Shown here: positions 1 to 15,132 of the stretch, one piece after another
Numbering within the stretch: the stretch's first letter is position 1
Layout of the letters: each line of letters starts with the position of its first letter
The notes under the pieces: generated by a model
What the model saw: only the letters and a program-made list of their open reading frames with translations
Database searches by the model: none
What the model was told of the DNA's origin: nothing
IMG/VR virus record: IMGVR_UViG_2627853771_000002
DNA from: a virus
Lineage: Duplodnaviria > Heunggongvirae > Uroviricota > Caudoviricetes
Reading direction: 5' to 3' (one strand)
DNA length: 15,132 bases
Translations under genes and position numbers: made by a program

Positions 1-798
1 TTAATGAACATTCGTCGCCGAAAACGAGTCTGTATCATTAGTGCGATGCAGTCTCTGCAAAGGATCTTGTTGATAAAATTGGCAGAAACGTTGCCACAAT
101 GAAGGGAAACGAGGAGCAAAAAGTTCTGGGGCGCTAAAGAAATATTCAGAAAGTACGGCAAAACATTCAGCAGGATCACTGGCAGCATAAGCATCAATGC
201 TCGCCGCATTCTCGCCAACCAATTCGATTTCTTCCTGAATGTTGTTCATTGCAGCATGAAGATCGTGTTCCCAGCCAGCAACCTCACGCAACGGAATAAA
301 GGGAACTCCGCTGGCGCGATCGCCGTTACGGGTGTCCAGCTTATGAGCGACTTCATGAATAATCAGGTTAAAACCAGAAGCATCAAAAGAATCTTGTATA
401 TCCAACCAGTTCAAAACGATAGGCCCTTGCTGCCAGCTCTGACCTGACTGAACAATACGTTGGTTATGCACCAGACCGATATCGTCTTCCCATTCATCAT
501 CGACCACAAATGGCGCAGGATAAATTAAGACTTCATGAAAACCATCCAGCCATTCCAGTCCTAACTCCAGAACGGGTAGGCAAAATAGAAGTGCTATCCG
601 GCAGCTTCTTAATGAATCCAGTTCAAAGCCCTGTAAAGGAACAAGCCGCTTTTGCTGTAAAAAACGTTCGGCAAGAGTGACTAATTTGCTTTGTTCCTGT
701 TCCGTCAGACCCGTTAAAAGGGGGATCGATAGTGCTTCCTGCCAGGGAAGGGCAGTTTGATGTGCTGATTCTTGTACTTTCCAGGGCCACTTAATCAT
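1..798 (-). CDS. mtfA: MtfA-like zinc-dependent peptidase (Mlc titration factor A), complete
   Basis: Minus-strand ORF 1..837; likely start is the ATG at 798-796 giving MIKWPWK..., stop TAA at 3-1. Contains an HExxH metallopeptidase motif (HEVAH). Sequence recalled as E. coli MtfA/YeeI; not searched. Confidence 0.85.
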
Positions 799-891
799 CG
801 TTTTGCTCGCAAACTCGTCACTTGAACAAAATTGCACGGACAGGGACTGTTAAAATGCCAAATTTCCTGGCATCATGGCAACCATCTGAAC

Positions 892-981
892 GGAGAGATG
901 CCGGAGCGGCTGAACGGACCGGTCTCGAAAACCGGAGTAGGGGCAACTCTACCGGGGGTTCAAATCCCCCTCTCTCCGCCA
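892..981 (+). tRNA. serU: tRNA-Ser, anticodon CGA
   Basis: GGAGAGA...TCTCTCC acceptor stem, discriminator G and terminal CCA; anticodon loop CUCGAAA gives anticodon CGA; long variable arm typical of class II tRNA-Ser; TTCAAATCC T-loop. Folded by eye. Confidence 0.9.
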
Positions 982-1028
982 CTATTCAAACACTTACAGC
1001 ATTCCCTTTCAGTGACCTGCATCCCGAT

Positions 1029-1062
1029 GAGAAAAATTGAGAAAATCCACTGAGAAAAATTC
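1029..1062 (+). repeat. Three direct copies of GAGAAAA(A)T between the tRNA and the integrase gene; candidate integrase arm-type binding sites
   Basis: gagaaaaatt at 1029-1038, gagaaaatcc at 1039-1048, gagaaaaatt at 1053-1062, lying 48-81 bp past the tRNA 3' end and just beyond the integrase stop. Confidence 0.3.
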
Positions 1063-1093
1063 TAGCGCCGAAGCATGCTCCGACGCCAAAGAA

Positions 1094-2068
1094 TCATCTC
1101 ATTTTCTTGTTCAACGTGGGGCTGATTTTAACTTTCCTGTCGTAAACAAGTACCTGTGATTCTGTCTTATGACCACTGAATTTTTGCTTATCCCTGCCAG
1201 ATCCTTCATAGTCTGAGATCCCTTTAGCCTTTAGATCATGGAAGGTGCAATCAAGTGGCCTACCAAGTTCTTCAGAAGCCGCGTTTCTCGCTTTTCTCCA
1301 TGCTTCATTAAATCCCTTGTATGAATAACGCTCACCATACATTGTCCTGATAACAGGGCCATCCTGTCCCCATTCCCTGCAAATATCCACAGCCGCACTA
1401 AGACGCTCAGTCCAGGCTTTGATCTGTTTAATACCAGTTTTACCTTGCTGTATGAAAATTCCTTTATCAAGAATCTGATTCCAGTTCATTTTAAGAACAT
1501 CAGATACCCTTGCAGCGCAAAGATACGCAATTTCCATCGCGGCTTTAACTGCAGGTGTCGCATGAGTGAAGATAGCTATGTACTCTTCATCAGTTATGTA
1601 GCGGTCGCGCTGGGGTTTAGGAAACTTATCGACACCAACACACGGATTACCTGGTACATAACCACGCTGATAACCCCAGCGGTATACACGAGACATTGAA
1701 CTATGCTCGTGATTAGCCTGAACACGGCTTCTTTTACCACGTGCATCCATGTAGCGTCGGACGTGTTCTGGTTTAATGGCCTTTGCTTCTGCATCGCCGA
1801 AAACCGCTAACAAGTATTTTTCATGTGCCAGGTAATCTTTTTGTGTCCTGGGGGCAAGGTCTGCATAGTCAGCACTATTTAAAAATTTTTTCCACAATTG
1901 TTGAAAGGTGAGTAGTTTTTTTCGACCTTCAACGACTTTCTCGTAAGCTAACCAAACCTCCGCTTTAGAAGCGTTTGCTGGGGCTAGATTCTCGGTAGTA
2001 CCTCCTGGCTTCCAGTAGTAACCGGAAGGGCGGAAAAACACACCCTTCGGCATCCACTCATTCAGCAT
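1094..2068 (-). CDS. Tyrosine-type site-specific recombinase (phage integrase)
   Basis: Minus-strand ORF of about 324 aa; C-terminal region carries an integrase-like motif (FHDLKAKGISDY). It ends 113 bp from the tRNA 3' end and reads toward it, the usual prophage arrangement. Start taken as ATG at 2068-2066 (TTG at 2071 is also possible). Confidence 0.85.
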   Translation of the reverse strand: MLNEWMPKGVFFRPSGYYWKPGGTTENLAPANASKAEVWLAYEKVVEGRKKLLTFQQLWKKFLNSADYADLAPRTQKDYLAHEKYLLAVFGDAEAKAIKPEHVRRYMDARGKRSRVQANHEHSSMSRVYRWGYQRGYVPGNPCVGVDKFPKPQRDRYITDEEYIAIFTHATPAVKAAMEIAYLCAARVSDVLKMNWNQILDKGIFIQQGKTGIKQIKAWTERLSAAVDICREWGQDGPVIRTMYGERYSYKGFNEAWRKARNAASEELGRPLDCTFHDLKAKGISDYEGSGRDKQKFSGHKTESQVLVYDRKVKISPTLNKKMR

Positions 2069-2216
2069 CAATCACATCTTGGGATACAGACGCTTGGATA
2101 ATATCTGCTTCGCTATAGTCGCCCCGCATAACCAGAAAACGAGCCTCATCGGAGCAGAGGTAATCAACTGCCCCATCAAATTTCCCCTTGCTGGTTGGTT
2201 TGGTTACGTTGCTCAT
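2058..2216 (-). CDS. Small hypothetical protein (52 aa) in the excisionase position upstream of the integrase
   Basis: ATG at 2216-2214 preceded by GGTGGA; translation MSNVTKPTSKGKFDGAVDYLCSDEARFLVMRGDYSEADIIQASVSQDVIDAE. Its start overlaps the upstream stop as ATGA and its end overlaps the integrase start. Below the 60-aa cutoff of the ORF track. No recognisable Xis motif. Confidence 0.4.
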   Translation of the reverse strand: MSNVTKPTSKGKFDGAVDYLCSDEARFLVMRGDYSEADIIQASVSQDVIDAE

Positions 2217-2347
2217 GCTGTCCACCATTCAATAAACATGCAGATACCAACGGTTACTACGGCAATCAGCACCCAGCAGATCACATCTAACAGGGCGGCG
2301 AGCCGACGCAGGGTGTATTTGCTGTAATTCTCAGGTTCAAAATTCAT
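2213..2347 (-). CDS. Small single-pass membrane protein (44 aa)
   Basis: ATG at 2347-2345 preceded by GGAGG; translation MNFEPENYSKYTLRRLAALLDVICWVLIAVVTVGICMFIEWWTA with a hydrophobic C-terminal half. ATGA overlap with the ParB-like stop and with the next ORF's start. Confidence 0.4.
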   Translation of the reverse strand: MNFEPENYSKYTLRRLAALLDVICWVLIAVVTVGICMFIEWWTA

Positions 2348-3129
2348 TGCGCCTCCCCAAGCACCCAGCGCAGAGCCTCGGCATATTCGCCACTGGCATC
2401 TTCGAGTGCTTTTGTAATTTCTTTGCGGGTTTTCAGGCGCGGCTTTGCATCACCGAGGATCTGACGCTGACGCCGAGCTTTTTCATGGCCCGTGGTGCCG
2501 GCGGTCGCTGTCTCGATCTGCTTGACCTTCTCTCGTTGCTCTTCGGGTTTAAGCGATGCCAACTGACGCGCCTGGGTAACAGTGACCGTTCCGGACTCCA
2601 CTGCATCGCGAACAGCTTGGGTGGCATCCAGCAGTGACAGAGTTGCGCGTACGGTCTGGACACTCACGCCAAACATCAGCGCTAAATCATCCTCATCGTG
2701 CCCGCGCTCCAGCGCATCAGCCATTTTCTTTGCTCGGCCTAGCGGCGTATCTGCCTGGCGGATTTCGTTAGCACTTACCATCGCCTGCGCCATGCGAATG
2801 GCAGAGCCACGTTTAGGGACTCCCGGAACCAGTAACGGTTCTTTGCCCAATTTTGACAGACGCTTATTGGCTTCCAGTGTATGGCGCACACGCTGGCGAC
2901 CATCAACCACACAAGACAGCCCTGTTTCCGGGTCTTTCCAGACGATAATCGGCTCAAGAACGCCCTGGTCCATGATGTTCAGCACCATTGCCTCGCTGAT
3001 AGGCAGGTGGATACGCTCATCGTAAAGCGGGTGCGTTTTGTCGGTAACCAGGTGCAGTTTTTCAGGTTCAAACGCTAAAACGTTCGTTTTGCCACTCGCG
3101 CCATATACCAGCTTTGAGTCTTTAGCCAT
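2344..3129 (-). CDS. ParB-like nuclease-domain (ParB/Srx fold) protein
   Basis: 261-aa ORF with a ParB N-terminal-domain-like core (EPIIVWKDPETGLSCVVDGRQRVRH) and an HTH-like segment (DDLALMFGVSVQTVRATL). Start ATG at 3129 shares its A with the upstream gene's TGA (TGATG). Confidence 0.7.
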   Translation of the reverse strand: MAKDSKLVYGASGKTNVLAFEPEKLHLVTDKTHPLYDERIHLPISEAMVLNIMDQGVLEPIIVWKDPETGLSCVVDGRQRVRHTLEANKRLSKLGKEPLLVPGVPKRGSAIRMAQAMVSANEIRQADTPLGRAKKMADALERGHDEDDLALMFGVSVQTVRATLSLLDATQAVRDAVESGTVTVTQARQLASLKPEEQREKVKQIETATAGTTGHEKARRQRQILGDAKPRLKTRKEITKALEDASGEYAEALRWVLGEAQ

Positions 3130-3428
3130 CAGAGAGCCTCCACGTTACGGAAGCTGGTGGGGCAAATTGCCTTCAAATCGCGCATAGCCTCTAGAACATG
3201 CATATTTGTGCGATTCTTGGTGTGTCGCTCGGTCAGGCGATCACACTCTTTCGCCCATGATTTGACCTCTGCAAGAAGGGCGTCACGTTCGGTGCGCGTC
3301 TGGCGCAGAGCTACATTCGAAACATCGAGGACGGTAGCCAGTTCCTTGATGATTGCTGCCTGTTCTGGTGGCATAGTTTTGGCTATTTCGTACGCCTGTT
3401 TAATCAGTTGTTTTGCTGTCTTAGCCAT
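3129..3428 (-). CDS. Hypothetical protein (99 aa), first gene of the leftward operon
   Basis: ATG at 3428-3426 preceded by GGAGAA; translation MAKTAKQLIKQAYEIAKTMPPEQAAIIKELATVLDVS.... The ORF track extends to 3479 only through a TTG. No family recognised. Confidence 0.55.
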   Translation of the reverse strand: MAKTAKQLIKQAYEIAKTMPPEQAAIIKELATVLDVSNVALRQTRTERDALLAEVKSWAKECDRLTERHTKNRTNMHVLEAMRDLKAICPTSFRNVEAL

Positions 3429-3721
3429 CTTTTGTTCTCCATCTGACGCTCTGCAACGCGTAAATTTAGGGTGCAGCAACCCAACCCATGAGAATGGGTG
3501 AATAGCTGGTTAAAATTTCTTGCTGATGGGGGACCGCCACTGCAATGGCGGTACGTTAGTTCTCCACACAACACAGAAGAGCACCTGCGGCCGCAAATCC
3601 GCTCGGGCGGATTGTGTTAGGGCACGTCACTCGGTGGTGCTCTGATGTCTTTTGTAAAAGGGCGAACCAGAAACAATGGGGAAACTGGTGCCGCCAAGAT
3701 GACATAGTCCATCAGACTCAC

Positions 3722-3772
3722 TTGATGTTAGGTTATGCCTAATGTCATGTCAATAGGCTTAGCCTAATGTTG
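3722..3772. promoter_or_regulatory. OL-like operator pair with an overlapping leftward promoter
   Basis: Two palindromes: ttaggt-tat-gcctaa (3728-3742) and ataggc-tta-gcctaat (3753-3768). On the minus strand a -35 TTGACA (complement of 3748-3753), a 17-bp spacer and a -10 TAACAT (complement of 3725-3730) overlap them. Confidence 0.5.
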
Positions 3773-3781
3773 GTCGGCGGT

Positions 3782-3807
3782 CAAAAAAAATCCCGCATAA
3801 GCGGGAT
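3782..3807 (-). terminator. Rho-independent terminator ending the repressor operon (hairpin plus T-run on the minus strand)
   Basis: Stem ATCCCGC/GCGGGAT (3790-3807) with loop ATAA; an A8 run at 3782-3789 on the plus strand is a T8 run after the hairpin on the minus strand. Lies between the native stop of the nuclease-like gene (3838) and the operators. Confidence 0.5.
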
Positions 3808-3837
3808 TTGTGTGAAATAAAGCTAGTGTTTTTATGA

Positions 3838-3882
3838 TTATGGACGACGCTTTCTGAAATTCTCATCATTCTGTACATATTG
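3838..3882 (-). other. Orphaned native 3' end (14 codons plus stop) of the IS1-interrupted nuclease-like gene
   Basis: Joining the reading frame of CDS 4660-5769 across the target duplication continues ...L-QYVQNDENFRKRRP-stop, with TAA at 3840-3838. Confidence 0.45.
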
Positions 3883-3891
3883 TAAAGAATC
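3883..3891. repeat. IS1 target-site duplication, left copy (TAAAGAATC)
   Basis: The 9 bp immediately left of the IS1 end are identical to 4660-4668. Confidence 0.85.
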
Positions 3892-3946
3892 GGTGATGCT
3901 GCCAACTTACTGATTTAGTGTATGATGGTGTTTTTGAGGTGCTCCA

Positions 3947-4222
3947 GTGGCTTCTGTTTCTATCAGCTGTCCCTCCTGTTCAGCTACTGACGGGGTGGTG
4001 CGTAACGGCAAAAGCACCGCCGGACATCAGCGCTATCTCTGCTCTCACTGCCGTAAAACATGGCAACTGCAGTTCACTTACACCGCTTCTCAACCCGGTA
4101 CGCACCAGAAAATCATTGATATGGCCATGAATGGCGTTGGATGCCGGGCAACTGCCCGCATTATGGGCGTTGGCCTCAACACGATTTTACGTCACTTAAA
4201 AAACTCAGGCCGCAGTCGGTAA
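3947..4222 (+). CDS. insA: IS1 InsA
   Basis: 91-aa [43 protein letters not shown]..., recalled as IS1 InsA. Confidence 0.9.
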
Positions 4223-4644
4223 CCTCGCGCATACAGCCGGGCAGTGACGTCATCGTCTGCGCGGAAATGGACGAACAGTGGGGCTATGTCGGGGCTAAAT
4301 CGCGCCAGCGCTGGCTGTTTTACGCGTATGATAGTCTCCGGAAGACGGTTGTTGCGCACGTATTCGGTGAGCGCACTATGGCGACGCTGGGGCGTCTTAT
4401 GAGCCTGCTGTCACCCTTTGACGTGGTGATATGGATGACGGATGGCTGGCCGCTGTATGAATCCCGCCTGAAGGGAAAGCTGCACGTAATCAGCAAGCGA
4501 TATACGCAGCGAATTGAGCGGCATAACCTGAATCTGAGGCAGCACCTGGCACGGCTGGGACGGAAGTCGCTGTCGTTCTCAAAATCGGTGGAGCTGCATG
4601 ACAAAGTCATCGGGCATTATCTGAACATAAAACACTATCAATAA
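4141..4644 (+). CDS. insB: IS1 InsB (expressed as an InsAB' fusion by -1 frameshifting)
   Basis: 167-aa [28 protein letters not shown]... in the -1 frame relative to insA, overlapping its 3' end. Confidence 0.85.
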
Positions 4645-5769
4645 GTTGGAGTCATTACCTAAAGAATCAAGGATTAAACCTGAAATCCTTAATACATCCT
4701 CGGGATGTTCAATGAAAATACGATTGTTATCATGTTCAAGTCCGGCTCTTTTAATTTCATTACCGGTTATTTCATTGATATCAATTGGTAACTGTATGTT
4801 TGAGCGATTCTTCTTGTCATAATAGCGAACCAGCCAGCGGTTTGTTTTTCCTTGGAAAAGAATAGAGTAATAGGACTCTGTATCTTTGGCTTGAAGTTCG
4901 TATGCAGGGCCTATAATAGAACAGATTTTTTCAAATAAAATTCTTTCATTATAGGTTGTTACTATGTTGGGGTTCTCTGCATCGACAATATCTGCGCGCT
5001 CATCAATTACATTATTTTCAGTTACATCAGCAGGGGATTCTAATTCAGGAATAGATGTTCTTGATGAAAGACCAGAAACAACCATTTCACTTACTGACCT
5101 CTCTACGGCCTGCCTCACCAATGGAGTTATTGTTTCTATAAATCTTTGATTTAATTGACGACCAATATTTGCTCGTCCTGCAACATATCTAACAAATTCA
5201 TGATCTACTTCCCGAAGGCTTGTACTCACGACTTTAACAAATGCAGAAATATAAACACTCTCTTCTGCAAGGGTTCTTAGGGCCTCTGGTTTGAATTTGT
5301 CATGGCGGAATCTAAATAATTGCTCAGCATCAGAATCTTTAATGTCATCCATCATGATTCGTAAAAATGGCGTTGAATCCATTATATTTTTTTCATTGAG
5401 ATCCGTAAAAAAGCGCCATTCAATTCCATTAGTAATTGCTGATATTGTCACCTCAGGAGTAGAATTAAAATACCTAGATAATTGAGGACAATGGTTGTCC
5501 ATTTTTTCTTTACAACCTTTGGCCTCAATAAACATAACGGGAACACCTTGGCAGAATAGAGCATAATCTACACGCTCACCCACTTTCACACCAGGGAAGT
5601 CCGCACCATATTCAGCTTTGACTTTTTGCGGATCATATGCGTTAAAGCCTAGGATGTCCAAAAAAGGAAGTATCAAAGCCTGCTTGGTTGTCTCTTCCGT
5701 TGTGCAGTGTTCTCTAACATTTTTAACATGTTCAATGTGATTTTTAAGACGTACTTTGAAGTTTTCCAT
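4579..5769 (-). CDS. Repressor-linked protein with an HsdR-N-like PD-(D/E)xK nuclease N-terminal domain and an uncharacterised C-terminal domain; 3' end replaced by IS1 sequence
   Basis: ATG at 5769 (MENFKVRL...) after GGAGGA. The first 130 aa or so follow the pattern I associate with the type I restriction HsdR N-terminal nuclease fold (D...VDYALF...[10 protein letters not shown]...QLSRY...TNG). Codons 4660-5769 are native; 4579-4659 are read from the IS1 right end. Lies downstream of, and on the same strand as, the repressor gene, inside the operator-bounded immunity region. Confidence 0.6.
4660..4668. repeat. IS1 target-site duplication, right copy (TAAAGAATC)
   Basis: Identical to 3883-3891. 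Confidence 0.85.
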
Positions 5770-5939
5770 GCATCCTCCATGCAAAGTGAAAACCTGCTGT
5801 TAAATCAAAGCAAGTCACAATCCCGGATAGGCTTCATACAAGCCAATCCCCCACAGGGATTGAGTTATGCAAGCGAATCAATCTCAGAGCTTTTAACATG
5901 TATGGAGCTTAGAGATATTGTCCGTTAGACCATATAAGC

Positions 5940-6416
5940 TTAAGCTCTGGCTTTCGTTTGTTTTTTTCCATCTTCCTCCTGCTCTGCCCATCTCCTTATC
6001 TTCATCTCTAATGAGTCTAAATATGCTTTAGCATCGCTATCTACCCAGCCAGGTATACGCTGTCCTTGCTCTAAGAGGACAAAATCAATGATAGCCTTTT
6101 TTTCTCTCGAAGCCTTATTATAGAGCTCGTCAATAGAACCATTTTTAACTATGGGATCTGTTGCGGGCTCACATGTATCAGTTAGCGGGTATCCCTTTAG
6201 TCCCCAGTGCTCGGGGCCCACAACATCAGAAAAGTAGTTCCAAAGCTCTGGTAGCTTCTCTTTCGATATGGAGCCTTTATTGATCCAGTCATGGATTGAT
6301 GGGGGTTTTATTTTGAAATGACGTGCGATTTCCGCCTTACTCTTGGCAGAACCTATTGAAAGCTTCTTGTCTATGGCCTGCTCGATCGCTCGGCCCAATT
6401 CTTTACCACTAAGCAT
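5940..6416 (-). CDS. CI/RacR-like helix-turn-helix repressor with no S24 peptidase domain
   Basis: 158-aa ORF with an N-terminal HTH-like segment (LSGKELGRAIEQAIDKKLSIGSAKSKAEIARHFKIKPPSIHDW); no Ala-Gly/Ser-Lys autocleavage features seen. Divergent from a Cro/YdaS-like gene across an operator-containing region. Confidence 0.7.
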   Translation of the reverse strand: MLSGKELGRAIEQAIDKKLSIGSAKSKAEIARHFKIKPPSIHDWINKGSISKEKLPELWNYFSDVVGPEHWGLKGYPLTDTCEPATDPIVKNGSIDELYNKASREKKAIIDFVLLEQGQRIPGWVDSDAKAYLDSLEMKIRRWAEQEEDGKKQTKARA

Positions 6417-6443
6417 TGCCTAATAATCCTCATAACCTATAGC

Positions 6444-6486
6444 TTAGGCAATTCCTATTGATTGTTTATTAGGCTTAGCCTAATAT
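6444..6486. promoter_or_regulatory. OR-like operator region with a rightward promoter
   Basis: Perfect 8+3+8 palindrome TATTAGGC-TTA-GCCTAATA at 6467-6485 and a degenerate copy at about 6444-6459. -35 TTGATT (6458-6463), 17-bp spacer, -10 TAATAT (6481-6486); the palindrome sits in the spacer. Confidence 0.55.
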
Positions 6487-6517
6487 CTGCTTGTGTGGAA
6501 ATCATAGGAATCCGTTT

Positions 6518-6781
6518 ATGAGAAGTAGCCTTGAAGCAATCAGTGAAGCCTGCCGCATTGTTGGGGGACAAGCCGCTTTGTCAAGGAATCTAGGCATCTC
6601 ATCACCAACAGTGAATCAATGGACAACGGGCATTAGGCAAATACCTGCGGAACGATGTCCTGCGATTGAGAAAGCTACTGGTGGTGCTGTCACCTGCGAA
6701 GAGCTTCGTCCTGACATTGACTGGGCCTATTTAAGAGGTGCAGCAATGCGAAAGCTTAATGTCACTGCATCAAATTTGTAA
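6518..6781 (+). CDS. YdaS/Cro-like HTH regulator
   Basis: 87 aa from the ATG at 6518 (AGGAA seven nt upstream). Motifs GGQAALSRNLGISSPTVNQW...IPAERCPAIEKATGGAVTCEELRPD match my recollection of the YdaS/Cro-type family. The ORF track starts at a TTG at 6491. Confidence 0.7.
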   Translation: MRSSLEAISEACRIVGGQAALSRNLGISSPTVNQWTTGIRQIPAERCPAIEKATGGAVTCEELRPDIDWAYLRGAAMRKLNVTASNL

Positions 6782-6809
6782 CTACCACCCGAGTTTGAAA
6801 GGAGTAGGT

Positions 6810-7262
6810 ATGAACCTCAAAGAAGTCGTGAAATCTATGTGCAAAGCATATCCAGGTGGGCGCGAAGCAATGGCTGGCGCACTGGGAATGACGGTGACGC
6901 AGTTTAACAACAACCTTTACGAGAAAAACGGCTGTCGTTTCTTCGAAGTCAGCGAACTGGAAGCGATGGAGGACATCTCGAATACATCTCACCTGGCTGA
7001 ATATTTTGCCCGCCGTCGTGGTGCTCTGCTGGTGGATGTTCCGCACCTGGAAGAACTGGACCGCGTGGACTTGTTTAGCCGGGCAATGCGTACCTCTGCC
7101 GCCAGGGGGCAGGTTGATCAGATTATCGAACAGGCGCTTGAAGATGGCGTTATTGAAAGGCACGAGGCCGAAGAAATCATGGTGCATCACCGCCGTCACC
7201 TGGCAGCTCGTGAAGAAGAGATTGCCGCAATCATCACGCTTTTTTCACGCAAAAAGAAGTGA
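6810..7262 (+). CDS. CII-like / YdaT-like regulatory protein
   Basis: 150 aa from the ATG at 6810 (AAAGGAG five nt upstream), directly after the YdaS-like gene as in Rac-type prophages. Family assignment is from position and general resemblance only. Confidence 0.45.
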   Translation: MNLKEVVKSMCKAYPGGREAMAGALGMTVTQFNNNLYEKNGCRFFEVSELEAMEDISNTSHLAEYFARRRGALLVDVPHLEELDRVDLFSRAMRTSAARGQVDQIIEQALEDGVIERHEAEEIMVHHRRHLAAREEEIAAIITLFSRKKK

Positions 7263-7289
7263 CGCCAGCGAGTTGCAGCTCCTGGCGTC

Positions 7290-8129
7290 GTGGCGTGTCG
7301 TTATCAGTGGAGATTACTAACGCATGAACAGTTTATCAACACAATACCGCAGGTCGCAACTTGTAGCGCGGCCAGTTCCTGGTGGAGCAGGGCCGGTGCA
7401 GTTCGTGTAGAGCCATTCGTTGGTGGTGGGTCGGTATTCCTGAACAGCGAAAAGCACGCAGATTACCTGCTGGCGGACGTTAACCCGGACCTGATTAATC
7501 TGTATCAGATGTTAGCGGTCGTGCCGGATGAAGTGGAATTGAAGGCCCGCTGGATGTTCGAGCACATGCGGTCACCAGAGCGCTATGAGCTGATCCGTTC
7601 CGAGTTCAACTCTCAGACGCTGGATGCTACTGAACGCGCAGCTGCATTCCTGTATCTCAACCGGCATTGCTTCAATGGTCTGATGCGCTACAACCAGGCG
7701 AACAAGTTCAATGTGGGCTGGGGAGGCTACAAGGCTCCGTATTACCCGATGGATGAGATGAAAGCCTTCGCGGCTATGGCGCATAACTGCGTATTCATGA
7801 CGGCTGATTACCGCCGGACAATCAGCCTGGCCGGGAAAGGGGATGTGGTTTACTGCGATCCGCCTTACGAACCGATGCCGGGAACAACCGGATTCACCGC
7901 CTACGCCGCTGGTGGTTTTAACTGGGAGAACCAGGTAGACCTGGCGAAGCAATGCGTATCAGCCTTTCACCGTGGGGCTCGGGTAGTGATTTCTAACTCA
8001 TCTGCACCGAAGGTTCTCGACCTGTACCGGGAGCATGGTTTTAACCTGCAATTCATCAACGCGCGCCGTTCGATCTCCTGCAAAAGCAGTACGCGGGAAG
8101 TCGCAAAAGACGTTGTAGCGATCCTTTAA
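7290..8129 (+). CDS. DNA adenine methyltransferase (Dam family, N6-adenine)
   Basis: Motif I EPFVGGGSVFLN and motif IV CDPPYEP; overall resemblance to E. coli Dam (FLYLNRHCFNGLMRYN, ISNS). The only in-frame start after the upstream stop is the GTG at 7290; the nearest ATG (7324) is out of frame, so the start is uncertain. Confidence 0.75.
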   Translation: MACRYQWRLLTHEQFINTIPQVATCSAASSWWSRAGAVRVEPFVGGGSVFLNSEKHADYLLADVNPDLINLYQMLAVVPDEVELKARWMFEHMRSPERYELIRSEFNSQTLDATERAAAFLYLNRHCFNGLMRYNQANKFNVGWGGYKAPYYPMDEMKAFAAMAHNCVFMTADYRRTISLAGKGDVVYCDPPYEPMPGTTGFTAYAAGGFNWENQVDLAKQCVSAFHRGARVVISNSSAPKVLDLYREHGFNLQFINARRSISCKSSTREVAKDVVAIL

Positions 8130-8138
8130 GGGGGCTAA

Positions 8139-8981
8139 ATGAAACTGACTTTACCATTTCCACCGAGCGTAAATAGTTACTGGCGCGCCCCGAGCAAGGG
8201 ACCGCTGAAAGGCAGGCATCTGGTAAGCGAGACAGGGCGCAAGTTCCAGCAGGCAGCGAGAGCGGCGATTATTGAGCAACTGCGGGCCGTTCCCCGGCCA
8301 TCCTCAGATCTGGCCGAGGTTCACATAAACGTTGTTGAGGGCGCGGGGCTTGAGCTTGATCCTGATGATGATTCACAGGTTCTTAAAGCGATTGGTGGCG
8401 GTCGCCTGCTTAATATTGTCACCTTTACTAAGTCAGGGACTTACACTCCAACTAAAGGGACGAAAAGAGTGCGGGTGAAAGTTTGGGGAGCGGGGGGAGG
8501 TGGCCAGAATGCTCCAGTTAGTGTGGGCGCATCTGGAGGTTGTGCTGGTGGATTTTCGGAAGGGTTATTTAATATTTCTGATAACGAAACTATATCTGTG
8601 ACGATAGGTACTGGTGGCAGTGCTGTTGCTGCTGGTGTCTCGTCTAAAGGCGGGAATGGTGGTGATACAAGGTTCGGGAGTTTAATCTCAGCTACTGGAG
8701 GGAGTGGTGGCGGGGCTACAGTTCCTGCTGGAGGTATCGGAAGTGGCGGGAACATTTTAAATATTACTGGCGAAATATCTCAAGGTGGTCTGTATTATGG
8801 TTCTGATGCTTTTATTGGCGGGGCTGGAGGATCTGCATTTTCATCAACGGGTGGCAATGGCCACTTCGGTAGTTCTGGCGATGATGGCGGTTTCCCCGGC
8901 TCAGGTGGTGCCGGGGGGAATGGTAACTATTCATCAGGAAAAGGAGCGAATGGTTTAGTTTACCTTGAAGAGTTTTCCTGA
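8139..8981 (+). CDS. RusA-like N-terminal region fused in frame to a glycine-rich, fibre-like C-terminal region
   Basis: N-terminus MKLTLPFPPSVNSYWR... resembles the RusA resolvase N-terminus (ITLPWPPSNNRYYR), and ...GGGRLLNIVTFT resembles the RusA C-terminus. From about aa 110 the protein is a GGxGG-rich tract of about 170 aa. ATG at 8139 follows AAGGGGG. Confidence 0.5.
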   Translation: MKLTLPFPPSVNSYWRAPSKGPLKGRHLVSETGRKFQQAARAAIIEQLRAVPRPSSDLAEVHINVVEGAGLELDPDDDSQVLKAIGGGRLLNIVTFTKSGTYTPTKGTKRVRVKVWGAGGGGQNAPVSVGASGGCAGGFSEGLFNISDNETISVTIGTGGSAVAAGVSSKGGNGGDTRFGSLISATGGSGGGATVPAGGIGSGGNILNITGEISQGGLYYGSDAFIGGAGGSAFSSTGGNGHFGSSGDDGGFPGSGGAGGNGNYSSGKGANGLVYLEEFS

Positions 8982-10051
8982 TTATTTTTGCTTTGAGCGT
9001 CCGCCCTTATTTTTGCTCTAATTTTAATTAGTGGCTTGTCTATTAATATTACACAAACGATCCCAAGTGCAATTGATATTGGGTAGCCTAATAAAAAGAT
9101 GGATAAGCCACGATTTTCACCACCAATAGCAAGCCATGCTAGAAATCCACCAAAATATTGACAAAGAAAAATTGGATAGGCCAGGTCACCAAACCACTTG
9201 AGTATTTTCTCAAGATGTATGTTTGTCTTTATTTTTAATAATACCAGGGTTGTAAACAATGCTATTACATTATTGGTGTAGTAAAGTATTATGTTGTACT
9301 GACCTAATGGATTAATTGTATATAAATGCCAATTGGTAATAAAAATCCCGATGCAAATAAATGTTATTAAAAAAGCTTTGTGTGGAGAAAGATACATAGC
9401 TTTGAACTTTCTATGGGCAAAATAACCCAGAGAACCCATGCTAAAAGGAAGTGTTGCAGCAAGGAATGGGAAATACGCCATATCAAAAGAATGGTGTACT
9501 ACATATACGTAAGCATGATAAAGCAGTGAAAGCAGAATCGACGTAATGGCTGTAAATTTATTTCGGGCTATGAAAAGCCACAATAAAAAATAACATGTTA
9601 TCTCAACACCCACTGACCATGATGATGTGACTATTCTGAATCTATTACCATCAATAGCAAAGTGATAAATGGATGAAAAGGCACCGAATGGATTTGCTAC
9701 AGCATTATCAGAAAGGAAAGCCCAGGGGAAGATTAAGAGGTTTCCTAATAAATCTCCAGGTAAGAAATTGCCTGTCCAGTTTGAGTGGAATTCCTTTGCG
9801 GATGGAATTAATTTTATAATAAGAAAGCCCATGACGAGAAAAAATATATATGCCGGGAATAACCTCAGTATTCTATTTTTCCAAAACATAGAGAAGTTGA
9901 ACTTGTATGTTTCATGCAAAATGTATGTTATTAAAAAACCACTAATAACATAGAAGCAATTCACTGCAAAGTTGCCAAGTGCAGGTATGCGAGCCGTTAA
10001 GTGAAAAGCAATGACGCACGATGCCAAAAAAAACCTTATTAGGCCAAGCAT
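8960..10051 (-). CDS. Acyltransferase-3 family integral membrane protein (O-antigen O-acetyltransferase-like, Oac/OafA type)
   Basis: 363-aa very hydrophobic ORF with motifs typical of the family (RFFLASCVIAFH, FYVISGFLITY); strongly AT-rich relative to its flanks. Its 3' end overlaps the convergent glycine-rich ORF by about 22 bp. Confidence 0.75.
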   Translation of the reverse strand: MLGLIRFFLASCVIAFHLTARIPALGNFAVNCFYVISGFLITYILHETYKFNFSMFWKNRILRLFPAYIFFLVMGFLIIKLIPSAKEFHSNWTGNFLPGDLLGNLLIFPWAFLSDNAVANPFGAFSSIYHFAIDGNRFRIVTSSWSVGVEITCYFLLWLFIARNKFTAITSILLSLLYHAYVYVVHHSFDMAYFPFLAATLPFSMGSLGYFAHRKFKAMYLSPHKAFLITFICIGIFITNWHLYTINPLGQYNIILYYTNNVIALFTTLVLLKIKTNIHLEKILKWFGDLAYPIFLCQYFGGFLAWLAIGGENRGLSIFLLGYPISIALGIVCVILIDKPLIKIRAKIRADAQSKNNQENSSR

Positions 10052-10314
10052 TATTTTATCTCCGCGCCAATATCGCGCATTTTATTTATTACATTGTTAA
10101 GTTGCTCATCAGACAGAACAAGCTGAGCTGCAATATAAAACAGTATGTGTCTTGACATTACCCTGGGGCTCTCTCCGCCAGTGTATTTCCGCCATTGGCT
10201 ATCGCTGGCTACACCTGCGAGCCCTGCCATTTGGTTTCCGGAGTAATTTAGTGCGGATTTCAGTCTGGCTAAATCTTCCTGCGTTGGAGGGGTGTATTTA
10301 TTTATTAAAATCAT
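10051..10314 (-). CDS. Small XRE-type HTH protein co-transcribed with the acyltransferase
   Basis: 87 aa from the ATG at 10314 (track ORF starts at a GTG at 10338). HTH-like segment LARLKSALNYSGNQMAGLAGVASDSQWRKYTGGESPR. Its stop overlaps the acyltransferase start (TAATG). Confidence 0.5.
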   Translation of the reverse strand: MILINKYTPPTQEDLARLKSALNYSGNQMAGLAGVASDSQWRKYTGGESPRVMSRHILFYIAAQLVLSDEQLNNVINKMRDIGAEIK

Positions 10315-10415
10315 TCTCTTATTTAACCGTTTAAACACGTAAGGCGATGTTAGCCCTGAAGGGGCGGGGCGTCAATCTTAATTGCTTCATTGAAAAGATG
10401 AAGACAGGAACAGGT

Positions 10416-12410
10416 ATGGACAAAAGATATAATACCGGCAATCCAAGACCTTCAAATAGCATGAAGGATCTGAATGATAACGCCCTGGCGTACGATGATT
10501 TCCTGAACAGCGAAAGCGATACTTTTATAGATCGTTTTGGTAACGCCCAGGATACGATAATTGGGGCTACTAAAAAAATGGCAGCTGCTACCGACGCTGT
10601 TATTGATGAAGCCCGCCAAAACCTGATCCCTCTCAGCCGGCAGTACATGACGCTGGCGGCGGCGCAGGCGGATATTGCGAATATTCCGGCAGGTTCAACA
10701 ACCTATGTCCGCAGTCAGGACGGAAGCTCTCTGGCCGATGAGTATATCAACCTCGCTGGAACGCTGCAGCCAACCGGACGGCGGATGGTTCGTGACGACT
10801 ACGCATACCAGGTATCGCCAGACAGCGTGACCCTGGCAGCATATGATCCGGAGACTTCCCGCGTGGCTCCATTTTTAAATACAAGCGGCAGATTAATTCA
10901 AATCGGTCCTGACGGAAAATATTACGAACTTTTAACCCAACAAGAATCCGAACTCTATGCGCTGGGCCGGGAGGGTTCTATACCGCAGTTTATTGGCGGT
11001 GAAAAAGTGTGGCGGATGACGGTTGATTCAACCACAAACCAGATCGTTGAAGCTTATACGGTTGGTGGGAAGCACTGGATTTACTCAGACGGTGGCCTGG
11101 TAGCTGTTAATAACGGAAATGGCGGTGGTGGTGGCGACGATGATGCCAACCAGCTCCCTGAGTATGGACTTCATTTGTCAGGGTCTACTGTGTACCCCTA
11201 CTCAGAGACAGTGCCTGTATGTTTTATCTTTGTGACTGCTGGGCAATCCAACGCTCGAGGATATTGTCCTGACGCCGATCAAACCATTGTCGCAGCAACG
11301 CCGATATATCCTGATAACGCTTTCATGCTCAGCGGCGGGGTTAGGCGTACAGGGACACGCAGCACTACTCTGGTGCCACTGGTTGAGGCAGTAAGTGGGA
11401 CAGATAAAGAAACGGCCGCAAGCGGCCTCGCGAACACCTTCATTCGCGATATGGCTGCAGCTACCGGAATCATGCCGCGCACGCTATCAATCGTATGTGC
11501 GCAGTCTGGTCAGGCTTACGAGTACCAGAAACGGGGTAACCAGGTATATCAGTATCTGCTCGATTCAATCGAAGACTGCGTAACGGCCTGTAAAGCACGC
11601 GGCTGGCTGCCGATTGTTCTCTGCGTTGACTGGATGCAGGGAGAGTCCGACGAGGACTGGTCAGGATTACGAGAAGGAATGTATGAATCACGGATGAGGC
11701 AGTACCAGAGACAAATCACCAGCGACATCATCGCAAGAACGGGTCAAAACGAACCGCCGATTATCGCCATTACCCAGCTGGGGTATGTCAATGACGGGCA
11801 TGGTGCATTTACAGGCCAGTACGCGCGACTGGCGTCGACGCGATTGCACGGAAAAGAGCAATTCAGGCTGGTCAATAGTTTGTACCAGTACGATTTTATT
11901 TCAGACGGTCTGCACTTGACGTGTGCGGGCCAGAACCGGCGCGGAGCAGCTGTGGCGAGAGCGCTTCTCCAGGAGTGGTTTACGAGCGGCTGGTCAGGGA
12001 TGGTTCCGACCAGTTTCGTGTGGAACTCACCCACGCAGATACAAATCAATGTCCCAGCGTATACGAACCTGGTGCTGGACACGACTACGATCAACACCTC
12101 CGGTCTGGCCAATTACGGCTTTAGCTACACGGATGAGACTGGTGCTCCACCTGCTATATCGAGCATCGCGATCAGCTCGGACGGCAAGGGCGTGCTGATT
12201 AACCTGGCGACCGCCCCCTCTGGACGTTTTGGGCGCGTTTCCTATGCGACAGCAGAAAACCCACTTCAGAGCGGCGCATCTGTAAAACCTTCCGGGCGGA
12301 CTCTTGGTGCAAGAGGGTGTGTTCGATCTTCCGCTGGAATCATATGGGTGTATGACACATCCGTGACTCTTTACGACTGGCTCCCCGCTTTTCGTATTAA
12401 CGTTTTCTGA
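10416..12410 (+). CDS. Tail-fibre/tailspike-like protein with an internal SGNH/SASA-type carbohydrate esterase domain
   Basis: Esterase block motifs in order: GQSN (VTAGQSNARGY, nt about 11241-11252), QGESD (DWMQGESDED, nt about 11631-11651) and DxxH (SDGLHLT, nt about 11904-11918). A Gly/Asp linker (NGNGGGGGDDD) precedes the domain. Start taken as the ATG at 10416 (AGGAACAGG upstream); the maximal ORF begins at 10347. Confidence 0.55.
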   Translation: MDKRYNTGNPRPSNSMKDLNDNALAYDDFLNSESDTFIDRFGNAQDTIIGATKKMAAATDAVIDEARQNLIPLSRQYMTLAAAQADIANIPAGSTTYVRSQDGSSLADEYINLAGTLQPTGRRMVRDDYAYQVSPDSVTLAAYDPETSRVAPFLNTSGRLIQIGPDGKYYELLTQQESELYALGREGSIPQFIGGEKVWRMTVDSTTNQIVEAYTVGGKHWIYSDGGLVAVNNGNGGGGGDDDANQLPEYGLHLSGSTVYPYSETVPVCFIFVTAGQSNARGYCPDADQTIVAATPIYPDNAFMLSGGVRRTGTRSTTLVPLVEAVSGTDKETAASGLANTFIRDMAAATGIMPRTLSIVCAQSGQAYEYQKRGNQVYQYLLDSIEDCVTACKARGWLPIVLCVDWMQGESDEDWSGLREGMYESRMRQYQRQITSDIIARTGQNEPPIIAITQLGYVNDGHGAFTGQYARLASTRLHGKEQFRLVNSLYQYDFISDGLHLTCAGQNRRGAAVARALLQEWFTSGWSGMVPTSFVWNSPTQIQINVPAYTNLVLDTTTINTSGLANYGFSYTDETGAPPAISSIAISSDGKGVLINLATAPSGRFGRVSYATAENPLQSGASVKPSGRTLGARGCVRSSAGIIWVYDTSVTLYDWLPAFRINVF

Positions 12411-12419
12411 GGATAAAAA

Positions 12420-13220
12420 ATGAGACTGATTTACACACTAACTGGACTGAATAACCCCTTACTCCCTGTGTACTCACAAACAGCGGCAGAGAAAGCGATC
12501 TCAGAACTATCCCCATCAGTATGGACACCAGTGAAGACAGAGTTTCTAAAAATGGGGTCTGGTGCAAAAGTAGTAGCTATCTCTAACCGATTAGATGGCG
12601 GACTTTTCAAGTCACTGGAGACCCTCGAGCCATCCACAAAGCTGAATGGTTCTGTTTTGCAGGGGCTTAATTTCTCCGGTGCATCCGGCATGGCTGGTGA
12701 TACGGCGGTGGTTATGGACGCAAACATCAATACTTTTGCATTCATCTATCAGCTGCCAGGTGGGGCGCTTCCGGCTACGCCACAGGACAGAGCGGTTATC
12801 GCAACCCAGGAAAGCACACCTCATGGCGTCGGCATTCGTACAACGTCAGCAGGTTCATTCCCGATTTTTCTGAATGGAGGGATCGAGGCCGATCTGGCAT
12901 TTACTCCTAACAATATAGGGCAATCTTTATTCTGCGCTGTAGTTATGTGCTCTAACAAGGCTGCTGGATCCTATGCAATTGCATACCAGCGGTCAGATCA
13001 GTCTGCAGTGACCAGCCGACAAGTGACGGGCTATACAATCCCAGCGTATAGCCCGTCTCAAAAAATGAGTATTGGCGGAGCAGGCAATGGTTCAGTGTCT
13101 CCGTTAACATCCGTTTTGTCAGAATGTTTGGTTTTCCCCGGCAAATATGCATATGGGACCAGCACACTGGATGTCATCCTGGCATATCTGATGGAGAGGA
13201 TTGGAAAAATCACGGCCTAG
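12420..13220 (+). CDS. Hypothetical 266-aa protein co-transcribed with the fibre/esterase gene (possible fibre partner or assembly protein)
   Basis: ATG at 12420 lies 6 nt after GAGGA and 9 bp after the upstream stop. No recognisable motif. Confidence 0.5.
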   Translation: MRLIYTLTGLNNPLLPVYSQTAAEKAISELSPSVWTPVKTEFLKMGSGAKVVAISNRLDGGLFKSLETLEPSTKLNGSVLQGLNFSGASGMAGDTAVVMDANINTFAFIYQLPGGALPATPQDRAVIATQESTPHGVGIRTTSAGSFPIFLNGGIEADLAFTPNNIGQSLFCAVVMCSNKAAGSYAIAYQRSDQSAVTSRQVTGYTIPAYSPSQKMSIGGAGNGSVSPLTSVLSECLVFPGKYAYGTSTLDVILAYLMERIGKITA

Positions 13221-13254
13221 AATTTGCCGAATGCATCCGAGTCGGTCCGCAGCG

Positions 13255-13413
13255 ATGGAGCAGGAGAGAGTCGGCGGCCGCCGCCGGATAATGACTGAAG
13301 AAGTGGTGGAGCGGTGCCGCAGAATGCTGGAGAACGGCGCTACCCGGCAGCAGGTGGCTGATGTGACAGGCGTGGACGTGAAAACAATCTACAAGTACCT
13401 CCCGGCGACTTGA
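13255..13413 (+). pseudogene. 3' fragment of a serine DNA invertase gene (Hin/Gin/Pin-type C-terminal HTH only)
   Basis: ...GGRRRIMTEEVVERCRRMLENGATRQQVADVTGVDVKTIYKYLPAT-stop resembles the C-terminal HTH of Hin/Gin/Pin invertases; no catalytic N-terminal domain precedes it, because the upstream sequence is the end of the 266-aa gene. Confidence 0.55.
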
Positions 13414-13490
13414 AGGCAAAGATTTCACTACTTTTCCTGATATGTTACGTTTGGCTTAATCAATTCATTCAGCTTTGAAAACAGTTTGGT

Positions 13491-13913
13491 TTGTTCGTGA
13501 ACGGTAAGAAAACAATAAGTTTTGAGCAATTTTTAACTATTAACAGCAATCTTGTTTCCATCTCAGATACATGGGCTGACTTGTGGGCGTTAATTTTTCA
13601 CACGGGTTTAAGCGCTGGAAGGCTGCTGAGTATTCGATATGATGATATTGATGGTGACTTGATACTGATACGAAAACAGGGTCACCTGAAGGAGCTACGT
13701 GTTAAATCAACCCCTCCAGTGGAGGGGATCATTGCTCGTAGAAGAGAACGCTATCCAGAAGATGTTTTTTTATTTCAGAGCCATTCTAACCGTGTGAAGT
13801 ACCAATGCCGGCCGGTCACTATAATTGCTTTCAACGCCGCTTTACGTCGCGCCGCTAGATCATTACCAGACGTTAACGTAAGCAGTAGTAGCGCGAGAAA
13901 CATACCGGACTAA
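13491..13913 (+). pseudogene. FimB/FimE-like small tyrosine recombinase remnant, C-terminally truncated and degenerate
   Basis: Box-I-like region LWALIFHTGLSAGRLLSIRYDDIDGDLILIRKQG parallels FimB/FimE, but the catalytic Arg position is Ser and the His/Arg/Tyr C-terminal motifs are absent. No ATG start (TTG/GTG only). Confidence 0.4.
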
Positions 13914-13931
13914 CCGCCTGTCCAGTCGCGT

Positions 13932-13985
13932 GTGGCCGATGTGACAGGCGTGGGGGTGAAGACTATTTACAAATATTTGCCAGTA
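13932..13985 (+). repeat. Second diverged copy of the invertase 3'-end segment
   Basis: gtggccgatgtgacaggcgtgggggtgaagactatttacaaatatttgccagta encodes VADVTGVGVKTIYKYLPV; most differences from copy 1 are synonymous. In frame with ORF 13491-13913 but separated from it by a TAA. Confidence 0.5.
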
Positions 13986-14003
13986 CAATACGGCGATAAA
14001 AAC

Positions 14004-14029
14004 CCCCTTGAGCAGGCACACTCAAGGGG
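14004..14029 (-). terminator. Hairpin with a T-run on the minus strand; possible terminator for leftward transcription
   Basis: CCCCTTGAG (14004-14012), 8-nt loop, CTCAAGGGG (14021-14029); the preceding plus-strand AAAAA is a T-run after the hairpin on the minus strand. Confidence 0.3.
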
Positions 14030-14140
14030 AAAATACTACATAACATCATTGCTGTGTGCGTCTTTGCGCTCGTCTATCTTCCAAGAATATGCCTAAAGCT
14101 TCCAGATATTTCTGGTCTGAGCTGTTACATCATGGAGTAG

Positions 14141-14198
14141 GTGCCGATGTGATAGGTTAAGAGCGAAGATGATCTGTAAGTACCTTCCGACGTCGAGG
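14141..14198 (+). repeat. Third, more degenerate copy of the invertase 3'-end segment
   Basis: gtgccgatgtgataggttaagagcgaagatgatctgtaagtaccttccgacgtcgagg aligns with copy 1 (gtggctgatgtgacaggc...aaaacaatctacaagtacctcccggcgact). Confidence 0.35.
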
Positions 14199-14533
14199 GG
14201 CAATGACCATGAATTTGGGTCTATACCATCCCAATTCATATATTCTTTGTAAGTCTATGAAATATAGAGCAAAGTATTCTGTTCGAAATGAACCATATGG
14301 AATAGCCAAAGGCTAAAATGCCCAGAGTAAAAACAACAATCAGCAAGTCCGTCTGTGACATCTTATATCCATTTTGCAGTAGCAGGTTTTGAGAAAAGAT
14401 AGTTCATAGTTGGCACATAGACAACATAATCACTAAGTGAAACCAATATCAGAGGCTAAAAGGTGACTGGTTTCCTCCTCAGTGTTCCTGATTGATAGCT
14501 GGAACCTGTATTGATCAGATCTCTTAATGAATC

Positions 14534-14553
14534 TACTGTATATAAAAACAGTA
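14534..14553 (+). promoter_or_regulatory. LexA (SOS) box overlapping a promoter
   Basis: TACTGTATATAAAAACAGTA matches the E. coli consensus TACTG(TA)5CAGTA at 18 of 20 positions (CTGT-N8-ACAG intact). A possible -35 TTGATC lies at 14510-14515. Confidence 0.75.
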
Positions 14554-14571
14554 TTTTCGGGAGGTGAAGTT

Positions 14572-14730
14572 ATGCCGCGAAACTCAGATATCGAAATAGC
14601 CTGGCGTCAGGCAATTGTCATTGAGCCTAATGGCCGTCGCACCGTGACAACGTCCGGTTTTATCCGGGAACTCGCAAAAGTTAACTGGATATGGTCACCG
14701 CGCCAGGCTAACCAGTGGATAGAGCACTGA
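14572..14730 (+). CDS. Small hypothetical protein (52 aa) immediately downstream of the LexA box
   Basis: ATG at 14572 lies 7 nt after GGGAGG; translation MPRNSDIEIAWRQAIVIEPNGRRTVTTSGFIRELAKVNWIWSPRQANQWIEH; stop 9 bp before the UmuD-like start. No family recognised. Confidence 0.45.
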   Translation: MPRNSDIEIAWRQAIVIEPNGRRTVTTSGFIRELAKVNWIWSPRQANQWIEH

Positions 14731-14739
14731 CATTCCGGG

Positions 14740-15132
14740 ATGTCTCAACGCAGGAAGGCGATGAGCTCACGTTCCAGTTATACAACCCAAACGGAGGGCT
14801 ATAACGTGGGATTTCCGTCGCCAGCTGCTGACTATGTTGAACGGCGTCTGACCGTTGATTCACTCTGCGGTACCGGCCCCAATACTCGGATAGTACAAAC
14901 AGAAACCGGCTATGCCGTAGTGGATTGCTTCGTAAAACCAAAGCAAGGAGATACCGTTTTAATTCAATACGGCGGCGGCACTGATTTTGCAAAAATTATG
15001 GGCCGGGCATTTATTACACGAGACGGTGAAGCGTTGGAAGGTGAGGCCCTGGATGATGTTACAGTTGTCGGGGTAGTGACATTCGTTATCAATCGGATAG
15101 GGAAGGATGATGATGATTATCCAGTAATATGA
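14740..15132 (+). CDS. UmuD-like (peptidase S24-like) protein, apparently lacking the catalytic serine and the Cys/Ala-Gly cleavage site
   Basis: GFPSPAADYVERR matches the conserved UmuD/MucA/RumA segment and the C-terminus (DDVTVVGVVTFVI) matches UmuD (LDVFGVVIHVV). Where those proteins have GDSM/GSSM, this one has GYAV, and VG replaces CG/AG before FPSPAADY. An alternative start is the ATG at 14761 (AGGAAGG upstream). The stop TGA at 15130-15132 overlaps an ATG at 15129. Confidence 0.7.
   Translation: MSQRRKAMSSRSSYTTQTEGYNVGFPSPAADYVERRLTVDSLCGTGPNTRIVQTETGYAVVDCFVKPKQGDTVLIQYGGGTDFAKIMGRAFITRDGEALEGEALDDVTVVGVVTFVINRIGKDDDDYPVI

Follow-up and report, generated by a model that had tools for sequence, protein, structure and literature searches.

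Positions 892-2068 of the window (the whole 15,132-nucleotide stretch of DNA that was analysed) are best explained as the attL of a lambdoid prophage of the ST64B/KpF5 type integrated in the tRNA gene serU. According to this explanation, which we hold with a probability of roughly 0.88, three short direct repeats between the tRNA gene and the integrase gene are the arm-type sites P'1, P'2 and P'3, and the prophage is decayed and likely immobile. The features on which this interpretation draws are as follows.

1-798 (ORF 1-837), minus strand: mtfA, a host gene truncated at the first letter of the window (annotated in RefSeq for a near-identical genome, L001 15001-15798)
892-981, plus strand: serU, intact tRNA-Ser(CGA), the sole tRNA called by ARAGORN, also supported by the four-way att alignment
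919-935, plus strand: anticodon stem-loop CCGGT ctcgaaa ACCGG, seen in the sequence, with putative core-type Int sites
920-983, plus strand: attL common core, 64 bp, with the same letters in attB, attP, attL and attR
984-996, plus strand: possible H'-like IHF bending site ATTCAAacacTTA, one base off the IHF consensus WATCAANNNNTTR
1028-1037, plus strand: P'1, candidate arm-type site TGAGAAAAAT, +108 from the core start
1038-1046, plus strand: P'2, candidate arm-type site TGAGAAAAT, +118 from the core start
1051-1060, plus strand: P'3, candidate arm-type site TGAGAAAAAT, +131 from the core start
1061-1090, minus strand: terminator-like hairpin of 13 pairs, directly after the int stop (terminator scan)
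1094-2068 (ORF 1094-2071, 325 aa), minus strand: int, lambda-family tyrosine integrase, 5'-truncated, stop codon at 1094-1096
2058-2228, minus strand: remnant of an early gene that encodes the N-terminal 55 of 106 aa and is fused to int at 2061/2062
2229-8326: early region of the remnant, KpF5-like, 86-98% identical
3892-4659: IS1 in the early region, with a 9-bp target duplication
8327-15132: right-hand part of the remnant, matching the serU prophage of E. coli HS at 99.98% identity
15293, 15355 and 15403-15466 (window-equivalent, beyond the window): P1, P2 and the attR core

Junctions of the element with the chromosome

The tRNA-Ser(CGA) gene is present as the initial annotation described it, and its sequence has no differences from K-12 serU. 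It is split, with positions 892-919 consisting of host DNA and the part from about 920 onward belonging to an identity block in common with the phage. The 64-bp core begins at the second base of the anticodon stem and ends 2 bp beyond the CCA end. Across the tRNA gene, mtfA marks the chromosomal side of attL, as had been proposed from the sequence, and it adjoins serU in K-12 as well.

The initial annotation also reasoned that the second junction should repeat the tRNA 3' end, saw no such repeat in the window, and advised a downstream search. We find no further copy of the tRNA 3' end or of the 64-bp core inside the window, and an exact 64-bp copy of 920-983 lies 271 bp past its end, followed by host sequence and yodB. 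The position given above for this attR core comes from contig L014, which equals window positions 4554-15132 with 0 mismatches in 10,579 bp. In L001 the core is at 30887-30950; it is also found in L010-L013, and the complete genome NZ_CP145662 has the same arrangement. The last 236 bp of the window (14897-15132) match KpF5 DNA just left of attP, and the 270 bp after the window end match the KpF5 P arm, P1 and P2 included.

An alignment of attB (K-12), attL (the window), attR (L001) and attP (KpF5) fits the Campbell model exactly, with attL composed of B, core and P', attR composed of P, core and B', and attP unbroken in KpF5, a free phage of Klebsiella. All the marks of integration at a tRNA gene are therefore observed: a direct repeat of the tRNA 3' end at both ends, an empty attB, a free attP and a regenerated tRNA. 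The attL that had been proposed is supported by this alignment, and the repeats next to it fit arm sites in the comparative analysis given below.

A survey of serU across 5426 complete E. coli genomes shows the site unoccupied in 3856 and with the KpF5-type junction of the window in 31; the 606R7/CP-933U-type junction is far commoner (1152 of 5426). The comparison with empty sites suggested earlier thus reveals a polymorphic site, and not the uniform gene content at serU that was to count against an integrated island. PAI-serU of UPEC strains CFT073 and 536, the TcpC island, is inserted at the same tRNA gene (PMC7545054). It is a pathogenicity island of 22 kb, another kind of element that shares the tRNA target.

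The inverted arms of the anticodon stem may be core-type Int sites, and strand exchange is predicted to take place in the 7-bp overlap that they enclose (924-930). In a 606R7/CP-933U-type lysogen (NZ_CP039403), polymorphisms in the variable arm are phage-type at attL and host-type at attR. Because they segregate in this manner, the crossover can be placed on the 5' side of the variable arm, within the equivalent of 920-938, a position mapped in a relative whose Int is 60% identical and carried over to the window Int by homology. The IHF-like string ATTCAAacacTTA is kept in ST64B, 606R7 and Chris1. It may be residual homology rather than an IHF site; the host B' flank has a similar string.

The integrase

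The initial annotation placed the int stop 113 bp from the tRNA 3' end, with the gene reading toward the tRNA. The orientation and proximity hold, and the gap measures 112 bp (982-1093). The int ORF matches Pfam Phage_integrase (E 3.9e-10), Phage_int_M and PHROG integrase families, and its product is 99.7% identical to KpF5 Int, 86.6% to ST64B Int and 60% to 606R7-type Int. Lambda Int is its best PDB relative, both by sequence (E 5e-12) and by fold, with 1Z1B, 1Z1G and 5J0N as the top Foldseek matches. The RNA of the hairpin following int folds at -25.3 kcal/mol (z = -2.8).

Lambda Int residues 101-342 align with the window Int, and equivalents of K235, H308, H333 and Y342 are present. The RKHRH pentad is incomplete, as the equivalent of lambda R311 (HxxR, Arg-II) is Lys, in the context TFHDLKAKG. 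This Lys is invariant in 37 homologues and is atypical for the lambda family. The junctions with this type of integrase are perfect Campbell junctions and KpF5 is a complete phage genome from wastewater, which argues that the integrase family is functional in nature despite the Lys.

In an AF2 model (pLDDT 86.5), residues 5-45 form a lambda-like domain of a three-strand sheet and a helix. The fold alignment covers 333-351 columns with full-length lambda Int, versus 270-285 with lambda Int chains truncated at the N-terminus. When the N-terminal 80 residues were searched as a sequence profile, the matches among PDB sequences were at chance level only, and the lambda N-domain was not detected. 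Since the profile found no solved relative, the putative assignment of an arm-binding domain rests on the predicted fold.

Candidate arm-type repeats

The three direct repeats that had been noticed between the tRNA and the int stop are GAGAAAAAT (1029-1037), GAGAAAAT (1039-1046) and GAGAAAAAT (1052-1060), each with a T before it. With this T they become three copies of TGAGAAAA(A)T that start at 1028, 1038 and 1051. A scan of both strands of the 15.1-kb window finds one further copy. In 34.9 kb of KpF5 there are six TGAGAAAA(A)T copies, of which five lie inside a 251-bp stretch at attP, and TGAGAAAA is the commonest 8-mer of the 501-bp attP region, with five copies; at least four copies occur in 0 of 300 shuffles. 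Similarly, a 49.9-kb 606R7-type prophage region has all six of its CTTGGAAT copies within the two arms.

The positions of these repeats are conserved in the four relatives in which both arms are readable (approximately -110, -47, +108, +118 and +131). Relative to the core start, the offsets are -110 (plus strand), -47 (minus strand), +108, +118 and +131 in KpF5; -109, -47, +109, +119 and +132 in ST64B; and -112, -47, +107, +117, +130 and +143 in the 606R7 type. Chris1 exhibits the same pattern, its inverted P-arm copy coming from the 8-mer count. The motif itself varies with the Int N-terminal sequence, and takes the forms TGAGAAAA, CTTGGAAT, TTGGTATA, CTTAGAAT, TTCGCCAT, TTCCTAATAT and TTCATAATA. 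KpF5 and ST64B share both the N-domain and the motif, and 606R7, Chris1/Evi and mEp390 differ in both. The arm-type assignment is strongly argued because the motif changes with the Int N-terminal domain and the geometry is kept. Judged from these sequence comparisons, it is very probable that the integrase binds the three TGAGAAAA(A)T repeats as arm-type sites. A full-text literature search for ST64B together with "arm-type" returned no paper.

Comparison with lambda and with related phages

Phage lambda attP has the arm sites P1, P2 and P'1-P'3, with two in the P arm and three in P'. The window element resembles this system in that the int 3' end abuts the P' arm, in the number of repeats per arm (three, tandem and direct, in P' and two in P), in the predicted sheet and helix of the Int N-terminus, and in that an RDF gene resides directly upstream of int in intact relatives. 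The native Int N-terminus, MGRKRAPG...P..V, also resembles lambda Int MGRRRSHERRDLPPNLY. However, lambda integrates at an intergenic site with a 15-bp core, whereas the element here uses a tRNA gene, and its identity block spans 64 bp. Its arm motif is not that of lambda, one of the P-arm copies is in inverted orientation, Lys replaces Arg-II, and the window Int, whose N-domain the sequence profile missed, is only about 20% identical to lambda Int.

The closest relatives are KpF5 (OR327748), Kp4882-3 and P7641, which are Klebsiella phage or prophages with Int 99.7-100% identical. KpF5 attP is identical to the window P' arm plus the attR-side P arm. KpF5 is nonetheless complete, its genome coming from virions and including xis, native int and HK97-like structural genes; the window element is without any of these and carries HS-type cargo. 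The Salmonella phage ST64B (integrase Sb28) has the equivalent stretch of tRNA-Ser(CGA) as its attP core, with TGAGAAAA at the same five offsets. Unlike the window element, ST64B is a full-length prophage with xis, its core follows Salmonella serU with several substitutions, and its arm flanks are otherwise diverged.

The CP-933U/Sp14-type (vB_EcoM-606R7-type) prophages of E. coli O157 and others have the same attB, core left boundary and arm geometry, and a DUF4224 xis upstream of int. They differ in having CTTGGAAT rather than TGAGAAAA as arm motif, three to four P' copies, and, in the phage-borne tRNA segment, a variable arm with two mutually compensating changes. At its start, the record of phage 606R7 contains tail genes only. 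The E. coli HS prophage, which shares the right part of the island, combines a lambda-type head module with a baseplate-type tail module, a layout that we take to resemble the organisation of ST64B.

Decay of the prophage

The element is a decayed lambda-like prophage remnant of about 14.5 kb (13.7 kb without IS1). A deletion at 2061/2062 took xis and the first eight int codons. Homology to native int begins at codon 9 (position 2062); the original MGRKRAPG start is gone, and ATG codons are located at 2068 and 2053. Homology to KpF5 also ends at 2062, and there is no counterpart beside int of the KpF5 xis, which is a PHROG excisionase (E 1e-29). In the intact relatives KpF5, E. coli Ec-U1, ST64B and 606R7-type (DUF4224), xis is upstream of int. 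We considered whether the 56-aa ORF upstream of int could be an alternative excisionase and rejected this; it is the first half of the 106-aa early protein and has no excisionase-family match. The full-length 106-aa gene is found in phage vB_VIPKPNMC05.

Genes in 2229-8326 include a ParB-like gene, HSDR_N/DUF450, a RacR-type repressor, Cro/CII-like genes, a Dam methylase and the 5' part of rusA, and those in 8327-15132 include the 3' end of a Gly-rich tail-protein gene, an acyltransferase, a sialate O-acetylesterase and UmuD-like fragments. The ORF at 8139-8981 joins rusA' in frame to the Gly-rich tail-protein 3' end, and marks a second deletion. The annotations of identical genomes list no terminase, portal, capsid, tail or lysis genes for the element, and no promoter-like site was found in 780-2400. 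Both deletions are common to nine complete genomes from varied sources, which fits a fixed remnant that is vertically inherited. The element is probably locked in the chromosome. Excised circles are expected to be absent without a helper because xis is deleted and the native Int start is lost.

The history that we propose would begin with entry of a phage into E. coli serU by integrase-mediated recombination of attP with attB. The attP of the phage includes 64 bp of the tRNA, anticodon stem to 3' end, so that insertion restores an intact tRNA at attL and leaves a partial copy at attR. Strand exchange would occur in the anticodon stem-loop, with the stem arms as putative core-type sites around the 7-bp overlap. 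P'1-P'3 would be bound by the Int N-terminal domain, as would presumably two more copies, one direct and one inverted, in the P arm by attR; this architecture would be that of the heterobivalent lambda Int type. One deletion took xis and eight int codons, another (rusA'::tail-protein) the head, tail and lysis genes, and IS1 inserted. A related phage that supplies Xis, and perhaps Int, in trans could free the remnant.

Alternative explanations

The repeats might be chance A-rich sequence or merely the U-tract of the int terminator rather than protein sites, a view that we regard as very improbable. The reverse complement of P'3 is indeed the T-rich tail right after the 13-bp int hairpin, which could account for part of the A-richness, and in ST64B a hairpin is also followed by TTTTTTTCTCA. 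However, a single T-run suffices for a terminator, which accounts neither for three phased copies spaced by 10 and 13 bp nor for the two copies roughly 110 and 47 bp across the core. The clustering at KpF5 attP and the shuffles also oppose chance, and in relatives the positions are kept although the motif becomes a non-T-run such as TTCGCCAT or CTTGGAAT. It is improbable, too, that the repeats bind a factor other than the Int N-terminal domain, such as the DUF4224 excisionase or a host protein. Covariation with Int and with Xis is not fully separable, given that intact relatives have int and the excisionase gene together. But two sites in the P arm, one of them inverted, and three direct sites in P' by the int 3' end are the arm layout of lambda Int, whereas lambda-type Xis sites are tandem and in one arm only. 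That the motif follows the Int N-terminal sequence, and that the predicted N-domain is lambda-like, likewise favour Int.

As to mobility, we give little credence to an island that is still autonomous and excises from serU unaided. The cores of attL and attR are undamaged, as are all five arm repeats, an int frame of 319-325 aa survives that RefSeq annotates as intact, and low-level circles have been reported for Sp14, another O157 lambdoid prophage, which has a defective Xis (PMC2669165). In the window element, however, xis is deleted, int is without its native start and the basic N-terminal tail, the scan for a promoter-like site was negative, all morphogenesis and lysis genes are missing, and IS1 is inserted; the deletions common to nine genomes fit a fixed remnant passed on vertically. 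Least probable is that the serU-yodB region consists of two unrelated elements in tandem, with the integrase belonging to the left one only. DNA left of 8326 is KpF5-like and that right of 8327 is E. coli HS serU prophage DNA absent from KpF5. Yet the 64-bp core has no internal copy and the DNA on either side of the window end matches the KpF5 P arm, so both ends are of one attP type, and we reject tandem elements on these grounds. Moreover, E. coli HS holds a fragment of the same int, and 8326/8327 is an in-frame fusion typical of deletion.

Implications

The preferred interpretation, a decayed and probably immobile ST64B/KpF5-type prophage, represents an ordinary and well-understood kind of element. 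It leaves the understanding of site-specific recombination unchallenged, and its value is mainly for annotation. The serU island now has exact limits, namely the core at 920-983 and the copy of it that lies 271 bp downstream of the window. The RefSeq "tRNA-OTHER" feature at attR is explained as a displaced tRNA fragment, and the integrase that PGAP annotates as "intact" is in fact 5'-truncated, with its excisionase gone.

Because attL, attR and the five arm repeats are intact and the Int frame is near full length, the remnant might instead be helper-dependent, excised or recombined by a KpF5/ST64B-type superinfector that provides Xis and native Int in trans; separately, the Int family would be active with Lys for Arg-II. 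We consider this unlikely. If it is true, one would expect hybrid phages with the acyltransferase and the sialate O-acetylesterase as cargo. Integrases of the serU type form a natural series in which arm positions are fixed and the motif follows the N-domain, and this series could guide specificity-swap experiments.

Integration at serU

Three features define the left end of the element:
892-981, + strand: tRNA-Ser(CGA), serU, the sole tRNA in the window (ARAGORN)
982-1093: gap of 112 bp from the tRNA 3' end to the int stop codon
1094-2071, - strand: int ORF of 325 aa (Pfam Phage_integrase and Phage_int_M; PHROG integrase families)

The window belongs to the E. coli chromosome, as nine complete genomes cover 88-95% of it with 99.9-100% identity; these differ by IS insertions. 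In one of these near-identical genomes, NZ_CP145662, the order is asnT, mtfA, serU, an island of ~15 kb, a feature called 'tRNA-OTHER', yodB and zinT. Its RefSeq annotation identifies the ORF left of serU as mtfA, the host gene that the initial annotation had placed on the far side of the tRNA. The integrase reads toward the tRNA, as also proposed there, but the proposed spacing of 113 bp is 112 bp when measured.

A second copy of the tRNA 3' end had been predicted without being seen, and our search found it absent from the window and present 271 bp beyond its end. Draft contig L014 (GCA_030177415.1), which begins within the window's IS1 and has 0 mismatches to window 4554-15132, reaches a repeat of the 64-bp core (window 920-983) at window-equivalent 15403-15466, and an exact copy of the core also lies inside 'tRNA-OTHER' of NZ_CP145662. 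From core to core, the window/L014 genotype spans 14,483 bp; copies free of IS elements span 13,706 bp. The RefSeq/PGAP 'tRNA-OTHER' feature at attR is 137 nt long (30812-30948 in L001, the NZ_CP145662 island copy, and 19003-19139 in L002; window-equivalent ~15328-15464), and ARAGORN makes no tRNA call on it. It consists of the displaced serU fragment of 64 bp together with P-arm DNA of the phage and is not itself a tRNA gene.

In K-12, serU directly adjoins yodB, and phage KpF5 (a complete Klebsiella phage genome from wastewater) carries the 64 bp of the core between tail genes and int. When K-12 attB, the window's attL, attR and KpF5 attP are aligned, attL equals attB and attR equals attP to the left of the core, and attL equals attP and attR equals attB to its right. 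This four-way pattern is the hallmark of recombination between attP and attB. Insertion of prophages and pathogenicity islands at serU is documented (PMC7067040; PMC7545054). Comparison with empty sites, as had been suggested, shows that occupancy is polymorphic and that gene content here is not the same in all strains: of the 5426 complete E. coli genomes, serU is uninterrupted in 3856, 31 carry the window-type attL, and 1152, O157:H7 strains among them, carry the attL of another serU integrase type.

Repeats as candidate arm-type sites

The gap between serU and int contains these elements:
1029: repeat GAGAAAAAT
1039: repeat GAGAAAAT
1052: repeat GAGAAAAAT
1061-1090, int strand: hairpin of 13 pairs, directly after the int stop codon

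The three direct repeats reported earlier between the tRNA and int are present where they were placed. A T precedes each, giving the unit TGAGAAAA(A)T at 1028, 1038 and 1051 (P'1 to P'3), of which the window has only one further copy. In the 34.9 kb of the 38.3-kb KpF5 genome that were covered, 5/6 copies of this unit fall inside 251 bp around the core. When every 8-mer of the 501-bp KpF5 attP is counted without bias, TGAGAAAA is also the commonest (five copies), and at least four copies of one 8-mer occurred in 0/300 shuffles of that sequence.

Candidate arm sites, as offsets from the first core base
KpF5: P direct -110; P inverted -47; P' direct +108, +118, +131
ST64B: P direct -109; P inverted -47; P' direct +109, +119, +132
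606R7-type: P direct -112; P inverted -47; P' direct +107, +117, +130, +143

The window repeats lie at +108, +118 and +131. ST64B keeps the repeat positions despite diverged surrounding arm DNA, and shares both Int N-terminus and repeat motif with KpF5. In relatives with another Int N-terminal sequence, the positions are kept and the word is changed: to CTTGGAAT in the 606R7 type (6/6 copies in the 49.9-kb prophage region fall in the two arms), TTGGTATA in Chris1 and Evi, CTTAGAAT in BUCT708, TTCGCCAT in mEp390, TTCCTAATAT in ZF40 and TTCATAATA in Fostie. A role of the window repeats as arm-type Int sites is thus well supported by sequence comparison, in which clustering, fixed geometry and the change of motif with the Int N-terminus uphold the original proposal. 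Because the T-rich tail of the hairpin after int is the reverse complement of P'3 and overlaps it, this copy may serve two roles.

CP-933U/606R7-type serU prophages carry four P' repeats (CTTGGAATATTTT unit, 13 bp), as in NZ_CP039403 (L024, reverse complement, 377-420) and O157:H7 matches, versus three in the 606R7 record, which is copy-number variation of putative arm sites. The tRNA segment carried by prophages of this type also has a compensatory double substitution in its variable-arm stem. Evi (L008; Int 51% identical), which uses TTGGTATA, has three repeats on the far side of the core. Its tRNA-like core, downstream of int, is the 3' end of another tRNA and is oriented oppositely with respect to int, possibly a rearranged attP layout. 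The first ~15 bp past the core are alike in the phage P' arm (ATTCAAacacTTA, window 984-996) and the host B' flank (TATCAAtgacTTA, K-12 record L004). Both resemble the IHF consensus; the similarity may reflect a bending site, or homology left over from an ancestrally longer captured tRNA segment.

The integrase

The window Int is 99.7% identical to KpF5 Int, 100% identical to Int in several Klebsiella prophage records and 86.6% identical to Sb28 of Salmonella phage ST64B. More distant relatives (44-60%) occur in phages of E. coli (606R7, Evi, mEp390, Fostie), Citrobacter (Chris1), Pectobacterium (ZF40) and Stenotrophomonas (BUCT708). Among solved structures, lambda Int is nearest by sequence (E 5e-12), with an alignment that spans the core-binding and catalytic domains. 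Sequence variation is greatest in the first 45 residues, and an AlphaFold2 model (37 homologues; mean pLDDT 86.5) predicts three strands followed by a helix at residues 5-45. Full-length lambda Int chains rank top in Foldseek, and the match appears to take in the N-domain because these align over more columns (333-351) than N-truncated lambda Int chains (270-285). A sequence profile search with the N-terminus alone gave no match, so this likeness rests on structure prediction.

1270-1272: Lys codon in TFHDLKAKG, residue 275 of the 319-aa frame starting at 2053

Where lambda Int has R311, the catalytic Arg-II of HxxR, the window Int has this Lys, and thus departs from the canonical pentad. The Lys is invariant in 37 homologues of 55-99% identity. 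Since the family is clearly active in nature, we count it as an uncommon, naturally occurring form of the RKHRH pentad.

Position of the crossover

Integrases of this kind that target tRNA genes are generally expected to exchange strands in the anticodon loop. The identity block starts at 920, the second anticodon-stem base, and the stem arms CCGGT and ACCGG are inverted copies that flank the 7-nt loop (924-930). In the complete 606R7-type lysogen NZ_CP039403, the phage tRNA segment and host serU differ by two compensating changes in the variable-arm stem. Because the phage version is at attL and the host version at attR, the sequences place strand exchange within the equivalent of 920-938. 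By homology, the window's Int would use the same interval.

Deletions and decay

3892-4659: IS1 of 768 bp with a 9-bp target duplication, within an HSDR_N/DUF450 'type I restriction endonuclease'-like early-region gene
8139-8981: in-frame ORF fusing the RusA N-terminus to a Gly_rich_2 C-terminal domain, junction 8326/8327

Homology to KpF5 and ST64B int starts at window 2062, which is codon 9. At the deletion junction 2061/2062, xis and the first eight int codons (MGRKRAPG) are gone. In place of the native start, int is fused to the first 55 codons of a 106-aa early gene, which is broken in its middle here and complete in phage vB_VIPKPNMC05. RefSeq labels the resulting 324-aa ORF an ordinary integrase. 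Exactly 9/5426 complete genomes have this junction; in 16 others homology stops at 2062, and the one examined, Ec-U1, continues with full-length int and a DUF4224 xis. In KpF5, ST64B, mEp390, ZF40, Fostie, BUCT708 and E. coli Ec-U1 and 382634_2f, int has an xis immediately upstream; no excisionase gene is found upstream of the window int.

In the second deletion, rusA' became joined to the 3' end of a gene for a glycine-rich tail protein, and this fusion, present on contigs in 48 blocks of a public assembly collection, marks the loss of late genes. DNA left of 8326/8327 is KpF5-like; that to the right matches the prophage at serU in E. coli HS with 99.98% identity. The HS prophage still has its head and baseplate genes and, of the same int, only a fragment. 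Near the IS1 site, sister genomes have IS3, ISEc52 or ISKpn26, or no IS. No structural or lysis genes are left in the element, and we infer that it cannot excise unaided. At its right end (8960-12410) are genes for an acyltransferase-3 family protein (- strand) and a sialate O-acetylesterase of 664-687 aa (SASA domain, + strand), both in common with the HS prophage at 99.98% identity; these may be morons for surface modification or sialic-acid use.

The element has no RDF and is not a complete prophage; its features are those of a tRNA prophage integrated by the Campbell route, from an attP that bears putative arm sites. The attR repeat, Campbell alignment, site polymorphism and repeat comparison together support the initial proposal of an island integrated at serU whose attL carries putative arm-type sites. 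The serU integration module is of a known kind, with little that is new: it is a lambda-type module from the ST64B/KpF5 lineage, present here as a decayed copy at the known serU hotspot.

Follow-up and report, generated by a model that had tools for sequence, protein, structure and literature searches.

Comparison with related loci shows that the gene cluster described here forms the promoter-distal part of an early-left operon in a heavily decayed lambdoid prophage of Klebsiella type resident in E. coli, and that it carries a cassette built around an orphan ParB-like protein and ends in a deletion scar, where a 52-aa open reading frame (ORF) now runs into the integrase gene. Taken as a whole, we consider this account likely to be right. 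The locus itself combines ordinary prophage decay with a known kind of cassette, and its value is twofold: for annotation, a small ORF that overlaps an integrase gene at the 'xis position' is here the scar of a deletion; as a lead, an orphan ParB-like early gene that is widespread in temperate phages has, in those of enterobacteria, an obligately linked 44-residue membrane peptide and a swappable upstream gene.

The window, by which we mean the entire 15,132-nt stretch of IMGVR_UViG_2627853771_000002, contains a prophage remnant of ~13.7 kb whose attachment site is a tRNA-Ser (CGA) gene adjoining mtfA (892..981, plus strand; ARAGORN, Rfam and annotated identical loci). A search for attR inside the window turned up no exact copy of more than 12 nt of the tRNA 3′ end. 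Five ORFs lie on the minus strand of the cluster, encoding in gene order a 99-aa protein (p99, 3129–3428), the ParB-like protein (2344–3129), a 44-aa membrane peptide (p44, 2213–2347), the 52-aa ORF (p52, 2058–2216) and the integrase (1094–2068, from its ATG). Successive genes meet at TGATG (a 1-nt overlap), ATGA, ATGA and an 11-nt overlap (2058–2068). These ORFs, coordinates and overlaps are as the earlier note described them, and the NCBI PGAP annotation of an identical locus calls the same five coding sequences with the same boundaries. The profile searches it had proposed for the four proteins ahead of the integrase found matches in PHROGs 15091 (p99), 1033/25613 (ParB-like), 2936 (p44) and 28696 (p52).

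Shine–Dalgarno strength, expressed as anti-Shine–Dalgarno pairing energy, was −6.4 kcal/mol for p99, −9.3 for ParB, −11.4 for p44 and −4.9 for p52, against a mean of −2.2 kcal/mol for all minus-strand ATGs in the window, in line with the Shine–Dalgarno sequences claimed earlier for the two small ORFs. The integrase ATG pairs at only −0.7 kcal/mol and is therefore without one. The 1-nt overlap of p99 with ParB is present in all loci that carry p99, the ATGA overlap of ParB with p44 in all that carry p44, and the ATGA overlap 3′ of p44 is common to all alleles of the downstream gene; the junction between the 52-aa ORF's stop and the integrase start is restricted to the deletion allele. Judged by this conservation, the first three overlaps exceed chance. 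The proposal that the overlaps imply translational coupling fails for the 11-nt overlap leading into the integrase, which is a deletion joint at an ATG lacking a Shine–Dalgarno sequence.

The features upstream support a leftward, tightly packed unit 3′ of a promoter like lambda PL. A scan predicted a sigma-70 promoter on the minus strand at 3725..3753 (TTGACA-17-TAACAT, 10 of 12 consensus positions), in agreement with the PL-like promoter suggested previously, with two operator-like sites of the form TAGG-N5-CCTA flanking it, TAGGTTATGCCTA at 3729–3741 and TAGGCTTAGCCTA at 3754–3766. The same motif recurs at 6445, 6470 and, with one mismatch, 6410, in the intergenic region of the immunity locus (6410–6482) that separates a RacR-like repressor gene from a cro-like gene. 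Just ahead of the promoter, an intrinsic terminator-like hairpin followed by a T run (3788..3809, minus strand; sequence scan) closes off the HSDR_N endonuclease gene that precedes it; where this locus is uninterrupted, in L001, the coding sequence of the endonuclease ends ~30 nt upstream of the hairpin. The tRNA was the window's only Rfam match at gathering thresholds, and a permissive scan of 1900–3950 gave sub-threshold noise and no nut-like or other known RNA element. In a lysogen, the RacR-like repressor would silence the operon through the predicted operators, and on derepression a single transcript would yield ParB, p99 and p44 together.

The promoter-distal end of this unit has been remade by deletion. 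Base-by-base comparison of three sequences places the joint at 2061..2062 (minus strand; GCTGAA/TGAGTGG), at a 2-nt AA microhomology: positions 1–2062 of the window align with the integrase side of locus L002 and positions 2061–3518 with the ORF side of L004. As this alignment shows, one illegitimate-recombination deletion, of 2,651 bp relative to locus L029, joined codon 52 of a 102-aa gene to codon 9 of int, and by doing so generated the TGA stop of the 52-aa ORF, the integrase ATG and the 11-nt overlap between them; that TGA is integrase sequence read out of frame. The 52-aa ORF is accordingly the truncated 5′ half of the 102-aa gene: it aligns to positions 1–51 of 102 in PHROG 28696, which the full-length L029 protein matches over positions 1–102 (E = 1e-61), and residues 1–52 of the L004 and L029 proteins are 100% identical to it. 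Among the 13 loci with this allele recovered through the p44 search, the 102-aa gene was full length in 11 and truncated in two. An alternative start for the 52-aa ORF at ATG 2228 (MVDSM...) was rejected, the added prefix being the 3′ end of p44 in another frame, common to all downstream alleles and without a Shine–Dalgarno sequence.

Comparison with L029 shows the loss of the rest of the 102-aa gene, about four ea-type genes, a DUF4224 excisionase gene and the start of int with its ribosome-binding site; a tblastn search over the window found neither the excisionase nor the C-terminal half of the 102-aa gene. The region is highly mosaic, and since at most 39% of the L029 segment is covered by any one record, the exact ancestral gene content is not recoverable. 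Two inspected loci with the same joint carry IS3 and ISKpn26, and the window carries IS1; given these different elements, the deletion predates the insertions and is not an assembly artefact.

The integrase (1094..2068, minus strand) is a tyrosine integrase (PF00589, 40.2 bits against a cut-off of 27.1) that lacks native codons 1–8, as seen from comparison of N-termini: residues 9–330 are 99.7% identical to the native 330-aa Int, and the chimeric N-terminus reads MLNEW where the native protein has MGRKRAPGNEW. Besides these eight codons, the gene is missing the ribosome-binding site it once had and any promoter that lay near xis. The earlier note had seen the 52-aa ORF in the position of an excisionase, and a novel recombination directionality factor translationally coupled to the integrase might be read from its place directly upstream of int, the 11-nt overlap, its small size and acidity (net charge −5) and its being called a coding sequence by PGAP. 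The anatomy of the junction already contradicts this reading, whose chance of being correct we put at next to nil. Not only is the ORF the first 52 residues of a 102-aa protein, with a stop codon supplied by int, but in intact relatives the 102-aa gene lies 2.2–2.5 kb from int, and the gene directly upstream of the native integrase is, in 12 of 12 loci, an excisionase of the DUF4224/PHROG 1266 family (E = 1e-29), to which the 52-aa ORF has no similarity; only the three deletion-allele loci lack the DUF4224 gene, and their Int starts at residue 9. The ORF itself matched no excisionase family, having no match in Pfam or NCBIfam and PHROG 28696, a family without assigned function, as its sole PHROG match, and the integrase ATG it overlaps has no Shine–Dalgarno sequence. 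Its full-length version likewise matched nothing in NCBIfam or Pfam, and a literature search combining DUF4224 with excisionase returned no papers. What fills the xis position is therefore a gene fragment, and the prophage would be locked in place without its excisionase. Int would be made only through read-through from PL and accidental reinitiation, for example at ATG 2053, 4 nt past the TGA, and, if translated, the protein lacking residues 1–8 might be active. Loss of the excisionase would explain why the remnant is fixed stably at tRNA-Ser in one E. coli lineage.

The 44-aa ORF has a different standing. Its conservation indicates that p44 (2213..2347, minus strand; ATGA overlap with the ParB stop) is a genuine conserved coding gene for a predicted single-pass membrane peptide. 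It matched PHROG 2936 over all 44 of its residues (E = 2.9e-26), and its highest 19-residue Kyte–Doolittle mean, 2.58 at residues 19–37, bears out the single membrane span proposed before. Homologous loci yielded 37 distinct DNA and 31 distinct protein sequences, every one of 44 codons and with the ATGA overlap, at protein identities as low as 36%. Variation among them is that of a coding sequence in this frame, with length and frame kept, dN/dS of 0.39–0.45 (0.61 and 1.20 in the two other frames) and 10, 10 and 21 variable sites at the first, second and third codon positions; at all 77 assessable loci, the gene immediately upstream was ParB. Of the two small ORFs whose conservation had been put forward as a check, then, the 44-aa gene is conserved and the 52-aa ORF is a fragment of a larger one. 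The peptide had no match in NCBIfam or Pfam and a weak PHROG match to a holin (E = 0.0085); lambda Kil, to which it had been likened, is not a membrane protein. Longer homologues (P0070, P0009, P0098 and P0103), considered as possible fusions of ParB with the membrane peptide, carry unrelated C-terminal extensions and so are not such fusions.

At the other end of the cassette, p99 (3129..3428, minus strand) matched PHROG 15091 over its full length (E = 3e-63) and has 154 homologues, nearly all of 99 aa and from Klebsiella-group bacteria. Its predicted structure is one long helix (residues 21–88) with a short helix ahead of it (AlphaFold2 mean pLDDT 82.5), and a single long helix is unsuited to fold searching; a profile search against solved structures gave nothing significant (best E = 0.15), and Pfam no match above cut-off. 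We considered p99 as an obligate partner of ParB and rejected the idea, since the gene upstream of ParB is one of at least five unrelated alleles. The small proteins that replace one another there, from genes that overlap the ParB start, include p99, a 66-aa relative, a zinc-ribbon protein and a 111-aa helix–turn–helix (HTH) protein. The position of p44 is elsewhere occupied by a defence-type gene encoding a DGQHR/DndB-like protein. Across the loci compared, p99, the ParB-like gene and p44 are shown to make up an accessory cassette, mosaic in composition, that is common among the temperate phages of Enterobacteriaceae, with ParB as its conserved core, p44 found only directly behind ParB, and the gene ahead of ParB interchangeable.

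The core protein (2344..3129, minus strand; 261 aa) is, by its domain and fold matches, an orphan of the ParB/Noc/KorB type, comprising an N-terminal ParB/Srx nucleotide-binding fold, a ParB HTH domain and a short C-terminal helical tail. Residues 128–218 match PF17762 (HTH_ParB; 43.2 bits against a cut-off of 22.6, E = 4.6e-11), the protein matches PHROG 1033 'ParB-like partition protein' (E = 5e-73), phmmer matched it to Spo0J (1vz0, 1.5e-5) and also to Noc, and the best 30 Foldseek matches to its AlphaFold2 model, itself of moderate confidence (pLDDT 71), were all Spo0J, ParB, Noc or KorB at probability 1.0. The ParB-like assignment made earlier is in accord with these matches; the 'nuclease domain' attached to it reflects a historical fold name. 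Relatives are encoded on 411 IMG/VR stretches, and the gene has a dN/dS of 0.13. A conserved N-terminal extension of 40 residues is peculiar to the family. Of the canonical ParB motifs, Box II reads GRQR, with G77, R78 and R80 invariant in a five-sequence alignment that included Burkholderia homologues; Box I has LEP in place of LQP, and Box III ANEIR in place of ENLQR, with variation (A, E or T) at the position of the hydrolysis glutamate. Neither of the residues on which CTP hydrolysis depends in canonical ParB (M. xanthus Q52 in Box I, E93 in Box III) is conserved at the corresponding position in this family, and clamp cycling may therefore be inapplicable. A repeat search of 2000–3900 for a parS-like palindrome found none closely spaced except one of 20 bp in the leader (3533–3552), which was rejected as a cognate ParB site, being present in 35 of 86 ParB loci and absent from 51. 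Orphan ParB-fold proteins are enriched on prophages (PMC12704722), and the function of very distant ParB relatives in lambdoid early regions may have changed (PMC12315714).

Tentatively, we favour a KorB/Noc-like role for the ParB-like protein, in which it would bind specific sites through its HTH, self-associate or form a clamp through its N-domain, and silence or organise DNA rather than partition it. That it is a true partition protein, segregating a plasmid-like or replicating form of the phage, we regard as very unlikely. It is annotated as a ParB/RepB/Spo0J partition protein and has both a ParB N-domain and a ParB HTH, and the cassette does occur on a few phage-sized Klebsiella 'plasmid' records; however, no parA gene adjoins it in any annotated neighbourhood examined, a regular-expression search of the protein found no ParA-binding motif (L/F/I)G(K/R)G(L/F/I), its score against TIGR00180 (parB_part) is below threshold (25.2 bits, cut-off 58.45), no match to the C-terminal dimerisation domain emerged, the cassette and the DNA beside it yielded no parS-like palindrome, and the host phages integrate by way of a tyrosine integrase. 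To take the fold name literally and make the protein a nuclease is similarly far-fetched. Some ParB/Srx-fold proteins are nucleases, and the Pfam family owes its name to history, but this protein matched no nuclease family, and its best sequence and structure matches were all DNA-binding ParB, Noc and KorB proteins with the same HTH.

A greater, if still low, likelihood attaches to the possibility that the cassette (the ParB-like protein and p44, with or without p99) has a target outside the phage, either the host or a competitor, and serves superinfection exclusion, anti-defence or host takeover. It sits among ea/moron-like early-left accessory genes and is carried by only some related phages, other loci have the defence-type gene at the p44 position, and anti-defence or phage–host roles have been suggested for some prophage-borne ParB-fold fusion proteins (PMC12704722). 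ParB is, moreover, far more conserved than its neighbours, and such conservation, extending to Burkholderia phages, would fit a conserved external target. Against this, PADLOC (E ≤ 0.1) found no match for p99, ParB or p44, nor for p52, the HSDR_N protein or a 106-aa reading of the L004 102-aa protein from an upstream ATG; the ParB-like family offers no experimental precedent; and the Burkholderia phage gene lies amid replication and methylase genes in an early-right operon, without p44. One form such an activity could take is binding of host or incoming DNA, with tethering or occlusion at the membrane, as distinct from regulation of the phage's own genome.

Returning to the KorB/Noc-like reading, p44 could be a membrane-resident accessory produced in step with ParB. 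By analogy, the ParB-like protein and the coupled p44 might even work together as a DNA-binding module anchored in the membrane, the two-part counterpart of Noc, in which the membrane helix is built into the protein itself; the swappable upstream proteins would then be targeting or clamp-locking partners, a role proposed because of the analogy with KorA and TrbA for KorB. This extension is speculative and we think it improbable, but were it true, it would describe a modular system with which phages tether or silence DNA soon after induction or infection.

Set beside known systems, the remnant resembles the grounded cryptic prophages of E. coli (Rac-type), which likewise keep an immunity region, a few early genes and morons and have been stripped of replication, lysis and most late functions by deletions and IS insertions; it differs from them in its Klebsiella-type lambdoid origin, and among 5,426 complete E. 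coli genomes only 9 have it, with the same deletion joint at 99.8–100% identity. With the early-left (PL) operon of lambda (ea/b-region genes, xis and int) it shares a leftward run from a repressor-controlled promoter, here predicted, and tightly packed, overlapping accessory genes, and its intact relatives likewise end in xis–int beside the attachment site, whereas the window lacks xis, the original start of int and several of the ea genes, has a RacR-like repressor with TAGG-N5-CCTA operators and shows no identified N or nut elements. Type I toxins (Hok, TisB) and holin-like peptides are, like p44, of ~44 residues with one hydrophobic helix, but have no significant sequence similarity to it.

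The ParB-like protein shares with KorB of plasmid RK2, Noc and the ParB/Spo0J CTPase clamps the ParB/Srx fold, the Box II arginines (GRQR versus GERR) and the HTH, and with KorB and Noc the absence of a role for a ParA partner. It nevertheless scores far under the family cut-offs (TIGR00180, 25 against 58; Noc TIGR04285, 25 against 315), combines the N-terminal extension with a short C-terminus, without a recognised dimerisation domain, and, unlike Noc, lacks an amphipathic membrane helix, the 44-aa membrane peptide being a separate product encoded alongside it. Orphan ParB-like genes of lambdoid and other temperate phages (PMC12315714; PMC12704722) are likewise early genes of integrating phages without ParA, and belong to the same family. 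Among them are those of the Burkholderia phages (phiE125 gp58, phi1026b gp68 and KS9 gp35), with homologues 51% identical over their full length. The phi1026b gene is part of the early-right operon, with methylase and replication genes on either side, and the Burkholderia loci examined have no p44; the enterobacterial gene, in contrast, belongs to the early-left operon and usually has p44 directly behind it.

The five leftward open reading frames described in the earlier note as a tightly coupled operon are present on the minus strand as claimed: a 99-aa ORF (3129-3428), a 261-aa ParB-like ORF (2344-3129), a 44-aa ORF (2213-2347), a 52-aa ORF (2058-2216) and the integrase (1094-2068, from its ATG). 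Successive junctions are TGATG, ATGA, ATGA and an 11-nt overlap, and in an identical E. coli locus PGAP annotates all five CDS at these boundaries. The observation is correct; its interpretation is half right, in that the operon and its membrane-peptide gene hold up. Measured against all minus-strand ATGs of the window (mean -2.2 kcal/mol), the ParB-like gene pairs strongly with the anti-Shine-Dalgarno sequence (-9.3 kcal/mol) and the 99-aa gene moderately (-6.4), with pairing absent at the integrase ATG (-0.7). The two smallest ORFs had both been credited with Shine-Dalgarno sequences of their own, which holds for the 44-aa ORF (-11.4) and only weakly for the 52-aa ORF (-4.9).

The lambda-type early-left (PL-like) promoter proposed for the operon is also borne out as a putative element: TTGACA-17-TAACAT (3753-3725, minus strand) matches 10 of 12 consensus positions downstream of a terminator comprising a hairpin and T run (3809-3788, minus strand). 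It is bracketed by two operator-like sites, TAGGCTTAGCCTA (3754-3766) and TAGGTTATGCCTA (3729-3741). Their TAGG-N5-CCTA pattern recurs between the repressor and cro-like genes at 6445, 6470 and, with one mismatch, 6410, making five sites in all (two at 3729-3766, three at 6410-6482), with the TAGGCTTAGCCTA sites at 3754 and 6470 identical. All five are candidate operators of the RacR-like repressor (5940-6416), and the sharing of the flanking sites with the immunity intergenic region, together with the promoter sequence itself, supports a repressor-controlled, PL-like function. An IS1 element is inserted upstream of the promoter, leaving the latter connected to the operon genes. Between promoter and 99-aa gene, the leader contains a near-perfect 20-bp palindrome (3533-3552; ACCGCCATTGCAGTGGCGGT on the minus strand), occurring at a constant offset in 35 of 86 ParB loci, so that its co-occurrence with ParB is incomplete; its outermost pair varies compensatorily (A...T to G...C), and an RNA hairpin or a site for protein binding are its possible identities.

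The integrase end of the operon has a different origin. By blastn, window positions 1-2062 share 99% identity with the integrase side of L002, a prophage occupying this site in E. coli SCU-308, the homology ending 24 nt short of the L002 int start codon, and positions 2061-3518 are homologous to Klebsiella phage vB_VIPKPNMC05 (L004), in which the ORF behind the 44-aa gene runs on to 102 aa (106 aa from an upstream ATG). Base-by-base alignment of the three sequences places the joint at GCTGAA/TGAGTGG, with AA alone common to both sides. The TGA stop of the 52-aa ORF lies within int-derived sequence, spanning native int codons N-E (AAT GAG) out of frame, and the integrase ATG (2068) is likewise an out-of-frame reading of ...ATT GAT GCT... 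in the 102-aa gene. As a result of this fusion, Int begins MLNEW... rather than the native MGRKRAPGNEW..., while from residue 9 to residue 330 it matches the native protein at 99.7% identity. In 9 of 5,426 complete E. coli genomes a single unbroken alignment runs across the joint at 99.8-100% identity, indicating that the joint is real and inherited; S1-INA-02-B is one E. coli strain with this allele.

Relative to L029, an IMG/VR prophage with both flanks intact, the gap is 2,651 bp and covers the part of the 102-aa gene that encodes the C-terminal half of its product (full-length match to PHROG 28696 at E=1e-61), genes of Ead/Ea22-like and HNH type, a gene with a dATP/dGTP-pyrophosphohydrolase domain (annotated DUF550 in relatives), a 92-aa gene and a gene for a 75-aa DUF4224 protein (PHROG 1266 'excisionase', E=1e-29). 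None of their products is encoded anywhere in the window. The exact ancestral content of the deleted segment is irrecoverable because the ea region, the accessory genes of the early-left operon, is highly mosaic.

These alignments overturn the suggestion that the 52-aa ORF occupies the excisionase position: it is a gene fragment, the 5' part of the 102-aa gene, and no excisionase. A DUF4224 gene directly adjoins native int in 12 of 12 loci, and the only three loci lacking it upstream of int are those with this same joint. Among 13 loci recovered through the 44-aa gene with an allele of the 102-aa gene, 11 are full length and both truncated ones carry the deletion allele, in which that gene is fused to int. 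An alternative 52-aa start at 2228 (MVDSM...) was rejected, as it is the 3' end of the 44-aa gene in another frame; since this prefix precedes every downstream allele, the ATGA start at 2216 is taken as the parent gene's natural start. The proposed coupling into the integrase fails with the excisionase, its 11-nt overlap having been made by the joint. Both features are artefacts of a deletion by which the prophage became grounded. The int gene now lacks its first eight codons and its ribosome-binding site, along with the xis region, where lambda has its int promoter. Any Int synthesis would depend on PL read-through and fortuitous initiation, for which the ATG at 2053, 4 nt past the TGA, is a candidate, and the element, having no excisionase, would not be expected to excise.

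The window is a piece of E. coli chromosome in which a prophage remnant follows mtfA and a tRNA-Ser (CGA, 892-981); the whole element measures ~13.7 kb in strain 13P484A. Besides the repressor, the remnant keeps YdaS/Cro-like, CII-like and Dam methylase genes, an N-terminal RusA portion joined to a glycine-rich tail-fibre end, and genes for an acyltransferase and a SASA-esterase tail-spike-like protein, and is without replication, lysis and most late genes. IS1 (3892-4659; 9-bp target duplication TAAAGAATC at 3883-3891 and 4660-4668) interrupts the 3' end of an HSDR_N-type endonuclease gene (4579-5784), altering the C-terminus of its product (401 aa, against 384 aa in an uninterrupted locus); IS3 or ISKpn26 replaces it in the same region of sister strains carrying the same remnant. 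The ORF at 8139-8981 has a RusA-like beginning (MKLTLPFPPSVNSYW...), annotated by PGAP as a partial pseudogene in identical loci, followed by a glycine-rich tail-fibre-type domain (PF21722), and looks like a second large deletion joint from which all genes between rusA and the tail fibre were removed. At 7262-7290 the window is missing a DUF4222 gene and the gene for an O-like HTH protein, which in the intact relative L002 (11565-12687) sit between the CII/YmfL-like gene and Dam methylase; this loss of replication-region genes would be a third deletion. In relatives L029 (2670-3622) and L003 (8902-9825) an rdgC-like gene of ~0.9 kb separates the PL region from the 99-aa gene; the window (about 3508-3555) lacks it, through either mosaicism or a further deletion. 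The surviving acyltransferase (PF01757) and the 687-aa protein with a sialate O-acetylesterase (SASA) domain (8960-12410) are possibly surface-modification morons or tail-spike remains.

Across 37 distinct DNA versions of the 44-aa ORF (31 distinct proteins, identity down to 36%), the length of 44 codons never varies and the start always overlaps the ParB stop by ATGA; in-frame dN/dS is 0.39-0.45, compared with 0.61 and 1.20 for the two alternative frames, and variable sites fall 10/10/21 by codon position. A 19-residue hydrophobic core (Kyte-Doolittle mean 2.2-2.6) and a C-terminal IEW motif are conserved. The membrane peptide put forward earlier thus withstands the conservation check in length, overlap and synonymous excess. 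In the loci found by a search seeded with the 44-aa gene and having enough flanking sequence, ParB lies directly upstream in 77 of 77, and no ParB-44-aa fusion protein was found among the sequences searched. Together these patterns identify it as a real gene, strictly dependent on its ParB context.

All three proteins have full-length PHROG matches (99-aa protein, 15091; ParB-like, 1033/25613; 44-aa, 2936), and the cassette is of a known but uncharacterised kind. By Megablast, window positions 2210-3584 travel together as one unit in Klebsiella and E. coli phages whose integrases and immunity regions differ, and ParB relatives are encoded in 411 IMG/VR stretches. ParB is what stays constant throughout the 86 loci compared (dN/dS 0.13). 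The gene 5' of it is usually the 99-aa gene, with a 1-nt overlap; alternatives, which mostly overlap ParB by 8 nt, encode a 66-aa protein sharing the N-terminal ~50 residues of the 99-aa protein, or 70-76-aa zinc-ribbon-like, 111-aa HTH and 77-aa proteins. Unrelated genes at this position rule out the 99-aa protein as an obligate ParB partner. It matched no domain and no solved structure; a short helix followed by one long helix (residues 21-88) is predicted (pLDDT 82.5). It is probably a helical protein that oligomerises, and belongs to a narrow family of 154 proteins, nearly all of exactly 99 aa and mostly named from Klebsiella. The 3' gene is the 44-aa gene in about 60 loci, and otherwise encodes a 358-aa DGQHR (DndB-like), a 67-aa or an Ead-like protein. 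The DGQHR protein, itself a ParB-fold family member, takes the 44-aa place in about 15 of 86 loci (e.g. L039, L027 and L044), where the start of its gene overlaps the ParB stop. Two 'Stenotrophomonas phage' records (OM816834/OM816835) carry a ParB gene 97% (protein) and 94% (DNA) identical to that of the window, unexpected for the stated host, which suggests a Klebsiella/E. coli prophage origin or a mislabelled host. The strict linkage of ParB to the 44-aa gene, combined with a swappable upstream partner gene, is the one new lead.

The ParB-like assignment made earlier holds, given an HTH_ParB domain (PF17762, E=4.6e-11), alignment of residues 47-233 with Spo0J (E=1.5e-5) and Noc (about 1e-4), and an AlphaFold2 model (pLDDT 71) whose top 30 PDB matches are only Spo0J, ParB, Noc and KorB (probability 1.0), with low global TM-scores, as expected for two flexibly joined domains. 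The best NCBIfam matches fall far below cut-offs (PRTRC ParB, 44 bits vs 279; TIGR00180, 25 vs 58). No ParA-binding motif was found in the protein and no parA gene near its own. Box II reads GRQR, and its G77, R78 and R80 do not vary, not even among Burkholderia phage homologues at 51% identity; a 40-residue N-terminal extension is strongly conserved; E59 and A120, equivalents of the CTP-hydrolysis residues Q52 (Box I) and E93 (Box III) of M. xanthus ParB, vary within the family. From its fold, we tentatively favour a KorB/Noc-like site-specific DNA binder with a nucleotide-gated N-domain. The main alternative, a protein directed at the host or competitors, we regard as rather unlikely. The ParB fold is able to bind CTP, ATP or GTP, and prophages are enriched in orphan ParB-fold proteins (PMC12704722). 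Very distant ParB relatives occur in lambdoid early regions, and according to the authors of a further study their function may have changed significantly (PMC12315714). In two Burkholderia phages the homologue occurs without the 44-aa gene and in other settings, lying near the repressor in KS9 and, in phi1026b, in the early-right operon between the methylase and replication genes.

Follow-up and report, generated by a model that had tools for sequence, protein, structure and literature searches.

The locus raised the question of whether two clusters of a short palindrome, each lying over an outward promoter, form the immunity switch of a prophage, and which protein reads the palindromes. The window, by which we mean the whole stretch of 15,132 nucleotides analysed, belongs to an E. 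coli prophage whose integration site is tRNA-Ser, beside mtfA. This prophage is a remnant that has lost its replication and lysis genes and carries a truncated rusA. We consider it highly probable that the region acts as the immunity (lysis/lysogeny) switch of this defective lambdoid prophage and that a RacR-family repressor runs it. Since only a remnant is left, the switch may now serve only to silence harmful genes.

The identity of the repressor was the first part of the answer. It is encoded next to two divergent genes:

5940 to 6416, minus strand: racR-family repressor gene, 158 aa (NCBIfam NF049929, 56% identity to K-12 RacR)
6518 to 6781, plus strand: cro-like gene, 87 aa, YdaS-family helix-turn-helix (Pfam YdaS 2.7e-30, P22_Cro 3.9e-07)
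6810 to 7262, plus strand: cII-like gene, 150 aa, YmfL/CP76 family (Phage_CP76/YmfL match)

The repressor passed the RacR equivalog model with 254.3 bits against a cut-off of 200 over residues 1-148 of 158, aligned with K-12 RacR without large gaps, and is annotated as racR in RefSeq. The N-terminal domain was near-identical to that of K-12 RacR, while the C-terminal half was far more diverged. No Pfam match to Peptidase_S24 was found in the 158-aa protein, the sole Pfam match being a weak YdaS-type helix-turn-helix. PHROGs held no family matching the repressor, and a PADLOC scan and a PDB sequence search with it gave no match. The earlier note, made from the letters alone, had assigned the protein a cI-like role; this held for the logic of the switch but not for homology to lambda cI. 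The C-terminal fold of RacR is also known to differ from that of cI (PMC11014345). The missing S24 self-cleavage domain makes RecA-mediated induction unlikely. A scan for LexA boxes detected a single one in the window, at 14536-14551 in a umuD-like remnant; the immunity region had none and showed no sign of SOS control. The Cro-like protein shared 56% identity with K-12 YdaS, and an intergenic gap of 101 bp separated its gene from racR.

The palindromes were located as two sites on the left (OL) and three on the right (OR):

3728 to 3742, unstranded: OL1 operator, TTAGGTTATGCCTAA = TTAGGT-TAT-GCCTAA, 1 mismatch
3753 to 3767, unstranded: OL2 operator, ATAGGCTTAGCCTAA = ATAGGC-TTA-GCCTAA, 1 mismatch
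6409 to 6423, unstranded: O3 operator, CTAAGCATTGCCTAA = CTAAGC-ATT-GCCTAA, 2 mismatches
6444 to 6458, unstranded: O2 operator, TTAGGCAATTCCTAT = TTAGGC-AAT-TCCTAT, 2 mismatches
6467 to 6485 with full arms (core 6469-6483), unstranded: O1 operator, core TTAGGCTTAGCCTAA, 0 mismatches

With up to 2 mismatches to TTAGGC-N3-GCCTAA allowed, the window contained 6 matches where 0.57 +/- 0.77 were expected, and none of 200 shuffles gave as many as 6. The enrichment that the earlier note had predicted from a motif scan was thus found, well above background frequency. A single stray match, with 2 mismatches, lay at position 10039. The arms of O1 were perfect over 8 nt each (TATTAGGC-TTA-GCCTAATA). Both clusters in the earlier note were confirmed, including the perfect copy at 6467-6485, with two intervals amended from 3753-3768 and 6444-6459 to those given for OL2 and O2. 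On the right it had listed two sites, which stood, and had overlooked the third, O3, which spans the racR ATG (6414-6416). No third OL site was found in the window at up to 2 mismatches, so OL comprised two sites only. A weak third OL site, 19 bp away, was seen in some K-12-type loci.

The operators were interwoven with the promoters. These and the terminator were as follows:

3725 to 3753, minus strand: PL promoter, TTGACA (3753..3748), 17-nt spacer, TAACAT (3730..3725)
6458 to 6486, plus strand: PR promoter, TTGATT (6458-6463), 17-nt spacer, TAATAT (6481-6486)
6423 to 6451, minus strand: candidate PRM, TTGCCT (6451..6446), 17-nt spacer, GATTAT (6428..6423)
6557 to 6584, minus strand: promoter-like TTGACA-16-AACAAT inside cro, pointing towards racR
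3780 to 3809, minus strand: intrinsic terminator, hairpin 3809..3788 with a 9-bp stem and 4-nt loop, then a T run

PL points leftwards, away from the repressor gene. OL1 sits inside its spacer and extends 3 bp into the -10 hexamer, and OL2, 25 bp from OL1, abuts or overlaps the -35 hexamer. On the right, O1 sits in the spacer of PR and reaches into the -10 hexamer, and O2 overlaps the -35 hexamer. The left and right operator-promoter cassettes were identical at 31 of 43 positions. Outward promoters at both clusters had been proposed before. The left one was recovered by the promoter scan; the right one scored 8/12, under the scan threshold, and was read directly from the sequence. By alignment, PR is homologous to K-12 PydaST and takes the same position; that promoter has been mapped by experiment and also has TAATAT as its -10 (PMC9638921, PMC11879457). 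Transcription from the candidate PRM is predicted to start at the A of the racR ATG, under O3, which would give a leaderless transcript; the K-12 PracR3 transcript is leaderless (PMC9638921). The -35 hexamer of the candidate PRM falls inside O2, so that lambda-like activation by O2-bound repressor is not obvious. The promoter-like element inside cro is possibly an analogue of PRE/PracR4 (PMC11879457). The terminator, which had also been predicted between the clusters, would end the putative racR-cargo transcript ahead of OL and PL. Rfam at gathering thresholds found only the tRNA in the whole window, and permissive thresholds over 3300-3900 gave only sub-threshold noise; the PL leader matched no known RNA family.

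The binding site of the repressor could be judged against published work on K-12 Rac. The footprinted operator consensus of K-12 RacR is (T/A)TAGGC-n3-GCCTA(T/A), with O1 over the ydaS promoter and O3 over the racR ATG (PMC9638921). Upstream of racR the window likewise carried operators of the RacR consensus, with one on the ydaS promoter and another on the racR start codon. They aligned with the K-12 sites; O3 held the same position as in K-12 and lay at -7 from the racR start in window-type loci. The binding site that the earlier note had predicted for the repressor equals the published footprint consensus. The note was right that the operator differs from that of lambda, but the operator is not new: the GCCTAA/TTAGGC repeats were noticed in 2017, EMSA included (PMC5700373), and the operator was mapped in 2022 (PMC9638921). 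The right cluster is known biology, published for K-12 Rac. That the sequence alone recovered an experimentally established operator validates the method of the first reading.

It is very unlikely, in our view, that the palindromes are chiefly sites of the Cro-like YdaS protein and that the 158-aa protein recognises something else. The two proteins do have a weakly similar helix-turn-helix in common, the PaaR2 and YdaS footprints overlap in CP-933P (PMC8630535), and YdaS autoregulates in K-12 (PMC9638921). However, purified K-12 RacR footprints exactly the palindrome consensus, and the motif and the N-terminal domain of RacR co-vary: a RacR homologue was encoded within 2.1 kb at 107 of 118 viral loci bearing the exact composite TTAGGCNNNGCCTATTGACA. 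Sharing of operators by RacR and YdaS is expected in such a switch, and recognition by YdaS complements recognition by RacR more than it competes with it.

The conservation of the two clusters was examined in 93 related loci (957 kb), a set with many near-duplicates, so that its counts overstate independence; de-duplication left 46 unique OL and 52 unique OR sequences. Sites with up to 1 mismatch numbered 263 in the two clusters and 1 outside them. Downstream of racR, 66 of 68 loci had a pair spaced by 25 bp around an invariant TTGACA; its distance, 0.57-3.1 kb, varied with the cargo genes. Among the 46 unique OL sequences OL1 was conserved, and the half-sites and the TTGACA of PL were invariant while the spacers varied; the degenerate half-site of O2 was itself conserved. 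The spacing and the -35/-10 register of OL were the same from Escherichia to Burkholderia and Achromobacter. The layout of two clusters with outward promoters flanking the repressor, as first proposed, was real, and its order of OL/PL, terminator, cargo, repressor and OR/PR was retained in relatives from several bacterial orders. In K-12 Rac the left pair lies between ydaG and racR (NC_000913.3, 1419629-1419668).

These data bear on whether the left pair could have arisen by chance or as a copy of OR without function, with PL outside repressor control. The left pair goes unmentioned in the RacR papers examined, and its occupancy is what we infer. Nonetheless, the constant spacing, register and half-sites amid varying spacers, together with the single off-cluster site in 957 kb, make such an origin extremely improbable. 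The genes of the K-12 left arm are also derepressed when RacR drops, with ydaG, ydaF, kilR, ydaE and racC up 40-70-fold (PMC6765115, PMC11014345, preprint 10.64898/2026.09.06.749655). Control through the left pair, over a strong TTGACA promoter and conserved family-wide, would directly explain why RacR silences the left arm, including ydaG, kilR and recET. With the RacR-type switch, its operator and the right cluster known, this conserved second pair appears to be the modest new detail. An earlier description of OL is possible; the 1996 study of Rac kil by Conter et al. reportedly may describe the left promoter.

We found it very unlikely that the module is a toxin-repressor (toxin-antitoxin-like) pair, in which RacR only silences toxins of the ydaS/ydaT type, with the left cluster as an incidental relic. 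The Pfam family is still named 'YdaS toxin', racR is essential in K-12 because of ydaS/ydaT (PMC5700373), and the prophage in the window is defective. But YdaT (PF06254) was absent downstream of the YdaS-type gene, where the next gene encodes a YmfL/CP76 CII-like activator, and the loci that kept the left pair and its promoter included complete phages such as Klebsiella phage KpF5. RacR, YdaS and YdaT are now treated as analogues of CI, Cro and CII (PMC5917428, PMC11879457).

Between the clusters, the nuclease-like gene proposed in the earlier note was present but not intact, being interrupted by an insertion sequence that the note had overlooked:

3838 to 3891, minus strand: 3' fragment of the HSDR_N/DUF450 cargo gene, last 15 codons and stop, severed by IS1
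3892 to 4659, plus strand: complete IS1, 768 bp, insA and insB, with 9-bp target duplications
4660 to 5769, minus strand: 5' part of the HSDR_N/DUF450 endonuclease-like cargo gene, 369 codons, downstream of racR

IS1 interrupts the gene 15 codons before its end. The target duplications (TAAAGAATC) lay at 3883-3891 and 4660-4668, and removal of IS1 in silico restored a 384-aa ORF. The insertion lengthened the distance between OL and OR from 1964 to 2741 bp. The cargo protein matched Pfam HSDR_N (2.7e-14) and phrog_4225 'endonuclease' (2e-152), and these were the only matches of the restored 384-aa protein; PADLOC returned 0 families for it, and a PDB sequence search gave only a spurious P450 match. 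In E. coli O9:H10 strains the match to the window begins at the end of IS1, which had suggested an IS1-mediated deletion of OL. This was rejected, as IS1 lies elsewhere in those strains, beside yodB.

Taken together, these features suggest how the switch would work. Site sequences, positions, conservation and the repressor family come from the present analysis. Binding to the consensus, PR strength, the leaderless racR and the octamer are taken from published K-12 Rac work. RacR, with an N-terminal helix-turn-helix and a C-terminal oligomerisation domain in place of any S24 self-cleavage domain, would bind as dimers to palindromes of 15-19 bp with the consensus (A)TTAGGC-N3-GCCTAA(T). Occupied O1 (PR -10 and spacer) and O2 (PR -35) would switch off cro (YdaS type), cII (YmfL type) and the genes that follow, and O3 over the leaderless racR start would provide negative autoregulation. 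OL1 and OL2 are probably occupied over PL in the same register as on the right; PL would drive a ParB-like gene, xis and int. The racR gene is probably co-transcribed with the downstream cargo, whose endonuclease-like function is likewise putative, and the terminator would stop this transcript just before OL. K-12 RacR is an octamer (PMC11014345) and each end carries a universally conserved two-site pair, so that the repressed state is most likely four dimers bridging OL and OR in a lambda-like manner. The presumed loop would span about 2 kb, and 2.7 kb in the window owing to IS1. In published work the K-12 octamer is modelled on four sites within the racR-ydaS gap, not across a loop; the left pair offers the looped-octamer model.

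A wider generalisation we put forward tentatively, with slightly less than even confidence. The core of RacR switches may be a 2+2 design, with a 25-bp pair over PL and another over PR, an octamer looping OL to OR, a loop interior that serves as a variable cargo slot, and an operator specificity kept from Enterobacterales to Burkholderiales. The findings also point to the racR-to-OL interval as a location of accessory genes in prophages, possibly for phage exclusion. It holds nothing in K-12, the HSDR_N endonuclease in the window, and other genes in Burkholderia and Achromobacter. If true, the shared operator specificity would give many unrelated prophages immunity to one another. The general view of lambdoid switches stays as it was.

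Four known systems come close to that of the window, one of them being K-12 Rac. The window and K-12 Rac both have a RacR-family repressor (158 aa), a YdaS-family Cro, the same operator consensus, O1 over a TAATAT -10, an operator on the racR start codon, a promoter layout of the leaderless type, and a left pair with 25-bp spacing around TTGACA. They differ in prophage and integration site (tRNA-Ser/mtfA for the window), in OR (3 sites in a 101-bp gap against 4 sites in 123 bp in K-12), in the CII-like gene (YmfL/CP76 against YdaT) and in the racR-OL interval, which holds the endonuclease-like gene and IS1 in the window, whereas OL directly follows racR in K-12. Lambda likewise has PRM and PR diverging across three operators, and some 2 kb away a further operator set at PL. 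The repressor mRNA is leaderless in lambda and predicted to be so in the window, cargo genes and then a terminator follow the repressor gene, and the repressor can form octamers (for the RacR family, known from the K-12 protein). In contrast, lambda cI has an S24 self-cleavage domain, another operator sequence and no detectable homology with the window repressor beyond a generic helix-turn-helix, and rexAB is unrelated to the window cargo. Lambda OL has three sites instead of two, so that OL3-OR3 autoregulation of the lambda style is not directly copied. The PaaR2-YdaS-YdaT system of CP-933P (E. coli O157:H7) also has lambdoid logic and cargo behind the repressor; its PL/OL set is experimentally regulated by the repressor and YdaS, and its repressor is octameric and its gene leaderless (PMC8630535). 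Unlike in the window, its operators are 18-bp palindromes with the half-site GTTTAGTAA, and its cargo is the toxin-antitoxin pair paaA2-parE2. Also close were Klebsiella phage KpF5 (OR327748.1) and 27 IMG/VR contigs, with 97% DNA identity in the immunity region, an identical repressor, an intact 384-aa DUF450 gene (1155 nt in KpF5) free of IS1, and OL at +1872/+1897 from the racR start, as in the window minus IS1. Unlike the window, KpF5 represents a complete phage, 38 kb long, that has replication and Q genes, and its left arm differs from that of the window beyond OL.

The motif TTAGGC-N3-GCCTAA, with up to two mismatches allowed, occurred six times in the window, against 0.57 ± 0.77 expected, and none of the 200 shuffles held six or more matches. 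Five sites were clustered, and the sixth was a stray two-mismatch match at 10039. The earlier note had placed the palindromes correctly to within one base, and the scan confirmed enrichment at both of its clusters. However, on the right it had recognized only the sites at 6444 and 6467, overlooking the one at 6409-6423. Both outward promoters that it claimed were also present. The elements are:

3728-3742: operator OL1, one mismatch (motif scan)
3753-3767: operator OL2, one mismatch (motif scan)
3753..3725, minus: promoter PL, TTGACA-17-TAACAT (consensus scan)
3809..3788, minus: terminator, 9-bp stem and T run (consensus scan)
6409-6423: operator O3, two mismatches (motif scan), over the repressor start codon
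6444-6458: operator O2, two mismatches (motif scan)
6451..6423, minus: candidate promoter PRM, TTGCCT-17-GATTAT, predicted start 6416
6458-6463 and 6481-6486, plus: promoter PR, TTGATT-17-TAATAT, read directly (8/12, under the scan threshold)
6469-6483: operator O1, no mismatch (motif scan), the arms reaching a perfect 8+3+8 at 6467-6485

In each cassette, one operator lay in the promoter spacer and overlapped the -10 hexamer, and the other abutted the -35 hexamer. The left and right 43-bp cassettes matched at 31 of 43 positions, in the same register. O2 (ATAGGAATTGCCTAA on the racR strand) was near-invariant from Klebsiella to Burkholderia, spacer included, among the related loci (L003-L095), probably because it also encodes the -35 hexamers of PR and the candidate PRM. 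The degeneracy of O2 is a conserved design, not decay. The coding sequence of the cro-like gene contains an isolated exact TTAGGC half-site (ATTAGGCAAA, 6633-6638), 157 bp from O1, which may have arisen by chance or serve as an auxiliary site for a monomer, comparable to the one site reported within K-12 racR.

The 158-aa repressor (5940-6416, minus) scored 254 bits on the NCBI RacR equivalog model (cut-off 200), and RefSeq annotates it as racR. It was 56% identical over its full length to RacR of the cryptic prophage Rac in E. coli K-12; the first 75 residues were nearly identical and the C-terminal half had diverged. Pfam detected no S24 peptidase domain in the repressor, and a scan of the immunity region found no LexA box. 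The divergent gene (6518-6781) encodes a YdaS-family Cro (Pfam E-value 2.7e-30; 56% identity to K-12 YdaS). The gene at 6810-7262 encodes a CII-like regulator of the YmfL/CP76 family, not a YdaT. A good promoter match (TTGACA-16-AACAAT, 6557-6584, minus) inside the cro-like gene was directed at racR. Its position is that of K-12 PracR4, which is PRE-like and YdaT-activated, although the window's CII-like protein is from another family. K-12 YdaT is CII-like in action, from a reverse promoter within ydaS (PMC11879457).

In the gap between racR and ydaS of K-12, Krishnamurthi et al. (2017) described three repeats of GCCTAA/TTAGGC, and they demonstrated binding by RacR (PMC5700373). A 2022 NAR paper footprinted RacR, giving ATTAGGC as the monomer motif and (T/A)TAGGC-n3-GCCTA(T/A) as the operator consensus; O1 lies on the ydaS promoter (-10 TAATAT), O3 on the racR ATG, and the main racR transcript is leaderless (PMC9638921). 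The right cluster of the window aligned site for site with that of K-12. The repressor's binding site, predicted by the earlier note from the palindrome, is thus correct, as it matches the footprinted consensus (PMC9638921), but not new.

K-12 Rac also has the left pair between ydaG and racR (locus L002, 6630-6669; NC_000913.3 1419629-1419668), with 25-bp spacing around TTGACA. The RacR papers that we searched did not mention it; an older paper may describe the site. A drop in RacR derepresses ydaG, ydaF, kilR, ydaE and racC 40-70-fold (PMC6765115, PMC11014345, preprint 10.64898/2026.09.06.749655). We compared 13 genome loci and 80 viral loci encoding RacR relatives, from Klebsiella, Mixta, Escherichia, Morganella, Proteus, Burkholderia, Achromobacter and Nitrosomonas. 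Every locus had right-cluster sites at -67/-42/-7 relative to the racR start, or at -94/-68/-43 in the K-12 type. The sequence reached far enough downstream in 68 loci, and 66 of these had a pair with 25-bp spacing, 0.57 to 3.1 kb downstream of racR. The lambdoid two-cluster interpretation in the earlier note is supported. Sites with at most one mismatch numbered 263 in clusters and 1 elsewhere (957 kb). The 46 unique left sequences varied in their spacers and flanks, with invariant half-sites and an invariant TTGACA. The exact composite TTAGGCNNNGCCTATTGACA occurred in at least 120 viral contigs, and a RacR homologue lay within 2.1 kb of it in 107 of 118 loci examined, the exceptions being mostly truncated loci. 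The beta-proteobacterial prophages (L012-L015; Burkholderia, Achromobacter, Nitrosomonas) retained the N-terminal domain of RacR and an unchanged operator sequence, but differed in the C-terminal part and in cargo; in L013-L015 the match was limited to residues 1-87. One DNA-binding specificity appears common to a very wide host range.

The distance from racR to the left pair tracked the insert, which was nothing, an HSDR_N gene (once with IS3 inside) or, in Burkholderiales loci, unrelated genes. The repressor, nuclease-like gene and terminator that the earlier note placed between the clusters were all there, but it had overlooked a complete IS1 at 3892-4659. This element has inverted repeats at 3892 and 4659, InsA and InsB by Pfam, and 9-bp direct target duplications (TAAAGAATC, 3883-3891 and 4660-4668); it is oriented opposite to racR and is 99% identical to IS1 copies within phage records. 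Deleting IS1 and one duplication restored a 384-aa ORF (5769 down to 3838, minus) with an HSDR_N nuclease domain (Pfam, 2.7e-14) and an end-to-end match to phrog_4225 'endonuclease' (2e-152); PADLOC returned no matches for it. The insertion lies 15 codons upstream of the stop, so the cargo product may retain function. Without IS1, the OL1-to-O1 centre distance falls from 2741 to 1964 bp, and the left pair lies at +1872/+1897 relative to the racR start, as in the group with 100% identical repressors. In other E. coli strains the same island carried IS3, ISEc52 or ISKpn26 instead, which marks this small region as a recurrent IS target.

The window holds a defective prophage of ~13.7 kb at tRNA-Ser(CGA), between mtfA and yodB, with an integrase, a ParB-like gene, the immunity region, a Dam methylase, a truncated rusA, and tail-fibre and O-antigen modification genes. 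The tRNA (892-981) adjoins mtfA (1-837) and marks the attachment site, and the integrase (1094-2071, minus) lies immediately inside. A related genome has a partial second tRNA ('tRNA-OTHER') annotated at the island's other end (L096, 16136-16272). Nine complete E. coli genomes carried this island too, each time with different IS elements from that of the window, and Klebsiella phage KpF5 and 27 IMG/VR contigs had an identical repressor and an intact cargo gene. To the right of the truncated rusA the gene content switches: the stretch 8139-12410 holds a tail-fibre-like ORF rich in glycine, an acyltransferase gene that faces inward (8960-10051, minus) and the gene for a SASA-esterase protein of 687 aa. 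E. coli O9:H10 has these genes behind a complete baseplate module, implying that the remnant was fused from pieces of two prophages. One perfect LexA box (CTGTATATAAAAACAG, 14536-14551), unrelated to the immunity region, lies where a small ORF begins; RefSeq gives this ORF as a frameshifted remnant of DNA polymerase V (umuD-like).

The first ~240 nt of the predicted PL transcript (3480-3718, minus) had a strong predicted fold (MFE -80.8 kcal/mol, z -3.05), no convincing gene and no Rfam family match; no N-like gene was present. A leader of the Rho-dependent or antitermination type is one possibility; Rho/NusG silences kilR of K-12 Rac (cited in PMC12482147). The leaders of other RacR lineages are different.

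In the proposed mechanism, RacR dimers on O1 and O2 would occlude PR, and dimers on OL1 and OL2 would occlude PL. O3, over the start of the predicted leaderless racR transcript from the candidate PRM, would mediate autorepression, and the racR-cargo transcript would stop at the terminator, 20 bp ahead of OL2. RacR is an octamer (PMC11014345), which, with the universal two-plus-two sites, suggests to us an OL-OR loop. In the published K-12 model, by contrast, the octamer occupies four sites, all in the racR-ydaS gap; that model cannot apply here, as the gap in the window has three. Overall, the region represents the known RacR/YdaS switch in a new allele; what it adds, to a modest degree, is a conserved pair of left operators and a cargo slot.

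Follow-up and report, generated by a model that had tools for sequence, protein, structure and literature searches.

IS1 and the genes behind prophage repressors

The reference IS1A element, found in E. coli K-12 and on enterobacterial plasmids, is 768 bp long and is bounded by imperfect inverted repeats of ~23 bp that start GGT(G/A)ATG. Its insA gene and the overlapping insB' are joined by a -1 frameshift at an A6C run, and IS1 leaves a 9-bp duplication at its A+T-rich target. A+T-rich targets of 8-9 bp are favoured (PMC10359306). Two further aspects of insertion sequences bear on what follows: H-NS-bound A+T-rich prophage DNA captures them (PMC11335895), and they can disable nuclease-based defences under selection (PMC10359306).

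In prophages, the slot that follows the repressor gene is a recognised hotspot for accessory and defence genes (PMC8585504, PMC12724215). The rexAB genes of lambda, bstA of BTP1 and the Gifsy genes gipd474 and remAIN all lie directly after a repressor, face away from cro and have their own terminator. A gene of the BstA type, when placed there, depends on a cognate self-immunity element (PMC8585504). The gene that concerns us here occupies the same slot and has been hit by IS1. The window (the whole stretch of DNA that was analysed, 15,132 nucleotides) is best explained as coming from a cryptic lambdoid prophage remnant that lies at tRNA-Ser(CGA), beside mtfA, in the E. coli chromosome.

The interrupted gene and its repressor

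The repressor gene of the remnant, racR, lies on the minus strand at 5940-6416 and is of the RacR type (NCBIfam RacR equivalog, 4e-76). The interrupted gene follows directly downstream in the same orientation, the native part that is still attached to its start (codons 1-370) running on the minus strand from 5769, the likely ATG start, to 4660. (The mechanical ORF begins further upstream, at a TTG at 5784.) A crude scan found no minus-strand terminator-like or promoter-like site between racR and the gene. Because of this and of the synteny, the gene is probably co-transcribed with racR, the repressor operon supplying its transcription. The intrinsic terminator of the gene or operon, a minus-strand signal picked out by sequence scan at 3779-3809 (stem 3809-3788, then a T-run), consists of a 9-bp stem and the T-run and lies 29 nt past the native stop codon.

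Wherever the neighbourhood of a full-length, repressor-linked relative was read, the gene lies in the slot behind the repressor. The order repressor-then-gene is found at loci L004-L013, L015 and L016, and also at L017-L018, where a regulator is annotated; at L019 the upstream genes are unannotated. These loci comprise lambdoid prophages (L004, Citrobacter and Morganella), other Enterobacterales elements (Mu-like prophages of Salmonella, E. coli STEC384 and Klebsiella phage KpF5) and phages of Gram-positive bacteria (Streptococcus and Clostridium and, less certainly, Lacticaseibacillus). By position, then, the gene belongs with rexAB and bstA; it has no sequence kinship to any described defence family represented in PADLOC-DB v2, no model of which matches the gene product at E values up to 1. 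The proteins of the class differ in kind as well: GiPD474 is a ParA-like ATPase and RexAB a sensor with an ion channel, whereas the product of the gene discussed here has a nuclease fold. Gifsy gipd474 was considered as a relative and rejected, its ParA-like ATPase being unrelated. Literature searches found no published study of this nuclease-like family.

The original prediction had called the gene nuclease-like and placed it in the immunity region, and its domains and its position downstream of racR agree with that description. The product has an N-terminal nuclease domain of the HsdR-N, PD-(D/E)xK type and a C-terminal domain resembling YdhG/YjbR. Its first ~130 residues match HSDR_N (PF04313 / PF13588), with D68, E82 and K84, each invariant, as the catalytic triad D...ExK, and the N-terminal domain superposes on the nuclease domains of HsdR, BpuSI and DrdV. 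The likeness to HsdR is confined to this nuclease domain at the N terminus. HsdR has about 1000 residues and the present protein 384; in place of the HsdR architecture, the nuclease domain is followed by a helical segment, a variable linker and the YdhG/YjbR-like domain, and Pfam finds no helicase/translocase motor (ResIII / Helicase_C) in the 384 residues. With the NCBIfam HsdR equivalog the protein gains 14 bits, where the cut-off is 729. No hsdM or hsdS adjoins the gene at any locus whose gene table was read, the neighbours being instead a prophage repressor, cro, and ParB-like and recombination genes. The name 'type I restriction endonuclease' under which the protein is recorded is a domain-level label and not a functional assignment.

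The IS1A insertion

The element occupies 3892-4659 on the plus strand, as established by sequence inspection and by matches to Pfam and NCBIfam IS1 models (transpos_IS1 among the latter), and is a complete 768-bp IS1 of the IS1A type. It starts GGTGATGCTGCCAACTTACTGAT and finishes ...AAGTTGGAGTCATTACC, and its terminal inverted repeats (IRL, 3892-3914; IRR, 4637-4659) agree at 18 of 23 positions. The transposase genes are intact and lie on the plus strand, convergent with the interrupted gene. InsA (3947-4222) is a 91-aa protein with Zn-ribbon and HTH_Tnp_IS1 domains (PF03811, 1e-21; PF12759, 5e-31); the A6C slippery site for the programmed -1 frameshift is at 4198-4204, and the frameshifted reading to InsAB' (3947-4644, 232 aa; DDE_Tnp_IS1, PF03400, 6e-78) has no stops. 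The element is identical at 767/768 positions to thousands of copies, and the identity to those annotated as 'IS1-like element IS1A family transposase' is 99.9%. Membership in the IS1 family is thus borne out on each of four counts: ends and length, frameshifted genes, a duplication seen against an empty site, and near-identity to known copies. It shows no noteworthy difference from known IS1A, departing from the commonest copies by one base.

Both flanks carry a perfect 9-bp duplication, TAAAGAATC, at 3883-3891 and 4660-4668. The 9-mer occurs only these two times in the whole window, counting both strands, and the chance that two fixed 9-mers match is 4^-9, ~4e-6. On the gene strand the left copy reads GATTCTTTA, which is codons D368-S369-L370 of the orphaned 3' end; the right copy codes for the same three residues as the final native codons of the interrupted gene.

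The empty site was rebuilt in silico from 400 bp on each side and one copy of TAAAGAATC. It matches E. coli NZ_CP145662.1 at 800 of 800 positions, in one piece and with a single TAAAGAATC; NZ_OZ547461.1 also matches in one piece, at 99.4%. It follows that the two flanks adjoin each other in nature, that the gene truly continues into 3838-3882 and that the transposition was a simple one. The native part of the gene agrees in full (100%) with its counterpart in NZ_CP145662.1, whose annotated 384-aa protein, WP_004184742.1, is the restored protein exactly as predicted from the interrupted copy; that exact protein is on at least 1000 contigs, the named members of which are mostly Klebsiella.

Multicopy repeats of the IS1 type are often misplaced in short-read assemblies, and one might ask whether the junctions are an assembly artefact or an IS1-mediated joining of unrelated sequences. 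That can be virtually dismissed: an identical 9-bp duplication lies exactly at both ends of the element, the flanks are contiguous over their 800 bp in an independent genome, rejoining them restores the reading frame and the stop exactly, and the fusion protein has been independently deposited. Nothing was found that contradicts the transposition itself, and a simple, one-time insertion of IS1A is as good as certain.

The insertion is strain-specific and recent, as supported by the perfect duplication, flanks that are 99.97-100% identical to those of the empty-site genome, its absence from all 5426 complete E. coli genomes and the recording of the fusion protein on a single contig, of E. coli. 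An exact 32-mer across the left junction has no match among the GTDB species-representative genomes. What had been proposed from the sequence, namely a complete 768-bp IS1 between perfect 9-bp repeats, a simple and probably recent event, and an uninterrupted allele to be sought in related strains, has in each of these respects been upheld. This is an event of known kind, a textbook case of IS1 and an ordinary mutation that by itself changes nothing, and the fusion protein that it created is already in GenBank.

The altered 3' end of the gene

The gene loses its last 14 codons to the insertion and gains 26 that IS1 encodes. The present ORF reads ...LILDSL and is then prolonged by 26 codons antisense to IS1, which cross IRR and the end of insB' (minus strand, 4579-4659, with the stop at 4579-4581). 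When 4669 is joined to 3891, ...LILDSL is again followed by QYVQNDENFRKRRP, the 14 native codons, and by the stop at 3838-3840; this orphaned 3' end (minus strand, 3838-3882) holds a conserved V-x-N-D-x-N-F motif. The stop codon of the fusion is now ~770 bp from the intrinsic terminator of the gene. The exchange of codons, the orphaned 3' end and stop and the separation from the terminator had all been foreseen. The 396-aa fusion is on record as AKM35537.1 / WP_244471455.1 (no record of a 401-aa version starting at the TTG was found), and GenBank and RefSeq annotate it as an ordinary CDS, 'type I restriction endonuclease', with no pseudogene flag. Users of these databases should be warned that the 396-aa entry represents a chimeric, probably impaired allele and that the protein behind it is no type I restriction enzyme.

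Does the fusion protein still work? The ORF stays open, so that the original wording, an altered allele and not a clean knockout, is formally right. The fusion keeps 96% of the protein (370 of 384 native residues) with the nuclease domain intact, it is listed by NCBI as an ordinary CDS, and confidence in the model is low for the final four native residues, which are also variable. All of this would suit a functional fusion in which the exchange of C-termini is neutral or mildly modifying, an outcome that we nevertheless consider improbable. The lost segment contains three invariant residues (D376, N378 and F379) and two that are near-invariant (V373 and N375). Among Enterobacterales relatives at least 62% identical to the protein, identity over residues 371-380 is 0.84, as against 0.79 for the whole protein; distant phage homologues align with the gene product only to about residue 330. 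A structure model made with P0001, which is 99% identical, as proxy for the restored protein places the cut within the final helix (356-374, pLDDT about 90) of a confidently modelled domain. The hydropathy of the tail changes from -2.45 to +0.34, that is, the new tail is hydrophobic. The mRNA, for its part, has lost its adjacent terminator hairpin and would run antisense into IS1, an element that is classically polar. Both the conservation of the tail and the position of the cut make it likelier that function is lost or strongly impaired, and in that regard the original wording calls for a refinement.

Recurrent insertion in and beside the gene

The main interest of the locus is that other strains carry different IS elements within this gene or next to it. 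A second IS1 interrupts the gene in NZ_OZ547461.1, where the duplication is 8 bp long and lies at the equivalent of window positions 5500-5507; the two IS1 copies differ by two bases. IS5-end fusions are found at codon 19 of the gene, and in seven carriers ISKpn26 replaces 3827-5712 (a linked deletion), which is one event common to all seven. Another carrier has an IS3 upstream of the gene, flanked by a duplication of 3 bp (5830-5832). In the window and in all nine complete E. coli genomes that hold the remnant, the gene is clipped, split, deleted or separated by an IS from its repressor. Of the five IS events in the remnant, which spans roughly 8 kb, four lie within the 2.1 kb of the gene and its leader; a rough binomial estimate puts the probability of this at about 0.02 under uniform insertion, in a sample of carriers that is small and partly clonal and whose members may be closely related.

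The G+C content of the gene is 37%, against 44% for racR and 54% for the flank at 2344-3479. Target bias, perhaps among other causes, appears to be the best account of the recurrence. IS3, for its part, lacks a marked preference for A+T. In the small, partly clonal sample just mentioned, insertions of IS1, IS3 and IS5-family elements in or beside one A+T-rich nuclease-like gene recall the IS hits in cas genes (PMC10359306) and the H-NS-directed hotspots in restriction-related genes of prophages (PMC11335895).

The explanation that we favour, with a probability of roughly 0.7 for the whole of it, is that of one simple IS1A insertion that yielded a probably non-functional or strongly weakened allele of a gene to which target bias repeatedly directs IS elements. 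A copy of IS1A transposed once into the A+T-rich TAAAGAATC at codons 368-370 of the 384, replacing a conserved hydrophilic tail with 26 mostly hydrophobic residues and cutting short the helix that ends the C-terminal domain. The coding region is now parted from its terminator by 768 bp of IS1 DNA, which is polar, and the allele would most likely be non-functional or strongly weakened. The event is one of several independent hits on the gene, which is presumably an A+T-rich island, horizontally acquired and attractive to IS elements, within a remnant that is probably no longer under purifying selection.

The same pattern could have arisen by positive selection. An orphaned repressor-linked nuclease might be costly or self-damaging in E. 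coli when the remainder of its prophage has gone, for example after loss of a cognate self-immunity element such as the BstA-type genes require, and its knockout, or its uncoupling from the promoter, would then raise fitness. The lack of a single undisturbed locus among the nine genomes and the window, the clustering of four events in 2.1 kb and the known disabling of nuclease defences by IS elements under selection would all be accommodated. Yet the family is evidently tolerated in E. coli, ~30 complete genomes of which hold intact alleles of it at about 71% DNA identity, one of them behind a prophage repressor, and the identical protein is intact on its many, mostly Klebsiella, contigs. The carriers are few, with seven of them sharing the ISKpn26 event; a neutral explanation is at hand in how A+T-rich the gene is; and codon 370 of 384 is an odd place at which to kill a toxic gene. 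We regard selection as rather unlikely on these grounds. (General toxicity of the family in E. coli was set aside in view of the ~30 genomes with intact distant alleles.)

A more specific proposal, quite speculative in our judgement, is that the family represents an uncharacterised single-gene anti-phage nuclease of the repressor operon, and that its disruption by IS elements reflects selection against an orphaned, self-harmful defence. As part of this proposal the gene would have a role in superinfection exclusion or abortive infection in temperate phages of several bacterial phyla. A conserved nuclease-fold gene in the slot of rexAB and bstA, in phages of Enterobacterales and of Gram-positive bacteria, does pose a testable question about defence, and should it be taken up, the natural IS alleles, including the C-terminal clip described here, would be ready loss-of-function controls.

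A simple transposition of IS1A

On direct reading, with both strands considered, the 9-mer TAAAGAATC occurs just twice in the window: at 3883-3891 and at 4660-4668. Between the two copies lie the 768 bp (3892-4659) of an IS1 that starts GGTGATGCTGCCAACTTACTGAT and ends AAGTTGGAGTCATTACC, with terminal inverted repeats matching at 18 of 23 positions, an insA gene (3947-4222, 91 aa) with Pfam Zn_ribbon_InsA and HTH_Tnp_IS1 matches, and an A6C frameshift site (4198-4204). Once the -1 shift is applied, InsAB' is open throughout (232 aa, carrying the DDE domain of IS1). More than 5000 plasmid records carry an IS1 copy at least 95% identical; among these, E. coli and Klebsiella plasmid copies whose annotation reads 'IS1-like element IS1A' match at 767 of 768 positions. 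The full set of features and this identity make the element an intact, ordinary IS1A, and the original prediction of a complete 768-bp IS1 within a perfect 9-bp target duplication therefore stands.

The presumed empty site, rebuilt from 400 bp of each flank and a single TAAAGAATC, was searched in 5426 complete E. coli genomes. It is present in one unbroken piece in NZ_CP145662.1 (800/800 match) and in NZ_OZ547461.1 (99.4%). It follows that the two flanks naturally belong side by side, that the paired 9-mers are a target duplication, and that the gene genuinely continues into 3838-3882. Comparison with strains lacking IS1 at this site thus recovered the uninterrupted allele, in NZ_CP145662.1, whose annotated gene product WP_004184742.1 (384 aa) equals the translation read when 4669 is joined to 3891; the orphaned native 3' end is readable at 3838-3882, as had been claimed. 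These matches prove a simple transposition. The contiguous empty site in other genomes effectively rules out both a misassembly and a rearrangement mediated by IS1.

All indications are that the insertion is recent, as was thought probable from the sequence, and limited to one lineage. The target duplication has no mismatch, the element is one base off the common IS1 sequence, and NZ_CP145662.1 matches the flanks at 99.97-100%. In addition, the same insertion is absent from all 5426 complete E. coli genomes searched, and the 396-aa fusion protein occurs, among ~15 billion proteins, on a single contig (E. coli, 4,603,777 bp; AKM35537.1/WP_244471455.1). In the same collection, at least 1000 contigs carry the intact 384-aa sequence, and most of the named members of its cluster are Klebsiella.

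Consequences for the interrupted gene

The nuclease-like gene lies on the minus strand and most likely starts with the ATG at 5769 (a TTG at 5784 opens the mechanical ORF). The native protein (384 aa) ends ...LILDSL-QYVQNDENFRKRRP* with its stop at 3838-3840, while the IS1 allele (396 aa) passes from ...LILDSL into IS1-encoded residues and stops at 4579-4581, so that, as originally proposed, 26 codons stand in for 14 native ones. The gene is also parted from its terminator, a strong intrinsic one (minus strand, 9-bp stem at 3809-3788 and then a T-run) that lies 29 nt past the native stop but ~770 nt past the new stop in the window, with antisense IS1 sequence intervening.

The clipped tail is a conserved rather than a variable end of the protein. 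Within Enterobacterales, to which this measurement is confined, an alignment of 32 sequences has D376, N378 and F379 invariant and V373 and N375 at least 90% conserved. Mean column identity reaches 0.84 over residues 371-380, as against 0.71 in the remainder of the C-terminal domain and 0.79 across the full protein. The break, after L370, falls within the last helix (356-374) of a domain that is confidently modelled by AlphaFold in a 99%-identical relative, and the tail goes from a mean hydropathy of -2.45 to one of +0.34. Because a conserved tail is lost, a helix is cut, hydropathy is altered and the terminator is displaced, we judge that the allele is more probably null or strongly weakened than a working variant. 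The original finding was accurate and its interpretation is sound; it needs correction only in that the lost tail is conserved and impairment likely.

A nuclease-like protein behind a repressor

The only Pfam domain of the protein is the HsdR-N nuclease (PF04313, residues 25-128, 2e-14); a helicase motor was not found in the Pfam search, and with the NCBIfam HsdR model, whose cut-off is 729 bits, the protein scores 14. Among 5.8 billion protein clusters a search found 1337 relatives, the best 120 of which are nearly all 380-391 aa long and spread over Enterobacterales. When 32 of these relatives (62-99% identity to the restored native protein) are aligned, the PD-(D/E)xK residues D68, E82 and K84 do not vary, and the AlphaFold model of the 99%-identical relative is confident at 1-140 and 260-380 and poor at 160-255. 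HsdR is defined, among other features, by its motor domain and by its linkage to hsdM/hsdS. Since the protein has neither, 'type I restriction endonuclease' is a label derived from its domain, and for this family the name is misleading. GenBank and RefSeq both give that name to the fusion protein (AKM35537.1/WP_244471455.1; window 4579-5769, minus strand), with no flag of disruption.

Comparison with related E. coli genomes shows that the locus is a short prophage remnant, some 7-8 kb (1094 to about 8330), integrated at tRNA-Ser(CGA) (892-981), beside mtfA (1-837). It comprises, in order, genes for an integrase (1094-2071) and a ParB-like protein (2344-3129), the nuclease-like gene (native part 4660-5769, minus strand), racR for a RacR-type repressor (5940-6416; NCBIfam equivalog, 4e-76), the divergent ydaS/cro (6491-6781), a cII-like gene, a Dam-like methylase gene and rusA (about 8139-8328), which in the annotation of related genomes is truncated and ends the remnant; chromosomal acyltransferase and sialate O-acetylesterase genes come next. 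The ORF at 8139-8981 probably continues out of the rusA fragment into unrelated DNA.

The nuclease-like gene lies 170 bp downstream of the repressor on the same strand, and a sequence scan of the interval detected neither promoter-like nor terminator-like sites on the gene strand. Wherever a relative has a called or annotated repressor or HTH regulator, the order of repressor then gene is kept: in the lambdoid prophages of Citrobacter and Morganella (with gaps of just 8-21 bp) and an intact one (L004), in Salmonella Mu-like prophages, E. coli STEC384, the isolated 38-kb Klebsiella phage KpF5 (OR327748.1; protein 99% identical) and, in the 30-37% identity range, in two phages of Gram-positive bacteria, a Clostridium phage and Streptococcus phage IPP25, the last with one small gene in between. 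Lacticaseibacillus phage P7.1 has a matching layout in which the genes upstream of the nuclease gene are without annotation; one E. coli allele is located among tail genes instead. L004 and KpF5 both carry the repressor and nuclease module at 99% protein identity, together with extra genes (e.g. rdgC) between the nuclease and ParB-like genes that are not in the E. coli remnant, which may derive from a Klebsiella-type lambdoid phage.

Lambda has rexAB in this slot and BTP1 has bstA; the position is recognised as a hotspot of lysogeny-expressed defence genes (PMC8585504; PMC12724215). Because no PADLOC-DB v2 model matches the protein and our literature search found no paper on the family, we infer a defence role from position and fold only, and regard this uncharacterised family as a candidate lysogeny-expressed defence gene.

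Recurrent insertions in or beside the same gene

In every other complete E. coli genome with the remnant the gene has been hit in another way, and an undisturbed locus was found in 0 of 9. NZ_OZ547461.1 has a second IS1A (8240-9007), differing by 2 nt from the window copy, that splits the gene near codon 90 within an 8-bp duplication, CATTTTTT (window 5500-5507); in NZ_CP145662.1 a 1258-bp IS3 (about 8566-9823) lies between repressor and gene, with a 3-bp duplication, GGC (window 5830-5832). Seven further genomes have ISKpn26 flanked by CTAG (3823-3826) and CTAA (5713-5716), with 3827-5712, nearly the whole gene, missing (in NZ_CP019280.1 the element, at 5336-6526, takes the place of that segment). 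Because these flanks differ, the alleles must be products of insertion followed by deletion. The CTAA site recurs in two database alleles, P0126 (E. coli, 378 aa) and P0133 (K. pneumoniae, 381 aa), whose N-termini, MGRNDLLIRTFL- and MTNMISYQGLVRTFL-, are IS5-family end sequence fused in frame at codon 19 (...RTFL-REHC). The fusion point coincides with the right ISKpn26 junction of the deleted E. coli alleles, suggesting that the site is a hotspot for IS5-family elements and that the deletion arose in two steps.

The simplest explanation of these repeated hits is a target bias of IS elements toward an A+T-rich gene in a decaying remnant: the gene is 37% G+C, between a flank of 54% and racR at 44%, IS1 favours A+T-rich 8-9-bp targets (PMC10359306), and H-NS-bound A+T-rich prophage DNA captures IS elements (PMC11335895). 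Selection against a costly orphan nuclease could also drive recurrent insertion, but is the weaker explanation, since alleles that are more distant but intact persist in ~30 other E. coli genomes and the carriers of the remnant are few and partly clonal. The IS1 event itself is a known type of mutation by a known element, with a product already in public databases; what remains of interest is the repressor-linked nuclease family, which is uncharacterised, and the IS elements that repeatedly disrupt it. The build-up of IS elements extends beyond the nuclease-like gene, since in the same remnant of NZ_OZ547461.1 an ISEc52 (IS3 family, 10169-11338) splits the ydaS/cro-like gene.

Follow-up and report, generated by a model that had tools for sequence, protein, structure and literature searches.

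A gene on the complementary strand, directly behind the racR-type repressor gene of a prophage, encodes a 384-amino-acid protein with an N-terminal restriction-type nuclease domain and a structurally distinct C-terminal domain. Among the explanations considered, the best is that the protein is a stand-alone restriction-type endonuclease, carried as low-GC cargo of the repressor (lysogeny) operon and expressed in lysogens, for which we infer a function in exclusion or defense; we give this reading a probability of about one-half. We regard the family to which it belongs as a good, though still unproven, candidate for a new defense against phages. Positions given below are those of the window, which is the whole 15,132-nucleotide stretch of viral DNA that was analyzed.

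The nuclease gene and its place in the immunity region

Translation confirmed the open reading frame at 4579-5769 (minus strand) that had been claimed from the sequence alone, which is made up of the first 370 codons of the nuclease followed by 27 codons (26 plus the stop) derived from IS1. An alternative call of the frame extends from a TTG (4579..5784), and the ATG at 5769 (MENFK...) is the start in all nuclease homologues. The inserted element is a 768-bp IS1A (3892..4659, plus strand), recognized by its length, its 23-bp terminal inverted repeats (3892-3914 and 4637-4659), and the NCBI annotation of an IS1A family transposase, which is encoded in the direction opposite to the nuclease. It is flanked by the 9-bp target-site duplication TAAAGAATC (left copy, 3883..3891; right copy, 4660-4668) and has severed the true last 14 codons of the nuclease gene.

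Native codons 1 to 370 occupy 4660..5769 (minus strand), as supported by translation, the Pfam HSDR_N match, AlphaFold models, and 100% identity to the KpF5 gene. The displaced 3' end, comprising codons 371 to 384 (QYVQNDENFRKRRP) and a TAA stop, is found at 3838..3882 (minus strand), and intact copies in KpF5, AB66, and S1-INA-02-B confirm the continuity of codons 370 and 371. The sequence-only reading had rebuilt the native protein correctly, by joining 5769-4660 to the displaced end: the resulting 384-amino-acid sequence agrees at 100% of its positions with the gene that Klebsiella phage KpF5 carries uninterrupted (the intact allele, KpF5/WP_004184742.1), and it occurs exactly on at least 1000 contigs, mostly from Klebsiella. 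The last 26 codons and stop of the annotated frame WP_244471455.1 (396 amino acids) form a chimeric IS1-derived tail (4579..4659, minus strand), and the PCN061 protein record (396 amino acids) is a gene-IS1 chimera. The copy in the window is probably impaired or inactive. Both the IS1 damage and the location of this copy in a defective, decayed prophage remnant had been underplayed in the earlier reading.

The genetic context that had been described for the gene, with a repressor upstream on the same strand, flanking operator clusters, and a terminator, is also present. The repressor gene (5940..6416, minus strand; 158 amino acids), identified by annotation and by 100% identity at the position of the KpF5 “Rac prophage repressor,” lies directly upstream of the nuclease gene. 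In the 170-bp spacer between them (5770..5939, minus strand), a Shine-Dalgarno sequence (GGAGGA) occupies 5773-5778, and neither a terminator nor a consensus promoter was predicted on the same strand. From this spacing and the absence of predicted signals, we infer that the nuclease gene is cotranscribed with racR. An OR-like cluster of three TAGGCnnnGCCTA operators (6410..6482; at 6410, 6445, and 6470) separates racR from a divergent ydaS/cro-like gene (6518-6781; Pfam YdaS_toxin/P22_Cro for 6518-6778). On the far side of the nuclease gene, two OL-like operators of the same sequence (3729-3741 and 3754-3766; region 3725..3766, minus strand) overlap a PL-like promoter (TTGACA-17-TAACAT at 3753-3725, minus strand). 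The window holds 6 matches to the operator sequence against 1.0 expected, a number reached in 0 of 200 shuffles. An intrinsic terminator consisting of a 9-bp stem and a T-run (3788..3809, minus strand) follows 29 nucleotides past the native nuclease stop, and an Rfam search of the window returned only the tRNA-Ser attachment-site gene. The gene is thus found where exclusion or defense cargo is expected, beside the repressor, between operators, and oriented for lysogenic expression. Its GC content is about 37 to 38%, compared with 44 to 55% in its neighbors.

Domain organization of the protein

The N-terminal domain (amino acids 1 to 160; 5290-5769, minus strand) is an HsdR/type IIG-IIL-like PD-(D/E)xK nuclease with all of its catalytic residues intact. 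Its match to Pfam HSDR_N (PF04313) scores 54.2 bits (cutoff, 25.1; E value, 2.2e-14), in agreement with the HsdR-N-type call made earlier, and for HSDR_N_2 the score is 25.0 bits (cutoff, 25). The catalytic core, read from the sequence, comprises D68 (5566-5568) and E82-A-K84 (5518-5526) and spans 5518..5568 (minus strand); it is followed by a QxxxY motif, Q96-LSR-Y100 (5470-5484, minus strand). The sequence-only reading had named the absence of PD-(D/E)xK catalytic residues as evidence against its proposal; D68, E82, K84, Q96, and Y100 are instead all present, and they are invariant (100%) in 125 representatives that are pairwise less than 50% identical. The predicted structure of the domain has a restriction-endonuclease-like alpha/beta fold resembling those of HsdR, BpuSI, and DrdV.

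In the AlphaFold models, the nuclease domain is followed by a helical region of about 70 residues predicted with low confidence (amino acids 161 to 232; 5074-5289, minus strand), an acidic linker that is disordered over about 25 residues (amino acids 233 to 258; 4996-5073, minus strand), and an alpha/beta domain of about 120 residues that begins at amino acid 259 (amino acids 259 to 380; 4660-4995 in the window, minus strand). The model of this C-terminal domain is confident (pLDDT, 93; pTM, 0.84), and the predicted structure shows the “double-wing” fold of YdhG, the T4 MotA C-terminal domain, and YjbR. Identity to the T4 MotA C-terminal domain, YjbR-DUF419, and YdhG-DUF1801 is only about 10%, and some proteins of this fold, frataxin/CyaY being an example, are not DNA binders. 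The domain has no Pfam or PDB sequence match, and PDB searches with the protein sequence, a whole-protein profile, and a profile of the C-terminal domain returned nothing meaningful. The earlier statement that the C-terminal 250 amino acids match nothing recognized needs one correction: this region does have predicted structure, including the confidently modeled alpha/beta domain.

Family distribution, IS disruption, and competing explanations

The family to which this nuclease belongs is very large, and hundreds of clusters formed at 50% identity share its three-part architecture of 350 to 400 amino acids. Databases already list its members under the names “type I restriction endonuclease (subunit R)” or “endonuclease” (PHROG 4225, filed under “DNA, RNA and nucleotide metabolism”), and the first of these names is misleading for the family. 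Unrelated phages from at least four phyla (Proteobacteria, Firmicutes, Actinobacteria, and Fusobacteria) have a homologue behind the repressor gene, in the same orientation. Among IMG/VR loci, the repressor is directly upstream on the same strand in 52 of 76, and these repressors are of three unrelated types (RacR, short HTH_3/CI, and cI HTH+S24). About a quarter of the IMG/VR loci place the gene among baseplate or tail genes, so that the linkage to a repressor is common but not obligatory. The lysogeny-operon position is seen in KpF5 and E. coli STEC384, as well as in Streptococcus IPP25, Clostridium CWou-2020a, Corynebacterium Juicebox, and Lacticaseibacillus P7.1, and also in Lacticaseibacillus and Salmonella prophages. 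The order in Fusobacterium FNU_1P is cI, nuclease gene, and integrase, and that in Acetoanaerobium and Enterococcus phages is repressor, M78 protease, and nuclease gene. The gene is no rarity but a member of a pan-phylum prophage family, which the sequence-only reading had underplayed. Separately, the STEC384-type repressor allele is too rare in E. coli to reveal alternative occupants of the position behind it; a search for them yielded matches to CRISPR spacers.

This distribution bears on the possibility that the protein is a selfish, free-standing homing-type endonuclease, which would cut related phage genomes that lack the gene and be copied into them by recombination (marker exclusion), with any benefit to the host being incidental. 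The combination of a nuclease, a long flexible linker, and a separate putative DNA-binding domain resembles the architecture of free-standing homing enzymes and type IIS nucleases, and the patchy presence and absence of the gene, its low GC content, and its varied locations (after Q, within baseplate modules, and behind repressors of three types) are also consistent with homing. However, the flanks differ wholly from one position and one phylum to the next, which leaves no shared site for homing, and conservation over the full length of the protein is high across phyla. Furthermore, the strong linkage to lysogeny operons is in keeping with expression in lysogens, and a homing enzyme should instead act in coinfection. 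We consider this explanation unlikely.

Insertion sequences interrupt the nuclease gene or the spacer upstream of it in all 10 complete E. coli genomes that carry this prophage remnant or racR allele, and these insertions represent four different, independent events. In strain S1-INA-02-B, for example, an IS3 is inserted in the spacer between racR and the nuclease gene at 5826-5833. A fifth IS was found in a 93%-identical allele, and the gene is intact in 29 of 39 RacR-anchored IMG/VR loci. The four independent events across all 10 genomes suggest that the gene is costly. Insertions favor AT-rich, dispensable DNA, and part of the enrichment may therefore reflect mutational bias rather than selection.

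Repeated inactivation in a decaying prophage would also be expected of a toxin whose control has been lost. This is one point in favor of a factor for prophage lysogeny or maintenance, for instance an addiction toxin that the repressor module keeps under control or a nuclease that acts together with the ImmR/ImmA-type switch in sensing or executing induction; others are the unusually constant position at the side of the repressor and, in Firmicutes, the adjacent M78 (ImmA-like) protease. On the other hand, the gene has no conserved small antitoxin-like neighbor, it directly follows the repressor without a protease in Enterobacterales, and some copies are in tail modules far from any switch. 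A specific partner among the repressors is also disfavored, since those that accompany the gene come from unrelated families, and we judge a maintenance role to be just as improbable as homing. Less probable still is that the protein serves phage recombination, replication, or repair as an ordinary nuclease or is a functionless, decayed fragment of a type I restriction-modification hsdR, and what is known of its domains and its position has largely refuted both. By position it is not a housekeeping nuclease either; a confident match to a housekeeping or phage replication/recombination nuclease was what the sequence-only reading had listed as fatal to its proposal. The database name and PHROG category would suit a nuclease or fragment of this kind, but helicase/translocase domains and nearby hsdM or hsdS genes are lacking, the conserved architecture and invariant catalytic residues mean that the protein is not a fragment, and the gene belongs to the leftward lysogeny operon, whereas the Gam, RecE, RecT, and exonuclease genes of the same phages are in early lytic operons.

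If the protein is instead a lysogen-expressed exclusion or defense nuclease, its cotranscription with the repressor would mean that it is made in lysogens. The C-terminal domain would select the substrate, for which the simplest means would be DNA binding like that of the MotA C-terminal domain, and the tethered nuclease would then cut close by, as type IIS and type IV enzymes do. Since there is no partner methyltransferase, self-protection would have to come either from a target that is absent from the host, such as modified bases or a phage-specific form of DNA, or from activation upon infection. Superinfecting phages or other DNA entering the cell would thereby be excluded, to the gain of both the lysogen and the prophage. 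Such an enzyme may be costly under imperfect control, which would explain the repeated IS knockouts in the E. coli remnant prophage.

A broader proposal, which we put forward only tentatively, is that these proteins form an unrecognized pan-phylum family of single-protein prophage defense nucleases, with the present gene as its founding example, in which an HsdR-type nuclease would be steered by a MotA-CTD/YdhG-like double-wing sensor, expression would come from the repressor operon, and self-toxicity would be strong enough to prompt repeated silencing by IS elements in the hosts. Thousands of prophages, from Proteobacteria, Firmicutes, Actinobacteria, Fusobacteria, and Bacteroidota, would carry its members. 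Should the intact gene block phages, it would be among the most widespread prophage-borne defense genes, with relatives in at least five phyla, and the recurrent IS knockouts would be a natural readout of the autoimmune cost of such genes. A restriction-type nuclease joined to a double-wing domain would then be a new combination, a minimal nuclease that needs no methyltransferase, and there would be a bearing on phage therapy against Klebsiella and on the resistance of lysogens to superinfection.

Comparison with known systems

As had been stated from the sequence alone, the nuclease matches no named system: a search of PADLOC-DB v2.0.0 (including Shedu, PD-T4/PD-Lambda, Abi, and PDC/HEC) gave 0 families at an E value of ≤1 for the native protein and 0 at ≤0.01 for the chimeric frame, and PADLOC found nothing among the prophage neighbors except an orphan Dam-like methyltransferase. 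Literature searches on the family returned no functional study and none linking it to phage resistance. As far as PADLOC-DB v2 and these searches reach, the family is without a described function. Two defense systems are reported to include an HsdR-like nuclease component. PD-Lambda-5 is one of them, and its model PD-Lambda-5_A does not match the native nuclease at an E value of ≤1. The other, FS_HsdR_like, is reportedly a single-gene system encoded by PICIs, attributed to Fillol-Salom et al. 2022; no PICI is found among the contexts examined for the nuclease.

The nuclease domain resembles those of type I HsdR (EcoR124I and the Vibrio vulnificus fragment 3h1t) and of type IIG/IIL enzymes (BpuSI and DrdV/MmeI-like). 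However, HsdR/BpuSI/DrdV-type enzymes have 800 to 1100 amino acids, and the 384-amino-acid nuclease lacks their SF2 motor, methyltransferase and target-recognition domains, and M and S partners, ending instead in a double-wing-like domain. Identification as a type I HsdR was rejected, with no ResIII or Helicase_C match (SF2 helicase/translocase) in the 384 amino acids, a score of 14.2 bits against a cutoff of 729 for the NCBIfam HsdR model (PRK11448), and no adjacent hsdM or hsdS in the window or in about 20 homologous loci. The Dam-like orphan is the only methyltransferase in the prophage. A restriction-modification pairing with it was also rejected, as it is encoded in the rightward early operon, has “orphan MTase” as its best match (259 bits), and does not occur at the homologous loci of other phyla. 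Nor does the locus fit a type II toxin-antitoxin module; there is no conserved adjacent small antitoxin gene, the neighbors vary (repressor, M78 protease, or baseplate genes), and HicAB is near the nuclease gene in one phage only.

Comparable in organization are the type IV and type IIS enzymes McrA, Mrr, PvuRts1I/AbaSI, and FokI, of which McrA is encoded by prophage e14 and provides a precedent for prophage carriage. Like them, the nuclease is a single polypeptide in which the catalytic domain is tethered to a separate putative DNA-recognition domain, with no cognate methyltransferase. This architecture is compatible with that of a type IV enzyme, with DNA binding suggested by similarity of fold only. 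It differs from these enzymes in that the recognition domain is not of the SRA, winged-helix, or HNH-associated kind, and there is no sequence similarity.

In its location, the nuclease is like lambda RexAB, Rac/lambda SieB, Salmonella BTP1 BstA, and Gifsy-1 GiPD474, which are also cargo beside a repressor with expression expected in lysogens; BstA and GiPD474 are immunity-region defense genes (PMC8585504, PMC12724215). The proteins themselves are unrelated to it, as RexAB and SieB are membrane proteins, BstA belongs to a different family, and none is an HsdR-N nuclease; GiPD474 is a different protein that has an ATPase domain. The analogy of the site to the rexAB/sieB slot holds. A SieB gene (PF14163; E value, 8e-20) occupies the equivalent position beside a 61%-identical RacR homologue, although on the opposite strand, and in Salmonella Rac-like prophages the nuclease gene itself lies between the repressor gene and kilR.

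Domain content and predicted architecture of the nuclease

The nuclease ORF was confirmed at 4579-5769 on the minus strand. Its final 27 codons come from one end of a 768-bp IS1 element (3892-4659), which is bounded by 23-bp terminal inverted repeats and flanked by a 9-bp target duplication, TAAAGAATC. The element entered after codon 370 and moved the native last 14 codons and the stop to 3838-3882; the window copy is IS1-damaged and lies within a defective prophage. With IS1 removed, the 384-aa product is 100% identical to that of the intact gene of Klebsiella phage KpF5, exactly as the sequence-only reading had reconstructed it, and the same sequence occurs on at least 1000 contigs, mostly from Klebsiella pneumoniae. 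RefSeq record WP_244471455.1 treats the ORF as undamaged and names a 396-aa "type I restriction endonuclease"; the record is a gene-IS1 chimera, because its last 26 residues are the translation of the IS1 inverted-repeat end.

Profile searches with the native protein gave a clear pass for Pfam HSDR_N (54.2 bits versus a cutoff of 25.1) and a full-length match to PHROG 4225 ("endonuclease"; E = 2e-152). The catalytic residues D68, E82-x-K84, and Q96xxxY100 are all present, bearing out the HsdR-N-type PD-(D/E)xK pattern first recognized at the N terminus, and K29, E53, D68, E82, K84, Q96, Y100, and G115 are invariant among 125 full-length representatives that are mutually <50% identical. A restriction-type nuclease is shown whose catalytic competence is maintained by selection. 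Its only family membership is in the HSDR_N / PD-(D/E)xK superfamily. HsdR itself was rejected as an identity, the NCBIfam HsdR equivalog scoring far below cutoff (14 bits versus 729). At E <= 1e-3 the family comprises 3529 cluster representatives, of which 360 also pass E <= 1e-30; almost all are 340 to 400 aa long, and the gene is not a fragment.

The AlphaFold2 model, built on a 37-sequence alignment, predicts a three-part layout with a tethered C-terminal domain: a confident nuclease domain (residues 1-160), a low-confidence helical stretch (161-232) followed by a disordered acidic linker (233-258), and a confident alpha/beta domain (259-380), which reached a pLDDT of 93 and a pTM of 0.84 when modeled alone. 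Sequence searches for related solved structures detected no relative of the nuclease. The C-terminal 250 aa, which in the sequence-only reading matched nothing recognized, thus do have predicted structure, including this confident alpha/beta domain. Within the domain, whose predicted fold is of the double-wing kind, a basic beta-hairpin of 17 residues, with conserved W312 and R315, would be the expected site of DNA contact.

Position in the immunity region and in other phages

Immediately upstream, and in the same orientation, is the repressor gene racR (5940-6416). The 170-bp spacer contains a good Shine-Dalgarno sequence, and neither a terminator nor a consensus promoter is predicted there on the nuclease strand. 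Palindromic TAGGCnnnGCCTA operators are found at 6410, 6445, and 6470, between racR and a divergent cro-like gene, and at 3729 and 3754, overlapping a leftward PL-like promoter; the window holds 6 matches versus 1.0 expected, a number reached in none of 200 shuffles. Because these operators flank the two genes, with an intrinsic terminator (3809-3788) beyond the native nuclease stop, racR and the nuclease gene form a block between OR and OL, like cI-rexAB in lambda. The adjacency, the paired operator clusters, and the terminator had all been read correctly from the window, and the nuclease gene is shown to occupy a lysogeny operon.

Repressor linkage of homologues recurs far outside the enterobacteria. 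The order is repressor, 128-aa ORF, gene, integrase in Streptococcus IPP25; repressor, gene, metalloprotease ... integrase in Corynebacterium Juicebox; cI, gene, integrase in Fusobacterium FNU_1P; repressor, M78 protease, gene in Acetoanaerobium and Enterococcus phages; HTH, Peptidase_M78, gene ... integrase in Lacticaseibacillus prophages; and HTH_3 repressor, gene, small ORF, kilR, gam in Salmonella Rac-like prophages and E. coli STEC384. Among 76 IMG/VR loci having upstream sequence, the same-strand ORF directly upstream encodes a RacR-type repressor in 28, a short HTH_3/CI repressor in 3, and a cI (HTH plus S24) repressor in 21; the gene lies among baseplate genes in 21/76 and after Q in 1/76. 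Beside RacR homologues of 61 to 64% identity, the slot is filled by SieB (PF14163; E = 8e-20; opposite strand) or by ClpX-zinc-finger proteins. The GC content of the nuclease gene is about 37 to 38%, versus 44 to 55% in its flanks. All of these features would be expected of a mobile cargo gene that lysogens express, and they fit the analogy drawn earlier to the rexAB/sieB position.

Three side observations concern related loci. A homologue present in E. coli EC11 and some 28 further genomes (L010, 4544-5704; about 72% DNA identity to the window gene) has baseplate genes on either side, in a myovirus-like prophage, and no repressor anywhere near it; therefore, the gene also travels as tail-module cargo. 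Two other loci (L138, 4195-4716; L140, 4225-4836) carry, beside RacR homologues of 62 to 64% identity, 173- to 203-aa proteins that begin with a ClpX-type C4 zinc finger (PF06689; E about 2e-8) and whose remainder is of unknown type; these are another uncharacterized cargo family in the post-repressor slot. The STEC384 prophage repressor gene (L009, 6001-6411) contains four sites that are matched exactly, over 33 nt, in CRISPR arrays annotated in another 54 complete genomes of E. coli, so E. coli spacers target the repressor of a prophage type carrying a nuclease homologue.

Prophage remnant and recurrent IS disruption

The window matches the E. coli PCN061 chromosome at 100%. Its prophage (1-8330) is a defective lambdoid/Rac-like element integrated at tRNA-Ser (attachment site, 892-978), beside mtfA, and retains the integrase (1094-2068), a ParB-HTH protein, racR, ydaS/cro-like and cII-like genes, a Dam-like orphan methyltransferase, and a truncated rusA (8139-8328). 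Relative to KpF5, the rdgC region and replication gene O are absent, and the late genes are also lost. The D12-class (Dam-like) adenine methyltransferase (7335-8129), which scores best in PADLOC against "orphan methyltransferase" (259 bits), lies in the rightward early operon and has no linkage to the nuclease gene in other phages. Past rusA, the cargo at 8960-13220 looks like surface-modification or lysogenic-conversion genes: an Acyl_transf_3 acyltransferase (8960-10051, minus strand), a 664-aa sialate O-acetylesterase with a SASA domain (10416-12410), and a 266-aa ORF without a family match.

Of 5426 complete E. coli genomes, only 10 carry the racR-spacer allele. The remnant that holds it, and its chromosomal site, are the same in all 10, and an undisturbed racR-nuclease unit was found in 0/10. 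Four independent IS events account for this: IS1 after codon 370 (PCN061), IS1 at 5499-5507, about codon 88-90 (AB66), IS3 at 5826-5833, 57 to 64 bp upstream of the ATG, which severs the gene from racR (S1-INA-02-B), and ISKpn26 in place of 3827-5709, a segment reaching from codon 21 to slightly beyond the stop (in seven genomes, 13P484A and STS73-1-E among them). A fifth event placed an IS3-family element, about 1.2 kb long, at about codon 275 of a 93%-identical allele in another prophage. The events map to window 3827-5833 and, in other loci, to L007 5849-6616, L008 6175-7426, L091 3810-5000, and L135 4983-6208. The gene is intact in 29/39 RacR-anchored IMG/VR loci, and Klebsiella copies are abundant and mostly intact. 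Within the remnant (about 8 kb), the gene plus its spacer make up 1.3 kb yet took 4/5 of the IS events seen (P about 0.004, a rough binomial estimate that assumes uniform insertion). AT-rich and dispensable DNA takes up insertions at a raised rate, so the clustering is suggestive and falls short of proof. The pattern is compatible with a nuclease that burdens the cell after prophage control decays.

Candidate exclusion function and likeness to known systems

At roughly even odds (about 0.5), the protein is a lysogen-expressed nuclease whose C-terminal domain recognizes a target that the tethered nuclease cuts, excluding incoming phages or other mobile DNA. The gene would be cotranscribed with the repressor; DNA would be the simplest target, and cleavage may be dimeric via the helical region. 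Self DNA could be spared because the enzyme, in the manner of type IV enzymes, prefers modified or phage-specific DNA, or because infection activates it. No methyltransferase partner of the nuclease was found. The sequence-only reading had proposed an undescribed exclusion or defense factor; this is partly supported, as a nuclease in a lysogeny position makes a strong candidate, and the function itself we infer. A selfish homing-type endonuclease is improbable, and a role in prophage maintenance, addiction, or switching is unlikely to the same degree. Domain content, position, and conservation all speak against an ordinary nuclease of recombination or a dead remnant of hsdR, and this reading is very unlikely.

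No PADLOC-DB v2 model matched the nuclease at E <= 1, in agreement with the initial failure to place it in a named defense system. FS_HsdR_like, reportedly a DefenseFinder system from Fillol-Salom 2022, is one lead; another is the nuclease component of PD-Lambda-5, which is in PADLOC and is not matched by the window nuclease. If the function holds, the gene would represent a prophage-borne single-gene nuclease defense. Its layout resembles that of a type IIS or type IV restriction enzyme, and its genomic logic is shared with rexAB and sieB and with bstA and GiPD474 (PMC8585504, PMC12724215).

Follow-up and report, generated by a model that had tools for sequence, protein, structure and literature searches.

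The window, by which we mean the whole analyzed stretch of 15,132 nucleotides of Caudoviricetes DNA, carries between positions 6518 and 7262 two rightward genes that are divergent from the gene of a 158-residue repressor. Both start with ATG. ORF1 (6518-6781) encodes 87 amino acids and ORF2 (6810-7262), with an AGGAG 5 nt upstream of its start, encodes 150; a longer reading of ORF2 from GTG-6738 is not the version annotated by RefSeq, which has both ORFs in nine complete E. coli genomes. The genes and control elements of this region are as follows.

5940 to 6416, minus strand: gene for a racR-type immunity repressor, 158 aa (NF049929, identity to K-12 RacR and to the KpF5 repressor)
6411 to 6425, no strand: operator O3, TAAGC-att-GCCTAA, spanning the racR start codon (two mismatches to the consensus; aligns with Rac O3)
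6444 to 6458, no strand: operator O2, TTAGGC-aat-TCCTAT (pattern search, one mismatch)
6469 to 6483, no strand: operator O1, TTAGGC-tta-GCCTAA, a perfect palindrome (pattern search, no mismatch)
6458 to 6486, plus strand: putative rightward promoter pR, TTGATT, 17 nt, TAATAT (sequence reading, position and analogy with PydaST of Rac; PMC11879457)
6518 to 6781, plus strand: ydaS-type cro gene, 87 aa (PF15943, PF14549, identity to Rac YdaS, PDB matches)
6810 to 7262, plus strand: gene for a CII-like activator of the phage 186 CII / YmfL family, 150 aa (PF06892, NF041471, PHROG 101, AF2 and Foldseek)
7250 to 7289, minus strand: hairpin with U-tail, resembling an intrinsic terminator, that overlaps the final codons of the cII-like gene (minus-strand RNA fold)

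The predicted repressor is a RacR equivalog. It scores 254.3 bits against NF049929, the NCBIfam RacR equivalog model (cutoff 200), is 56% identical to K-12 RacR over 152 amino acids, and is 100% identical to the "prophage repressor" of Klebsiella phage KpF5. The initial annotation had the rightward operon open with a Cro/YdaS-type gene, and this description stands. The deduced product of ORF1 is a YdaS/Cro-family HTH protein, with 104.4 bits against Pfam PF15943 (cutoff 30), 30 bits against PF14549 (P22_Cro) and 56% identity to Rac YdaS; sequence comparison with the PDB brings up Cro proteins (3BD1 at 2.8e-11).

A search for the RacR operator pattern WTAGGC-N3-GCCTAW, that is (T/A)TAGGC-N3-GCCTA(T/A), returned four matches in the window against 0.12 expected, two of them (O1 and O2) between racR and ORF1. 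The RacR operator published in PMC9638921 was derived from a DNase footprint, and the sites found here match it. O1 falls within the spacer and the -10 of the putative pR and lies 25 bp, centre to centre, from O2, which is conserved in Rac and KpF5. The position of O3 over the racR start codon likewise has its counterpart in the published Rac O3, which spans the racR ATG (PMC9638921). The putative pR was missed by the promoter scan because only 8 of its 12 positions agree with the consensus, which places it below threshold. With RacR-type operators between racR and ORF1 that overlap this putative promoter, the direct repressor control proposed at the outset is a well-supported prediction.

The second gene had been described as CII/YdaT-like, and of this description the CII half holds while the YdaT half does not. 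ORF2 is a CII-like protein of the phage 186 type. It scores 53.9 bits against PF06892 (Phage_CP76, cutoff 26), a model that also matches e14 YmfL and 186 CII as positive controls, 204.9 bits against NF041471 (the NCBIfam YmfL family, cutoff 90), and 6e-45 against PHROG 101, "CII-like transcriptional activator". An initial AF2 model was unusable (pLDDT 57.8), having been built on a shallow alignment limited to sequences of 68% identity or more. With e14-branch homologues added to the alignment, a usable model (pLDDT 79.7) was obtained, in which a five-helix HTH domain is followed by two long helices. The top eight Foldseek matches of this model in the PDB are 186 CII chains (6VPE, 6VLI, 6VMH), with probabilities of 0.89-1.0 and modest E-values of 0.02-0.17. 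Alignment of the ORF2 family profile with 186 CII, YdaT and lambda CII by hhalign gave nothing significant, since the profiles are too shallow.

An identity of ORF2 with YdaT is contradicted by Pfam, BLASTP, hhalign and the fold search alike, and was rejected. There is no match to PF06254 at E<=0.01 (the K-12 YdaT control scores 44.7 bits) and no BLASTP alignment with Rac YdaT, hhalign gives YdaT a probability of 0.1% with shallow profiles, and the YdaT structures 3C4R and 8BT1, both present in the PDB set searched, are absent from the best 50 Foldseek matches. The YdaT box TTGATT-N6-AATCAA has no match anywhere in the window. The lambda type of CII was rejected as well, as ORF2 does not match PF05269 (lambda CII control, 163.8 bits). 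Profile searches thus bear out YdaS (PF15943) for the first gene and, for the second, the CII family in its 186 form, to the exclusion of YdaT and lambda CII.

No target could be assigned to this CII-like protein by site searches. The 186-type CII site (ATGTTTG-N13-CAAACAT) is absent from the window, and the sole leftward promoter-like match of the promoter scan in the ORF1/ORF2 region lies inside ORF1 (6584..6557) and is not convincing as a CII target. A TTTGA-N18-TCAAA repeat at the ORF1/ORF2 junction was considered and rejected, as relatives with this cII-like gene do not conserve it; Rac ydaS has a reported internal reverse promoter, the position of which is not preserved in ORF1. The minus-strand hairpin at 7250-7289 sits at the position of lambda oop and might have an oop-like role; no promoter was identified for such a transcript.

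Could the two genes be a toxin-antitoxin pair of type II, as one might gather from the Pfam names "YdaS_toxin" and "YdaT_toxin"? Only the historical naming of PF15943 speaks for this, and we give it practically no chance. ORF2 lies outside PF06254, both products are HTH regulators whose places in an intact phage are those of Cro and CII, and a toxin-antitoxin relationship has been rejected by every experimental study of ydaS-ydaT (PMC5700373, PMC5700377, PMC8630535, PMC5917428). This literature and the identities of the two regulators led us to discard the idea.

On the other side of racR, the window contains a leftward early region, the elements of which are listed here.

1094 to 3479, minus strand: remaining leftward (pL) operon (ORF list, Pfam, PHROG, RefSeq annotation)
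3725 to 3767, minus strand: OL/pL, a predicted leftward promoter TTGACA-17-TAACAT flanked by two RacR-type operators (pattern search and promoter scan)
3788 to 3809, minus strand: intrinsic terminator predicted to end the racR-HSDR_N transcript before pL (terminator scan: 9-bp stem, then T-run)
3892 to 4659: IS1, with a 9-bp target duplication (boundaries from blastn)
4660 to 5784, minus strand: HSDR_N/DUF450 nuclease-like gene, located downstream of racR and truncated at the 3' end by IS1 (PF04313, PHROG 4225)

The two OL operators occupy 3728-3742 and 3753-3767, and the pair recurs with identical 25-bp spacing in K-12 Rac and in KpF5. The remaining pL operon comprises a 99/116-aa ORF, a ParB-like gene, a 44-aa hydrophobic ORF, a truncated small ORF and the integrase. 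The 44-aa ORF (2213-2347) is conserved (PHROG 2936 at 2.9e-26) and has a weak holin-like match. This operon offers a different place to look for a harmful gene product: any such effector would be encoded there rather than in 6518-7262, with the 44-aa peptide and the ParB-like protein as candidates. The good leftward promoter between RacR-type operators is consistent with this, as is the occurrence of lambdoid Kil-type host-killing genes in pL operons, where kil/dicB have been noted (PMC8630535). However, the candidates carry no functional annotation, and in Rac deletion of kilR did not relieve the essentiality of racR (PMC5700373), so that we regard a leftward effector as very improbable. A reading of the HSDR_N gene, the ParB-like gene and the three regulators as a defence system was rejected, as PADLOC found no match for any of them.

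The surroundings are those of a lambdoid prophage integrated at tRNA-Ser, beside mtfA. Four further features describe its state.

892 to 981, plus strand: tRNA-Ser(CGA), the integration site on the attL side (ARAGORN, Rfam)
7335 to 8129, plus strand: dam methylase gene, N-terminally truncated and re-fused (PF02086, TIGR00571)
7408/7409, no strand: deletion junction with 1282 bp lost relative to KpF5 (blastn, junction sequences, Dam N-terminus)
8139 to 8981, plus strand: rusA'::glycine-rich tail-fibre fusion ORF (containing a second deletion junction, 8326/8327)

The tRNA was the only element found by the Rfam scan; in E. coli HS and one further compared sequence, its 3' part is repeated about 270 bp past the window end. 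The initial annotation spoke of an otherwise degraded prophage, and degraded it proves to be when set against the 38.3-kb phage KpF5 and E. coli HS. In KpF5 and in prophage contexts, cII is followed by DUF4222, replication, dam, rusA, Q and lysis genes. The deletion at 7408/7409 removed the DUF4222 orf, the replication gene and the first 24 codons of dam, such that the truncated Dam is homologous to KpF5 Dam from residue 25 on and is missing the FLKWAGGK motif. In the fusion ORF, residues 1-63 match PHROG 34 (RusA) and residues 81-280 match tail-fibre PHROGs; at the junction, KpF5 homology stops at 8327 and HS homology begins at 8326. Because the region beside int is deleted, the remnant appears to be without an excision route. 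The reciprocal remnant is found in E. coli HS, where the prophage at this site is the same but the whole early region (racR, ORF1 and ORF2) is missing. Carriers of the remnant are 99.95-100% identical (about 3 substitutions per 9.4 kb); large deletions and IS insertions alone account for the decay of the element.

Among Klebsiella-type prophages, the cassette itself is extremely widespread, with copies in thousands of Enterobacteriaceae assemblies. The index of the assembly collection lists 11,477 blocks with the exact RacR protein and 3,758 with the exact YdaS protein, and all 20 cassette contexts inspected (20/20) have the order HSDR_N - RacR | YdaS - CP76. A survey of YdaS-family loci in GTDB species representatives found RacR adjacent in about 7 of 42, PF06892-type genes in 3, and YdaT in only 4, all Rac-identical (two E. 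coli, one E. ruysiae and one contig labelled Nanosynbacter MAG); this shows modularity and says nothing on toxicity. Other E. coli prophages combine this cII-like gene with a LexA-type CI and another Cro, which shows ordinary module swapping. The hallmarks of lambdoid immunity regions are present: a divergent repressor/cro pair, a multi-site OR, a separate OL, and replication genes after cII in the intact relatives. The locus is an ordinary immunity region.

The locus had also been likened to racR-ydaS-ydaT of Rac, a comparison that holds for the homologous racR-ydaS half and fails for the ydaT half, ORF2 belonging to another family. From this likeness came the proposal that the pair is toxic: loss of RacR would de-repress ORF1 and ORF2 to the harm of the host, and racR and the immunity region would be kept by addiction. 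Several observations are in keeping with such a model. The RacR and YdaS found here are genuine homologues of their Rac counterparts, with conserved operator layout; in Rac, racR can be deleted only once ydaS-ydaT is gone (PMC5700373); and two Rac studies saw a contribution of YdaS to killing (PMC5700373, PMC5700377). Over-produced lambda CII is toxic, as cited in PMC5917428, and the repressors of the K-12 relics Qin and e14 are listed there as essential, too. Among the remnant carriers, racR is present in all 9 complete genomes and 23 contigs, and none of about 30 inspected has racR broken with the pair intact, but these copies are near-identical and give little power, and the absence of racR mutants therefore carries no weight. 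The contexts of the exact RacR, YdaS and fusion proteins likewise did not differ from one another, which left this comparison without discriminating power. The one disrupted copy (AB66) has an IS in ORF1 and an intact racR.

Other data speak against addiction. In Rac, the most recent work attributes lethality to YdaT, acting through the host rcsA promoter, YdaS being non-toxic in that work (PMC11014345, PMC11879457). ORF2 is not YdaT, and since it belongs to an unrelated family (PF06892, not PF06254), the YdaT-rcsA route to toxicity does not carry over. The toxicity of Rac YdaS is contested (toxic in PMC5700373 and PMC5700377, not in PMC11014345), and since YdaS strongly represses its own promoter (PMC11879457), de-repressed expression would be limited. 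The YdaT of CP-933P is non-toxic (PMC8630535), and over-expression of e14 YmfL, the nearest studied relative of ORF2, caused no filamentation (bioRxiv 10.1101/2020.11.19.390815). Moreover, E. coli HS has lost the entire region from the same prophage at the same site without trace, which contradicts the claim that addiction maintains the element; it could at most protect racR for as long as the pair is present. Nor is addiction needed to explain an intact immunity region, as about 3 substitutions per 9.4 kb among carriers that have decayed through large deletions and IS only leave nothing for selection to explain. Addiction to the repressor is thus an unproven and weakened hypothesis, since YdaT, which has the best-documented toxicity of the Rac proteins, is not what ORF2 encodes. 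We consider addiction unlikely, though not negligible.

Alternatively, the immunity region may have been kept for its use, with RacR conferring superinfection immunity against homo-immune KpF5-type phages, HSDR_N possibly acting as a lysogen-expressed defence, and ORF1 and ORF2 as passengers. As the remnant RacR is identical to that of the free phage KpF5, it should repress incoming phages with the same operators, and the HSDR_N gene between racR and OL occupies the position of lambda rexAB. However, KpF5-type phages have been reported from Klebsiella, not E. coli, and E. coli HS manages without the region. The HSDR_N gene has no PADLOC match and has been independently struck by IS1 (in the window and in AB66) and replaced by ISKpn26 (in 13P484A), which argues against selection for it. 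Retention for immunity or defence is, in our judgment, distinctly unlikely.

Together, our data suggest a model in which 6518-7262 very probably encodes the Cro-type (YdaS) and 186-type CII regulators of a lambda-style lysis/lysogeny switch, in a KpF5-like prophage where it has been kept by youth and not by need. RacR would bind the tripartite operator O1-O3, shutting the rightward promoter and autoregulating racR, and would find a second target in the operator pair at the leftward early promoter. Upon failure of RacR, synthesis of the YdaS-type Cro would precede that of the 186-type CII. Cro and CII would then set the choice between lytic and lysogenic development in the intact phage, with CII boosting leftward repressor synthesis. 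In the window, the switch would be a stranded relic, its replication gene deleted, the dam N-terminus lost and everything from rusA to the tail fibre gone. The region would be intact because the remnant is young and has decayed by large deletions and IS, rather than from a need to keep it.

The main value of this assignment is corrective: the names "YdaS_toxin" and "YdaT_toxin" invite a toxin reading of what is a pair of Cro and 186-type CII. The locus also shows the RacR/YdaS cassette, with its OR and OL operators, as a swappable module that pairs with different CII families. If racR were essential here, the Rac-type dependence on the repressor would not require YdaT, a modest extension of the work on Rac. 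More generally, it is conceivable, if doubtful, that RacR-type repressors are conditionally essential wherever the cassette survives, even where a 186-type CII replaces YdaT, with the YdaS-type Cro, the CII-like protein or the 44-aa pL peptide lethal when de-repressed. If true, addiction to the repressor would be a general property of a widespread Klebsiella/E. coli cassette, and not peculiar to the action of Rac YdaT on rcsA.

Among known systems, Rac of E. coli K-12 shares with the window a homologous repressor and first rightward gene (56% each), the operator half-sites (TTAGGC-N3-GCCTAA), the O3 over the racR ATG and the OL pair with 25-bp spacing. It differs in its second gene, which is PF06254 in Rac and the unrelated PF06892 here, and in its leader before ydaS, which here is 24 bp shorter and without the fourth operator of Rac. 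The window, in turn, has a nuclease-like gene between racR and OL and no ydaU/V/W replication genes downstream. In phage 186, CII shares the Pfam family of ORF2 (PF06892) and provides the best structural matches of its model (PDB 6VLI, 6VPE, 6VMH), and it is the establishment activator of the leftward promoter pE (NC_001317 annotation). Its identity to ORF2 is only about 18-24%, its site is absent from the window, and phage 186, which is P2-like, has Apl in place of a Cro/YdaS partner. In the ymfK-ymfT-ymfL region of e14, YmfL is 24% identical to ORF2, which scores above the cutoff of the YmfL family model and likewise comes next after a Cro-type gene; in e14, however, the repressor is of the LexA kind (YmfK), and ymfL is directly followed by the division inhibitor gene ymfM, which has no homologue here.

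The paaR2 | ydaS-ydaT region of CP-933P and lambda cI | cro-cII have the same plan, with a divergent repressor, a Cro gene before the CII gene, operators of several sites and a switch that is bistable (PMC8630535); they are unlike the window in their repressors (PaaR2 and CI) and CII families (YdaT, PF06254; lambda CII, PF05269), and the window has no embedded toxin-antitoxin. Another close system is KpF5 (OR327748), a complete 38.3-kb phage with the same integrase and tRNA-Ser attachment region. Relative to KpF5, the window carries IS1 and is without the DUF4222 orf, the replication gene, the dam N-terminus, the RdgC region and the stretch from mid-rusA to the tail fibre, whereas the HSDR_N - racR | ydaS - cII cassette is 97% identical in nucleotides, with protein identities of 100% for RacR, 97.7% for YdaS and 97.3% for the CII-like protein.

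Two co-oriented open reading frames, 6518-6781 and 6810-7262, do lie in the 6518-7262 span where the initial annotation had placed the pair. Judging by the family, sequence and fold matches of their products, the pair consists of a YdaS-type Cro and a 186-type CII, not of YdaS and YdaT. The features of the region are as follows.

3753..3725, minus strand: leftward promoter pL, TTGACA-17-TAACAT, rated good by the promoter scan
3728-3742 and 3753-3767: RacR-type operator pair (OL), 25-bp spacing, bracketing pL
3809-3788, minus strand: leftward terminator, just upstream of pL
4660-5784: HSDR_N/DUF450 'type I restriction endonuclease'-like gene, 384 aa, between racR and OL
5940-6416, minus strand: racR-type repressor gene, 158 aa, divergent from ORF1 and ORF2
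6411-6425: operator O3, more degenerate, over the racR start codon, placed by base-for-base alignment with Rac O3
6444-6458: operator O2, between racR and ORF1, from the pattern search
6469-6483: operator O1, a perfect palindrome, between racR and ORF1, from the pattern search
6458-6486, plus strand: putative rightward promoter pR, TTGATT (6458-6463), 17 nt, TAATAT (6481-6486), read from the sequence
6518-6781, plus strand: ORF1, 87 aa, ATG start
6810-7262, plus strand: ORF2, 150 aa, ATG start, AGGAG upstream
7250-7289, minus strand: terminator-like hairpin (7261-7289) with U-rich tail (7250-7260), over the last codons and stop of ORF2
8139-8981: chimeric rusA'::tail-fibre ORF, residues 1 to ~63 from RusA, 81-280 from the C-terminal part of the tail fibre

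In nine complete E. coli genomes, RefSeq labels the trio 'racR', 'helix-turn-helix domain-containing protein' and 'YmfL family putative regulatory protein'. The repressor scores 254 bits on the NCBIfam RacR equivalog model, whose cutoff is 200, and is 56% identical to K-12 RacR. ORF1 had been called Cro/YdaS-like, and profile searches agree: it belongs to the YdaS family (PF15943, 104 bits; P22_Cro and HTH_3 also matched), is 56% identical to Rac YdaS, and among proteins of solved structure its sequence relatives are Cro proteins of prophages (3BD1, E 2.8e-11). Of the label "CII/YdaT-like" for ORF2, only the first half stands. ORF2 scores 54 bits on PF06892 'Phage regulatory protein CII (CP76)' and 205 bits on the NCBIfam YmfL-family equivalog (cutoff 90), hits PHROG 101 'CII-like transcriptional activator' at 6e-45, and shares 24% identity with e14 YmfL. 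Its AlphaFold model (input alignment of 55 sequences, pLDDT 79.7) has an N-terminal domain of five helices, followed by two long C-terminal helices, and the top eight Foldseek matches in the PDB are chains from 6VPE, 6VLI and 6VMH, all entries for the phage 186 'Regulatory protein CII'. Neither YdaT structure, 3C4R or 8BT1, is among the top 50, though the PDB copy searched contains both. ORF2 does not match the YdaT family PF06254, on which the K-12 YdaT control scores 44.7 bits; BLASTP against YdaT gave no alignments, and hhalign a probability of 0.1%.

The operator of RacR, (T/A)TAGGC-N3-GCCTA(T/A), has been derived from footprints by Wisniewska et al. (PMC9638921), who describe three operators between the divergent genes of Rac, O3 being the one that covers the racR ATG. 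When up to one mismatch is allowed, the window has four matches to this pattern (O1, O2 and the OL pair), where 0.12 would be expected. The perfect site, O1, falls within the spacer and -10 of putative pR. As pR, the sole plausible rightward promoter, fits the consensus at 8/12 positions, under the promoter-scan threshold, we only infer it. The operator positions, including that of O1 within putative pR, support well, at the level of sequence, the proposed direct repressor control of the rightward operon, and the predicted control by RacR extends to the leftward operon. The second operator pair and leftward promoter are a lambda-style OL/pL, and the same 25-bp-spaced pair lies directly 3' of racR in K-12 Rac (L004 4630-4669) and in Klebsiella phage KpF5 (L006 6707-6746). 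A leftward promoter-like site is also present inside the ydaS-type gene (6584..6557, minus strand, TTGACA-16-AACAAT). Rac has a functional reverse promoter, PracR4, inside ydaS, but it starts from another codon position there, and the two sites are therefore not homologous by position.

Between the HSDR_N gene and the end of ORF2, the cassette shares 97% identity with that of KpF5, a complete 38.3-kb phage from wastewater (RacR 100%, YdaS 97.7%, CII-like protein 97.3% identical). In an assembly collection, the exact RacR protein occurs in 11,477 indexed blocks and the exact YdaS protein in 3,758; the arrangement HSDR_N - RacR / YdaS - CP76 was found in 20/20 contexts inspected, mostly full-looking prophages. 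Among 54 E. coli genomes with any match, nine have the whole module, and 45 further genomes have the cII-like gene alone, at 95-99% nucleotide identity. In the two such prophages examined (ES4 and YJ4, compared with window 6813-7400), the gene's partners are a LexA-type CI and a different, unrelated Cro, and the mosaic joint lies in the first few codons of the gene. Among GTDB species representatives, YdaS-family genes adjoin RacR in only about 7/42 loci, PF06892-type genes in three, and YdaT in only four, which have Rac-identical sequence (two E. coli, one E. ruysiae and one contig labelled Nanosynbacter MAG). Such varied pairings are normal lambdoid module shuffling. The contig labelled Candidatus Nanosynbacter MAG has RacR and YdaT 100% and YdaS 99% identical to K-12 Rac, and a Burkholderia sp. 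LMG 13014 contig has RacR/YdaS homologues at 59-76% identity; these enterobacterial-type loci probably reflect contamination or mis-binning.

The window itself is a prophage remnant at tRNA-Ser(CGA) (892-981), adjoining mtfA, and comparison with KpF5 confirms that it is degraded, by two large deletions, further losses and an IS1. Downstream of the cII-like gene, KpF5 has a small DUF4222 orf, a replication gene, dam, rusA, a DUF968 gene and Q. By a deletion of 1282 bp at 7408/7409, the window has lost the DUF4222 orf, the replication gene and dam codons 1-24; the dam remnant (within 7290-8129) no longer has the FLKWAGGK motif of the N-terminus, is joined on its upstream side to foreign sequence, and is still labelled 'DNA adenine methylase' by RefSeq. 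The second deletion, which marks the loss of Q, lysis, head and tail genes, joins rusA at codon ~63 to the stretch of a glycine-rich tail-fibre gene that encodes the C-terminal part (8326/8327). The RdgC and int-adjoining regions are lost as well. IS1 (3892-4659) lies within the 3' end of the HSDR_N gene, which had no PADLOC matches; this gene is disrupted repeatedly in E. coli carriers, with IS1 mid-gene in AB66 and ISKpn26 in its place in 13P484A. The right-end debris comprises an integrase-like fragment (13491-13913), two short HTH_7/resolvase-like fragments whose peptide ends are near-identical (13201-13413 and 13932-14096), and a UmuD-like ORF (14740-15132) that runs off the window; directly before this ORF, RefSeq annotates 'DNA polymerase V, frameshifted'.

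A reciprocal remnant occupies the same tRNA-Ser site in E. coli HS (NC_009800.1 2052732-2081706) and in two O9:H10 pig isolates. In HS, part of the same integrase gene is kept, followed by the genes from terminase to baseplate and tail fibre, and then by the acyltransferase/esterase region, which is 99.99% identical to that of the window. HS shares window 1345-1681 and 8326-15132 and has no counterpart of 1682-8325; the early region is missing entirely, with racR, ORF1 and ORF2. Both remnants must descend from one complete prophage. Both remnant types keep, at ~100% identity, an Acyl_transf_3 acyltransferase gene (8960-10051, minus strand) and the gene for a 687-aa protein with a SASA/sialate O-acetylesterase domain (10347-12410). 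They are possibly a surface-polysaccharide conversion module, and are more plausible as selected cargo than the immunity region.

The initial annotation had proposed that toxicity of the derepressed pair addicts the host to the repressor and so keeps the element. In Rac, deletion of racR is possible only when ydaS-ydaT is removed (PMC5700373), and its silencing leads to cell death and filamentation (PMC5700377). Both early papers scored YdaS as toxic (PMC5700373, PMC5700377), whereas Gucwa et al. found that 'YdaT, but not YdaS' lowers viability, in a Rac-independent, rcsA-dependent manner (PMC11014345); YdaT binds the rcsA promoter (Wons et al., PMC11879457), and its homologue in CP-933P lacks toxicity (PMC8630535). 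Jobling argued that YdaS/YdaT-type proteins are Cro/CII regulators and that repressor essentiality is generic to relic prophages (PMC5917428). For the window, the toxin/addiction reading is only partly supported, being weakened by the absence of YdaT, the best-documented toxic effector, and we consider it unlikely that 6518-7262 makes racR non-deletable here. e14 YmfL, the nearest studied relative of ORF2, caused no filamentation on pBAD24 induction (10.1101/2020.11.19.390815), and downstream genes that possibly contributed are deleted or truncated. In favour of the reading, ORF1 is a YdaS homologue, and the toxicity of Rac YdaS is disputed, not refuted; lambda CII is toxic when over-produced (cited in PMC5917428); and the RacR-controlled leftward operon keeps uncharacterised genes, including a conserved 44-aa hydrophobic ORF (2213-2347, minus strand). 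This ORF matches PHROG 2936 (2.9e-26), with a weak holin-like match, lies beside a ParB-like gene in most contexts seen, and is a candidate Kil-like small membrane peptide.

The trio is present, in near-identical copies, in 9/9 complete genomes and in all 23 contigs read with the remnant-specific rusA'::fibre fusion. Carriers differ by only ~3 substitutions per 9.4 kb, and at that divergence a region of 1.3 kb should be intact without any selection. The only disrupted trio among the carriers inspected is that of AB66 (NZ_OZ547461.1), where ISEc52 (IS3 family) splits the ydaS-type gene at codon ~45 (window 6650-6652, 3-bp duplication), cutting the cII-like gene off from its promoter and leaving racR intact. 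HS shows that the immunity region can be lost as a block. Addiction could guard racR only while the pair is present; it could not maintain the element itself.

Homology and operator conservation suggest a switch in which RacR, bound at O1-O3 and the OL pair, would silence pR and pL and autoregulate racR. On loss of RacR, the YdaS-type Cro and 186-type CII would be transcribed as a bicistron, given the gap of only 28 bp between their genes. In the intact phage, CII would drive leftward establishment transcription of racR, in the way that phage 186 CII acts at pE (NC_001317 annotation) and YdaT at PracR4/PRE (PMC11879457, PMC8630535). A CII-dependent leftward promoter and binding site for racR were sought in the window and not located. 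The hairpin at 7250-7289 lies where lambda has the terminator of its oop antisense RNA; a promoter for it was not found, and its overall fold z-score is unremarkable (-1.1). The HSDR_N gene, between repressor and OL, has the position of lambda rexAB. This copy of the module is new and uncharacterised, and its kind is already known: RacR, YdaS-type Cro and 186-type CII form a lambdoid immunity module of a standard and very common type, here stranded in a young deletion remnant.

Follow-up and report, generated by a model that had tools for sequence, protein, structure and literature searches.

A rusA fragment joined in frame to a tail fibre gene as a probable deletion scar in a decayed Escherichia coli prophage

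The stretch of DNA analysed here (15,132 nucleotides, hereafter the window) carries an open reading frame of 280 codons in which RusA residues 1-63 are joined to residues 45-261 of a glycine-rich tail fibre protein. We consider it highly probable (roughly 0.9) that this ORF is the fusion scar of one illegitimate deletion in a decayed E. coli prophage. According to the proposed mechanism, a prophage integrated at tRNA-Ser, between mtfA and yodB, would have undergone a single deletion with 2 nt of microhomology, with one end at codon 63 of rusA, in the nin or early-right region, and the other at codon 44 of the fibre gene, distally in the late operon. Roughly 20-25 kb would have been lost, comprising the antiterminator and the genes for lysis, packaging, head, tail and baseplate, and the chimera would have been left behind the native rusA translation signals in an early-right operon under the control of a RacR-type repressor, where a product, if any, would be expected only on derepression. 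Such a product would be neither resolvase nor fibre, and the chimera would be a passenger pseudogene, persisting because the event is recent and because the adjacent cargo, an acyltransferase and a SASA-type esterase, is retained. The original prediction had likewise proposed that a large internal deletion fused the nin region to a distal fibre gene, and this is supported by the identification of both parents and of a break at a single point. The features of the window, which were assigned from Pfam/NCBIfam-type profile scans and RefSeq annotation, with the tRNA found by ARAGORN, are collected in Table 1.

Table 1. Coordinates of the chimeric ORF, its parts and the surrounding prophage genes in the window
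Feature	Position	Strand	Basis
tRNA-Ser(CGA), left attachment site of the defective prophage	892..981	+	ARAGORN
Integrase	1094-2071	-	Pfam Phage_integrase
ParB-like gene	2344-3129	-	
IS1 copy	about 3891-4659		Pfam DDE_Tnp_IS1; 99% identical to an IS1A copy in L003
Truncated HSDR_N-domain gene, 401-aa ORF	4579-5784	-	
RacR-type repressor	5940-6416	-	
YdaS/Cro-like gene	6491-6781	+	
YmfL/CII-like gene	6738-7262	+	
Prophage Dam methylase, directly upstream of rusA in the early-right operon	7290..8129	+	Pfam MethyltransfD12, 1.3e-45; same dam-rusA order in p10A
Native rusA ribosome-binding site AAGGGGG	8128..8134	+	Read from sequence; same upstream of intact rusA in p10A
Chimeric ORF, 280 aa	8139-8981	+	ATG start
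rusA 5' fragment, codons 1-63 (M1...V61 H62 I63)	8139..8327	+	DNA identity to p10A rusA
Deletion junction, dinucleotide TA common to both parents	8326..8327	+	Three-way DNA alignment; BLAST ends 8327 (rusA), 8326 (fibre)
3' part of glycine-rich short tail fibre gene, codons 45-261 of WP_001310746.1 plus stop	8328..8981	+	DNA identity
Predicted TNF-like plus glycine-rich receptor-binding domain (Gly_rich_2, aa 99-276)	8433..8966	+	PF21722, AlphaFold2, Foldseek
Acyltransferase-3 family gene, convergent with the fibre gene	8960..10051	-	Pfam Acyl_transf_3; 100% identical to HS
SASA-type esterase, 687 aa, SASA/SGNH-type sialate O-acetylesterase-like	10347-12410	+	
Hypothetical gene, 266 aa	12420-13220	+	No family match
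Integrase fragment and umuD-like remnants	3' of 13220		

The junction was placed by a megablast search of window positions 7800-9300 against 5,426 complete E. coli genomes. The entire stretch, including the same junction, was present in nine of these genomes at 99.9% identity, while 62 further genomes, HS included, matched only from query position 527, corresponding to window position 8326. Positions 8100-8330 matched 49 genomes, 40 of them without the fusion, and in these 40 the match ended at 8326-8327, inside an intact gene, annotated as a 'RusA family crossover junction endodeoxyribonuclease', with a Dam methylase gene upstream of it. With the break written as a slash, the rusA parent reads ...GAG GTT CAC ATA / GTG TTG TAT... 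and the fibre parent ...GAG CTG GTA / AAC GTT GTT GAG..., and the window reads ...GAG GTT CAC ATA AAC GTT GTT GAG.... Because TA alone is common to the two parents, the join is illegitimate, with 2 nt of microhomology, and because the breakpoints in both parents fall at codon position 2-3, in the same phase, the frame was kept. An in-frame outcome is expected by chance in one case out of three and requires no special explanation. There is thus a single sharp break, both parental genes are identified, and the join is in frame.

Comparison with intact relatives gave the deletion endpoints, as anticipated, at rusA codon 63 and fibre codon 44. The junction itself had been predicted near residue 105 (nt 8400-8500) and actually lies some 100-150 nt upstream of this, at 8326/8327. 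A composition profile, which had been suggested as a further check, did display a shift, with GC content dropping from 0.58 to 0.49-0.50 and GC skew going up across the junction, but this shift does not mark the junction: the skew increase is greatest in the Gly-codon-rich domain (8400-8900), so that it reflects the glycine codons of the domain rather than the join, and windows of 300 nt are by themselves insufficient to place the break.

To the left of the junction, positions 8139-8327 match rusA of E. coli p10A (L003:20040-20228) at 188 of 189 nt (99.5% identity). The p10A parent is an intact RusA of 125 aa, and its Pfam PF05866 score of 59.3 bits exceeds the cut-off of 22.8. Residues 1-63 alone gave no RusA match in Pfam at E <= 10, the 280-aa ORF gave none even at E <= 1, and neither the stub nor the whole ORF matched RusA when NCBIfam was scanned together with Pfam, so that descent from rusA is shown at the DNA level. 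It is seen in the nucleotide homology, in the nin-region position after dam, and in the presence of the same dam gene and ribosome-binding site upstream, the GGGGG core of the latter lying at 8130-8134, just 3' of the dam stop codon (8127-8129), which the full AAGGGGG motif overlaps.

The RusA part had been expected to span about 100 residues and to include both N- and C-terminal signature segments of the family. The N-terminus is indeed derived from RusA, as its DNA match indicates, but it comprises only 63 residues, and the apparent C-terminal signature, DDSQV at residues 76-80, belongs to the fibre. This motif resembles the DDSQV/DDAQV of RusA but lies where the DNA of the window and of the parental fibre gene are identical, and BLASTP of residues 64-280 against intact RusA returned only a 10-residue match (E = 0.15 in a single pairwise comparison). 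An extension of RusA to residue 117, as given by tblastn alignments of the chimera to phage RusA genes over query residues 1-117, was rejected as chance, the matches past residue 63 being scattered ones around DDSQV.

The intact p10A RusA aligns end to end with the E. coli RusA of PDB 1Q8R, and I63 of the window corresponds to I59 of the E. coli protein. The residues that we take to be catalytic in E. coli RusA are D70, D72 and D91, with K76, located in the RRRD-L/I-DN and DDA/SQV segments. The equivalents of all four lie 3' of the truncation point, in the deleted half, and fibre sequence stands there instead. Judged from sequence and from established knowledge of RusA, the stub is devoid of any catalytic residue and would be a pseudogene fragment, not a resolvase; RefSeq also annotates the RusA piece as a pseudogene without a C-terminus. 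In comparison with E. coli DLP12 RusA (PDB 1Q8R, PF05866), the window retains the first 63 codons, the early-right or nin position after dam and the native ribosome-binding site, whereas it differs in being truncated at the I59 equivalent, in the loss of the catalytic residues and in having no Pfam match.

To the right of the junction, positions 8328-8981 are identical to E. coli HS (L002:12003-12656) at 653 of 654 nt (99.85%) and match Ec1117 (L005:44268-44921) at 99.7%, with the HS/Ec1117 fibre gene matching the window from 8326 past the end of the ORF at 99.98%. The parental protein, WP_001310746.1, is 261 aa long, has its own start codon and is encoded in HS and Ec1117 directly after Mu-like baseplate genes (gp45-like, gp46, J/gp47 and YmfQ). 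Its first ~66 residues are shared with tail or tail-collar fibre proteins of Serratia, Citrobacter, Pantoea and Pseudomonas phages; in this tblastn search of phages only the N-terminal module matched, and the low-complexity filter probably masked the glycine-rich part. The sole PDB relative of the intact fibre by sequence was cyanophage Pam3 gp24 (7YPX/7YFW; E = 0.0017, residues 41-261). On the basis of the N-terminal relatives, the sequence match to Pam3 gp24 and the fold match described below, WP_001310746.1 is a short tail fibre. No Tfa-type chaperone gene was found after the fibre gene.

Pfam recognised a single domain in the 280-aa product, Gly_rich_2 (PF21722, residues 99-276, 43.3 bits against a cut-off of 24.3), and glycine accounts for 31% of residues 99-280. 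The AlphaFold2 model of the chimera is of low confidence over residues 1-89 (pLDDT 38-71) and of high confidence over residues 90-280 (pLDDT 85-98). The best Foldseek matches of this model in the PDB were to the Pam3 fibre (7YPX_A, E = 2.8e-9, and 7YFW), followed by Bxb1 tail-tip proteins and the TNF-like/glycine-rich domains of ALK and LTK, and RusA was not among them. The chimera is accordingly modelled with a TNF-like plus glycine-rich fold. Of the earlier description of this tract as fibre-like or collagen-like, the first term holds, in that PF21722 is a genuine fibre domain, but a collagen-like tract was rejected given this defined fold. The predicted distal domain (residues 90-280) has a fold in common with Bxb1 tail-tip proteins and with the TNF-like/glycine-rich domains that bind ligand in two human receptor kinases, ALK and LTK, the link to ALK and LTK being drawn solely from the Foldseek fold search of the model.

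In Pam3 gp24, the N-terminal helical domain is the part that docks to the baseplate (PMC9608196). The chimera is missing residues 1-44 of the 261-aa parent, out of the conserved module of ~66 residues, so that by comparison with Pam3 gp24 it would keep the receptor-binding end without the first 44 residues of the docking end, and the Pam3 gp24 structure suggests that baseplate docking would have been lost with these residues. A location after the baseplate genes of a tail operon is seen in the parents HS and Ec1117 but not in the window. Relative to Pam3 gp24, the single-protein tail fibre of minimal myophages, residues 64-280 of the chimera retain the neck and the TNF-like/glycine-rich distal domain, and the intact parent occupies the fibre slot after Mu-like baseplate genes; in contrast, the chimera has a RusA stub in place of the first 44 docking residues, and no baseplate or virion genes are left in the prophage. 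As read from its sequence, the product of the chimera would probably be unable to do either parental job.

The junction peptide of the chimera reads ...AEVHINVVEGAGLELDPDDDSQVLK. Scans of positions 5800-10500 for consensus promoters and terminators gave counts no higher than those in shuffled sequence, and no signal peptide or other surface route is apparent in the translation of the ORF.

The fusion is widely distributed. The exact window protein is present in GenBank as AKM35533.1, 'hypothetical protein PCN061_2041', from E. coli PCN061, and fusion alleles occur on at least ~500 contigs (about 386 + 90 + 28) from several sources. The nine fusion-bearing complete genomes were sequenced independently, from pig, dog, human, river water and salad. 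A chimeric contig of two unrelated prophage regions, produced in assembly or sequencing, could look like a fusion, but nothing specific points to one here, and such an artefact is extremely improbable in light of the identical junction in these nine genomes and of the exact protein or single-residue variants on >500 contigs of several origins.

Six 280-aa alleles were aligned. Since the junction is common to all of them, they go back to one event inherited within E. coli, and since both parents are found at >99% DNA identity, that event is very recent. None of the 6 alleles has a stop or frameshift that would close the frame, and single amino-acid (non-synonymous) changes set the others apart from the commonest allele. 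At about one substitution per allele, recency and constraint are not separable from these data; an open frame in all six would also be expected under weak selection for the product. The window itself differs at codon 212 (8772-8774), which is GAA (Glu) rather than the GGA (Gly) of the parental fibre and the commonest fusion allele. This substitution, G212E, falls inside the glycine-rich motif ITGGISQGG; although only a single change, it fits relaxed constraint.

We also searched for the same architecture elsewhere. In a tblastn search of the chimera against 50,697 phage records, no place covered at least 80% of the query, no record spanned both halves, and the strong matches were all to RusA genes. 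A word-seeded search covered 5.8 billion protein clusters, of which 8,000 candidates were scored; among the scored proteins, the full architecture was found in only one cluster, P0001, which is 99% identical to the chimera, has 63 member sequences and represents the same fusion. Four other clusters with 84-94% coverage (P0006, P0011, P0020 and P0022) begin as ordinary fibres do, with MAxNDFKPFAxGxGANV..., and show no RusA-like sequence. Full-length homologues of this architecture in intact phages, which would have spoken for a genuine two-domain protein, were thus not found in these searches, and the interpretation as a fusion scar stands.

The search also recovered a second, independent in-frame fusion, P0007, on an ENA contig of 1554 bp, in which residues 1-350 of a Mu gpN-like DNA circularization protein are followed by the last 84 residues of the fibre. 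When compared with Ec1117 (L005:38794-39843 and L005:44661-44912), the intervening baseplate genes are gone. Together with the fused fragments in HS described below, P0007 shows that deletion scars recur in this prophage family.

These data bear on whether the ORF might encode a true two-domain protein under selection, or a chimera that has been exapted, with a glycine-rich receptor-binding domain made from the early operon to the benefit of host or prophage, superinfection exclusion being one example. The frame open in all six aligned alleles, the occurrence of fusion alleles on hundreds of contigs, the retention of the native ribosome-binding site and a C-terminal domain that is predicted to fold with confidence would all be consistent with such a protein. 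However, no diverged homologue with this architecture was found, the >99% DNA identity of the parents makes the event very recent, and the differences among alleles, including G212E, are single and non-synonymous; moreover, the RusA part is without catalytic residues and is modelled with low confidence, and the sequence has no apparent signal peptide or surface route. We therefore regard selection for the product as very improbable. Somewhat less credible again is the specific proposal that the chimera is expressed from the early-right operon and that its predicted TNF-like/glycine-rich domain has been co-opted, for instance to give a soluble receptor-binding protein with effects on envelope biology or superinfection, although co-option, if true, would explain an open frame across hundreds of isolates.

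The history of the proposed deletion can be followed in related prophages. E. coli HS carries, at the same chromosomal site, the tRNA-Ser and the integrase 3' end as in window positions 1-1672 (99.94%), and its right end is the window from 8326 onward (99.985%). Between these ends, HS retains terminase, portal, protease, decoration and baseplate genes, and the entire early region is missing. In the integrase 3' end, HS has one mismatch to the window in 579 nt (99.8%) and p10A has six in 579. Given that HS has both ends in common with the window but a different deletion, HS and the window lineage are complementary deletion derivatives, and they look like remnants of one ancestral prophage. Deletion has also scarred the HS remnant itself in at least two places (L002 ~328 and 7504-7578; L004 6945-7523): an integrase cut at the equivalent of window position 1672 and joined to a partial hypothetical gene before the terminase, and an enlarged 'head decoration' gene that contains a fragment of the circularization protein.

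Ec1117 contains an apparently complete relative of 45 kb at another site, yecE/yecD. Its genes run in the order int, xis, exo/bet/gam, repressor, cro, cII, replication genes, a nin region with rusA, Q, tRNAs and lysis, followed by terminase, head, sheath, tube, tape measure, circularization protein, baseplate, an identical 261-aa fibre protein, acyltransferase and SGNH esterase. DY612 is laid out like Ec1117, but another fibre fills the slot. From rusA codon 63 to fibre codon 44, the distance in Ec1117 is ~23.5 kb; because no undeleted ancestor, with this rusA allele and an HS-type late region in one prophage, was found among the matches listed, the size of the deletion is extrapolated from this mosaic relative. 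SfV-like temperate myophages combine a lambdoid early region, a Mu-like tail and surface-modification genes at the right end. Ec1117 and DY612 have such a layout, with a membrane acyltransferase and an SGNH/SASA esterase past the fibre gene, whereas the window has only the two genome ends.

The left module of the window (integrase, ParB, YmfL, dam and rusA) is 93-99% identical to the p10A prophage at the same site, the late genes of which are quite different, being of the HK97/siphovirus type. This raises a variant in which the same type of scar arose by deletion across two tandem prophages at tRNA-Ser, with a Klebsiella-type lambdoid newcomer (integrase to rusA) beside a resident HS-type remnant. 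Such an origin would account for the identity to a same-site prophage with HK97/siphovirus-type late genes, for the many left-module proteins whose accession numbers recur in Klebsiella phages, and for the lack, among the matches listed, of a genome in which this rusA allele and this late region occur undeleted. On the other hand, in HS, this integrase 3' end and the late region are found together at one att site, which is most simply explained by one ancestral prophage; just one pair of att repeats flanks the island; and a lambdoid early region, a Mu-like tail and this fibre form a natural single-phage architecture in the intact relatives. We therefore consider a tandem origin unlikely, and it alters the history of the scar, not its nature.

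Deletion from a single prophage, the reading that we prefer, is routine prophage decay by illegitimate deletion, of an already known kind that is half-recognised by RefSeq. As a textbook example of prophage decay it carries little biological weight. The mapped junction and the complementary HS deletions do provide a marker for prophage history at tRNA-Ser/mtfA-yodB in this E. coli lineage. Further practical value lies in a caveat on annotation: because the join is by chance in frame, gene calling yields a plausible protein of 280 aa, and the names 'phage tail protein' and 'hypothetical protein', under which 8139-8981 (280 aa) appears publicly, conceal its chimeric nature. Newer PGAP runs give a RusA pseudogene followed by a 168-170-aa 'glycine-rich domain-containing protein' that starts at an internal GTG, the latter probably being an annotation artefact.

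The wider gene content of the window is that of a defective prophage. The window starts at mtfA, and Pfam scans detected no Q, lysis, terminase, head, tail or baseplate genes in it, in agreement with the original observation that late, lysis and head genes are absent. Deletion-truncated genes are a feature of prophage decay in the cryptic E. coli prophages Rac, e14, DLP12 and Qin. The window resembles these in its integrase and repressor remnant, in the loss of late genes by large deletions and IS insertions, in the right-end cargo that was kept, and in the presence of a RacR-type repressor and YdaS/YmfL-type regulators; it differs in that the deletion here is in frame.

The right-end cargo (8960-13220) is intact and 100% identical to HS, and the membrane acyltransferase overlaps the 3' end of the fibre gene by 22 nt, as it does in the undeleted parents HS and Ec1117. 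This cargo may be a surface-glycan modification (lysogenic conversion) module, and the prophage may owe the survival of its right end to the retention of these genes. The 3' part of tRNA-Ser is repeated, imperfectly and in direct orientation, over 78 nt (94.9%): one copy is at window positions 920-996 and the other at L001 16604-16681, just past the right end of the window, and the two mark attL and attR of the defective prophage island; RefSeq labels the right copy 'tRNA-OTHER'.

On the left side of the island, the HSDR_N ORF is of low GC content (0.34-0.40), its 3' end is abutted by IS1 (window 3827-5709 region), and it is annotated as a 'type I restriction endonuclease' in CP145662. Its place, flanked by the ParB side and by the RacR repressor, is a slot typical of morons or defence genes. 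In the sister genome L001, ISKpn26 occupies the place of IS1, indicating that the fusion-bearing lineage has been diversified by IS traffic.

Follow-up and report, generated by a model that had tools for sequence, protein, structure and literature searches.

We propose that this stretch of DNA probably carries a two-gene lysogenic-conversion operon in the tail fiber region of a prophage, in which an HTH autorepressor would precede an acyltransferase-3 (AT3) enzyme that modifies a surface polysaccharide. Such a cassette is ordinary lysogenic conversion, a well-known type of phage cargo, with a predicted acceptor. The window analyzed here is the whole 15,132-nucleotide stretch of IMG/VR record IMGVR_UViG_2627853771_000002, and the features discussed below are as follows.

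8139 to 8981, plus strand: RusA/tail fiber fusion gene, a deletion scar joining the first ~63 RusA codons to a C-terminal glycine-rich fiber domain.
8933 to 8982: 10-nt inverted repeat, ATCAGGAAAA / TTTTCCTGAT, with a 30-nt loop, lying across the 3' ends where the fiber and acyltransferase genes converge.
8960 to 10051, minus strand: predicted AT3-only membrane acyltransferase gene (363 aa, 35% GC, RefSeq WP_000901073).
10049 to 10053, minus strand: TAATG stop/start overlap between the HTH and acyltransferase genes, read from the sequence.
10051 to 10314, minus strand: XRE-like HTH gene (87 aa, phrog_20491, RefSeq WP_024186701), with its stop codon at 10053 to 10051.
10347 to 10375, minus strand: sigma-70-like promoter from the promoter scan, with TTGACG (10375 to 10370), a 17-nt spacer, and TAACAT (10352 to 10347).
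10351 to 10367, minus strand: degenerate operator-like palindrome, CCGCCC-cttca-GGGCTA, filling the promoter spacer.
10416 to 12410, plus strand: distal tail protein gene, divergent from the cassette, whose product (664 aa when counted from the annotated start) bears an acetylesterase domain of the SASA/SGNH type.

The acyltransferase reading frame is intact, as read from the sequence, and its product matches PF01757 with 57.1 bits against a cutoff of 31 (E = 2e-15), residues 4 to 336 aligning with profile positions 6 to 323 of 326; it also matches phrog_3333, "O-acetyltransferase" (E = 5.8e-22). The motifs that define AT3 proteins are R/K-X10-H in transmembrane helix 1, an FFXISG-type motif in helix 2, and RXXR (PMC7448272). 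The window protein carries R6-X10-H17, F33YVISG38, and R60ILR63, together with W145...E150. Among 35 homologs, all of these residues are invariant or close to it: F33, S37, R60, and R63 never vary, and conservation of R6, H17, and G38 is at least 90%. Its AF2 model (pLDDT 94.8) contains about 10 long helices and some short reentrant ones, and a hydropathy scan agrees with the approximately 10 transmembrane helices of the model. The protein lacks an 11th helix and a fused SGNH domain, and its 363 residues contain no second Pfam domain. Together, these data identify it as a predicted member of the AT3 family and of the AT3-only class, with every AT3 hallmark kept.

Close relatives were scarce among the collections searched. 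A tblastn search of 50,697 phage records returned three matches in total, the best 28% identical and from a Vibrio phage, and none of them was an Oac phage. No NCBIfam model matched the protein, the AT3 alignment retrieved nothing from the PDB in a profile search, and the model drew no informative Foldseek match from the PDB or BFVD, for lack of a solved AT3 structure to compare it with.

The HTH and acyltransferase genes share a single nucleotide, the last A of the HTH stop codon being the A of the acyltransferase ATG, and a GGAG Shine-Dalgarno sequence (10063 to 10060) lies 8 nt upstream of that ATG. The promoter scan found no separate promoter-like site between the two genes, and equally tight junctions (−10 to +13 nt) occur in relatives with other cargo. 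No convincing intrinsic terminator was found after the acyltransferase gene.

As an open frame, the HTH gene extends from 10051 to 10338 on the minus strand. We ruled out the GTG at 10338, taken as the start in the original prediction; the start is the ATG at 10314 in all 30 aligned homologs and in the RefSeq annotation. All 87 homologs of the HTH protein share an M-x-L-I N terminus. The protein matches phrog_20491 (E = 2e-30), and its predicted recognition helix comprises residues 38 to 45 (SDSQWRKY). The best AF2 model (pLDDT 88) has five helices, the other four models scoring 56 to 65, and the top Foldseek matches are the HTH of AcrIF24, Aca10, Aca1, HigA, and C.AhdI; the best PDB matches are all XRE type, though with E values of at least 0.02. 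Sequence profiles gave less: the Pfam match to HTH_31 is subthreshold (14.6 bits against a cutoff of 27), Pfam HTH profiles matched 21 of 30 family members, every one below threshold, and a PDB profile search with the family gave E values of at least 0.08, with no significant membership. The phrog_20491 family consists of widespread, unstudied putative regulators. The original prediction had called this segment a candidate lysogenic-conversion cassette in which an acyltransferase-3 membrane protein is translationally coupled to an XRE-type HTH partner. The enzyme family, the predicted membrane topology, the predicted fold of the partner, and the TAATG overlap all bear this out, as does the prophage context described below; the implied relationship to the OafA/Oac enzymes did not extend to full-length kinship with Sf6 Oac.

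The locus is the remnant of a degraded myovirus prophage with a Mu-type baseplate, related to Serratia phage vB_SspM_BZS1 (BZS1) and located at tRNA-Ser in E. coli; the tRNA-Ser gene was the only Rfam match in the window. An identical region was found in 31 E. coli genomes; it is syntenic with BZS1 p23-p28, and in E. coli HS it comes after Mu-type baseplate genes. Both cassette frames are intact in 31 of 31 near-identical copies, including those in fuller prophages such as that of HS; the E. coli cassette copies differ by only 0 to 2 codons, too few for an informative dN/dS estimate. All that lay between rusA and the fiber tip is missing from the prophage in the window, and the fusion gene left behind matches PHROG RusA over residues 1 to 63 and tail fiber over residues 81 to 280, with a Pfam Gly_rich_2 domain; HS encodes an intact fiber of 261 aa. 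The final 22 nt of the fiber gene overlap the 3' end of the acyltransferase gene, a convergent arrangement like that of oac in phage Sf6. On the other side, the distal tail protein matches Pfam SASA (E = 2e-11) and the tail fiber family phrog_4201 (E = 2e-66) and is a homolog of BZS1 p27, a virion protein according to mass spectrometry data. In most relatives, the HTH gene comes after p26 (a small membrane protein), with a terminator-like hairpin between the two. Both are deleted in the window, and regulation here may consequently depart from what is usual in the family; the conserved leader is absent from the window as well.

Promoter-like sites in the region are no more numerous than expected by chance. 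The site in the window lies 5' of the HTH gene, not immediately 5' of the acyltransferase gene, and it is in register with 43 distinct HTH family promoters, whose consensus is TTGACA-N2-TAGCNC-N5-GNGCTA-ttaT. By this alignment, it is the predicted positional homolog of a conserved family promoter. Its −10 hexamer (TAACAT) and the ribosome-binding site of the HTH gene are weak.

The predicted family operator is a 17-bp palindrome, TAGCNC-N5-GNGCTA (consensus site, TAGCACCAAAGGGGCTA), which forms the promoter spacer. Of 80 genome loci, 42 have it 5' of the HTH gene between the −35 and −10 hexamers, whereas the expected number per locus is 0.013. In the relatives, residue 39 of the HTH protein, which precedes QWRKY, covaries with base 4 of both half-sites: S, N, or Q is paired with C (42 of 43 locus pairs), R with G (7 of 7), and H or E with A (4 of 4). 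Each of these switches was seen in at least two sequence backgrounds, and the association was replicated in IMG/VR viral contigs. This covariation favors, and argues for, an HTH protein that acts as an autorepressor at the palindrome in its own promoter, where it would bind DNA and repress transcription. An HTH family behind a conserved promoter with a 17-bp spacer palindrome and residue-base covariation is what is new here.

In the window, the right half-site of the palindrome is perfect and the left matches at 4 of 6 positions, and its last TA supplies the first two bases of the −10 hexamer. Taken alone, the palindrome is at chance level (2 matches with at most two mismatches in the whole window, against 5.2 expected); it was identified because of its register with the −35 and −10 hexamers and its homology to relatives. 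The GC-rich hairpin between p26 and HTH in relatives (AGCCCC-N4-GGGGCT followed by a T-run) was rejected as a second operator because its spacing is one base longer and, in the Pseudomonas loci, changes of operator class are not mirrored in its stem; it resembles an intrinsic terminator or attenuator. Also rejected was the GTTTAAAC palindrome 3' of the window −10 hexamer, which is conserved in no relative.

The cargo encoded behind the HTH family is varied. It includes AT3 enzymes of several subfamilies, hexapeptide acetyltransferases, GT2, GT4, and GT25 glycosyltransferases, and Wzy_C proteins; about half of the loci have no identifiable cargo, and some cargo lacks a glycan-related domain. 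Where present, cargo is always on the HTH strand and starts −10 to +60 nt from the HTH stop. Alleles of the cargo site include another AT3 gene (locus L105) and a gene for a DUF1796 protein (locus L110), and in E. coli, the cargo gene is exchanged jointly with the C-terminal tip of the adjacent fiber while the HTH protein remains 95 to 100% identical. Neither NCBIfam nor PADLOC has a model for the HTH protein, p26, the acyltransferase, or the cargo proteins of no assigned family, and neither revealed a link between the cassette and known defense systems. We consider it somewhat more probable than the reverse that the phrog_20491 HTH gene and its palindromic promoter form a portable, self-limiting module that expresses interchangeable envelope-modifying cargo from the prophage, always antisense to a late operon, in temperate phages and phage-plasmids of Enterobacterales, Pseudomonas, and Burkholderiales, with a residue 39 code and, at this locus, cargo tied to the receptor-binding fiber tip. 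Besides the acetyltransferases, glycosyltransferases, and Wzy-like polymerases, the cargo would include membrane proteins of no assigned function. If so, each receptor specificity would be tied to its own receptor-modifying enzyme.

Base composition separates the two genes. At 35.2% GC, the acyltransferase gene is the lowest-GC 1,092-bp stretch of the window (mean, 47.5%; standard deviation, 5.2%), followed by positions 4674 to 5765 at 37.1%. The left boundary is sharp, with GC falling from 0.55-0.70 to 0.38 between approximately 8900 and 8960 in 40-bp windows and a maximum-likelihood change point at 8918. The right boundary is gradual: the HTH gene and the intergenic region have 44% GC, the first 300 nt of the next gene have 48%, and the best change point, 10160, falls within the HTH gene. 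An AT-rich moron had been drawn from 8960 to 10338, HTH gene included, with GC-rich flanks and abrupt changes at both ends. That description fits positions 8960 to 10051 and the left edge, but not an edge at 10338, and the flanks, at 52 to 53% GC, have the ordinary E. coli value. Deviant composition, a mark of morons, was found in the acyltransferase gene alone (35% against 47 to 52%); the HTH gene (44% GC) belongs to a conserved backbone outside the AT-rich mobile cargo, and different cargo is exchanged behind it.

A plausible course of events begins at the sigma-70 promoter (10375 to 10347), from which the HTH gene would be transcribed against the direction of the phage late genes, translation continuing through TAATG into the AT3-only inner membrane acyltransferase. 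A dimeric HTH autorepressor would bind the 17-bp palindrome filling its own promoter spacer and thereby hold the polytopic membrane enzyme at a steady, nontoxic level in the lysogen, where the cassette would be expressed. The acyl group that the enzyme would move across the membrane is most likely acetyl, supplied by acetyl-CoA in the cytoplasm, and its acceptor would be a surface polysaccharide, most likely the O-antigen recognized by the phage's own tail fiber; the altered receptor or serotype would then block superinfection. The prophage is defective, and a benefit from excluding its own phage type is historical at best.

The acceptor might be other than O-antigen. A genuine AT3 enzyme acting on enterobacterial common antigen, colanic acid or capsule, osmoregulated periplasmic glucans, or lipid A/core, with a benefit unrelated to phage exclusion, is possible but doubtful in our view. 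AT3-only proteins have many substrates (PMC9558356), the window enzyme has no close characterized relative (28% identity for the best match in the phage collection, no NCBIfam model), and the cassette is present in strains labeled O9; yet the characterized phage-borne AT3-only enzymes in the same review all act on O-antigen, and both the coexchange of cargo with the fiber tip and the sister cargo (Wzy_C, GT25 "LPS biosynthesis," and "lipopolysaccharide N-acetylglucosaminyltransferase") point to LPS. The esterase gene next door suggests another pairing, one proposed by the authors of the BZS1 study (PMC7556043): the AT3 enzyme would add the group that the virion esterase (SASA, 10416 to 12410) removes at adsorption, the two forming one functional unit. 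The genes do adjoin and are divergently transcribed, the 664-aa tail protein does bear a SASA acetylesterase domain, and its BZS1 homolog p27 is in the virion. We nevertheless think a matched acetylase/deacetylase pair unlikely: three different distal tail proteins (SASA, TolB-like, or SGNH/GDSL) occur in E. coli beside one acyltransferase (99.2% identity) and one fiber allele, WP_001310746; the acyltransferase covaries with the glycine-rich fiber tip instead; and it is not obvious how acetylation of the very group on which the phage esterase depends would keep that phage out.

The regulator itself might have nothing to do with the acyltransferase. It could belong, normally with p26, to an independent phage module (e.g., for lysis or superinfection control), with the acyltransferase having landed in a recombination-prone site 3' of it. 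Klebsiella and Pantoea lambdoid prophages do carry the p26-HTH pair without cargo, between Q and the holin gene; about half of the loci have no cargo; the pair often adjoins lysis genes; and the HTH gene and cargo differ in GC (44% against 35%). Against these observations stand the constant strand and spacing of cargo (−10 to +60 nt from the HTH stop, with a 1-nt overlap here), the lack of a separate promoter-like site between the two genes, and the consideration that a repressor of the sole upstream promoter necessarily controls cotranscribed cargo, and we regard an independent module as improbable. It is more doubtful still that the cassette is an inert relic, neither expressed nor functional, that persists merely because the deletion that destroyed the prophage was recent. 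The part between rusA and the fiber tip is gone, the operator and −10 hexamer are degenerate, p26 is missing, and the E. coli copies are too alike for a selection test; however, the frames are intact in every copy, fuller prophages included, every catalytic motif is kept, and the promoter still occupies its conserved position.

The regulated lysogenic-conversion operon is our preferred reading. Phage-borne O-antigen modification alters serotype, vaccine epitopes, and phage susceptibility, and the cassette, which both commensal and environmental E. coli carry (the reference commensal HS among them), would represent a surface modification not yet charted. Finding such a cassette is routine; more useful is a candidate pair of regulator and operator whose specificity code apparently matches one residue to one base. 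Used with the conserved promoter, this pair can guide searches for lysogenic-conversion cargo of no assigned function in prophages.

The same arrangement has been described, without experiments, for p24-p26 of BZS1 (Bujak et al. 2020, PMC7556043), a related myovirus with a Mu-type baseplate. There, fiber gene p23 is followed on the opposite strand by AT3 gene p24, HTH gene p25, and p26, and then by p27, which has an esterase domain, and p28, both virion proteins. BZS1 p25 is 67% identical to the window HTH protein. The two loci differ in that p26, the conserved leader, and the p26-HTH hairpin are absent from the window, and the two acyltransferases, 18% identical, fall into separate AT3 subfamilies. 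For p25 and p26, the BZS1 report offered no function ("we have no clue"), and the promoter and operator are not described in it (PMC7556043).

Like Sf6 Oac (OacA) and other phage AT3-only O-antigen acetyltransferases, the window enzyme is AT3-only and has the R/K-X10-H, FxxISG, and RXXR motifs, and like Sf6 oac, its gene converges on a tailspike or fiber gene at the end of the late region. However, only the N-terminal ~140 residues align with Sf6 Oac (139 columns, 22% identity; hhalign probability, 95.6%), and by this comparison, it is not an Oac ortholog; in the Sf6 record, moreover, no HTH gene separates oac from its annotated promoter.

The closest regulatory parallels are the C proteins of restriction-modification systems and the Aca autorepressors. 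Both are small HTH proteins of XRE fold; each shares an operon with an effector that is variable or could do harm and binds to an inverted repeat within the promoter from which it is itself expressed, and the C-protein gene precedes and overlaps its effector gene. The top fold matches of the window protein include Aca1, Aca10, C.AhdI, and the HTH domain of AcrIF24. The window protein differs from them in showing no significant sequence membership (PDB profile E values of at least 0.08 and subthreshold Pfam matches), in its operator sequence, and in its cargo, which consists of envelope-glycan enzymes rather than nucleases or anti-CRISPRs.

The two cassette genes and the prophage features around them, listed by position:

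892-978, tRNA-Ser, at the start of the window with mtfA, followed by a phage integrase gene and a ParB-like gene
After the ParB-like gene, in this order, IS1 in a restriction-enzyme-like gene, RacR/YdaS/YmfL-type early regulators, Dam methylase
8139-8981, plus strand, RusA-fibre fusion ORF (residues 1-63, RusA Holliday-junction resolvase; the rest, the C-terminal, glycine-rich region of a tail fibre)
8960-10051, minus strand, acyltransferase ORF, 363 aa
10051-10338, minus strand, small ORF in its longest form, 95 aa counted from GTG

The original prediction described 8960-10338 as an AT-rich moron in which an acyltransferase is translationally coupled to its own HTH regulator. The coupling was confirmed: at TAATG (10053-10049) the upstream stop and the downstream ATG have one base in common, and GGAG lies 8 nt 5' of the acyltransferase ATG. 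The HTH gene does not begin at 10338, however; its start is the ATG at 10314 (87 aa), where M-x-L-I is found in 30/30 aligned homologues and with which RefSeq agrees. The expected contrast between an AT-rich segment and GC-rich flanks holds for the acyltransferase gene, whose GC content of 35.2% is the window minimum for its length (mean, 47.5%; SD, 5.2%), but the small gene and intergenic region have 44%, and the flanks, at 52 to 53%, are ordinary for E. coli. Similarly, a sharp compositional boundary is present on the left (approximately 8900 to 8960; best change point, 8918), whereas the right boundary is not sharp, with its best change point at 10160, within the small gene. A 105-aa ORF (10331-10648, minus strand) overlaps the cassette promoter and runs antisense inside the 5' part of the tail-protein gene; it is most likely no gene and recurs in relatives only because the DNA beneath it is conserved.

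The larger protein is indeed a prophage AT3-type acyltransferase. It scores 57 bits with Pfam Acyl_transf_3 (cut-off, 31) in a match that spans the whole domain, is assigned by PHROGs to an 'O-acetyltransferase' family (E = 6e-22), and has all of the features that define bacterial AT3 acetyltransferases according to Pearson et al. (PMC7448272), namely, R6-X10-H17, F33YVISG38, and R60ILR63. These motifs are invariant or nearly so in 35 homologues from Lonsdalea, Pantoea, Klebsiella, Sodalis, Serratia, Pseudomonas, and one Legionella metagenome-assembled genome. The AlphaFold2 model (pLDDT, 94.8) has about ten long membrane helices without an extra domain, and the modelled architecture is AT3 only. 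Orthology to Oac was rejected: the alignment with Sf6 Oac is limited to the N-terminal 139 columns, at 22% identity (hhalign probability, 95.6%). No close relative was found in the phage collection. The acyl group and the acceptor polymer are ones that we infer.

The assignment of the small protein to the XRE-type HTH family is favoured by its predicted fold but not by profile searches. Every Pfam match stays below threshold (HTH_31 in 21/30 family members), whereas the best AF2 model is a five-helix bundle (pLDDT, 88) whose top Foldseek matches in the PDB are all XRE-type HTH, though weak, with E values of 0.02 or higher (the AcrIF24 HTH domain, Aca10, Aca1, HigA, phage 186 and lambda regulators, and C.AhdI). 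The protein belongs to phrog_20491, labelled 'unknown function', and has 87 detectable homologues at 55 to 72% identity. The segment QWRKYTGG..PR is invariant among HTH homologues and makes up the predicted recognition helix.

The window (15 kb) comes from the E. coli chromosome. Strain HS and ten further complete genomes carry the 2 kb around the cassette at 100% identity, and 31 genomes carry them at 95% identity or more. The HS version of this fibre is intact (261 aa) and has terminase, portal, and Mu-type baseplate genes before it. Set against this intact fibre, the RusA-fibre fusion therefore indicates that the window prophage lost everything between rusA and the fibre tip by one deletion. 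The fusion is the scar of this event, which took out the whole Q/lysis/packaging/head/tail region, and the cassette lies just past it. Elsewhere in the window, IS1 (approximately 3900-4650, with InsA/InsB-like ORFs at 3947-4222 and 4141-4644) splits a 37%-GC gene at 4579-5784 (RefSeq, 'type I restriction endonuclease'), the second-lowest-GC stretch. Between 8300 and 8900, along the glycine-rich fibre domain, GC skew is strongly positive (0.25 to 0.41) and AT skew negative because of runs of GGN glycine codons on the plus strand; a replication signal is ruled out as the source. The far end of the prophage remnant (13491-13913 and 14740-15132) carries a 140-aa fragment (RefSeq, site-specific integrase), then a frameshifted 'DNA polymerase V' remnant and an S24-peptidase gene, directly ahead of chromosomal yodB.

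Three alleles occupy one site in E. coli prophages with near-identical baseplate genes. In one of these prophages (L110), the stretch homologous to the window extends from 10714 down to the end of the HTH gene at 10064, and homology begins again at 8503 within the fibre gene; a DUF1796 gene and a different fibre C terminus take the place of the acyltransferase and the last ~150 fibre codons. In another (L105), the homologous stretch covers 10341 down to 10044 and homology returns at 8466; this locus has a different AT3 (355 aa) and a third fibre C terminus. These breakpoints therefore define the exchange unit as the cargo, that is, the gene directly downstream of the HTH gene, plus the fibre tip, and not the whole of 8960-10338 as the moron interpretation implied. 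The promoter and HTH gene are conserved backbone and the cargo is exchanged, which explains the composition step within the proposed moron. The L110 replacement (1383-2270 of that locus) encodes a 295-aa DUF4214 plus DUF1796 protein ('putative papain-like cysteine peptidase') next to an HTH protein 95% identical to that of the window.

The linkage between the cargo and the receptor-binding fibre tip fits a receptor-modifying, superinfection-excluding role for the cargo, but contiguous mosaic exchange by itself could be its source. The esterase-bearing tail protein is not an obligatory partner of the acyltransferase, and the same acyltransferase and fibre allele adjoin three distal tail proteins (SASA, TolB-like, and SGNH/GDSL). 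In the distal tail protein (10416-12410, plus strand; 6717-8828 and 6717-8597 in the relative loci L096 and L097), the N-terminal ~100 residues are kept and the C-terminal domain is swapped among SASA acetylesterase, TolB-like, and SGNH/GDSL hydrolase in otherwise identical E. coli prophages, each variant being followed by its own ~260-aa partner protein.

Among relatives, the cargo shares the strand of the HTH gene and is low in GC; its start is usually no more than a few bases from the HTH stop. It comprises AT3 proteins of several subfamilies, hexapeptide-repeat acetyltransferases, GT2/GT4/GT25 glycosyltransferases, Wzy_C proteins, one DUF1796/DUF4214 protein, and several unknown proteins, often membrane proteins. 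An E. coli phage-plasmid has, beside a holin gene, the order HTH, hexapeptide acetyltransferase, and 'LPS N-acetylglucosaminyltransferase' gene. About half of the loci are without cargo. The HTH gene and p26 (named for the gene of Serratia phage vB_SspM_BZS1) form a pair alone in lambdoid prophages of Klebsiella and Pantoea, with Q on one side and the holin gene on the other. No HTH-locus protein matched a PADLOC defence model.

p26 is a conserved 56- to 60-aa protein (phrog_6330) with a coiled-coil-like helix at the N terminus and a membrane anchor at the C terminus. Its gene lies about 38 nt 5' of the HTH gene in L003, L006, L031, and the majority of Enterobacterales loci, and at 5790-5963 in the BZS1 locus (L093). 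Ahead of p26 lies a conserved leader, CACATGAGGTAGCGGAAAGGCCGCAGCCCGAACCCGAAAGGA; a terminator-like hairpin, AGCCCCGAAAGGGGCTTTTT, comes after p26, directly 5' of the HTH start. The p26-HTH(-cargo) module always faces against a late operon (L003, L006-L009 of Pantoea/Klebsiella, L093, L094, and L098). In lambdoid prophages it lies in the Q-holin gap, BZS1-like phages have it inside their tail operon, and in the phage-plasmid it adjoins the holin gene. Late transcription must therefore cross the module antisense, and such read-through could make the lysogenic and lytic programmes interfere with each other at the level of transcription.

We sampled 80 loci from one-genome-per-species contigs and 80 from IMG/VR viral contigs, plus isolated phages and plasmids. 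Relatives have in common, 5' of the HTH gene (or of p26 if present), the element TTGACA-N2-TAGCNC-N5-GNGCTA-ttaT, in which a 17-bp palindrome occupies the 17-nt spacer and its final TA forms the first bases of the -10 hexamer. The strict palindrome core occurs at -420 to -40 in 42/80 genome loci, versus 0.013 expected per locus from core density elsewhere in the same loci. In variant palindromes both half-sites alter jointly, following the residue before the QWRKY motif (S39 in the window), the second position of the predicted recognition helix.

Residue 39 of the HTH protein and operator base 4 (counts are of distinct locus pairs; base 4 is given for both half-sites)
S, N, or Q: C / C, 42/43
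R: G / G, 7/7
H or E: A / A, 4/4

The R class occurs in at least two sequence backgrounds (Pseudomonas type and Burkholderia type), as does the H/E class (Burkholderia type and Rouxiella type), and the association is seen again in the IMG/VR set. There is good computational evidence, from sequence covariation, that the HTH protein may bind the palindrome as a dimer; the palindrome has -35 and -10 hexamers close to consensus on either side, so autorepression by the protein is most likely. The window promoter (TTGACG-17-TAACAT, 10375-10347) is at the homologous position, and its candidate operator, CCGCCC-cttca-GGGCTA, is in exact register with the family, with a perfect right half-site and a 4/6 left half-site. 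This site alone is not above chance, so its identification depends on position and homology. Deleted in the window are p26, the conserved leader, and the terminator-like hairpin, which normally lie between promoter and HTH gene; Serratia liquefaciens, Lonsdalea, and Citrobacter loci have the same deletion. We infer DNA binding and expression in the lysogen.

Taken as a whole, the original prediction was essentially right in its interpretation; it needed correcting as to where the HTH gene starts, the boundary on the right, and what moves as a unit. So far as the literature searched shows, the regulator-operator pair and its role as a shared front end for exchangeable envelope-modifying cargo had not been described before; the kind of element is well known, and its architecture has already been described in BZS1, the closest described relative. 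In that phage, tail fibre p23 is followed by AT3 p24, HTH p25, and p26 (a 57-aa, C-terminally anchored membrane protein) on the opposite strand and then by the esterase-domain tail protein p27 and p28. Bujak et al. (PMC7556043) reported that p27 and p28 are contained in the virion and that Serratia p25-p26 pairs always adjoin an acetyltransferase, and they speculated on an O-antigen acetylase/deacetylase pair; their in silico description of a homologous phage thus already covers the window arrangement. Sf6 oac is likewise convergent with a fibre/spike gene, and the cassette occupies the typical position of a serotype-converting gene.

Follow-up and report, generated by a model that had tools for sequence, protein, structure and literature searches.

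Phage fibres with esterase domains of the SGNH or SASA type are well documented. In 2026 they were placed among the commonest receptor-binding proteins of Klebsiella prophages, and one of them, the SASA (PF03629) prophage fibre 164_08-KL2 (WP_232162347.1), hydrolyses p-nitrophenyl acetate (pNPA); the same study also discusses how acetylation and deacetylation interact in these prophages (PMC13123978). Another example is gp63.1 of phage G7C, an SGNH esterase tailspike which, as summarised in two sources, deacetylates the E. coli 4s O-antigen, removing O-acetyl groups without depolymerising the chain in a step required for infection (PMC13123978; bioRxiv 10.1101/2021.06.09.447823). For the Serratia phage BZS1 (vB_SspM_BZS1), the proteins p27 and p28 were found in virions by mass spectrometry, and in 2020 its authors put forward the idea of a deacetylase used for entry together with an acetylase directed against superinfection (PMC7556043). 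Finally, proteins of the AT3 family, to which phage O-antigen acetyltransferases such as Sf6 Oac belong, have been described with R/K-X10-H and RXXR motifs (PMC9558356).

The window analysed here, that is, the whole stretch of 15,132 nucleotides, represents an E. coli HS-type chromosome with a prophage remnant of about 13.7 kb at a tRNA-Ser gene. In the RefSeq annotation of the identical locus this tRNA-Ser lies between mtfA and the integrase. The features discussed below are the following, with the basis of the assignment in brackets.

892..981, plus strand: tRNA-Ser (CGA) on the attachment-site side of the remnant (ARAGORN)
8139..8981, plus strand: chimeric ORF, RusA N-terminus joined to the C-terminus (218 aa) of a short glycine-rich tail fibre
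8960..10051, minus strand: AT3-only O-acyltransferase, 363 aa (Pfam, PHROG, GC, motifs)
10051..10338, minus strand: small XRE-like protein, 87-95 aa (87 if counted from the Met at 10311), which heads the AT3 operon
10347..10375, minus strand: candidate promoter, TTGACG-17-TAACAT, directed towards the XRE/AT3 operon (consensus scan)
10416..12410, plus strand: predicted receptor-binding tail fibre with SASA/SGNH esterase domain (PHROG 4201, Pfam SASA, RefSeq start)
10416..10787, plus strand: N-terminal anchor domain, common to fibres with at least 32 distal parts
11226..11972, plus strand: SASA/SGNH esterase domain (Pfam, motif alignment, profile against PDB)
11973..12407, plus strand: C-terminal beta-rich region (similarity to BZS1 p27 through aa 602)
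12420..13220, plus strand: 266-aa partner protein, found after this esterase subtype in all loci examined
about 13249..13413, plus strand: Hin/invertase C-terminal HTH fragment, a relic (RefSeq pseudogene, HTH_7)

The gene order can be compared directly with p23-p28 of BZS1 (MT843275; PMC7556043). Common to both is the succession of a Mu-like baseplate, a short fibre and the antisense pair of AT3 and XRE-like gene, continued by a PF03629 tail fibre, a small downstream protein and an integrase or attachment site. The BZS1 protein p25, annotated as 'XRE family transcriptional regulator', is 67% identical to the XRE-like protein of the window. The first ~40 aa of p27 and of the window fibre are nearly identical, and their esterase and C-terminal parts share 26% identity (E 6e-7). 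The two AT3s are related at family level only, a further small transmembrane ORF (p26) occurs in BZS1 and not in the window, and p28 has no significant similarity to the 266-aa protein although both are positional analogues. Moreover, BZS1 is an intact, inducible phage, whereas the element in the window is without virion genes. The author of the earlier note had not seen the pairing of a deacetylating fibre with an acetyltransferase described as a module; since BZS1 shows the same synteny and the deacetylase/acetylase idea was published with it in 2020 (PMC7556043), novelty of the pairing is not supported.

The anchor of 164_08-KL2 is 60% identical to that of the window fibre over aa 21-124, and in both proteins a spacer and a PF03629 domain with GQS follow; however, the two esterase domains belong to different subfamilies, and in a pairwise comparison with 399 aa of 164_08-KL2 significant similarity was confined to the anchor. 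The window copy resides in a degraded E. coli prophage, while 164_08-KL2 stems from a K. pneumoniae prophage, the same host range as the homologues of the window fibre. G7C gp63.1, likened here by its description, is also a receptor-binding protein with an SGNH-type esterase, but G7C is a lytic N4-like podovirus. The window AT3 in turn resembles Sf6 Oac and other AT3-only O-antigen acetyltransferases of phages (PMC9558356) in its length of ~360 aa, the R/K-X10-H and RXXR motifs and a position antisense to structural genes near the prophage end. Close sequence similarity is lacking, and tblastn against 50,697 phage records gave only three matches, with 25-28% identity.

The longest reading frame of the fibre gene extends over 687 codons (10347-12410, plus strand). 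Translation likely starts at the ATG at 10416, which gives 664 aa; this start is favoured by the RefSeq call, an upstream AGGA and the length of the homologues (653-663 aa). RefSeq lists the protein as WP_001565623.1 with the product name 'sialate O-acetylesterase'. It matches PHROG 4201 'tail fiber protein' (E 1.3e-66), and hundreds of homologues with 80-93% identity exist in Klebsiella, overwhelmingly in K. pneumoniae. The proposal that the frame encodes a fibre with an embedded SGNH/SASA esterase domain is borne out by the Pfam match to SASA (PF03629; E 1.8e-11, 44.6 bits at a gathering cut-off of 24.8 bits), which covers aa 294-542 of the 687-aa reading and positions 4-226 of the 226 model positions. 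The three motifs follow each other in the order given in the earlier note: GQSN at nt 11241-11252 (aa 276-279 of the 664-aa reading, with the Ser as S278, or S301 in the 687-aa reading), QGESD at nt 11637-11651 (aa 408-412 of the 664-aa reading) and DGLH at nt 11904-11915 (D497/H500 in the 664-aa or D520/H523 in the 687-aa reading).

These motifs fall on the conserved blocks of the family. When nine esterase domains from fibres, mutually 17-29% identical, are aligned, the only invariant columns are G-Q-S, the Gly within QGE and the His, and the motifs of the window fibre map exactly there; the Asp of the DGLH block is kept in most of the sequences. Judged from this alignment, the catalytic-type residues of the domain are intact. 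A profile built from the nine domains matched the solved SASA/SGNH esterases 2apj (1.5e-9) and 1zmb (2.3e-4) in the PDB, and also 9vyh_m (1.4e-17), a solved structure from a phage with the name 'Tail spike protein'. In this comparison the GQSN of the fibre aligns with GQSN of both esterases, and the counterparts of its QGESD and DGLH blocks in 2apj are WYQGESD and SDNLH. A single-sequence phmmer search of the fibre against the PDB returned nothing significant, with matches to AAC(3) only (E >= 0.12), and an AlphaFold2 model of the full-length fibre, with a shallow alignment of 27 sequences at 76-92% identity, reached a pLDDT of 37.9, too low to be of use. The SGNH fold gains support only indirectly, through profile homology to solved structures. 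By analogy with characterised relatives, the fibre most likely has the predicted acetyl-esterase activity. A comparison of fibre, AT3, XRE-like protein and 266-aa protein with NCBIfam gave no match for any of them.

The RefSeq product name might suggest a nutritional enzyme like NanS-p, a sialate O-acetylesterase that helps the host to use O-acetylated sialic acids from mucus. The fibre does share PF03629 and a RefSeq-style product name with NanS and NanS-p, and weak profile matches to NanS (3pt5, E 0.55) and to a sialic acid acetylesterase (8f9q, E 0.31) were obtained. However, the match to NanS lacks significance and the phage tail spike is much closer, the product name comes from the Pfam family and not from an assay, and, different from NanS, the protein begins with a phage fibre anchor of 125 aa and its gene always ends tail modules. 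We regard a role in sialic acid use as very improbable. A secreted enzyme was also considered and rejected, as no signal peptide-like N-terminus is visible in the fibre sequence.

The anchor links the protein to a large set of phage fibres. A homologue search with the 124-aa anchor yielded fragments from contig ends only and no domain architectures; a scan of viral contigs was used instead and found 552 anchor relatives in IMG/VR. The best 80 of these 552 carry at least 32 distal clusters, among them SASA, GDSL, CotH, Peptidase_M14, BNR_4, GH43-like and unknown types. Related fibres have frequently undergone mosaic exchange at the boundary of the anchor. The C-terminal beta-rich region has no Pfam match; because it is conserved together with the esterase domain, it may represent a carbohydrate-binding or trimerisation part. 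In intact relatives the esterase fibre gene follows a lambda-type gpJ, a Baseplate_J cluster or a Mu gp47/48 baseplate with a short fibre, and it occurs among the tail fibre genes of the lytic Vequintavirinae phage AV124 as well. The earlier note had placed the gene where a lambdoid tail fibre gene would be; in intact relatives the gene ends the tail module, and in the window itself the preceding tail genes have been deleted. Domain composition and genomic context support the reading of the gene product as a tail-fibre or receptor-binding protein of a phage, with a SASA/SGNH esterase domain embedded in it. By analogy with BZS1 p27, it is a putative virion protein.

Directly downstream, the 266-aa protein accompanies the esterase fibre in 15/15 related loci (L001-L015) at 68-100% identity. 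It has no Pfam, PHROG or NCBIfam match, only two full-length clusters at 50% identity contain it among 1.84 billion proteins, and its AlphaFold2 model, with a pLDDT of 29.0, is likewise of no use. The esterase subtype and this partner move as a unit among lambda-like, Mu-like-tailed and lytic Vequintavirinae phages in two genera. Further downstream, the invertase remnant mentioned in the earlier note corresponds to the HTH_7 fragment at about 13249-13413. HTH_7 is present at the equivalent position in Klebsiella prophages, and in phage ST846-OXA48phi9.2 the equivalent piece, likewise a fragment, is annotated as 'Hin recombinase'. An invertible cassette around the fibre genes in the manner of the Mu G segment was rejected because only short imperfect inverted repeats with 73-89% complementarity were found and the Hin fragment is already a relic in related intact phages.

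On the other side of the fibre gene lies the AT3 operon. The AT3 matches Acyl_transf_3 (PF01757, E 2e-15) and PHROG 3333 'O-acetyltransferase' (E 5.8e-22), and its translation shows R6-X10-H17 and R-I-L-R motifs; a scan of genome contigs with the AT3 gave only one weak, irrelevant match. The XRE-like protein matches PHROG 20491 (E 3.3e-30). The fibre had been described as adjacent to the acetyltransferase. This is correct in so far as the divergent AT3 operon adjoins it, but AT3 and fibre are separated by the XRE-like gene (10051-10338, minus strand). The promoter-like site facing the operon is a candidate only, since such sites are not more numerous in the region than expected from shuffled sequence, and the consensus scan found no plus-strand promoter-like site at 10339-10415 upstream of the fibre gene. 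Lysogenic-conversion genes often sit antisense among phage structural genes. The GC content of the AT3 cassette is 32-38% compared with 50-55% in the flanks, as would be expected of an independently acquired moron; AT3 and XRE-like gene are a separate low-GC cassette, placed antisense between two fibre genes. In the lysogen the AT3 probably O-acetylates a surface glycan.

The central question is whether AT3 and esterase fibre are coupled, as proposed in the earlier note for a module of writer and eraser, in which the AT3 acetylates the sugar position that the fibre esterase clears, so that the lysogen excludes rivals while its own virions pass. The adjacency does recur in E. coli, in K. pneumoniae (L012) and in Serratia phage BZS1, and the idea is stated in PMC7556043 and compatible with the discussion in PMC13123978. 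Furthermore, out of 10 AT3-adjacent fibre clusters, 6 have a demonstrable SASA or GDSL domain and 2 more carry SGNH-like motifs. The distal domain of the L032/L035 type (GWGHS...GRNN...DGLHPS) was counted at 'motif-level' only, because hhalign against the GDSL and SASA profiles is too shallow, even for GDSL against SASA. However, esterases are equally common in same-anchor fibre clusters without a nearby AT3, namely 12-14/22 compared with 6-8/10 beside an AT3 (Fisher p 1.0 and 0.44). One nearly invariant AT3 type (98-100% identical) is found beside at least 7 distal fibre domains, including SASA, GDSL and TolB-like ones and the non-esterase CotH, which would not be predicted for matched specificities. 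Vice versa, the window-type esterase fibre mostly occurs without an AT3 within flanks of 5-10 kb, and six other AT3 types sit antisense beside fibres with the same anchor. The composition of the AT3 that differs from its flanks and the merely family-level relation between the AT3s of the window and BZS1 also speak against a module. Co-inheritance or co-variation of AT3 and esterase fibre was hence not found among the swapped fibres, the AT3-less loci and the cluster counts; the two genes assort independently, their pairing looks like a coincidence of position, and functional coupling is not supported. We consider the coupled module unlikely.

The state of the remnant bears on what the fibre could still do. 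The chimeric ORF matches PHROG 34 (RusA) with aa 1-63 and PHROG 863 (tail) with aa 81-280, and the ORF also matches Pfam Gly_rich_2 (E 5.6e-11). Its residues 63-280 are 98% identical to a fibre of 261 aa encoded after Mu gp48 in L012, an intact prophage of K. pneumoniae (GCA_052319555.1). The rusA::fibre fusion marks the deletion of the lysis, head and tail genes, and the RefSeq annotation of the identical locus contains no virion genes between integrase and attR. Because these genes were lost by deletion, the window copy of the fibre is unable to build its own particle, and the entry specificity ascribed to this element falls away. In the intact prophage L012 the same block of fibre, antisense AT3 and XRE-like gene, esterase fibre and small protein is found. 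The genes rusA, Hin and umuD nearby in the remnant are broken.

It might be possible that the relic has kept a residual use, with the AT3 retained for modification of the host surface and the fibre genes serving as a recombination reservoir for phages. In 15 E. coli genomes the ORFs for fibre, 266-aa protein and AT3 are unbroken and 100% identical, while rusA, Hin and umuD are broken. Active Klebsiella prophage families share the right arm of the remnant, with 95-99% identity between the proteins, and the frequent exchange at the anchor boundary would permit such a reservoir role. The complete identity of the 15 copies, however, gives no selection signal either way; it fits recent common descent, and retained function is also compatible with it. 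The lack of a plus-strand promoter-like site at 10339-10415 counts against this reading. A residual use thus appears possible, though doubtful.

As a whole, the locus is with good probability best explained as a receptor-binding esterase fibre from a temperate phage of Klebsiella/E. coli, stranded in a decayed prophage beside a separate AT3 moron. According to this explanation, the N-terminal anchor (~125 aa) would dock the fibre to the tail tip or baseplate of the virion, and phages of different types can exchange it. Distal to the anchor lies an SGNH esterase of the SASA type, whose predicted centre is Ser-His(-Asp) (S278, H500, D497 in the 664-aa reading), and then the C-terminal beta-rich domain; the downstream gene encodes the conserved 266-aa partner. 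In analogy to the characterised esterase fibres, the protein would most likely strip O-acetyl groups from capsule or O-antigen as its putative substrate during adsorption without cutting the chain. The copy in the window is a passenger in the decayed prophage at tRNA-Ser, of no use to its own phage.

The fibre represents a further subtype of common, recently validated deacetylating receptor-binding proteins and adds very little that is new in this respect. RefSeq gives the name 'sialate O-acetylesterase' to hundreds of proteins from Klebsiella and E. coli; these are phage fibres, and the name probably misleads. Our comparison puts the published idea of acetylase and deacetylase coupling to a first test, on a small scale, and its outcome was negative with regard to co-inheritance. 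Alternatively, AT3 and fibre esterase might still share one O-acetyl mark, with the several esterase families beside the one invariant AT3 acting as alternative erasers on different glycan backbones. We regard this as quite unlikely; if true, lysogens would shut out competing phages by acetylating a capsule or O-antigen receptor, while virions of their own lineage with a matching eraser would still adsorb. Finally, because the esterase subtype and its 266-aa partner travel as a unit across phage types, they would be a convenient candidate for the identification of the substrate.

The esterase fibre gene lies in a decayed prophage of ~13.7 kb in the E. coli chromosome, the bounds of which, a tRNA fragment and yodB, were taken from the annotation of an identical locus. 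Ahead of the chimera listed below, the remnant encodes an integrase, a ParB-like protein, IS1, an HSDR_N endonuclease, RacR, cro/ydaS-like and cII/ymfL-like products and a Dam methylase.

Selected features of the window
1-837, minus strand: mtfA
892-981, plus strand: tRNA-Ser, beside mtfA
8139-8981, plus strand: in-frame chimera of RusA residues 1-63 and residues 63-280 of short-fibre origin
8960-10051, minus strand: AT3 acyltransferase gene, after the chimera
10051-10338, minus strand: small XRE-like gene, between AT3 and the esterase fibre
10347-12410, plus strand: esterase fibre reading frame
11241-11252, plus strand: GQSN motif in the fibre frame
11637-11651, plus strand: QGESD motif in the fibre frame
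11904-11915, plus strand: DGLH motif in the fibre frame
12420-13220, plus strand: 266-aa reading frame, after the esterase fibre
~13249-13413, plus strand: Hin HTH fragment
right arm, within 13249-15132, after the Hin fragment: 140-aa reading frame, then broken (frameshifted) umuD

Residues 63-280 of the chimera correspond to the last 218 aa of a short, glycine-rich tail fibre; RefSeq annotates only the rusA portion, as a pseudogene. Therefore, one deletion spanning rusA to the fibre removed the lysis, head and tail genes. In L012, a K. pneumoniae contig with an intact prophage, a Mu-like tail and baseplate module is complete and is followed by precisely the gene block of the window: the glycine-rich fibre, AT3 in antisense, the XRE-like gene, the esterase (687-aa frame) and its 266-aa partner. 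The window derives from an L012-like phage by deletion. Its fibre copy cannot be used by any virion of its own element, and the entry specificity that had been proposed for this element is irrelevant here, because the prophage is gutted. Of 5,426 complete E. coli genomes, just 9 contain the whole window at ≥80% coverage and 15 contain the AT3/esterase pair; the segment from AT3 to the fibre (8960-12410) is 100% identical to E. coli strain HS.

Further rearrangements are visible in the remnant. The IS1 transposase frame (4141-4644) overlaps the end of the HSDR_N endonuclease-like frame (4579-5784, minus strand), and in other E. coli strains, remnants that are otherwise identical have ISKpn26 or IS3-family elements at ~3900-5784 instead, so this region is an insertion hot spot. 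The right arm (13249-15132), in which the 140-aa frame has weak integrase-like similarity, matches lambda-like Klebsiella prophages at 95-97%, where Hin is likewise a mere fragment; on the left, short fibre, AT3 and XRE-like gene resemble those of Mu-like-tailed phages. By these similarities the remnant is itself a mosaic, joined in or close to the fibre gene.

The 687-residue frame of the fibre was confirmed, with ATG 10416 as likely start giving a protein of 664 aa: an AGGA stands a few bases 5' of it, RefSeq starts the identical protein there (WP_001565623.1, 'sialate O-acetylesterase'), and the majority of the homologues have 653-663 aa. Residues 294-542 of the 687-aa reading align with the entire Pfam SASA model (PF03629; E 1.8e-11; 44.6 bits against a cut-off of 24.8), and aa 67-687 match PHROG 4201, 'tail fiber protein' (E 1.3e-66). 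Nine more PHROG families of very different lengths match the first ~150 aa, as expected if the anchor, the ~125-aa N-terminal domain, is shared. Iterative HMM searches, with IMG/VR fibres bearing the same anchor as comparison set, found a related domain in nine fibre clusters with 17-29% identity to the window protein; invariant in their alignment are G-Q-S, the G of QGE, one G in T-G-Q and the His of D-x-x-H. Among solved structures, the alignment profile best matched a phage 'Tail spike protein' (9vyh_m, 745 aa, E 1.4e-17), followed by two SASA-family esterases, 2apj (1.5e-9) and 1zmb (2.3e-4), in which all three motif blocks align; matches of the same profile to sialic acid acetylesterase and NanS were insignificant. 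PDB 9vyh chain m is thus the nearest solved structure in the profile search. The AlphaFold2 model of the fibre reached a pLDDT of 37.9 with input sequences all >76% identical. Motif conservation and profile matches make the predicted membership in the SASA family and the catalytic-type residues well supported at the level of sequence, and the esterase domain recognized in the earlier note was borne out.

This fibre belongs to an already known class of esterase-bearing fibres, and activity of this member is predicted. In the Serratia phage vB_SspM_BZS1 the genes stand in the same order: Mup43-48, short fibre p23, antisense AT3 p24 and XRE p25, a small ORF p26, the PF03629 tail fibre p27, p28, and an attachment site with integrase. 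The XRE-like proteins are 67% identical; the fibres share their first ~40 aa, and the esterase and C-terminal part are 26% identical. Both p27 and p28 were detected in virions by mass spectrometry, and the authors speculated that p27 deacetylates O-antigen for entry and that p24 acetylates it in lysogens, guarding against superinfection (PMC7556043). Recently, SGNH-domain fibres were ranked among the most prevalent receptor-binding proteins of K. pneumoniae prophages. Two such fibres were active on p-nitrophenyl acetate, hydrolysing it; acetyltransferase genes occur in 5-30% of prophages per K-locus, and the authors discuss the interplay of acetylation and deacetylation (Otwinowska et al., PLoS Biol 2026; PMC13123978). 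Among the tested proteins, 164_08-KL2 is a SASA fibre (PF03629; PMC13123978, supplement), the anchor of which is 60% identical to the window fibre over aa 21-124. Therefore class, activity and pairing idea are all already published, and the pairing is not new as a module, given the same synteny and the same acetylase/deacetylase proposal for BZS1 (PMC7556043).

Fibre homologues with 80-93% identity are very abundant in K. pneumoniae, and the esterase gene and its 266-aa partner move jointly across several tail contexts: directly 3' of a lambda-type gpJ, with the Hin fragment and the 140-aa frame, in K. pneumoniae prophages; 3' of an 825-aa tail protein; 3' of Baseplate_J clusters in one E. coli prophage and Klebsiella phage ST16-OXA48phi5.2; and, in the lytic Vequintavirinae phage AV124, amid tail fibre genes. 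The partner stands 3' of this esterase subtype in all contexts examined, a strict linkage in lambda-like, Mu-like-tailed and Vequintavirinae phages. It had no match in Pfam, PHROG or NCBIfam and is a near-orphan, with only 22 clusters at 90% identity and two full-length clusters at 50% identity (HMMER, 1.84 billion representatives); its AlphaFold2 model has a pLDDT of 29. By position it is the counterpart of the virion protein BZS1 p28, to which it has no significant similarity. Obvious guesses at its role are a distal subunit of the fibre or an assembly factor. Its C-terminus (…MSIGGAGNGSV…LSECLVFPG…) gives the impression, and only that, of the end of a lectin/LamG-type domain.

The AT3 product, 363 aa long, is an AT3-only protein (Pfam 2e-15) and contains the motifs R6-X10-H17 and R-I-L-R; both motifs (R/K-X10-H, RXXR) are functionally important in AT3 proteins (PMC9558356). 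No close relatives were found among 50,697 phage records. A candidate promoter-like site (10375-10347, minus strand) faces the XRE/AT3 operon, in a region where the number of such sites is no higher than the shuffled expectation. Homologues of the XRE-like protein (50-67% identical; L108 6001-6273, L109 4483-4767, L110 4492-4776) occur in temperate phages of Serratia, Bordetella and Burkholderia, heading antisense cargo (AT3, a 250-aa SGNH/GDSL protein or hypothetical proteins) that lies between genes for tail fibres, lysis and integrase. The protein may regulate moron cassettes in general.

The anchor itself carries an unusually broad range of distal domains beyond esterases among the IMG/VR loci L028-L107: Peptidase_M14 carboxypeptidase (L055), CotH kinase (L092), BNR_4 (L060), GH43-like (L088, L077) and alpha/beta-hydrolase-like (L073) domains, and several types without annotation in fibres of 900-1370 aa. 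Another type, labelled 'TolB family protein' in RefSeq, combines a TolB-like beta-propeller with a C-terminal GWGHS…GRNN…DGLHPS domain (L023 2714-4822 and L026 1375-3285, both minus strand; also L032, L035, L039, L064, L082); by its motifs this domain looks like an SGNH hydrolase missed by Pfam.

The remaining question is whether AT3 and esterase form a functional unit, writer and eraser of the same surface modification. With AT3 as query, 11 IMG/VR loci with 98-100% identity were retrieved, which hardly differ in the block made up of the glycine-rich fibre, AT3 and the XRE-like gene. In 10 of the 11, a fibre that shares the anchor (81-100% identical) comes next; the contig of L018 ends before it. 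The distal part of this fibre is exchanged: three SASA types occur (that of the window, a distant one with 26% identity and one with a Pfam match at 1.8e-6), besides a GDSL type (Pfam 5e-10) and two related TolB-like propeller types with SGNH resemblance at motif level only. Complete E. coli genomes add a CotH-kinase-type fibre and several unannotated fibres to the neighbours of this AT3. AT3 genes next to fibres are both frequent and diverse: an antisense AT3 adjoins the fibre in at least 16 of the best 80 IMG/VR anchor loci (10 of the window type, 6 of other AT3 types, all Pfam-confirmed), such counts being lower bounds because contig ends cut the flanks. SASA/GDSL esterases make up 6 of 10 fibre clusters with adjacent AT3 (8 including motif-only types) and 12 of the 22 clusters for which the ±5 kb retrieved on either side of each fibre match contained no AT3 (14 including motif-only types); in this small sample there is no enrichment (Fisher p 1.0 and 0.44). 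Moreover, the AT3 cassette has a GC content of 32-38% against a background of 50-55%. A functional unit is thus unsupported; a shared substrate specificity may exist, but nothing in these data argues for it. Collectively, the fixed AT3 beside a changing fibre, the varied AT3s, the base rate and the GC content mark AT3 as a moron that was acquired on its own at a preferred insertion site, and show that in the fibre family of this anchor esterase domains are frequent in any case.

Follow-up and report, generated by a model that had tools for sequence, protein, structure and literature searches.

The designations Gin, Hin, Cin and Pin stand for the tail-fibre (host-range) inversion systems of Mu, P1, e14 and Salmonella. 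Another kind of described locus is the array of orphan 3′ ends that reportedly results from C-terminal displacement at Rhs, CDI and T6SS effector loci, as is said to have been set out by Jackson et al. in 2009. The prophage locus of E. coli HS analyzed here compares with both. Its intact relatives carry a Gin-like serine invertase and gix-like sites, whereas the HS locus keeps only the C-terminal helix-turn-helix (HTH) part of the invertase gene and no crossover site. The ends of such an invertase gene are repeated downstream, and these repeats are probably scars left by recombination. Scars of this kind are known, but the kind of gene that bears them is new.

The analyzed window, meaning the whole stretch of 15,132 nt, is 100% identical to the chromosome of E. 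coli HS and represents the right arm of a prophage adjoining yodB and a hybrid tRNA. Its gene order leads from baseplate and tail genes over an acyltransferase gene on the minus strand, a SASA-esterase tail fibre gene (10347-12410) and a 266-aa ORF to the invertase-end region, which is followed by a small ORF preceded by an SOS box and by a umuD-like gene. In related prophages, the accessory cargo at this locus is interchangeable and comprises umuDC, a retron-type RT, a TIR-domain protein, acyltransferases or an integrase. A search against Rfam gave no match in 13000-15132. The invertase-end region contains the following features:

13228-13413, plus strand: 5′-truncated remnant of a Gin/Hin-type serine invertase gene (codons ~122-183 and stop, HTH domain only; HTH_7, tblastn, RefSeq pseudogene, nhmmer)
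13348-13410, plus strand: copy 1 (c1), the last 60 nt of the invertase remnant (nhmmer)
13414-13490, plus strand: spacer of 77 nt between the invertase stop and ORF140, kept with the module (identical in locus L022, ~95% in phage relatives)
13491-13913, plus strand: ORF140 (phrog_19751), C-terminally truncated inactive derivative of a tyrosine-recombinase catalytic domain (PHROG, homologues, dN/dS, fold)
~13918-14011, plus strand: copy 2 (c2), read as the displaced 3′ end of an MRSN346595-type invertase gene, from ~codon 155/161 to the former stop at 14009-14011 (tblastn, nhmmer)
13995-14128, no strand assigned: segment X, which natively adjoins the 3′ side of invertase genes in this group of phages (terminator scan, synteny)
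~14133-14198, plus strand: copy 3 (c3), older degraded invertase 3′-end remnant from ~codon 157/164 to the end, with a mosaic breakpoint (nhmmer, repeat search)
14199-14520, no strand assigned: segment Y, non-coding flank between c3 and the SOS-regulated umuD-like module (common to L011, L012 and L016; 94.6% identity with L011 over 13935-14520)

A preliminary description of this DNA had reported three direct copies of the last 20 or so codons of an invertase gene, and their positions and common plus-strand orientation were confirmed by repeat search, by a shared 14-mer and by nhmmer. In the repeat search, c1 (13354-13397) and c2 (13932-13975) were 84% identical over 44 nt. According to a repeat family of 28 nt, c3 lies at 14165-14192 (75%), and a family of 14 nt has members at 13357, 13935 and 14143 (c3 member 14143-14156). 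Within the 15-kb window, the 14-mer GCYGATGTGAYAGG was counted three times, always inside a copy, compared to 0.03 expected occurrences. With a profile built from the last 60 nt of intact invertase genes, nhmmer detected c1, c2 and c3 with E-values of 1.2e-15, 2.6e-16 and 3.9e-5, respectively, so that the similarity of the three segments, judged by these E-values and by the 14-mer count, goes beyond chance. In the window, c3 is degraded by one stop codon and a 1-nt deletion; its homology is secure because relatives have a c3 at the syntenic position that can still be read as VADVIGVGVKTIYKYFPAG followed by a stop, with better preservation in L003, L017 and L022.

The first two copies have a 16-nt identical core, GATGTGACAGGCGTGG, and differ over 18 codons by 8 synonymous and 2 non-synonymous substitutions. 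That c1 and c2 derive from distinct homologous genes, as had been proposed from the mainly synonymous differences, was borne out by the detection of an intact parent gene of the c2 type in E. coli MRSN346595 and strain 3426. The location given for c1 was correct, but it is not an isolated 57-nt copy, since it closes an invertase remnant of 186 nt that covers codons ~122-183. For c2, clear identity begins at 13932/13935 and tblastn covers invertase codons 161-186; in locus L121, the remnant extends back to ATRQQV. The reading frame of c2 varies among the relatives through a 1-nt change in an A-run. A 54-aa ORF at 13932-14096 was rejected as a gene because its frame hangs on this difference and relatives stop after GDKKSP.

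The invertase remnant at 13228-13413 matched Pfam HTH_7 (E = 1.9e-9) and the PHROG DNA invertase family (E = 2.6e-11), and it was aligned by tblastn with codons 122-180 of an intact invertase at 80% identity (E = 7e-25). RefSeq lists it as a pseudogene of a ‘helix-turn-helix domain-containing protein’ without N-terminus. The intact version of this invertase in relatives was aligned with Mu Gin over residues 1-182 (PDB 4m6f, E = 1e-71). It is a serine invertase of 183-189 aa, and 26-bp gix-like inverted sites bracket opposed tail-fibre genes in these prophages. In the window, a resolvase catalytic domain with a serine nucleophile could be found neither by Pfam nor by tblastn, and invertase codons 1-121 are absent. 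A search for the 26-bp crossover site, which had been proposed in the preliminary description, tolerated up to three mismatches and found no such site in the window. Clear sites are present in relatives, e.g., at 891-916 and 6440-6465 of L011. The sites of the relatives were found by a gix-core pattern, whereas a generic inverted-repeat search missed them. Because neither the catalytic domain nor a crossover site is present, the inversion system of the HS prophage is dead.

To place the locus among its relatives, 122 loci were collected via ORF140 homologues and DNA matches. Three same-strand copies are present in 86 of these loci and four copies in another 4, and all 300 detected copies lie on the ORF140 strand. 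The layout c1-ORF140-c2(-X-c3) occurs in at least 86 prophage loci of Klebsiella, E. coli and Raoultella. The stretch 13247-14156 is ~95% identical in Klebsiella and Escherichia phages with differing left and right flanks, and the high similarity among the loci reflects recent shared ancestry of the whole module. The state of the upstream invertase was recorded for the 86 loci with an ORF140 of at least 90% identity. In 32 of them it is an intact ORF, with a gix-like crossover core just upstream in 31 cases, and in the other 54 it is left-truncated, with 23 different first codons. The upstream gene has thus decayed repeatedly and independently, presumably through replacement of the tail-fibre module. 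Since 32 loci keep an intact invertase, c2 and c3 coexist with apparently working inversion systems. The earlier suggestion of a repeatedly decayed host-range inversion system therefore applies to HS and to the truncated upstream genes of its relatives, but not to c2 and c3, which are no signs of decay in this lineage, being common to at least 86 loci. For an unrecognised repetitive element carrying invertase ends, which had been offered as a second possibility, no support was found. Neither this layout nor the ORF140 family was found to be described in a literature search.

The origin of c2 and c3 could be traced by comparison with intact relatives, which include invertase genes with c2-type ends. 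In the prophages of E. coli MRSN346595 and strain 3426, tail-fibre genes in opposed orientation are accompanied by an intact invertase of 189 aa, and the 3′ end proper to this gene is of the c2 type (ending in KTIYKNLPVQCGDKKSP and a stop). In these prophages, this invertase is directly followed by X, c3, Y and umuDC, without ORF140 (L011 and L012), and from the gene end onward the sequence is 94.6% identical to the window at 13935-14520. Segment X, which contains a minus-strand intrinsic terminator (14030-14003, terminator scan), is located directly 3′ of the invertase in K. michiganensis-type loci as well (L006, L018 and L020, in the order inv-X-ORF138). Without its neighbours, X has matches in E. 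coli SX45 and in Proteus phage Mydo, where the matching sequence separates convergent tail-fibre genes. Because an intact c2-ended invertase is combined with X and c3 but not with ORF140 in E. coli, c2 and c3 are read as native gene ends displaced by serial module insertion, and because X follows intact invertases in E. coli and in the K. michiganensis-type loci, c2 together with X is taken as the end and flank that a resident invertase had before displacement. The third copy is a displaced end of greater age, which has been retained even where the system is otherwise intact.

Mosaic breakpoints are located inside the copies at differing positions. In L015, homology to the window stops inside c2 and the sequence continues into a convergent integrase gene, and c3 has three different right halves, each running into a different downstream flank. 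The body of ORF140 falls to 76% amino acid identity while its last 40 nt, c2 and X remain ~98% identical, which indicates exchange by recombination at these patches. Other invertase remnants in the collection begin at codons 118, 125, 141, 166 and 170. Given these many starts and the 23 truncation points of c1, there is no universal junction. The copies c2 (~codon 155, clearest in L121) and c3 (~codon 157) begin within about two codons of each other, and this shared start is treated as a coincidence, possibly aided by a better chance of survival for short remnants. The shared boundary is unlikely to stem from a pseudo-gix site at codons 155-160, as inspection by eye gave no likeness to the crossover consensus.

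Between c1 and c2, ORF140 matched phrog_19751, a family of unknown function, with an E-value of 5e-46 and the PHROG integrase family phrog_1 with an E-value of 2.4e-8; its start codon may be the GTG at 13497. ORF140 itself gave no match in Pfam, NCBIfam (E up to 10) or PADLOC, and the sequence-profile search against PDB returned insignificant matches only (integrases, E = 0.4-0.9). For this reason, its homology was drawn from PHROGs, from full-length relatives and from the predicted fold. The AF2 model (pLDDT 82.7) retrieved tyrosine recombinases in all of the top 50 Foldseek matches (TMq up to 0.77), with the catalytic domains of lambda Int, XerH, XerA and Cre as top PDB matches.

In total, 161 homologues (at the level of 90% clusters) were found in Klebsiella, Raoultella, E. 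coli, Superficieibacter and Kluyvera. They have a length of 132-146 aa when complete, with identities down to ~40%, and all of them end a few residues past a conserved SSxSAR motif. An exhaustive profile search set a strong-scoring clade of 130-150 aa apart from weaker matches of 182-202 aa. The latter are small but complete tyrosine recombinases, in which Arg I (ALRISD), HxxR (THSMRK), His (LNHSS) and Tyr (MRYIG) are all present. The full-length relatives match PF00589 with E-values of 1e-18 to 2e-12. In the alignment, ORF140 has serine at Arg I and at the His of HxxR and ends 3-5 residues past Arg II, the segment with His/Trp and the Tyr nucleophile being absent. Arg II is kept in ORF140 and lost in more distant truncated members, and a 175-aa protein of Franconibacter is full-length yet already lacks Arg I, His and apparently Tyr. 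The assignment of the 140-aa ORF to the recombinases in the preliminary description is thus upheld for the tyrosine-recombinase superfamily, as is the stated loss of a catalytic arginine and of C-terminal motifs. Compared to the small catalytic-domain-only tyrosine recombinases (~185 aa, Xer-like, FimB/FimE being of similar size), ORF140 aligns with their first ~135 residues and has the D(V/I)YLFQSHSNR motif and, according to the model, the catalytic fold; it differs from them in the loss of Arg I, the HxxR His, His/Trp and the Tyr nucleophile. A specific likeness to FimB/FimE could not be maintained. The complete relatives reach 20-23 bits (E = 1e-4 to 1e-5) with NF007370/NF007371, whose cut-offs are 221-222 bits, and score better with the XerA/XerC/XerD models.

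Among 13 ORF140 pairs with unsaturated dS, 12 have a pairwise dN/dS of 0.10-0.22, and the closest pair (window vs. L022) has a value of 0.39. The family gene is always located in the accessory region between tail fibre and prophage end, often with no invertase or fragment nearby. Flanking copies and any invertase are absent in L020, L021, L105 and L109-L116, and flanking copies are also absent in loci of K. michiganensis, K. spallanzanii, Kluyvera and Superficieibacter. Considering the conserved family, the constant end point, the selection and the dead residues, ORF140 is neither a rotting recombinase, as its earlier placement in a ‘graveyard’ implied, nor specifically FimB/FimE-like. It is a real, conserved, non-catalytic truncated derivative of a tyrosine recombinase under purifying selection. 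Most likely it can still bind DNA or protein; that it takes part in recombination by binding or regulation is a guess.

The position of ORF140 in frame with c2 across a single stop was verified. This relation is probably not meaningful, because relatives hold one or two further stops in between and the C-terminus of the family is the same with or without c2; a read-through fusion protein was rejected on the same grounds. One variant (P0015, 161 aa) does read through, into a frameshifted remnant. An origin of ORF140 as a host gene fragment from K. michiganensis appears unlikely, since ORF140 sits inside phage genomes and in several genera. The existing labels of the phrog_19751 family are inconsistent, being either ‘hypothetical’ or ‘site-specific integrase’.

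Taken together, the copies are likely to be scars of serial module insertion just 3′ of a Gin-type tail-fibre invertase gene, in the variable region that extends from the tail fibres to the prophage end. Phage DNA that brought in an invertase 3′ part followed by new cargo probably found its anchor through pairing of homologous sequence within the conserved invertase gene. Its far end would have been joined illegitimately within the 3′ part of the resident gene (homology-facilitated illegitimate recombination), and the end of the resident gene would have been pushed downstream as a dead fragment, i.e., by C-terminal displacement. The putative order of events starts with inv(c3)-Y and proceeds to inv(c2)-X-c3-Y, a state still present in E. 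coli MRSN346595, and then to inv(c1)-ORF140-c2-X-c3-Y, as observed in many Klebsiella and E. coli prophages with intact invertase; ORF140 would represent the cargo of the last insertion. Among the relatives, no intact c3-type invertase directly followed by Y was found, and we infer this first step. Later, the HS lineage lost invertase codons 1-121 and the invertible segment together with its two crossover sites, presumably when the tail-fibre module was replaced, and the short conserved remnants would then have served as homology patches for the exchange of downstream flanks. This order is deduced from the loci compared, and the mechanism is read from their topology. The nearly identical starts of c2 and c3 speak against displacement. 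If retention does not favour short remnants, two illegitimate joints that arose independently would lie this close together in only a few per cent of cases.

These starts are also part of the case for site-specific cassette insertion, in which an att-like site in the invertase 3′ end would be used by elements that bring a replacement end, as in tRNA-targeting islands, the first of them with the tyrosine recombinase ancestral to ORF140, and c1, c2 and c3 would be duplications of the attL/attR type. Such an origin agrees with the placement of ORF140, whose ancestor was a tyrosine recombinase, between direct repeats that are identical over a core of 16 nt, with the 14-mer common to the three copies and with the direct orientation of all copies. 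However, the residues needed for catalysis (Arg I, the HxxR His, the second His and Tyr) are missing from ORF140, and the truncated form prevails throughout a family that has diverged to ~40% identity and lacks flanking copies in four of its host groups (K. michiganensis, K. spallanzanii, Kluyvera and Superficieibacter). Furthermore, the breakpoints within the copies differ in position without a constant crossover core at the junctions, other remnants start at many codons, and the supposed cassette between c2 and c3 is merely the native flank of the invertase, so that we consider this origin improbable. Somewhat less improbable, though still unlikely, is the formation of tandem inv-X-ORF units by unequal crossing-over or co-integration of related phages, followed by trimming to c1-ORF140-c2-X-c3. 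The same parts are present as inv-X-ORF138 in K. michiganensis-type loci, three partly deleted units could yield the observed order, and all copies are direct. On the other hand, at least three independent deletions would be required, no intermediate with two full units is present among the 122 loci, and the many synonymous differences and different invertase alleles fit acquisition from different phages better than duplication.

Retention of the copies for a function, for instance as binding sites of ORF140 or of the invertase HTH, or as regulatory or RNA elements, would fit the widespread layout and the purifying selection on ORF140. It is very unlikely, given that c3 is decaying in the window (stop and frameshift), that the c2 frame varies among relatives, that Rfam gave no match and that ORF140 homologues commonly lack the copies; the likeness among the loci reflects recent shared ancestry of the whole module. 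Hardly more credit is given to a related and more far-reaching idea, according to which the ORF140 family would be a domesticated non-catalytic domain that controls recombination by binding recombination sites or by poisoning or steering an integrase or invertase, be it that of its own phage or of a competitor. The adjoining invertase-end fragments would then be its sites of action, and the locus a hot spot of cassette capture instead of a set of passive scars. Chance similarity or a duplication that arose recently and locally in this genome, for which nothing speaks beyond the repeat itself, is practically negligible in view of the 8 synonymous differences between c1 and c2, the profile E-values, the excess of the 14-mer and the occurrence of the same three copies in at least 86 loci of several genera.

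Read as the product of serial insertion by C-terminal displacement, the locus is a clear and datable case of how accessory regions of temperate phages get built. The conserved end of a housekeeping phage gene would act as the anchor for recombination, and each acquisition would leave a displaced gene end behind, by the same logic as in Rhs, CDI and T6SS toxin loci. For annotation, it follows that invertase-end fragments should not be called genes; RefSeq names c1 as an HTH-protein pseudogene. Their presence is also no proof of a dead inversion system, because a third of the related loci keep the system intact. Of more interest is a by-product of the analysis, the widespread prophage family phrog_19751 (132-146 aa), as a truncated inactive tyrosine-recombinase domain under purifying selection.

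With the mosaic module boundaries of temperate phages (the moron or accessory region by attR), the HS locus has in common its place between tail-fibre genes and prophage end and its interchangeable cargo, whereas its boundaries are marked by repeated, recognisable fragments of one gene instead of anonymous junctions. It differs from the Rhs, CDI and T6SS arrays in its anchor, which is a phage DNA-invertase gene and not a toxin gene, in the displaced ends, which encode a conserved HTH helix and not variable toxin tips, and in its cargo, a dead recombinase-domain gene and non-coding flank, with no immunity gene to explain retention. The arrangement itself corresponds to these arrays: downstream of a (formerly) full-length gene, same-strand cargo genes alternate with dead 3′ pieces that stem from older alleles of that gene. 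For the orphan 3′ ends in Rhs and T6SS effector loci, the same topology has been described and the same mechanism proposed (Kirchberger et al., 2017; PMC5361080), with fragments that differ at synonymous sites, a homologous anchor and an illegitimate joint, and later homologous exchange at the fragments. As in an orphan 3′-end array, the fragments found here are same-strand, diverged and dead, and the sequence of one of them, c2, is still the end of a live gene in L011 and L012.

The truncated, non-catalytic tyrosine-recombinase-domain protein ORF140 has a full-length relative of 175 aa in Franconibacter helveticus (locus L118, 3971-4498; also listed: L117). In this relative, Arg I is replaced by Lys and the His of the HxxR motif by Gln, and the Tyr nucleophile is apparently missing. 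Such changes in a protein of full length suggest that catalysis was lost before the C-terminal truncation. The gene of the 175-aa relative adjoins a umuD-like gene and gtrA/gtrB-like genes.

At the right end of the window, an SOS-type umuD-like module could be annotated:

14534-14553, perfect LexA-box-like palindrome TACTGTATATAAAAACAGTA (CTGT-N8-ACAG)
14572-14730, small ORF (phrog_3893, E 9e-22)
14740-15132, umuD-like ORF (phrog_3469, E 7e-49)

The two ORFs follow the palindrome and a GGAGG ribosome-binding site. In RefSeq, part of the region 14534-15132 is labeled a DNA polymerase V pseudogene with a frameshift; relatives have a complete umuDC pair here.

The 54-aa ORF at 13932-14096, which begins in copy 2, the second of the three invertase 3′-end remnants, was rejected: it arises only from a run of A residues that differs in length by 1 nt. 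In the relatives, its frame ends at ...PVQCGDKKSP*, i.e., at the original invertase stop, which is equivalent to 14009-14011 in the window.

Segment X, the flank native to the downstream side of the invertase genes, contains an intrinsic terminator:

13995-14128, segment X, a portable unit of ~120 nt
14030-14003, minus strand, intrinsic terminator

It follows invertase genes of this phage group. On its own, it also occurs in E. coli SX45, where it separates convergent tail-fibre genes, and in the lytic Proteus phage Mydo, close to tail-fibre genes (76% identity). A comparison of segment X with Rfam gave no family match. It may be no more than a shared terminator, or it could represent a small RNA transcribed from the minus strand.

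Two genes of the module that took the place of the invertible segment lie opposite each other:

8960-10051, minus strand, acyltransferase-3 family gene
10347-12410, tail-fibre gene with a sialate-O-acetylesterase (SASA) domain

It is plausible that the two are paired, one modifying surface glycans and the other destroying the receptor.

The same accessory slot holds defence-like cargo in relatives (L004 4173-5657; L017 6311-7798 and 9805-10417; L019 3667-4395). One K. pneumoniae locus has an RVT_1 protein and an AAA_15/SMC_N ATPase there, another locus has a TIR-domain protein, and phage vB_EcoS-716R3 carries a retron-type reverse transcriptase immediately upstream of a truncated invertase. 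In one K. michiganensis chromosome (L008 2194-5645), a beta-lactamase gene located between two copies of an IS-type transposase (rve/DDE_Tnp_IS240) stands in place of the invertase and tail-fibre region, upstream of the ORF140 homologue.

In intact relatives, 26-bp gix-like crossover sites (TTCGCNCAAAC..GTTTGNGCGAA) in inverted orientation enclose a 4-5.5 kb stretch of opposed tail-fibre genes, as listed here for the E. coli locus L011:

891-916 and 6440-6465, gix-like sites
6540-6565, third related motif

Such sites are likewise present in L006, L018, L005 and L010. The third motif lies ~40 nt into the invertase coding sequence, which is the position of the enhancers in Gin/Hin.
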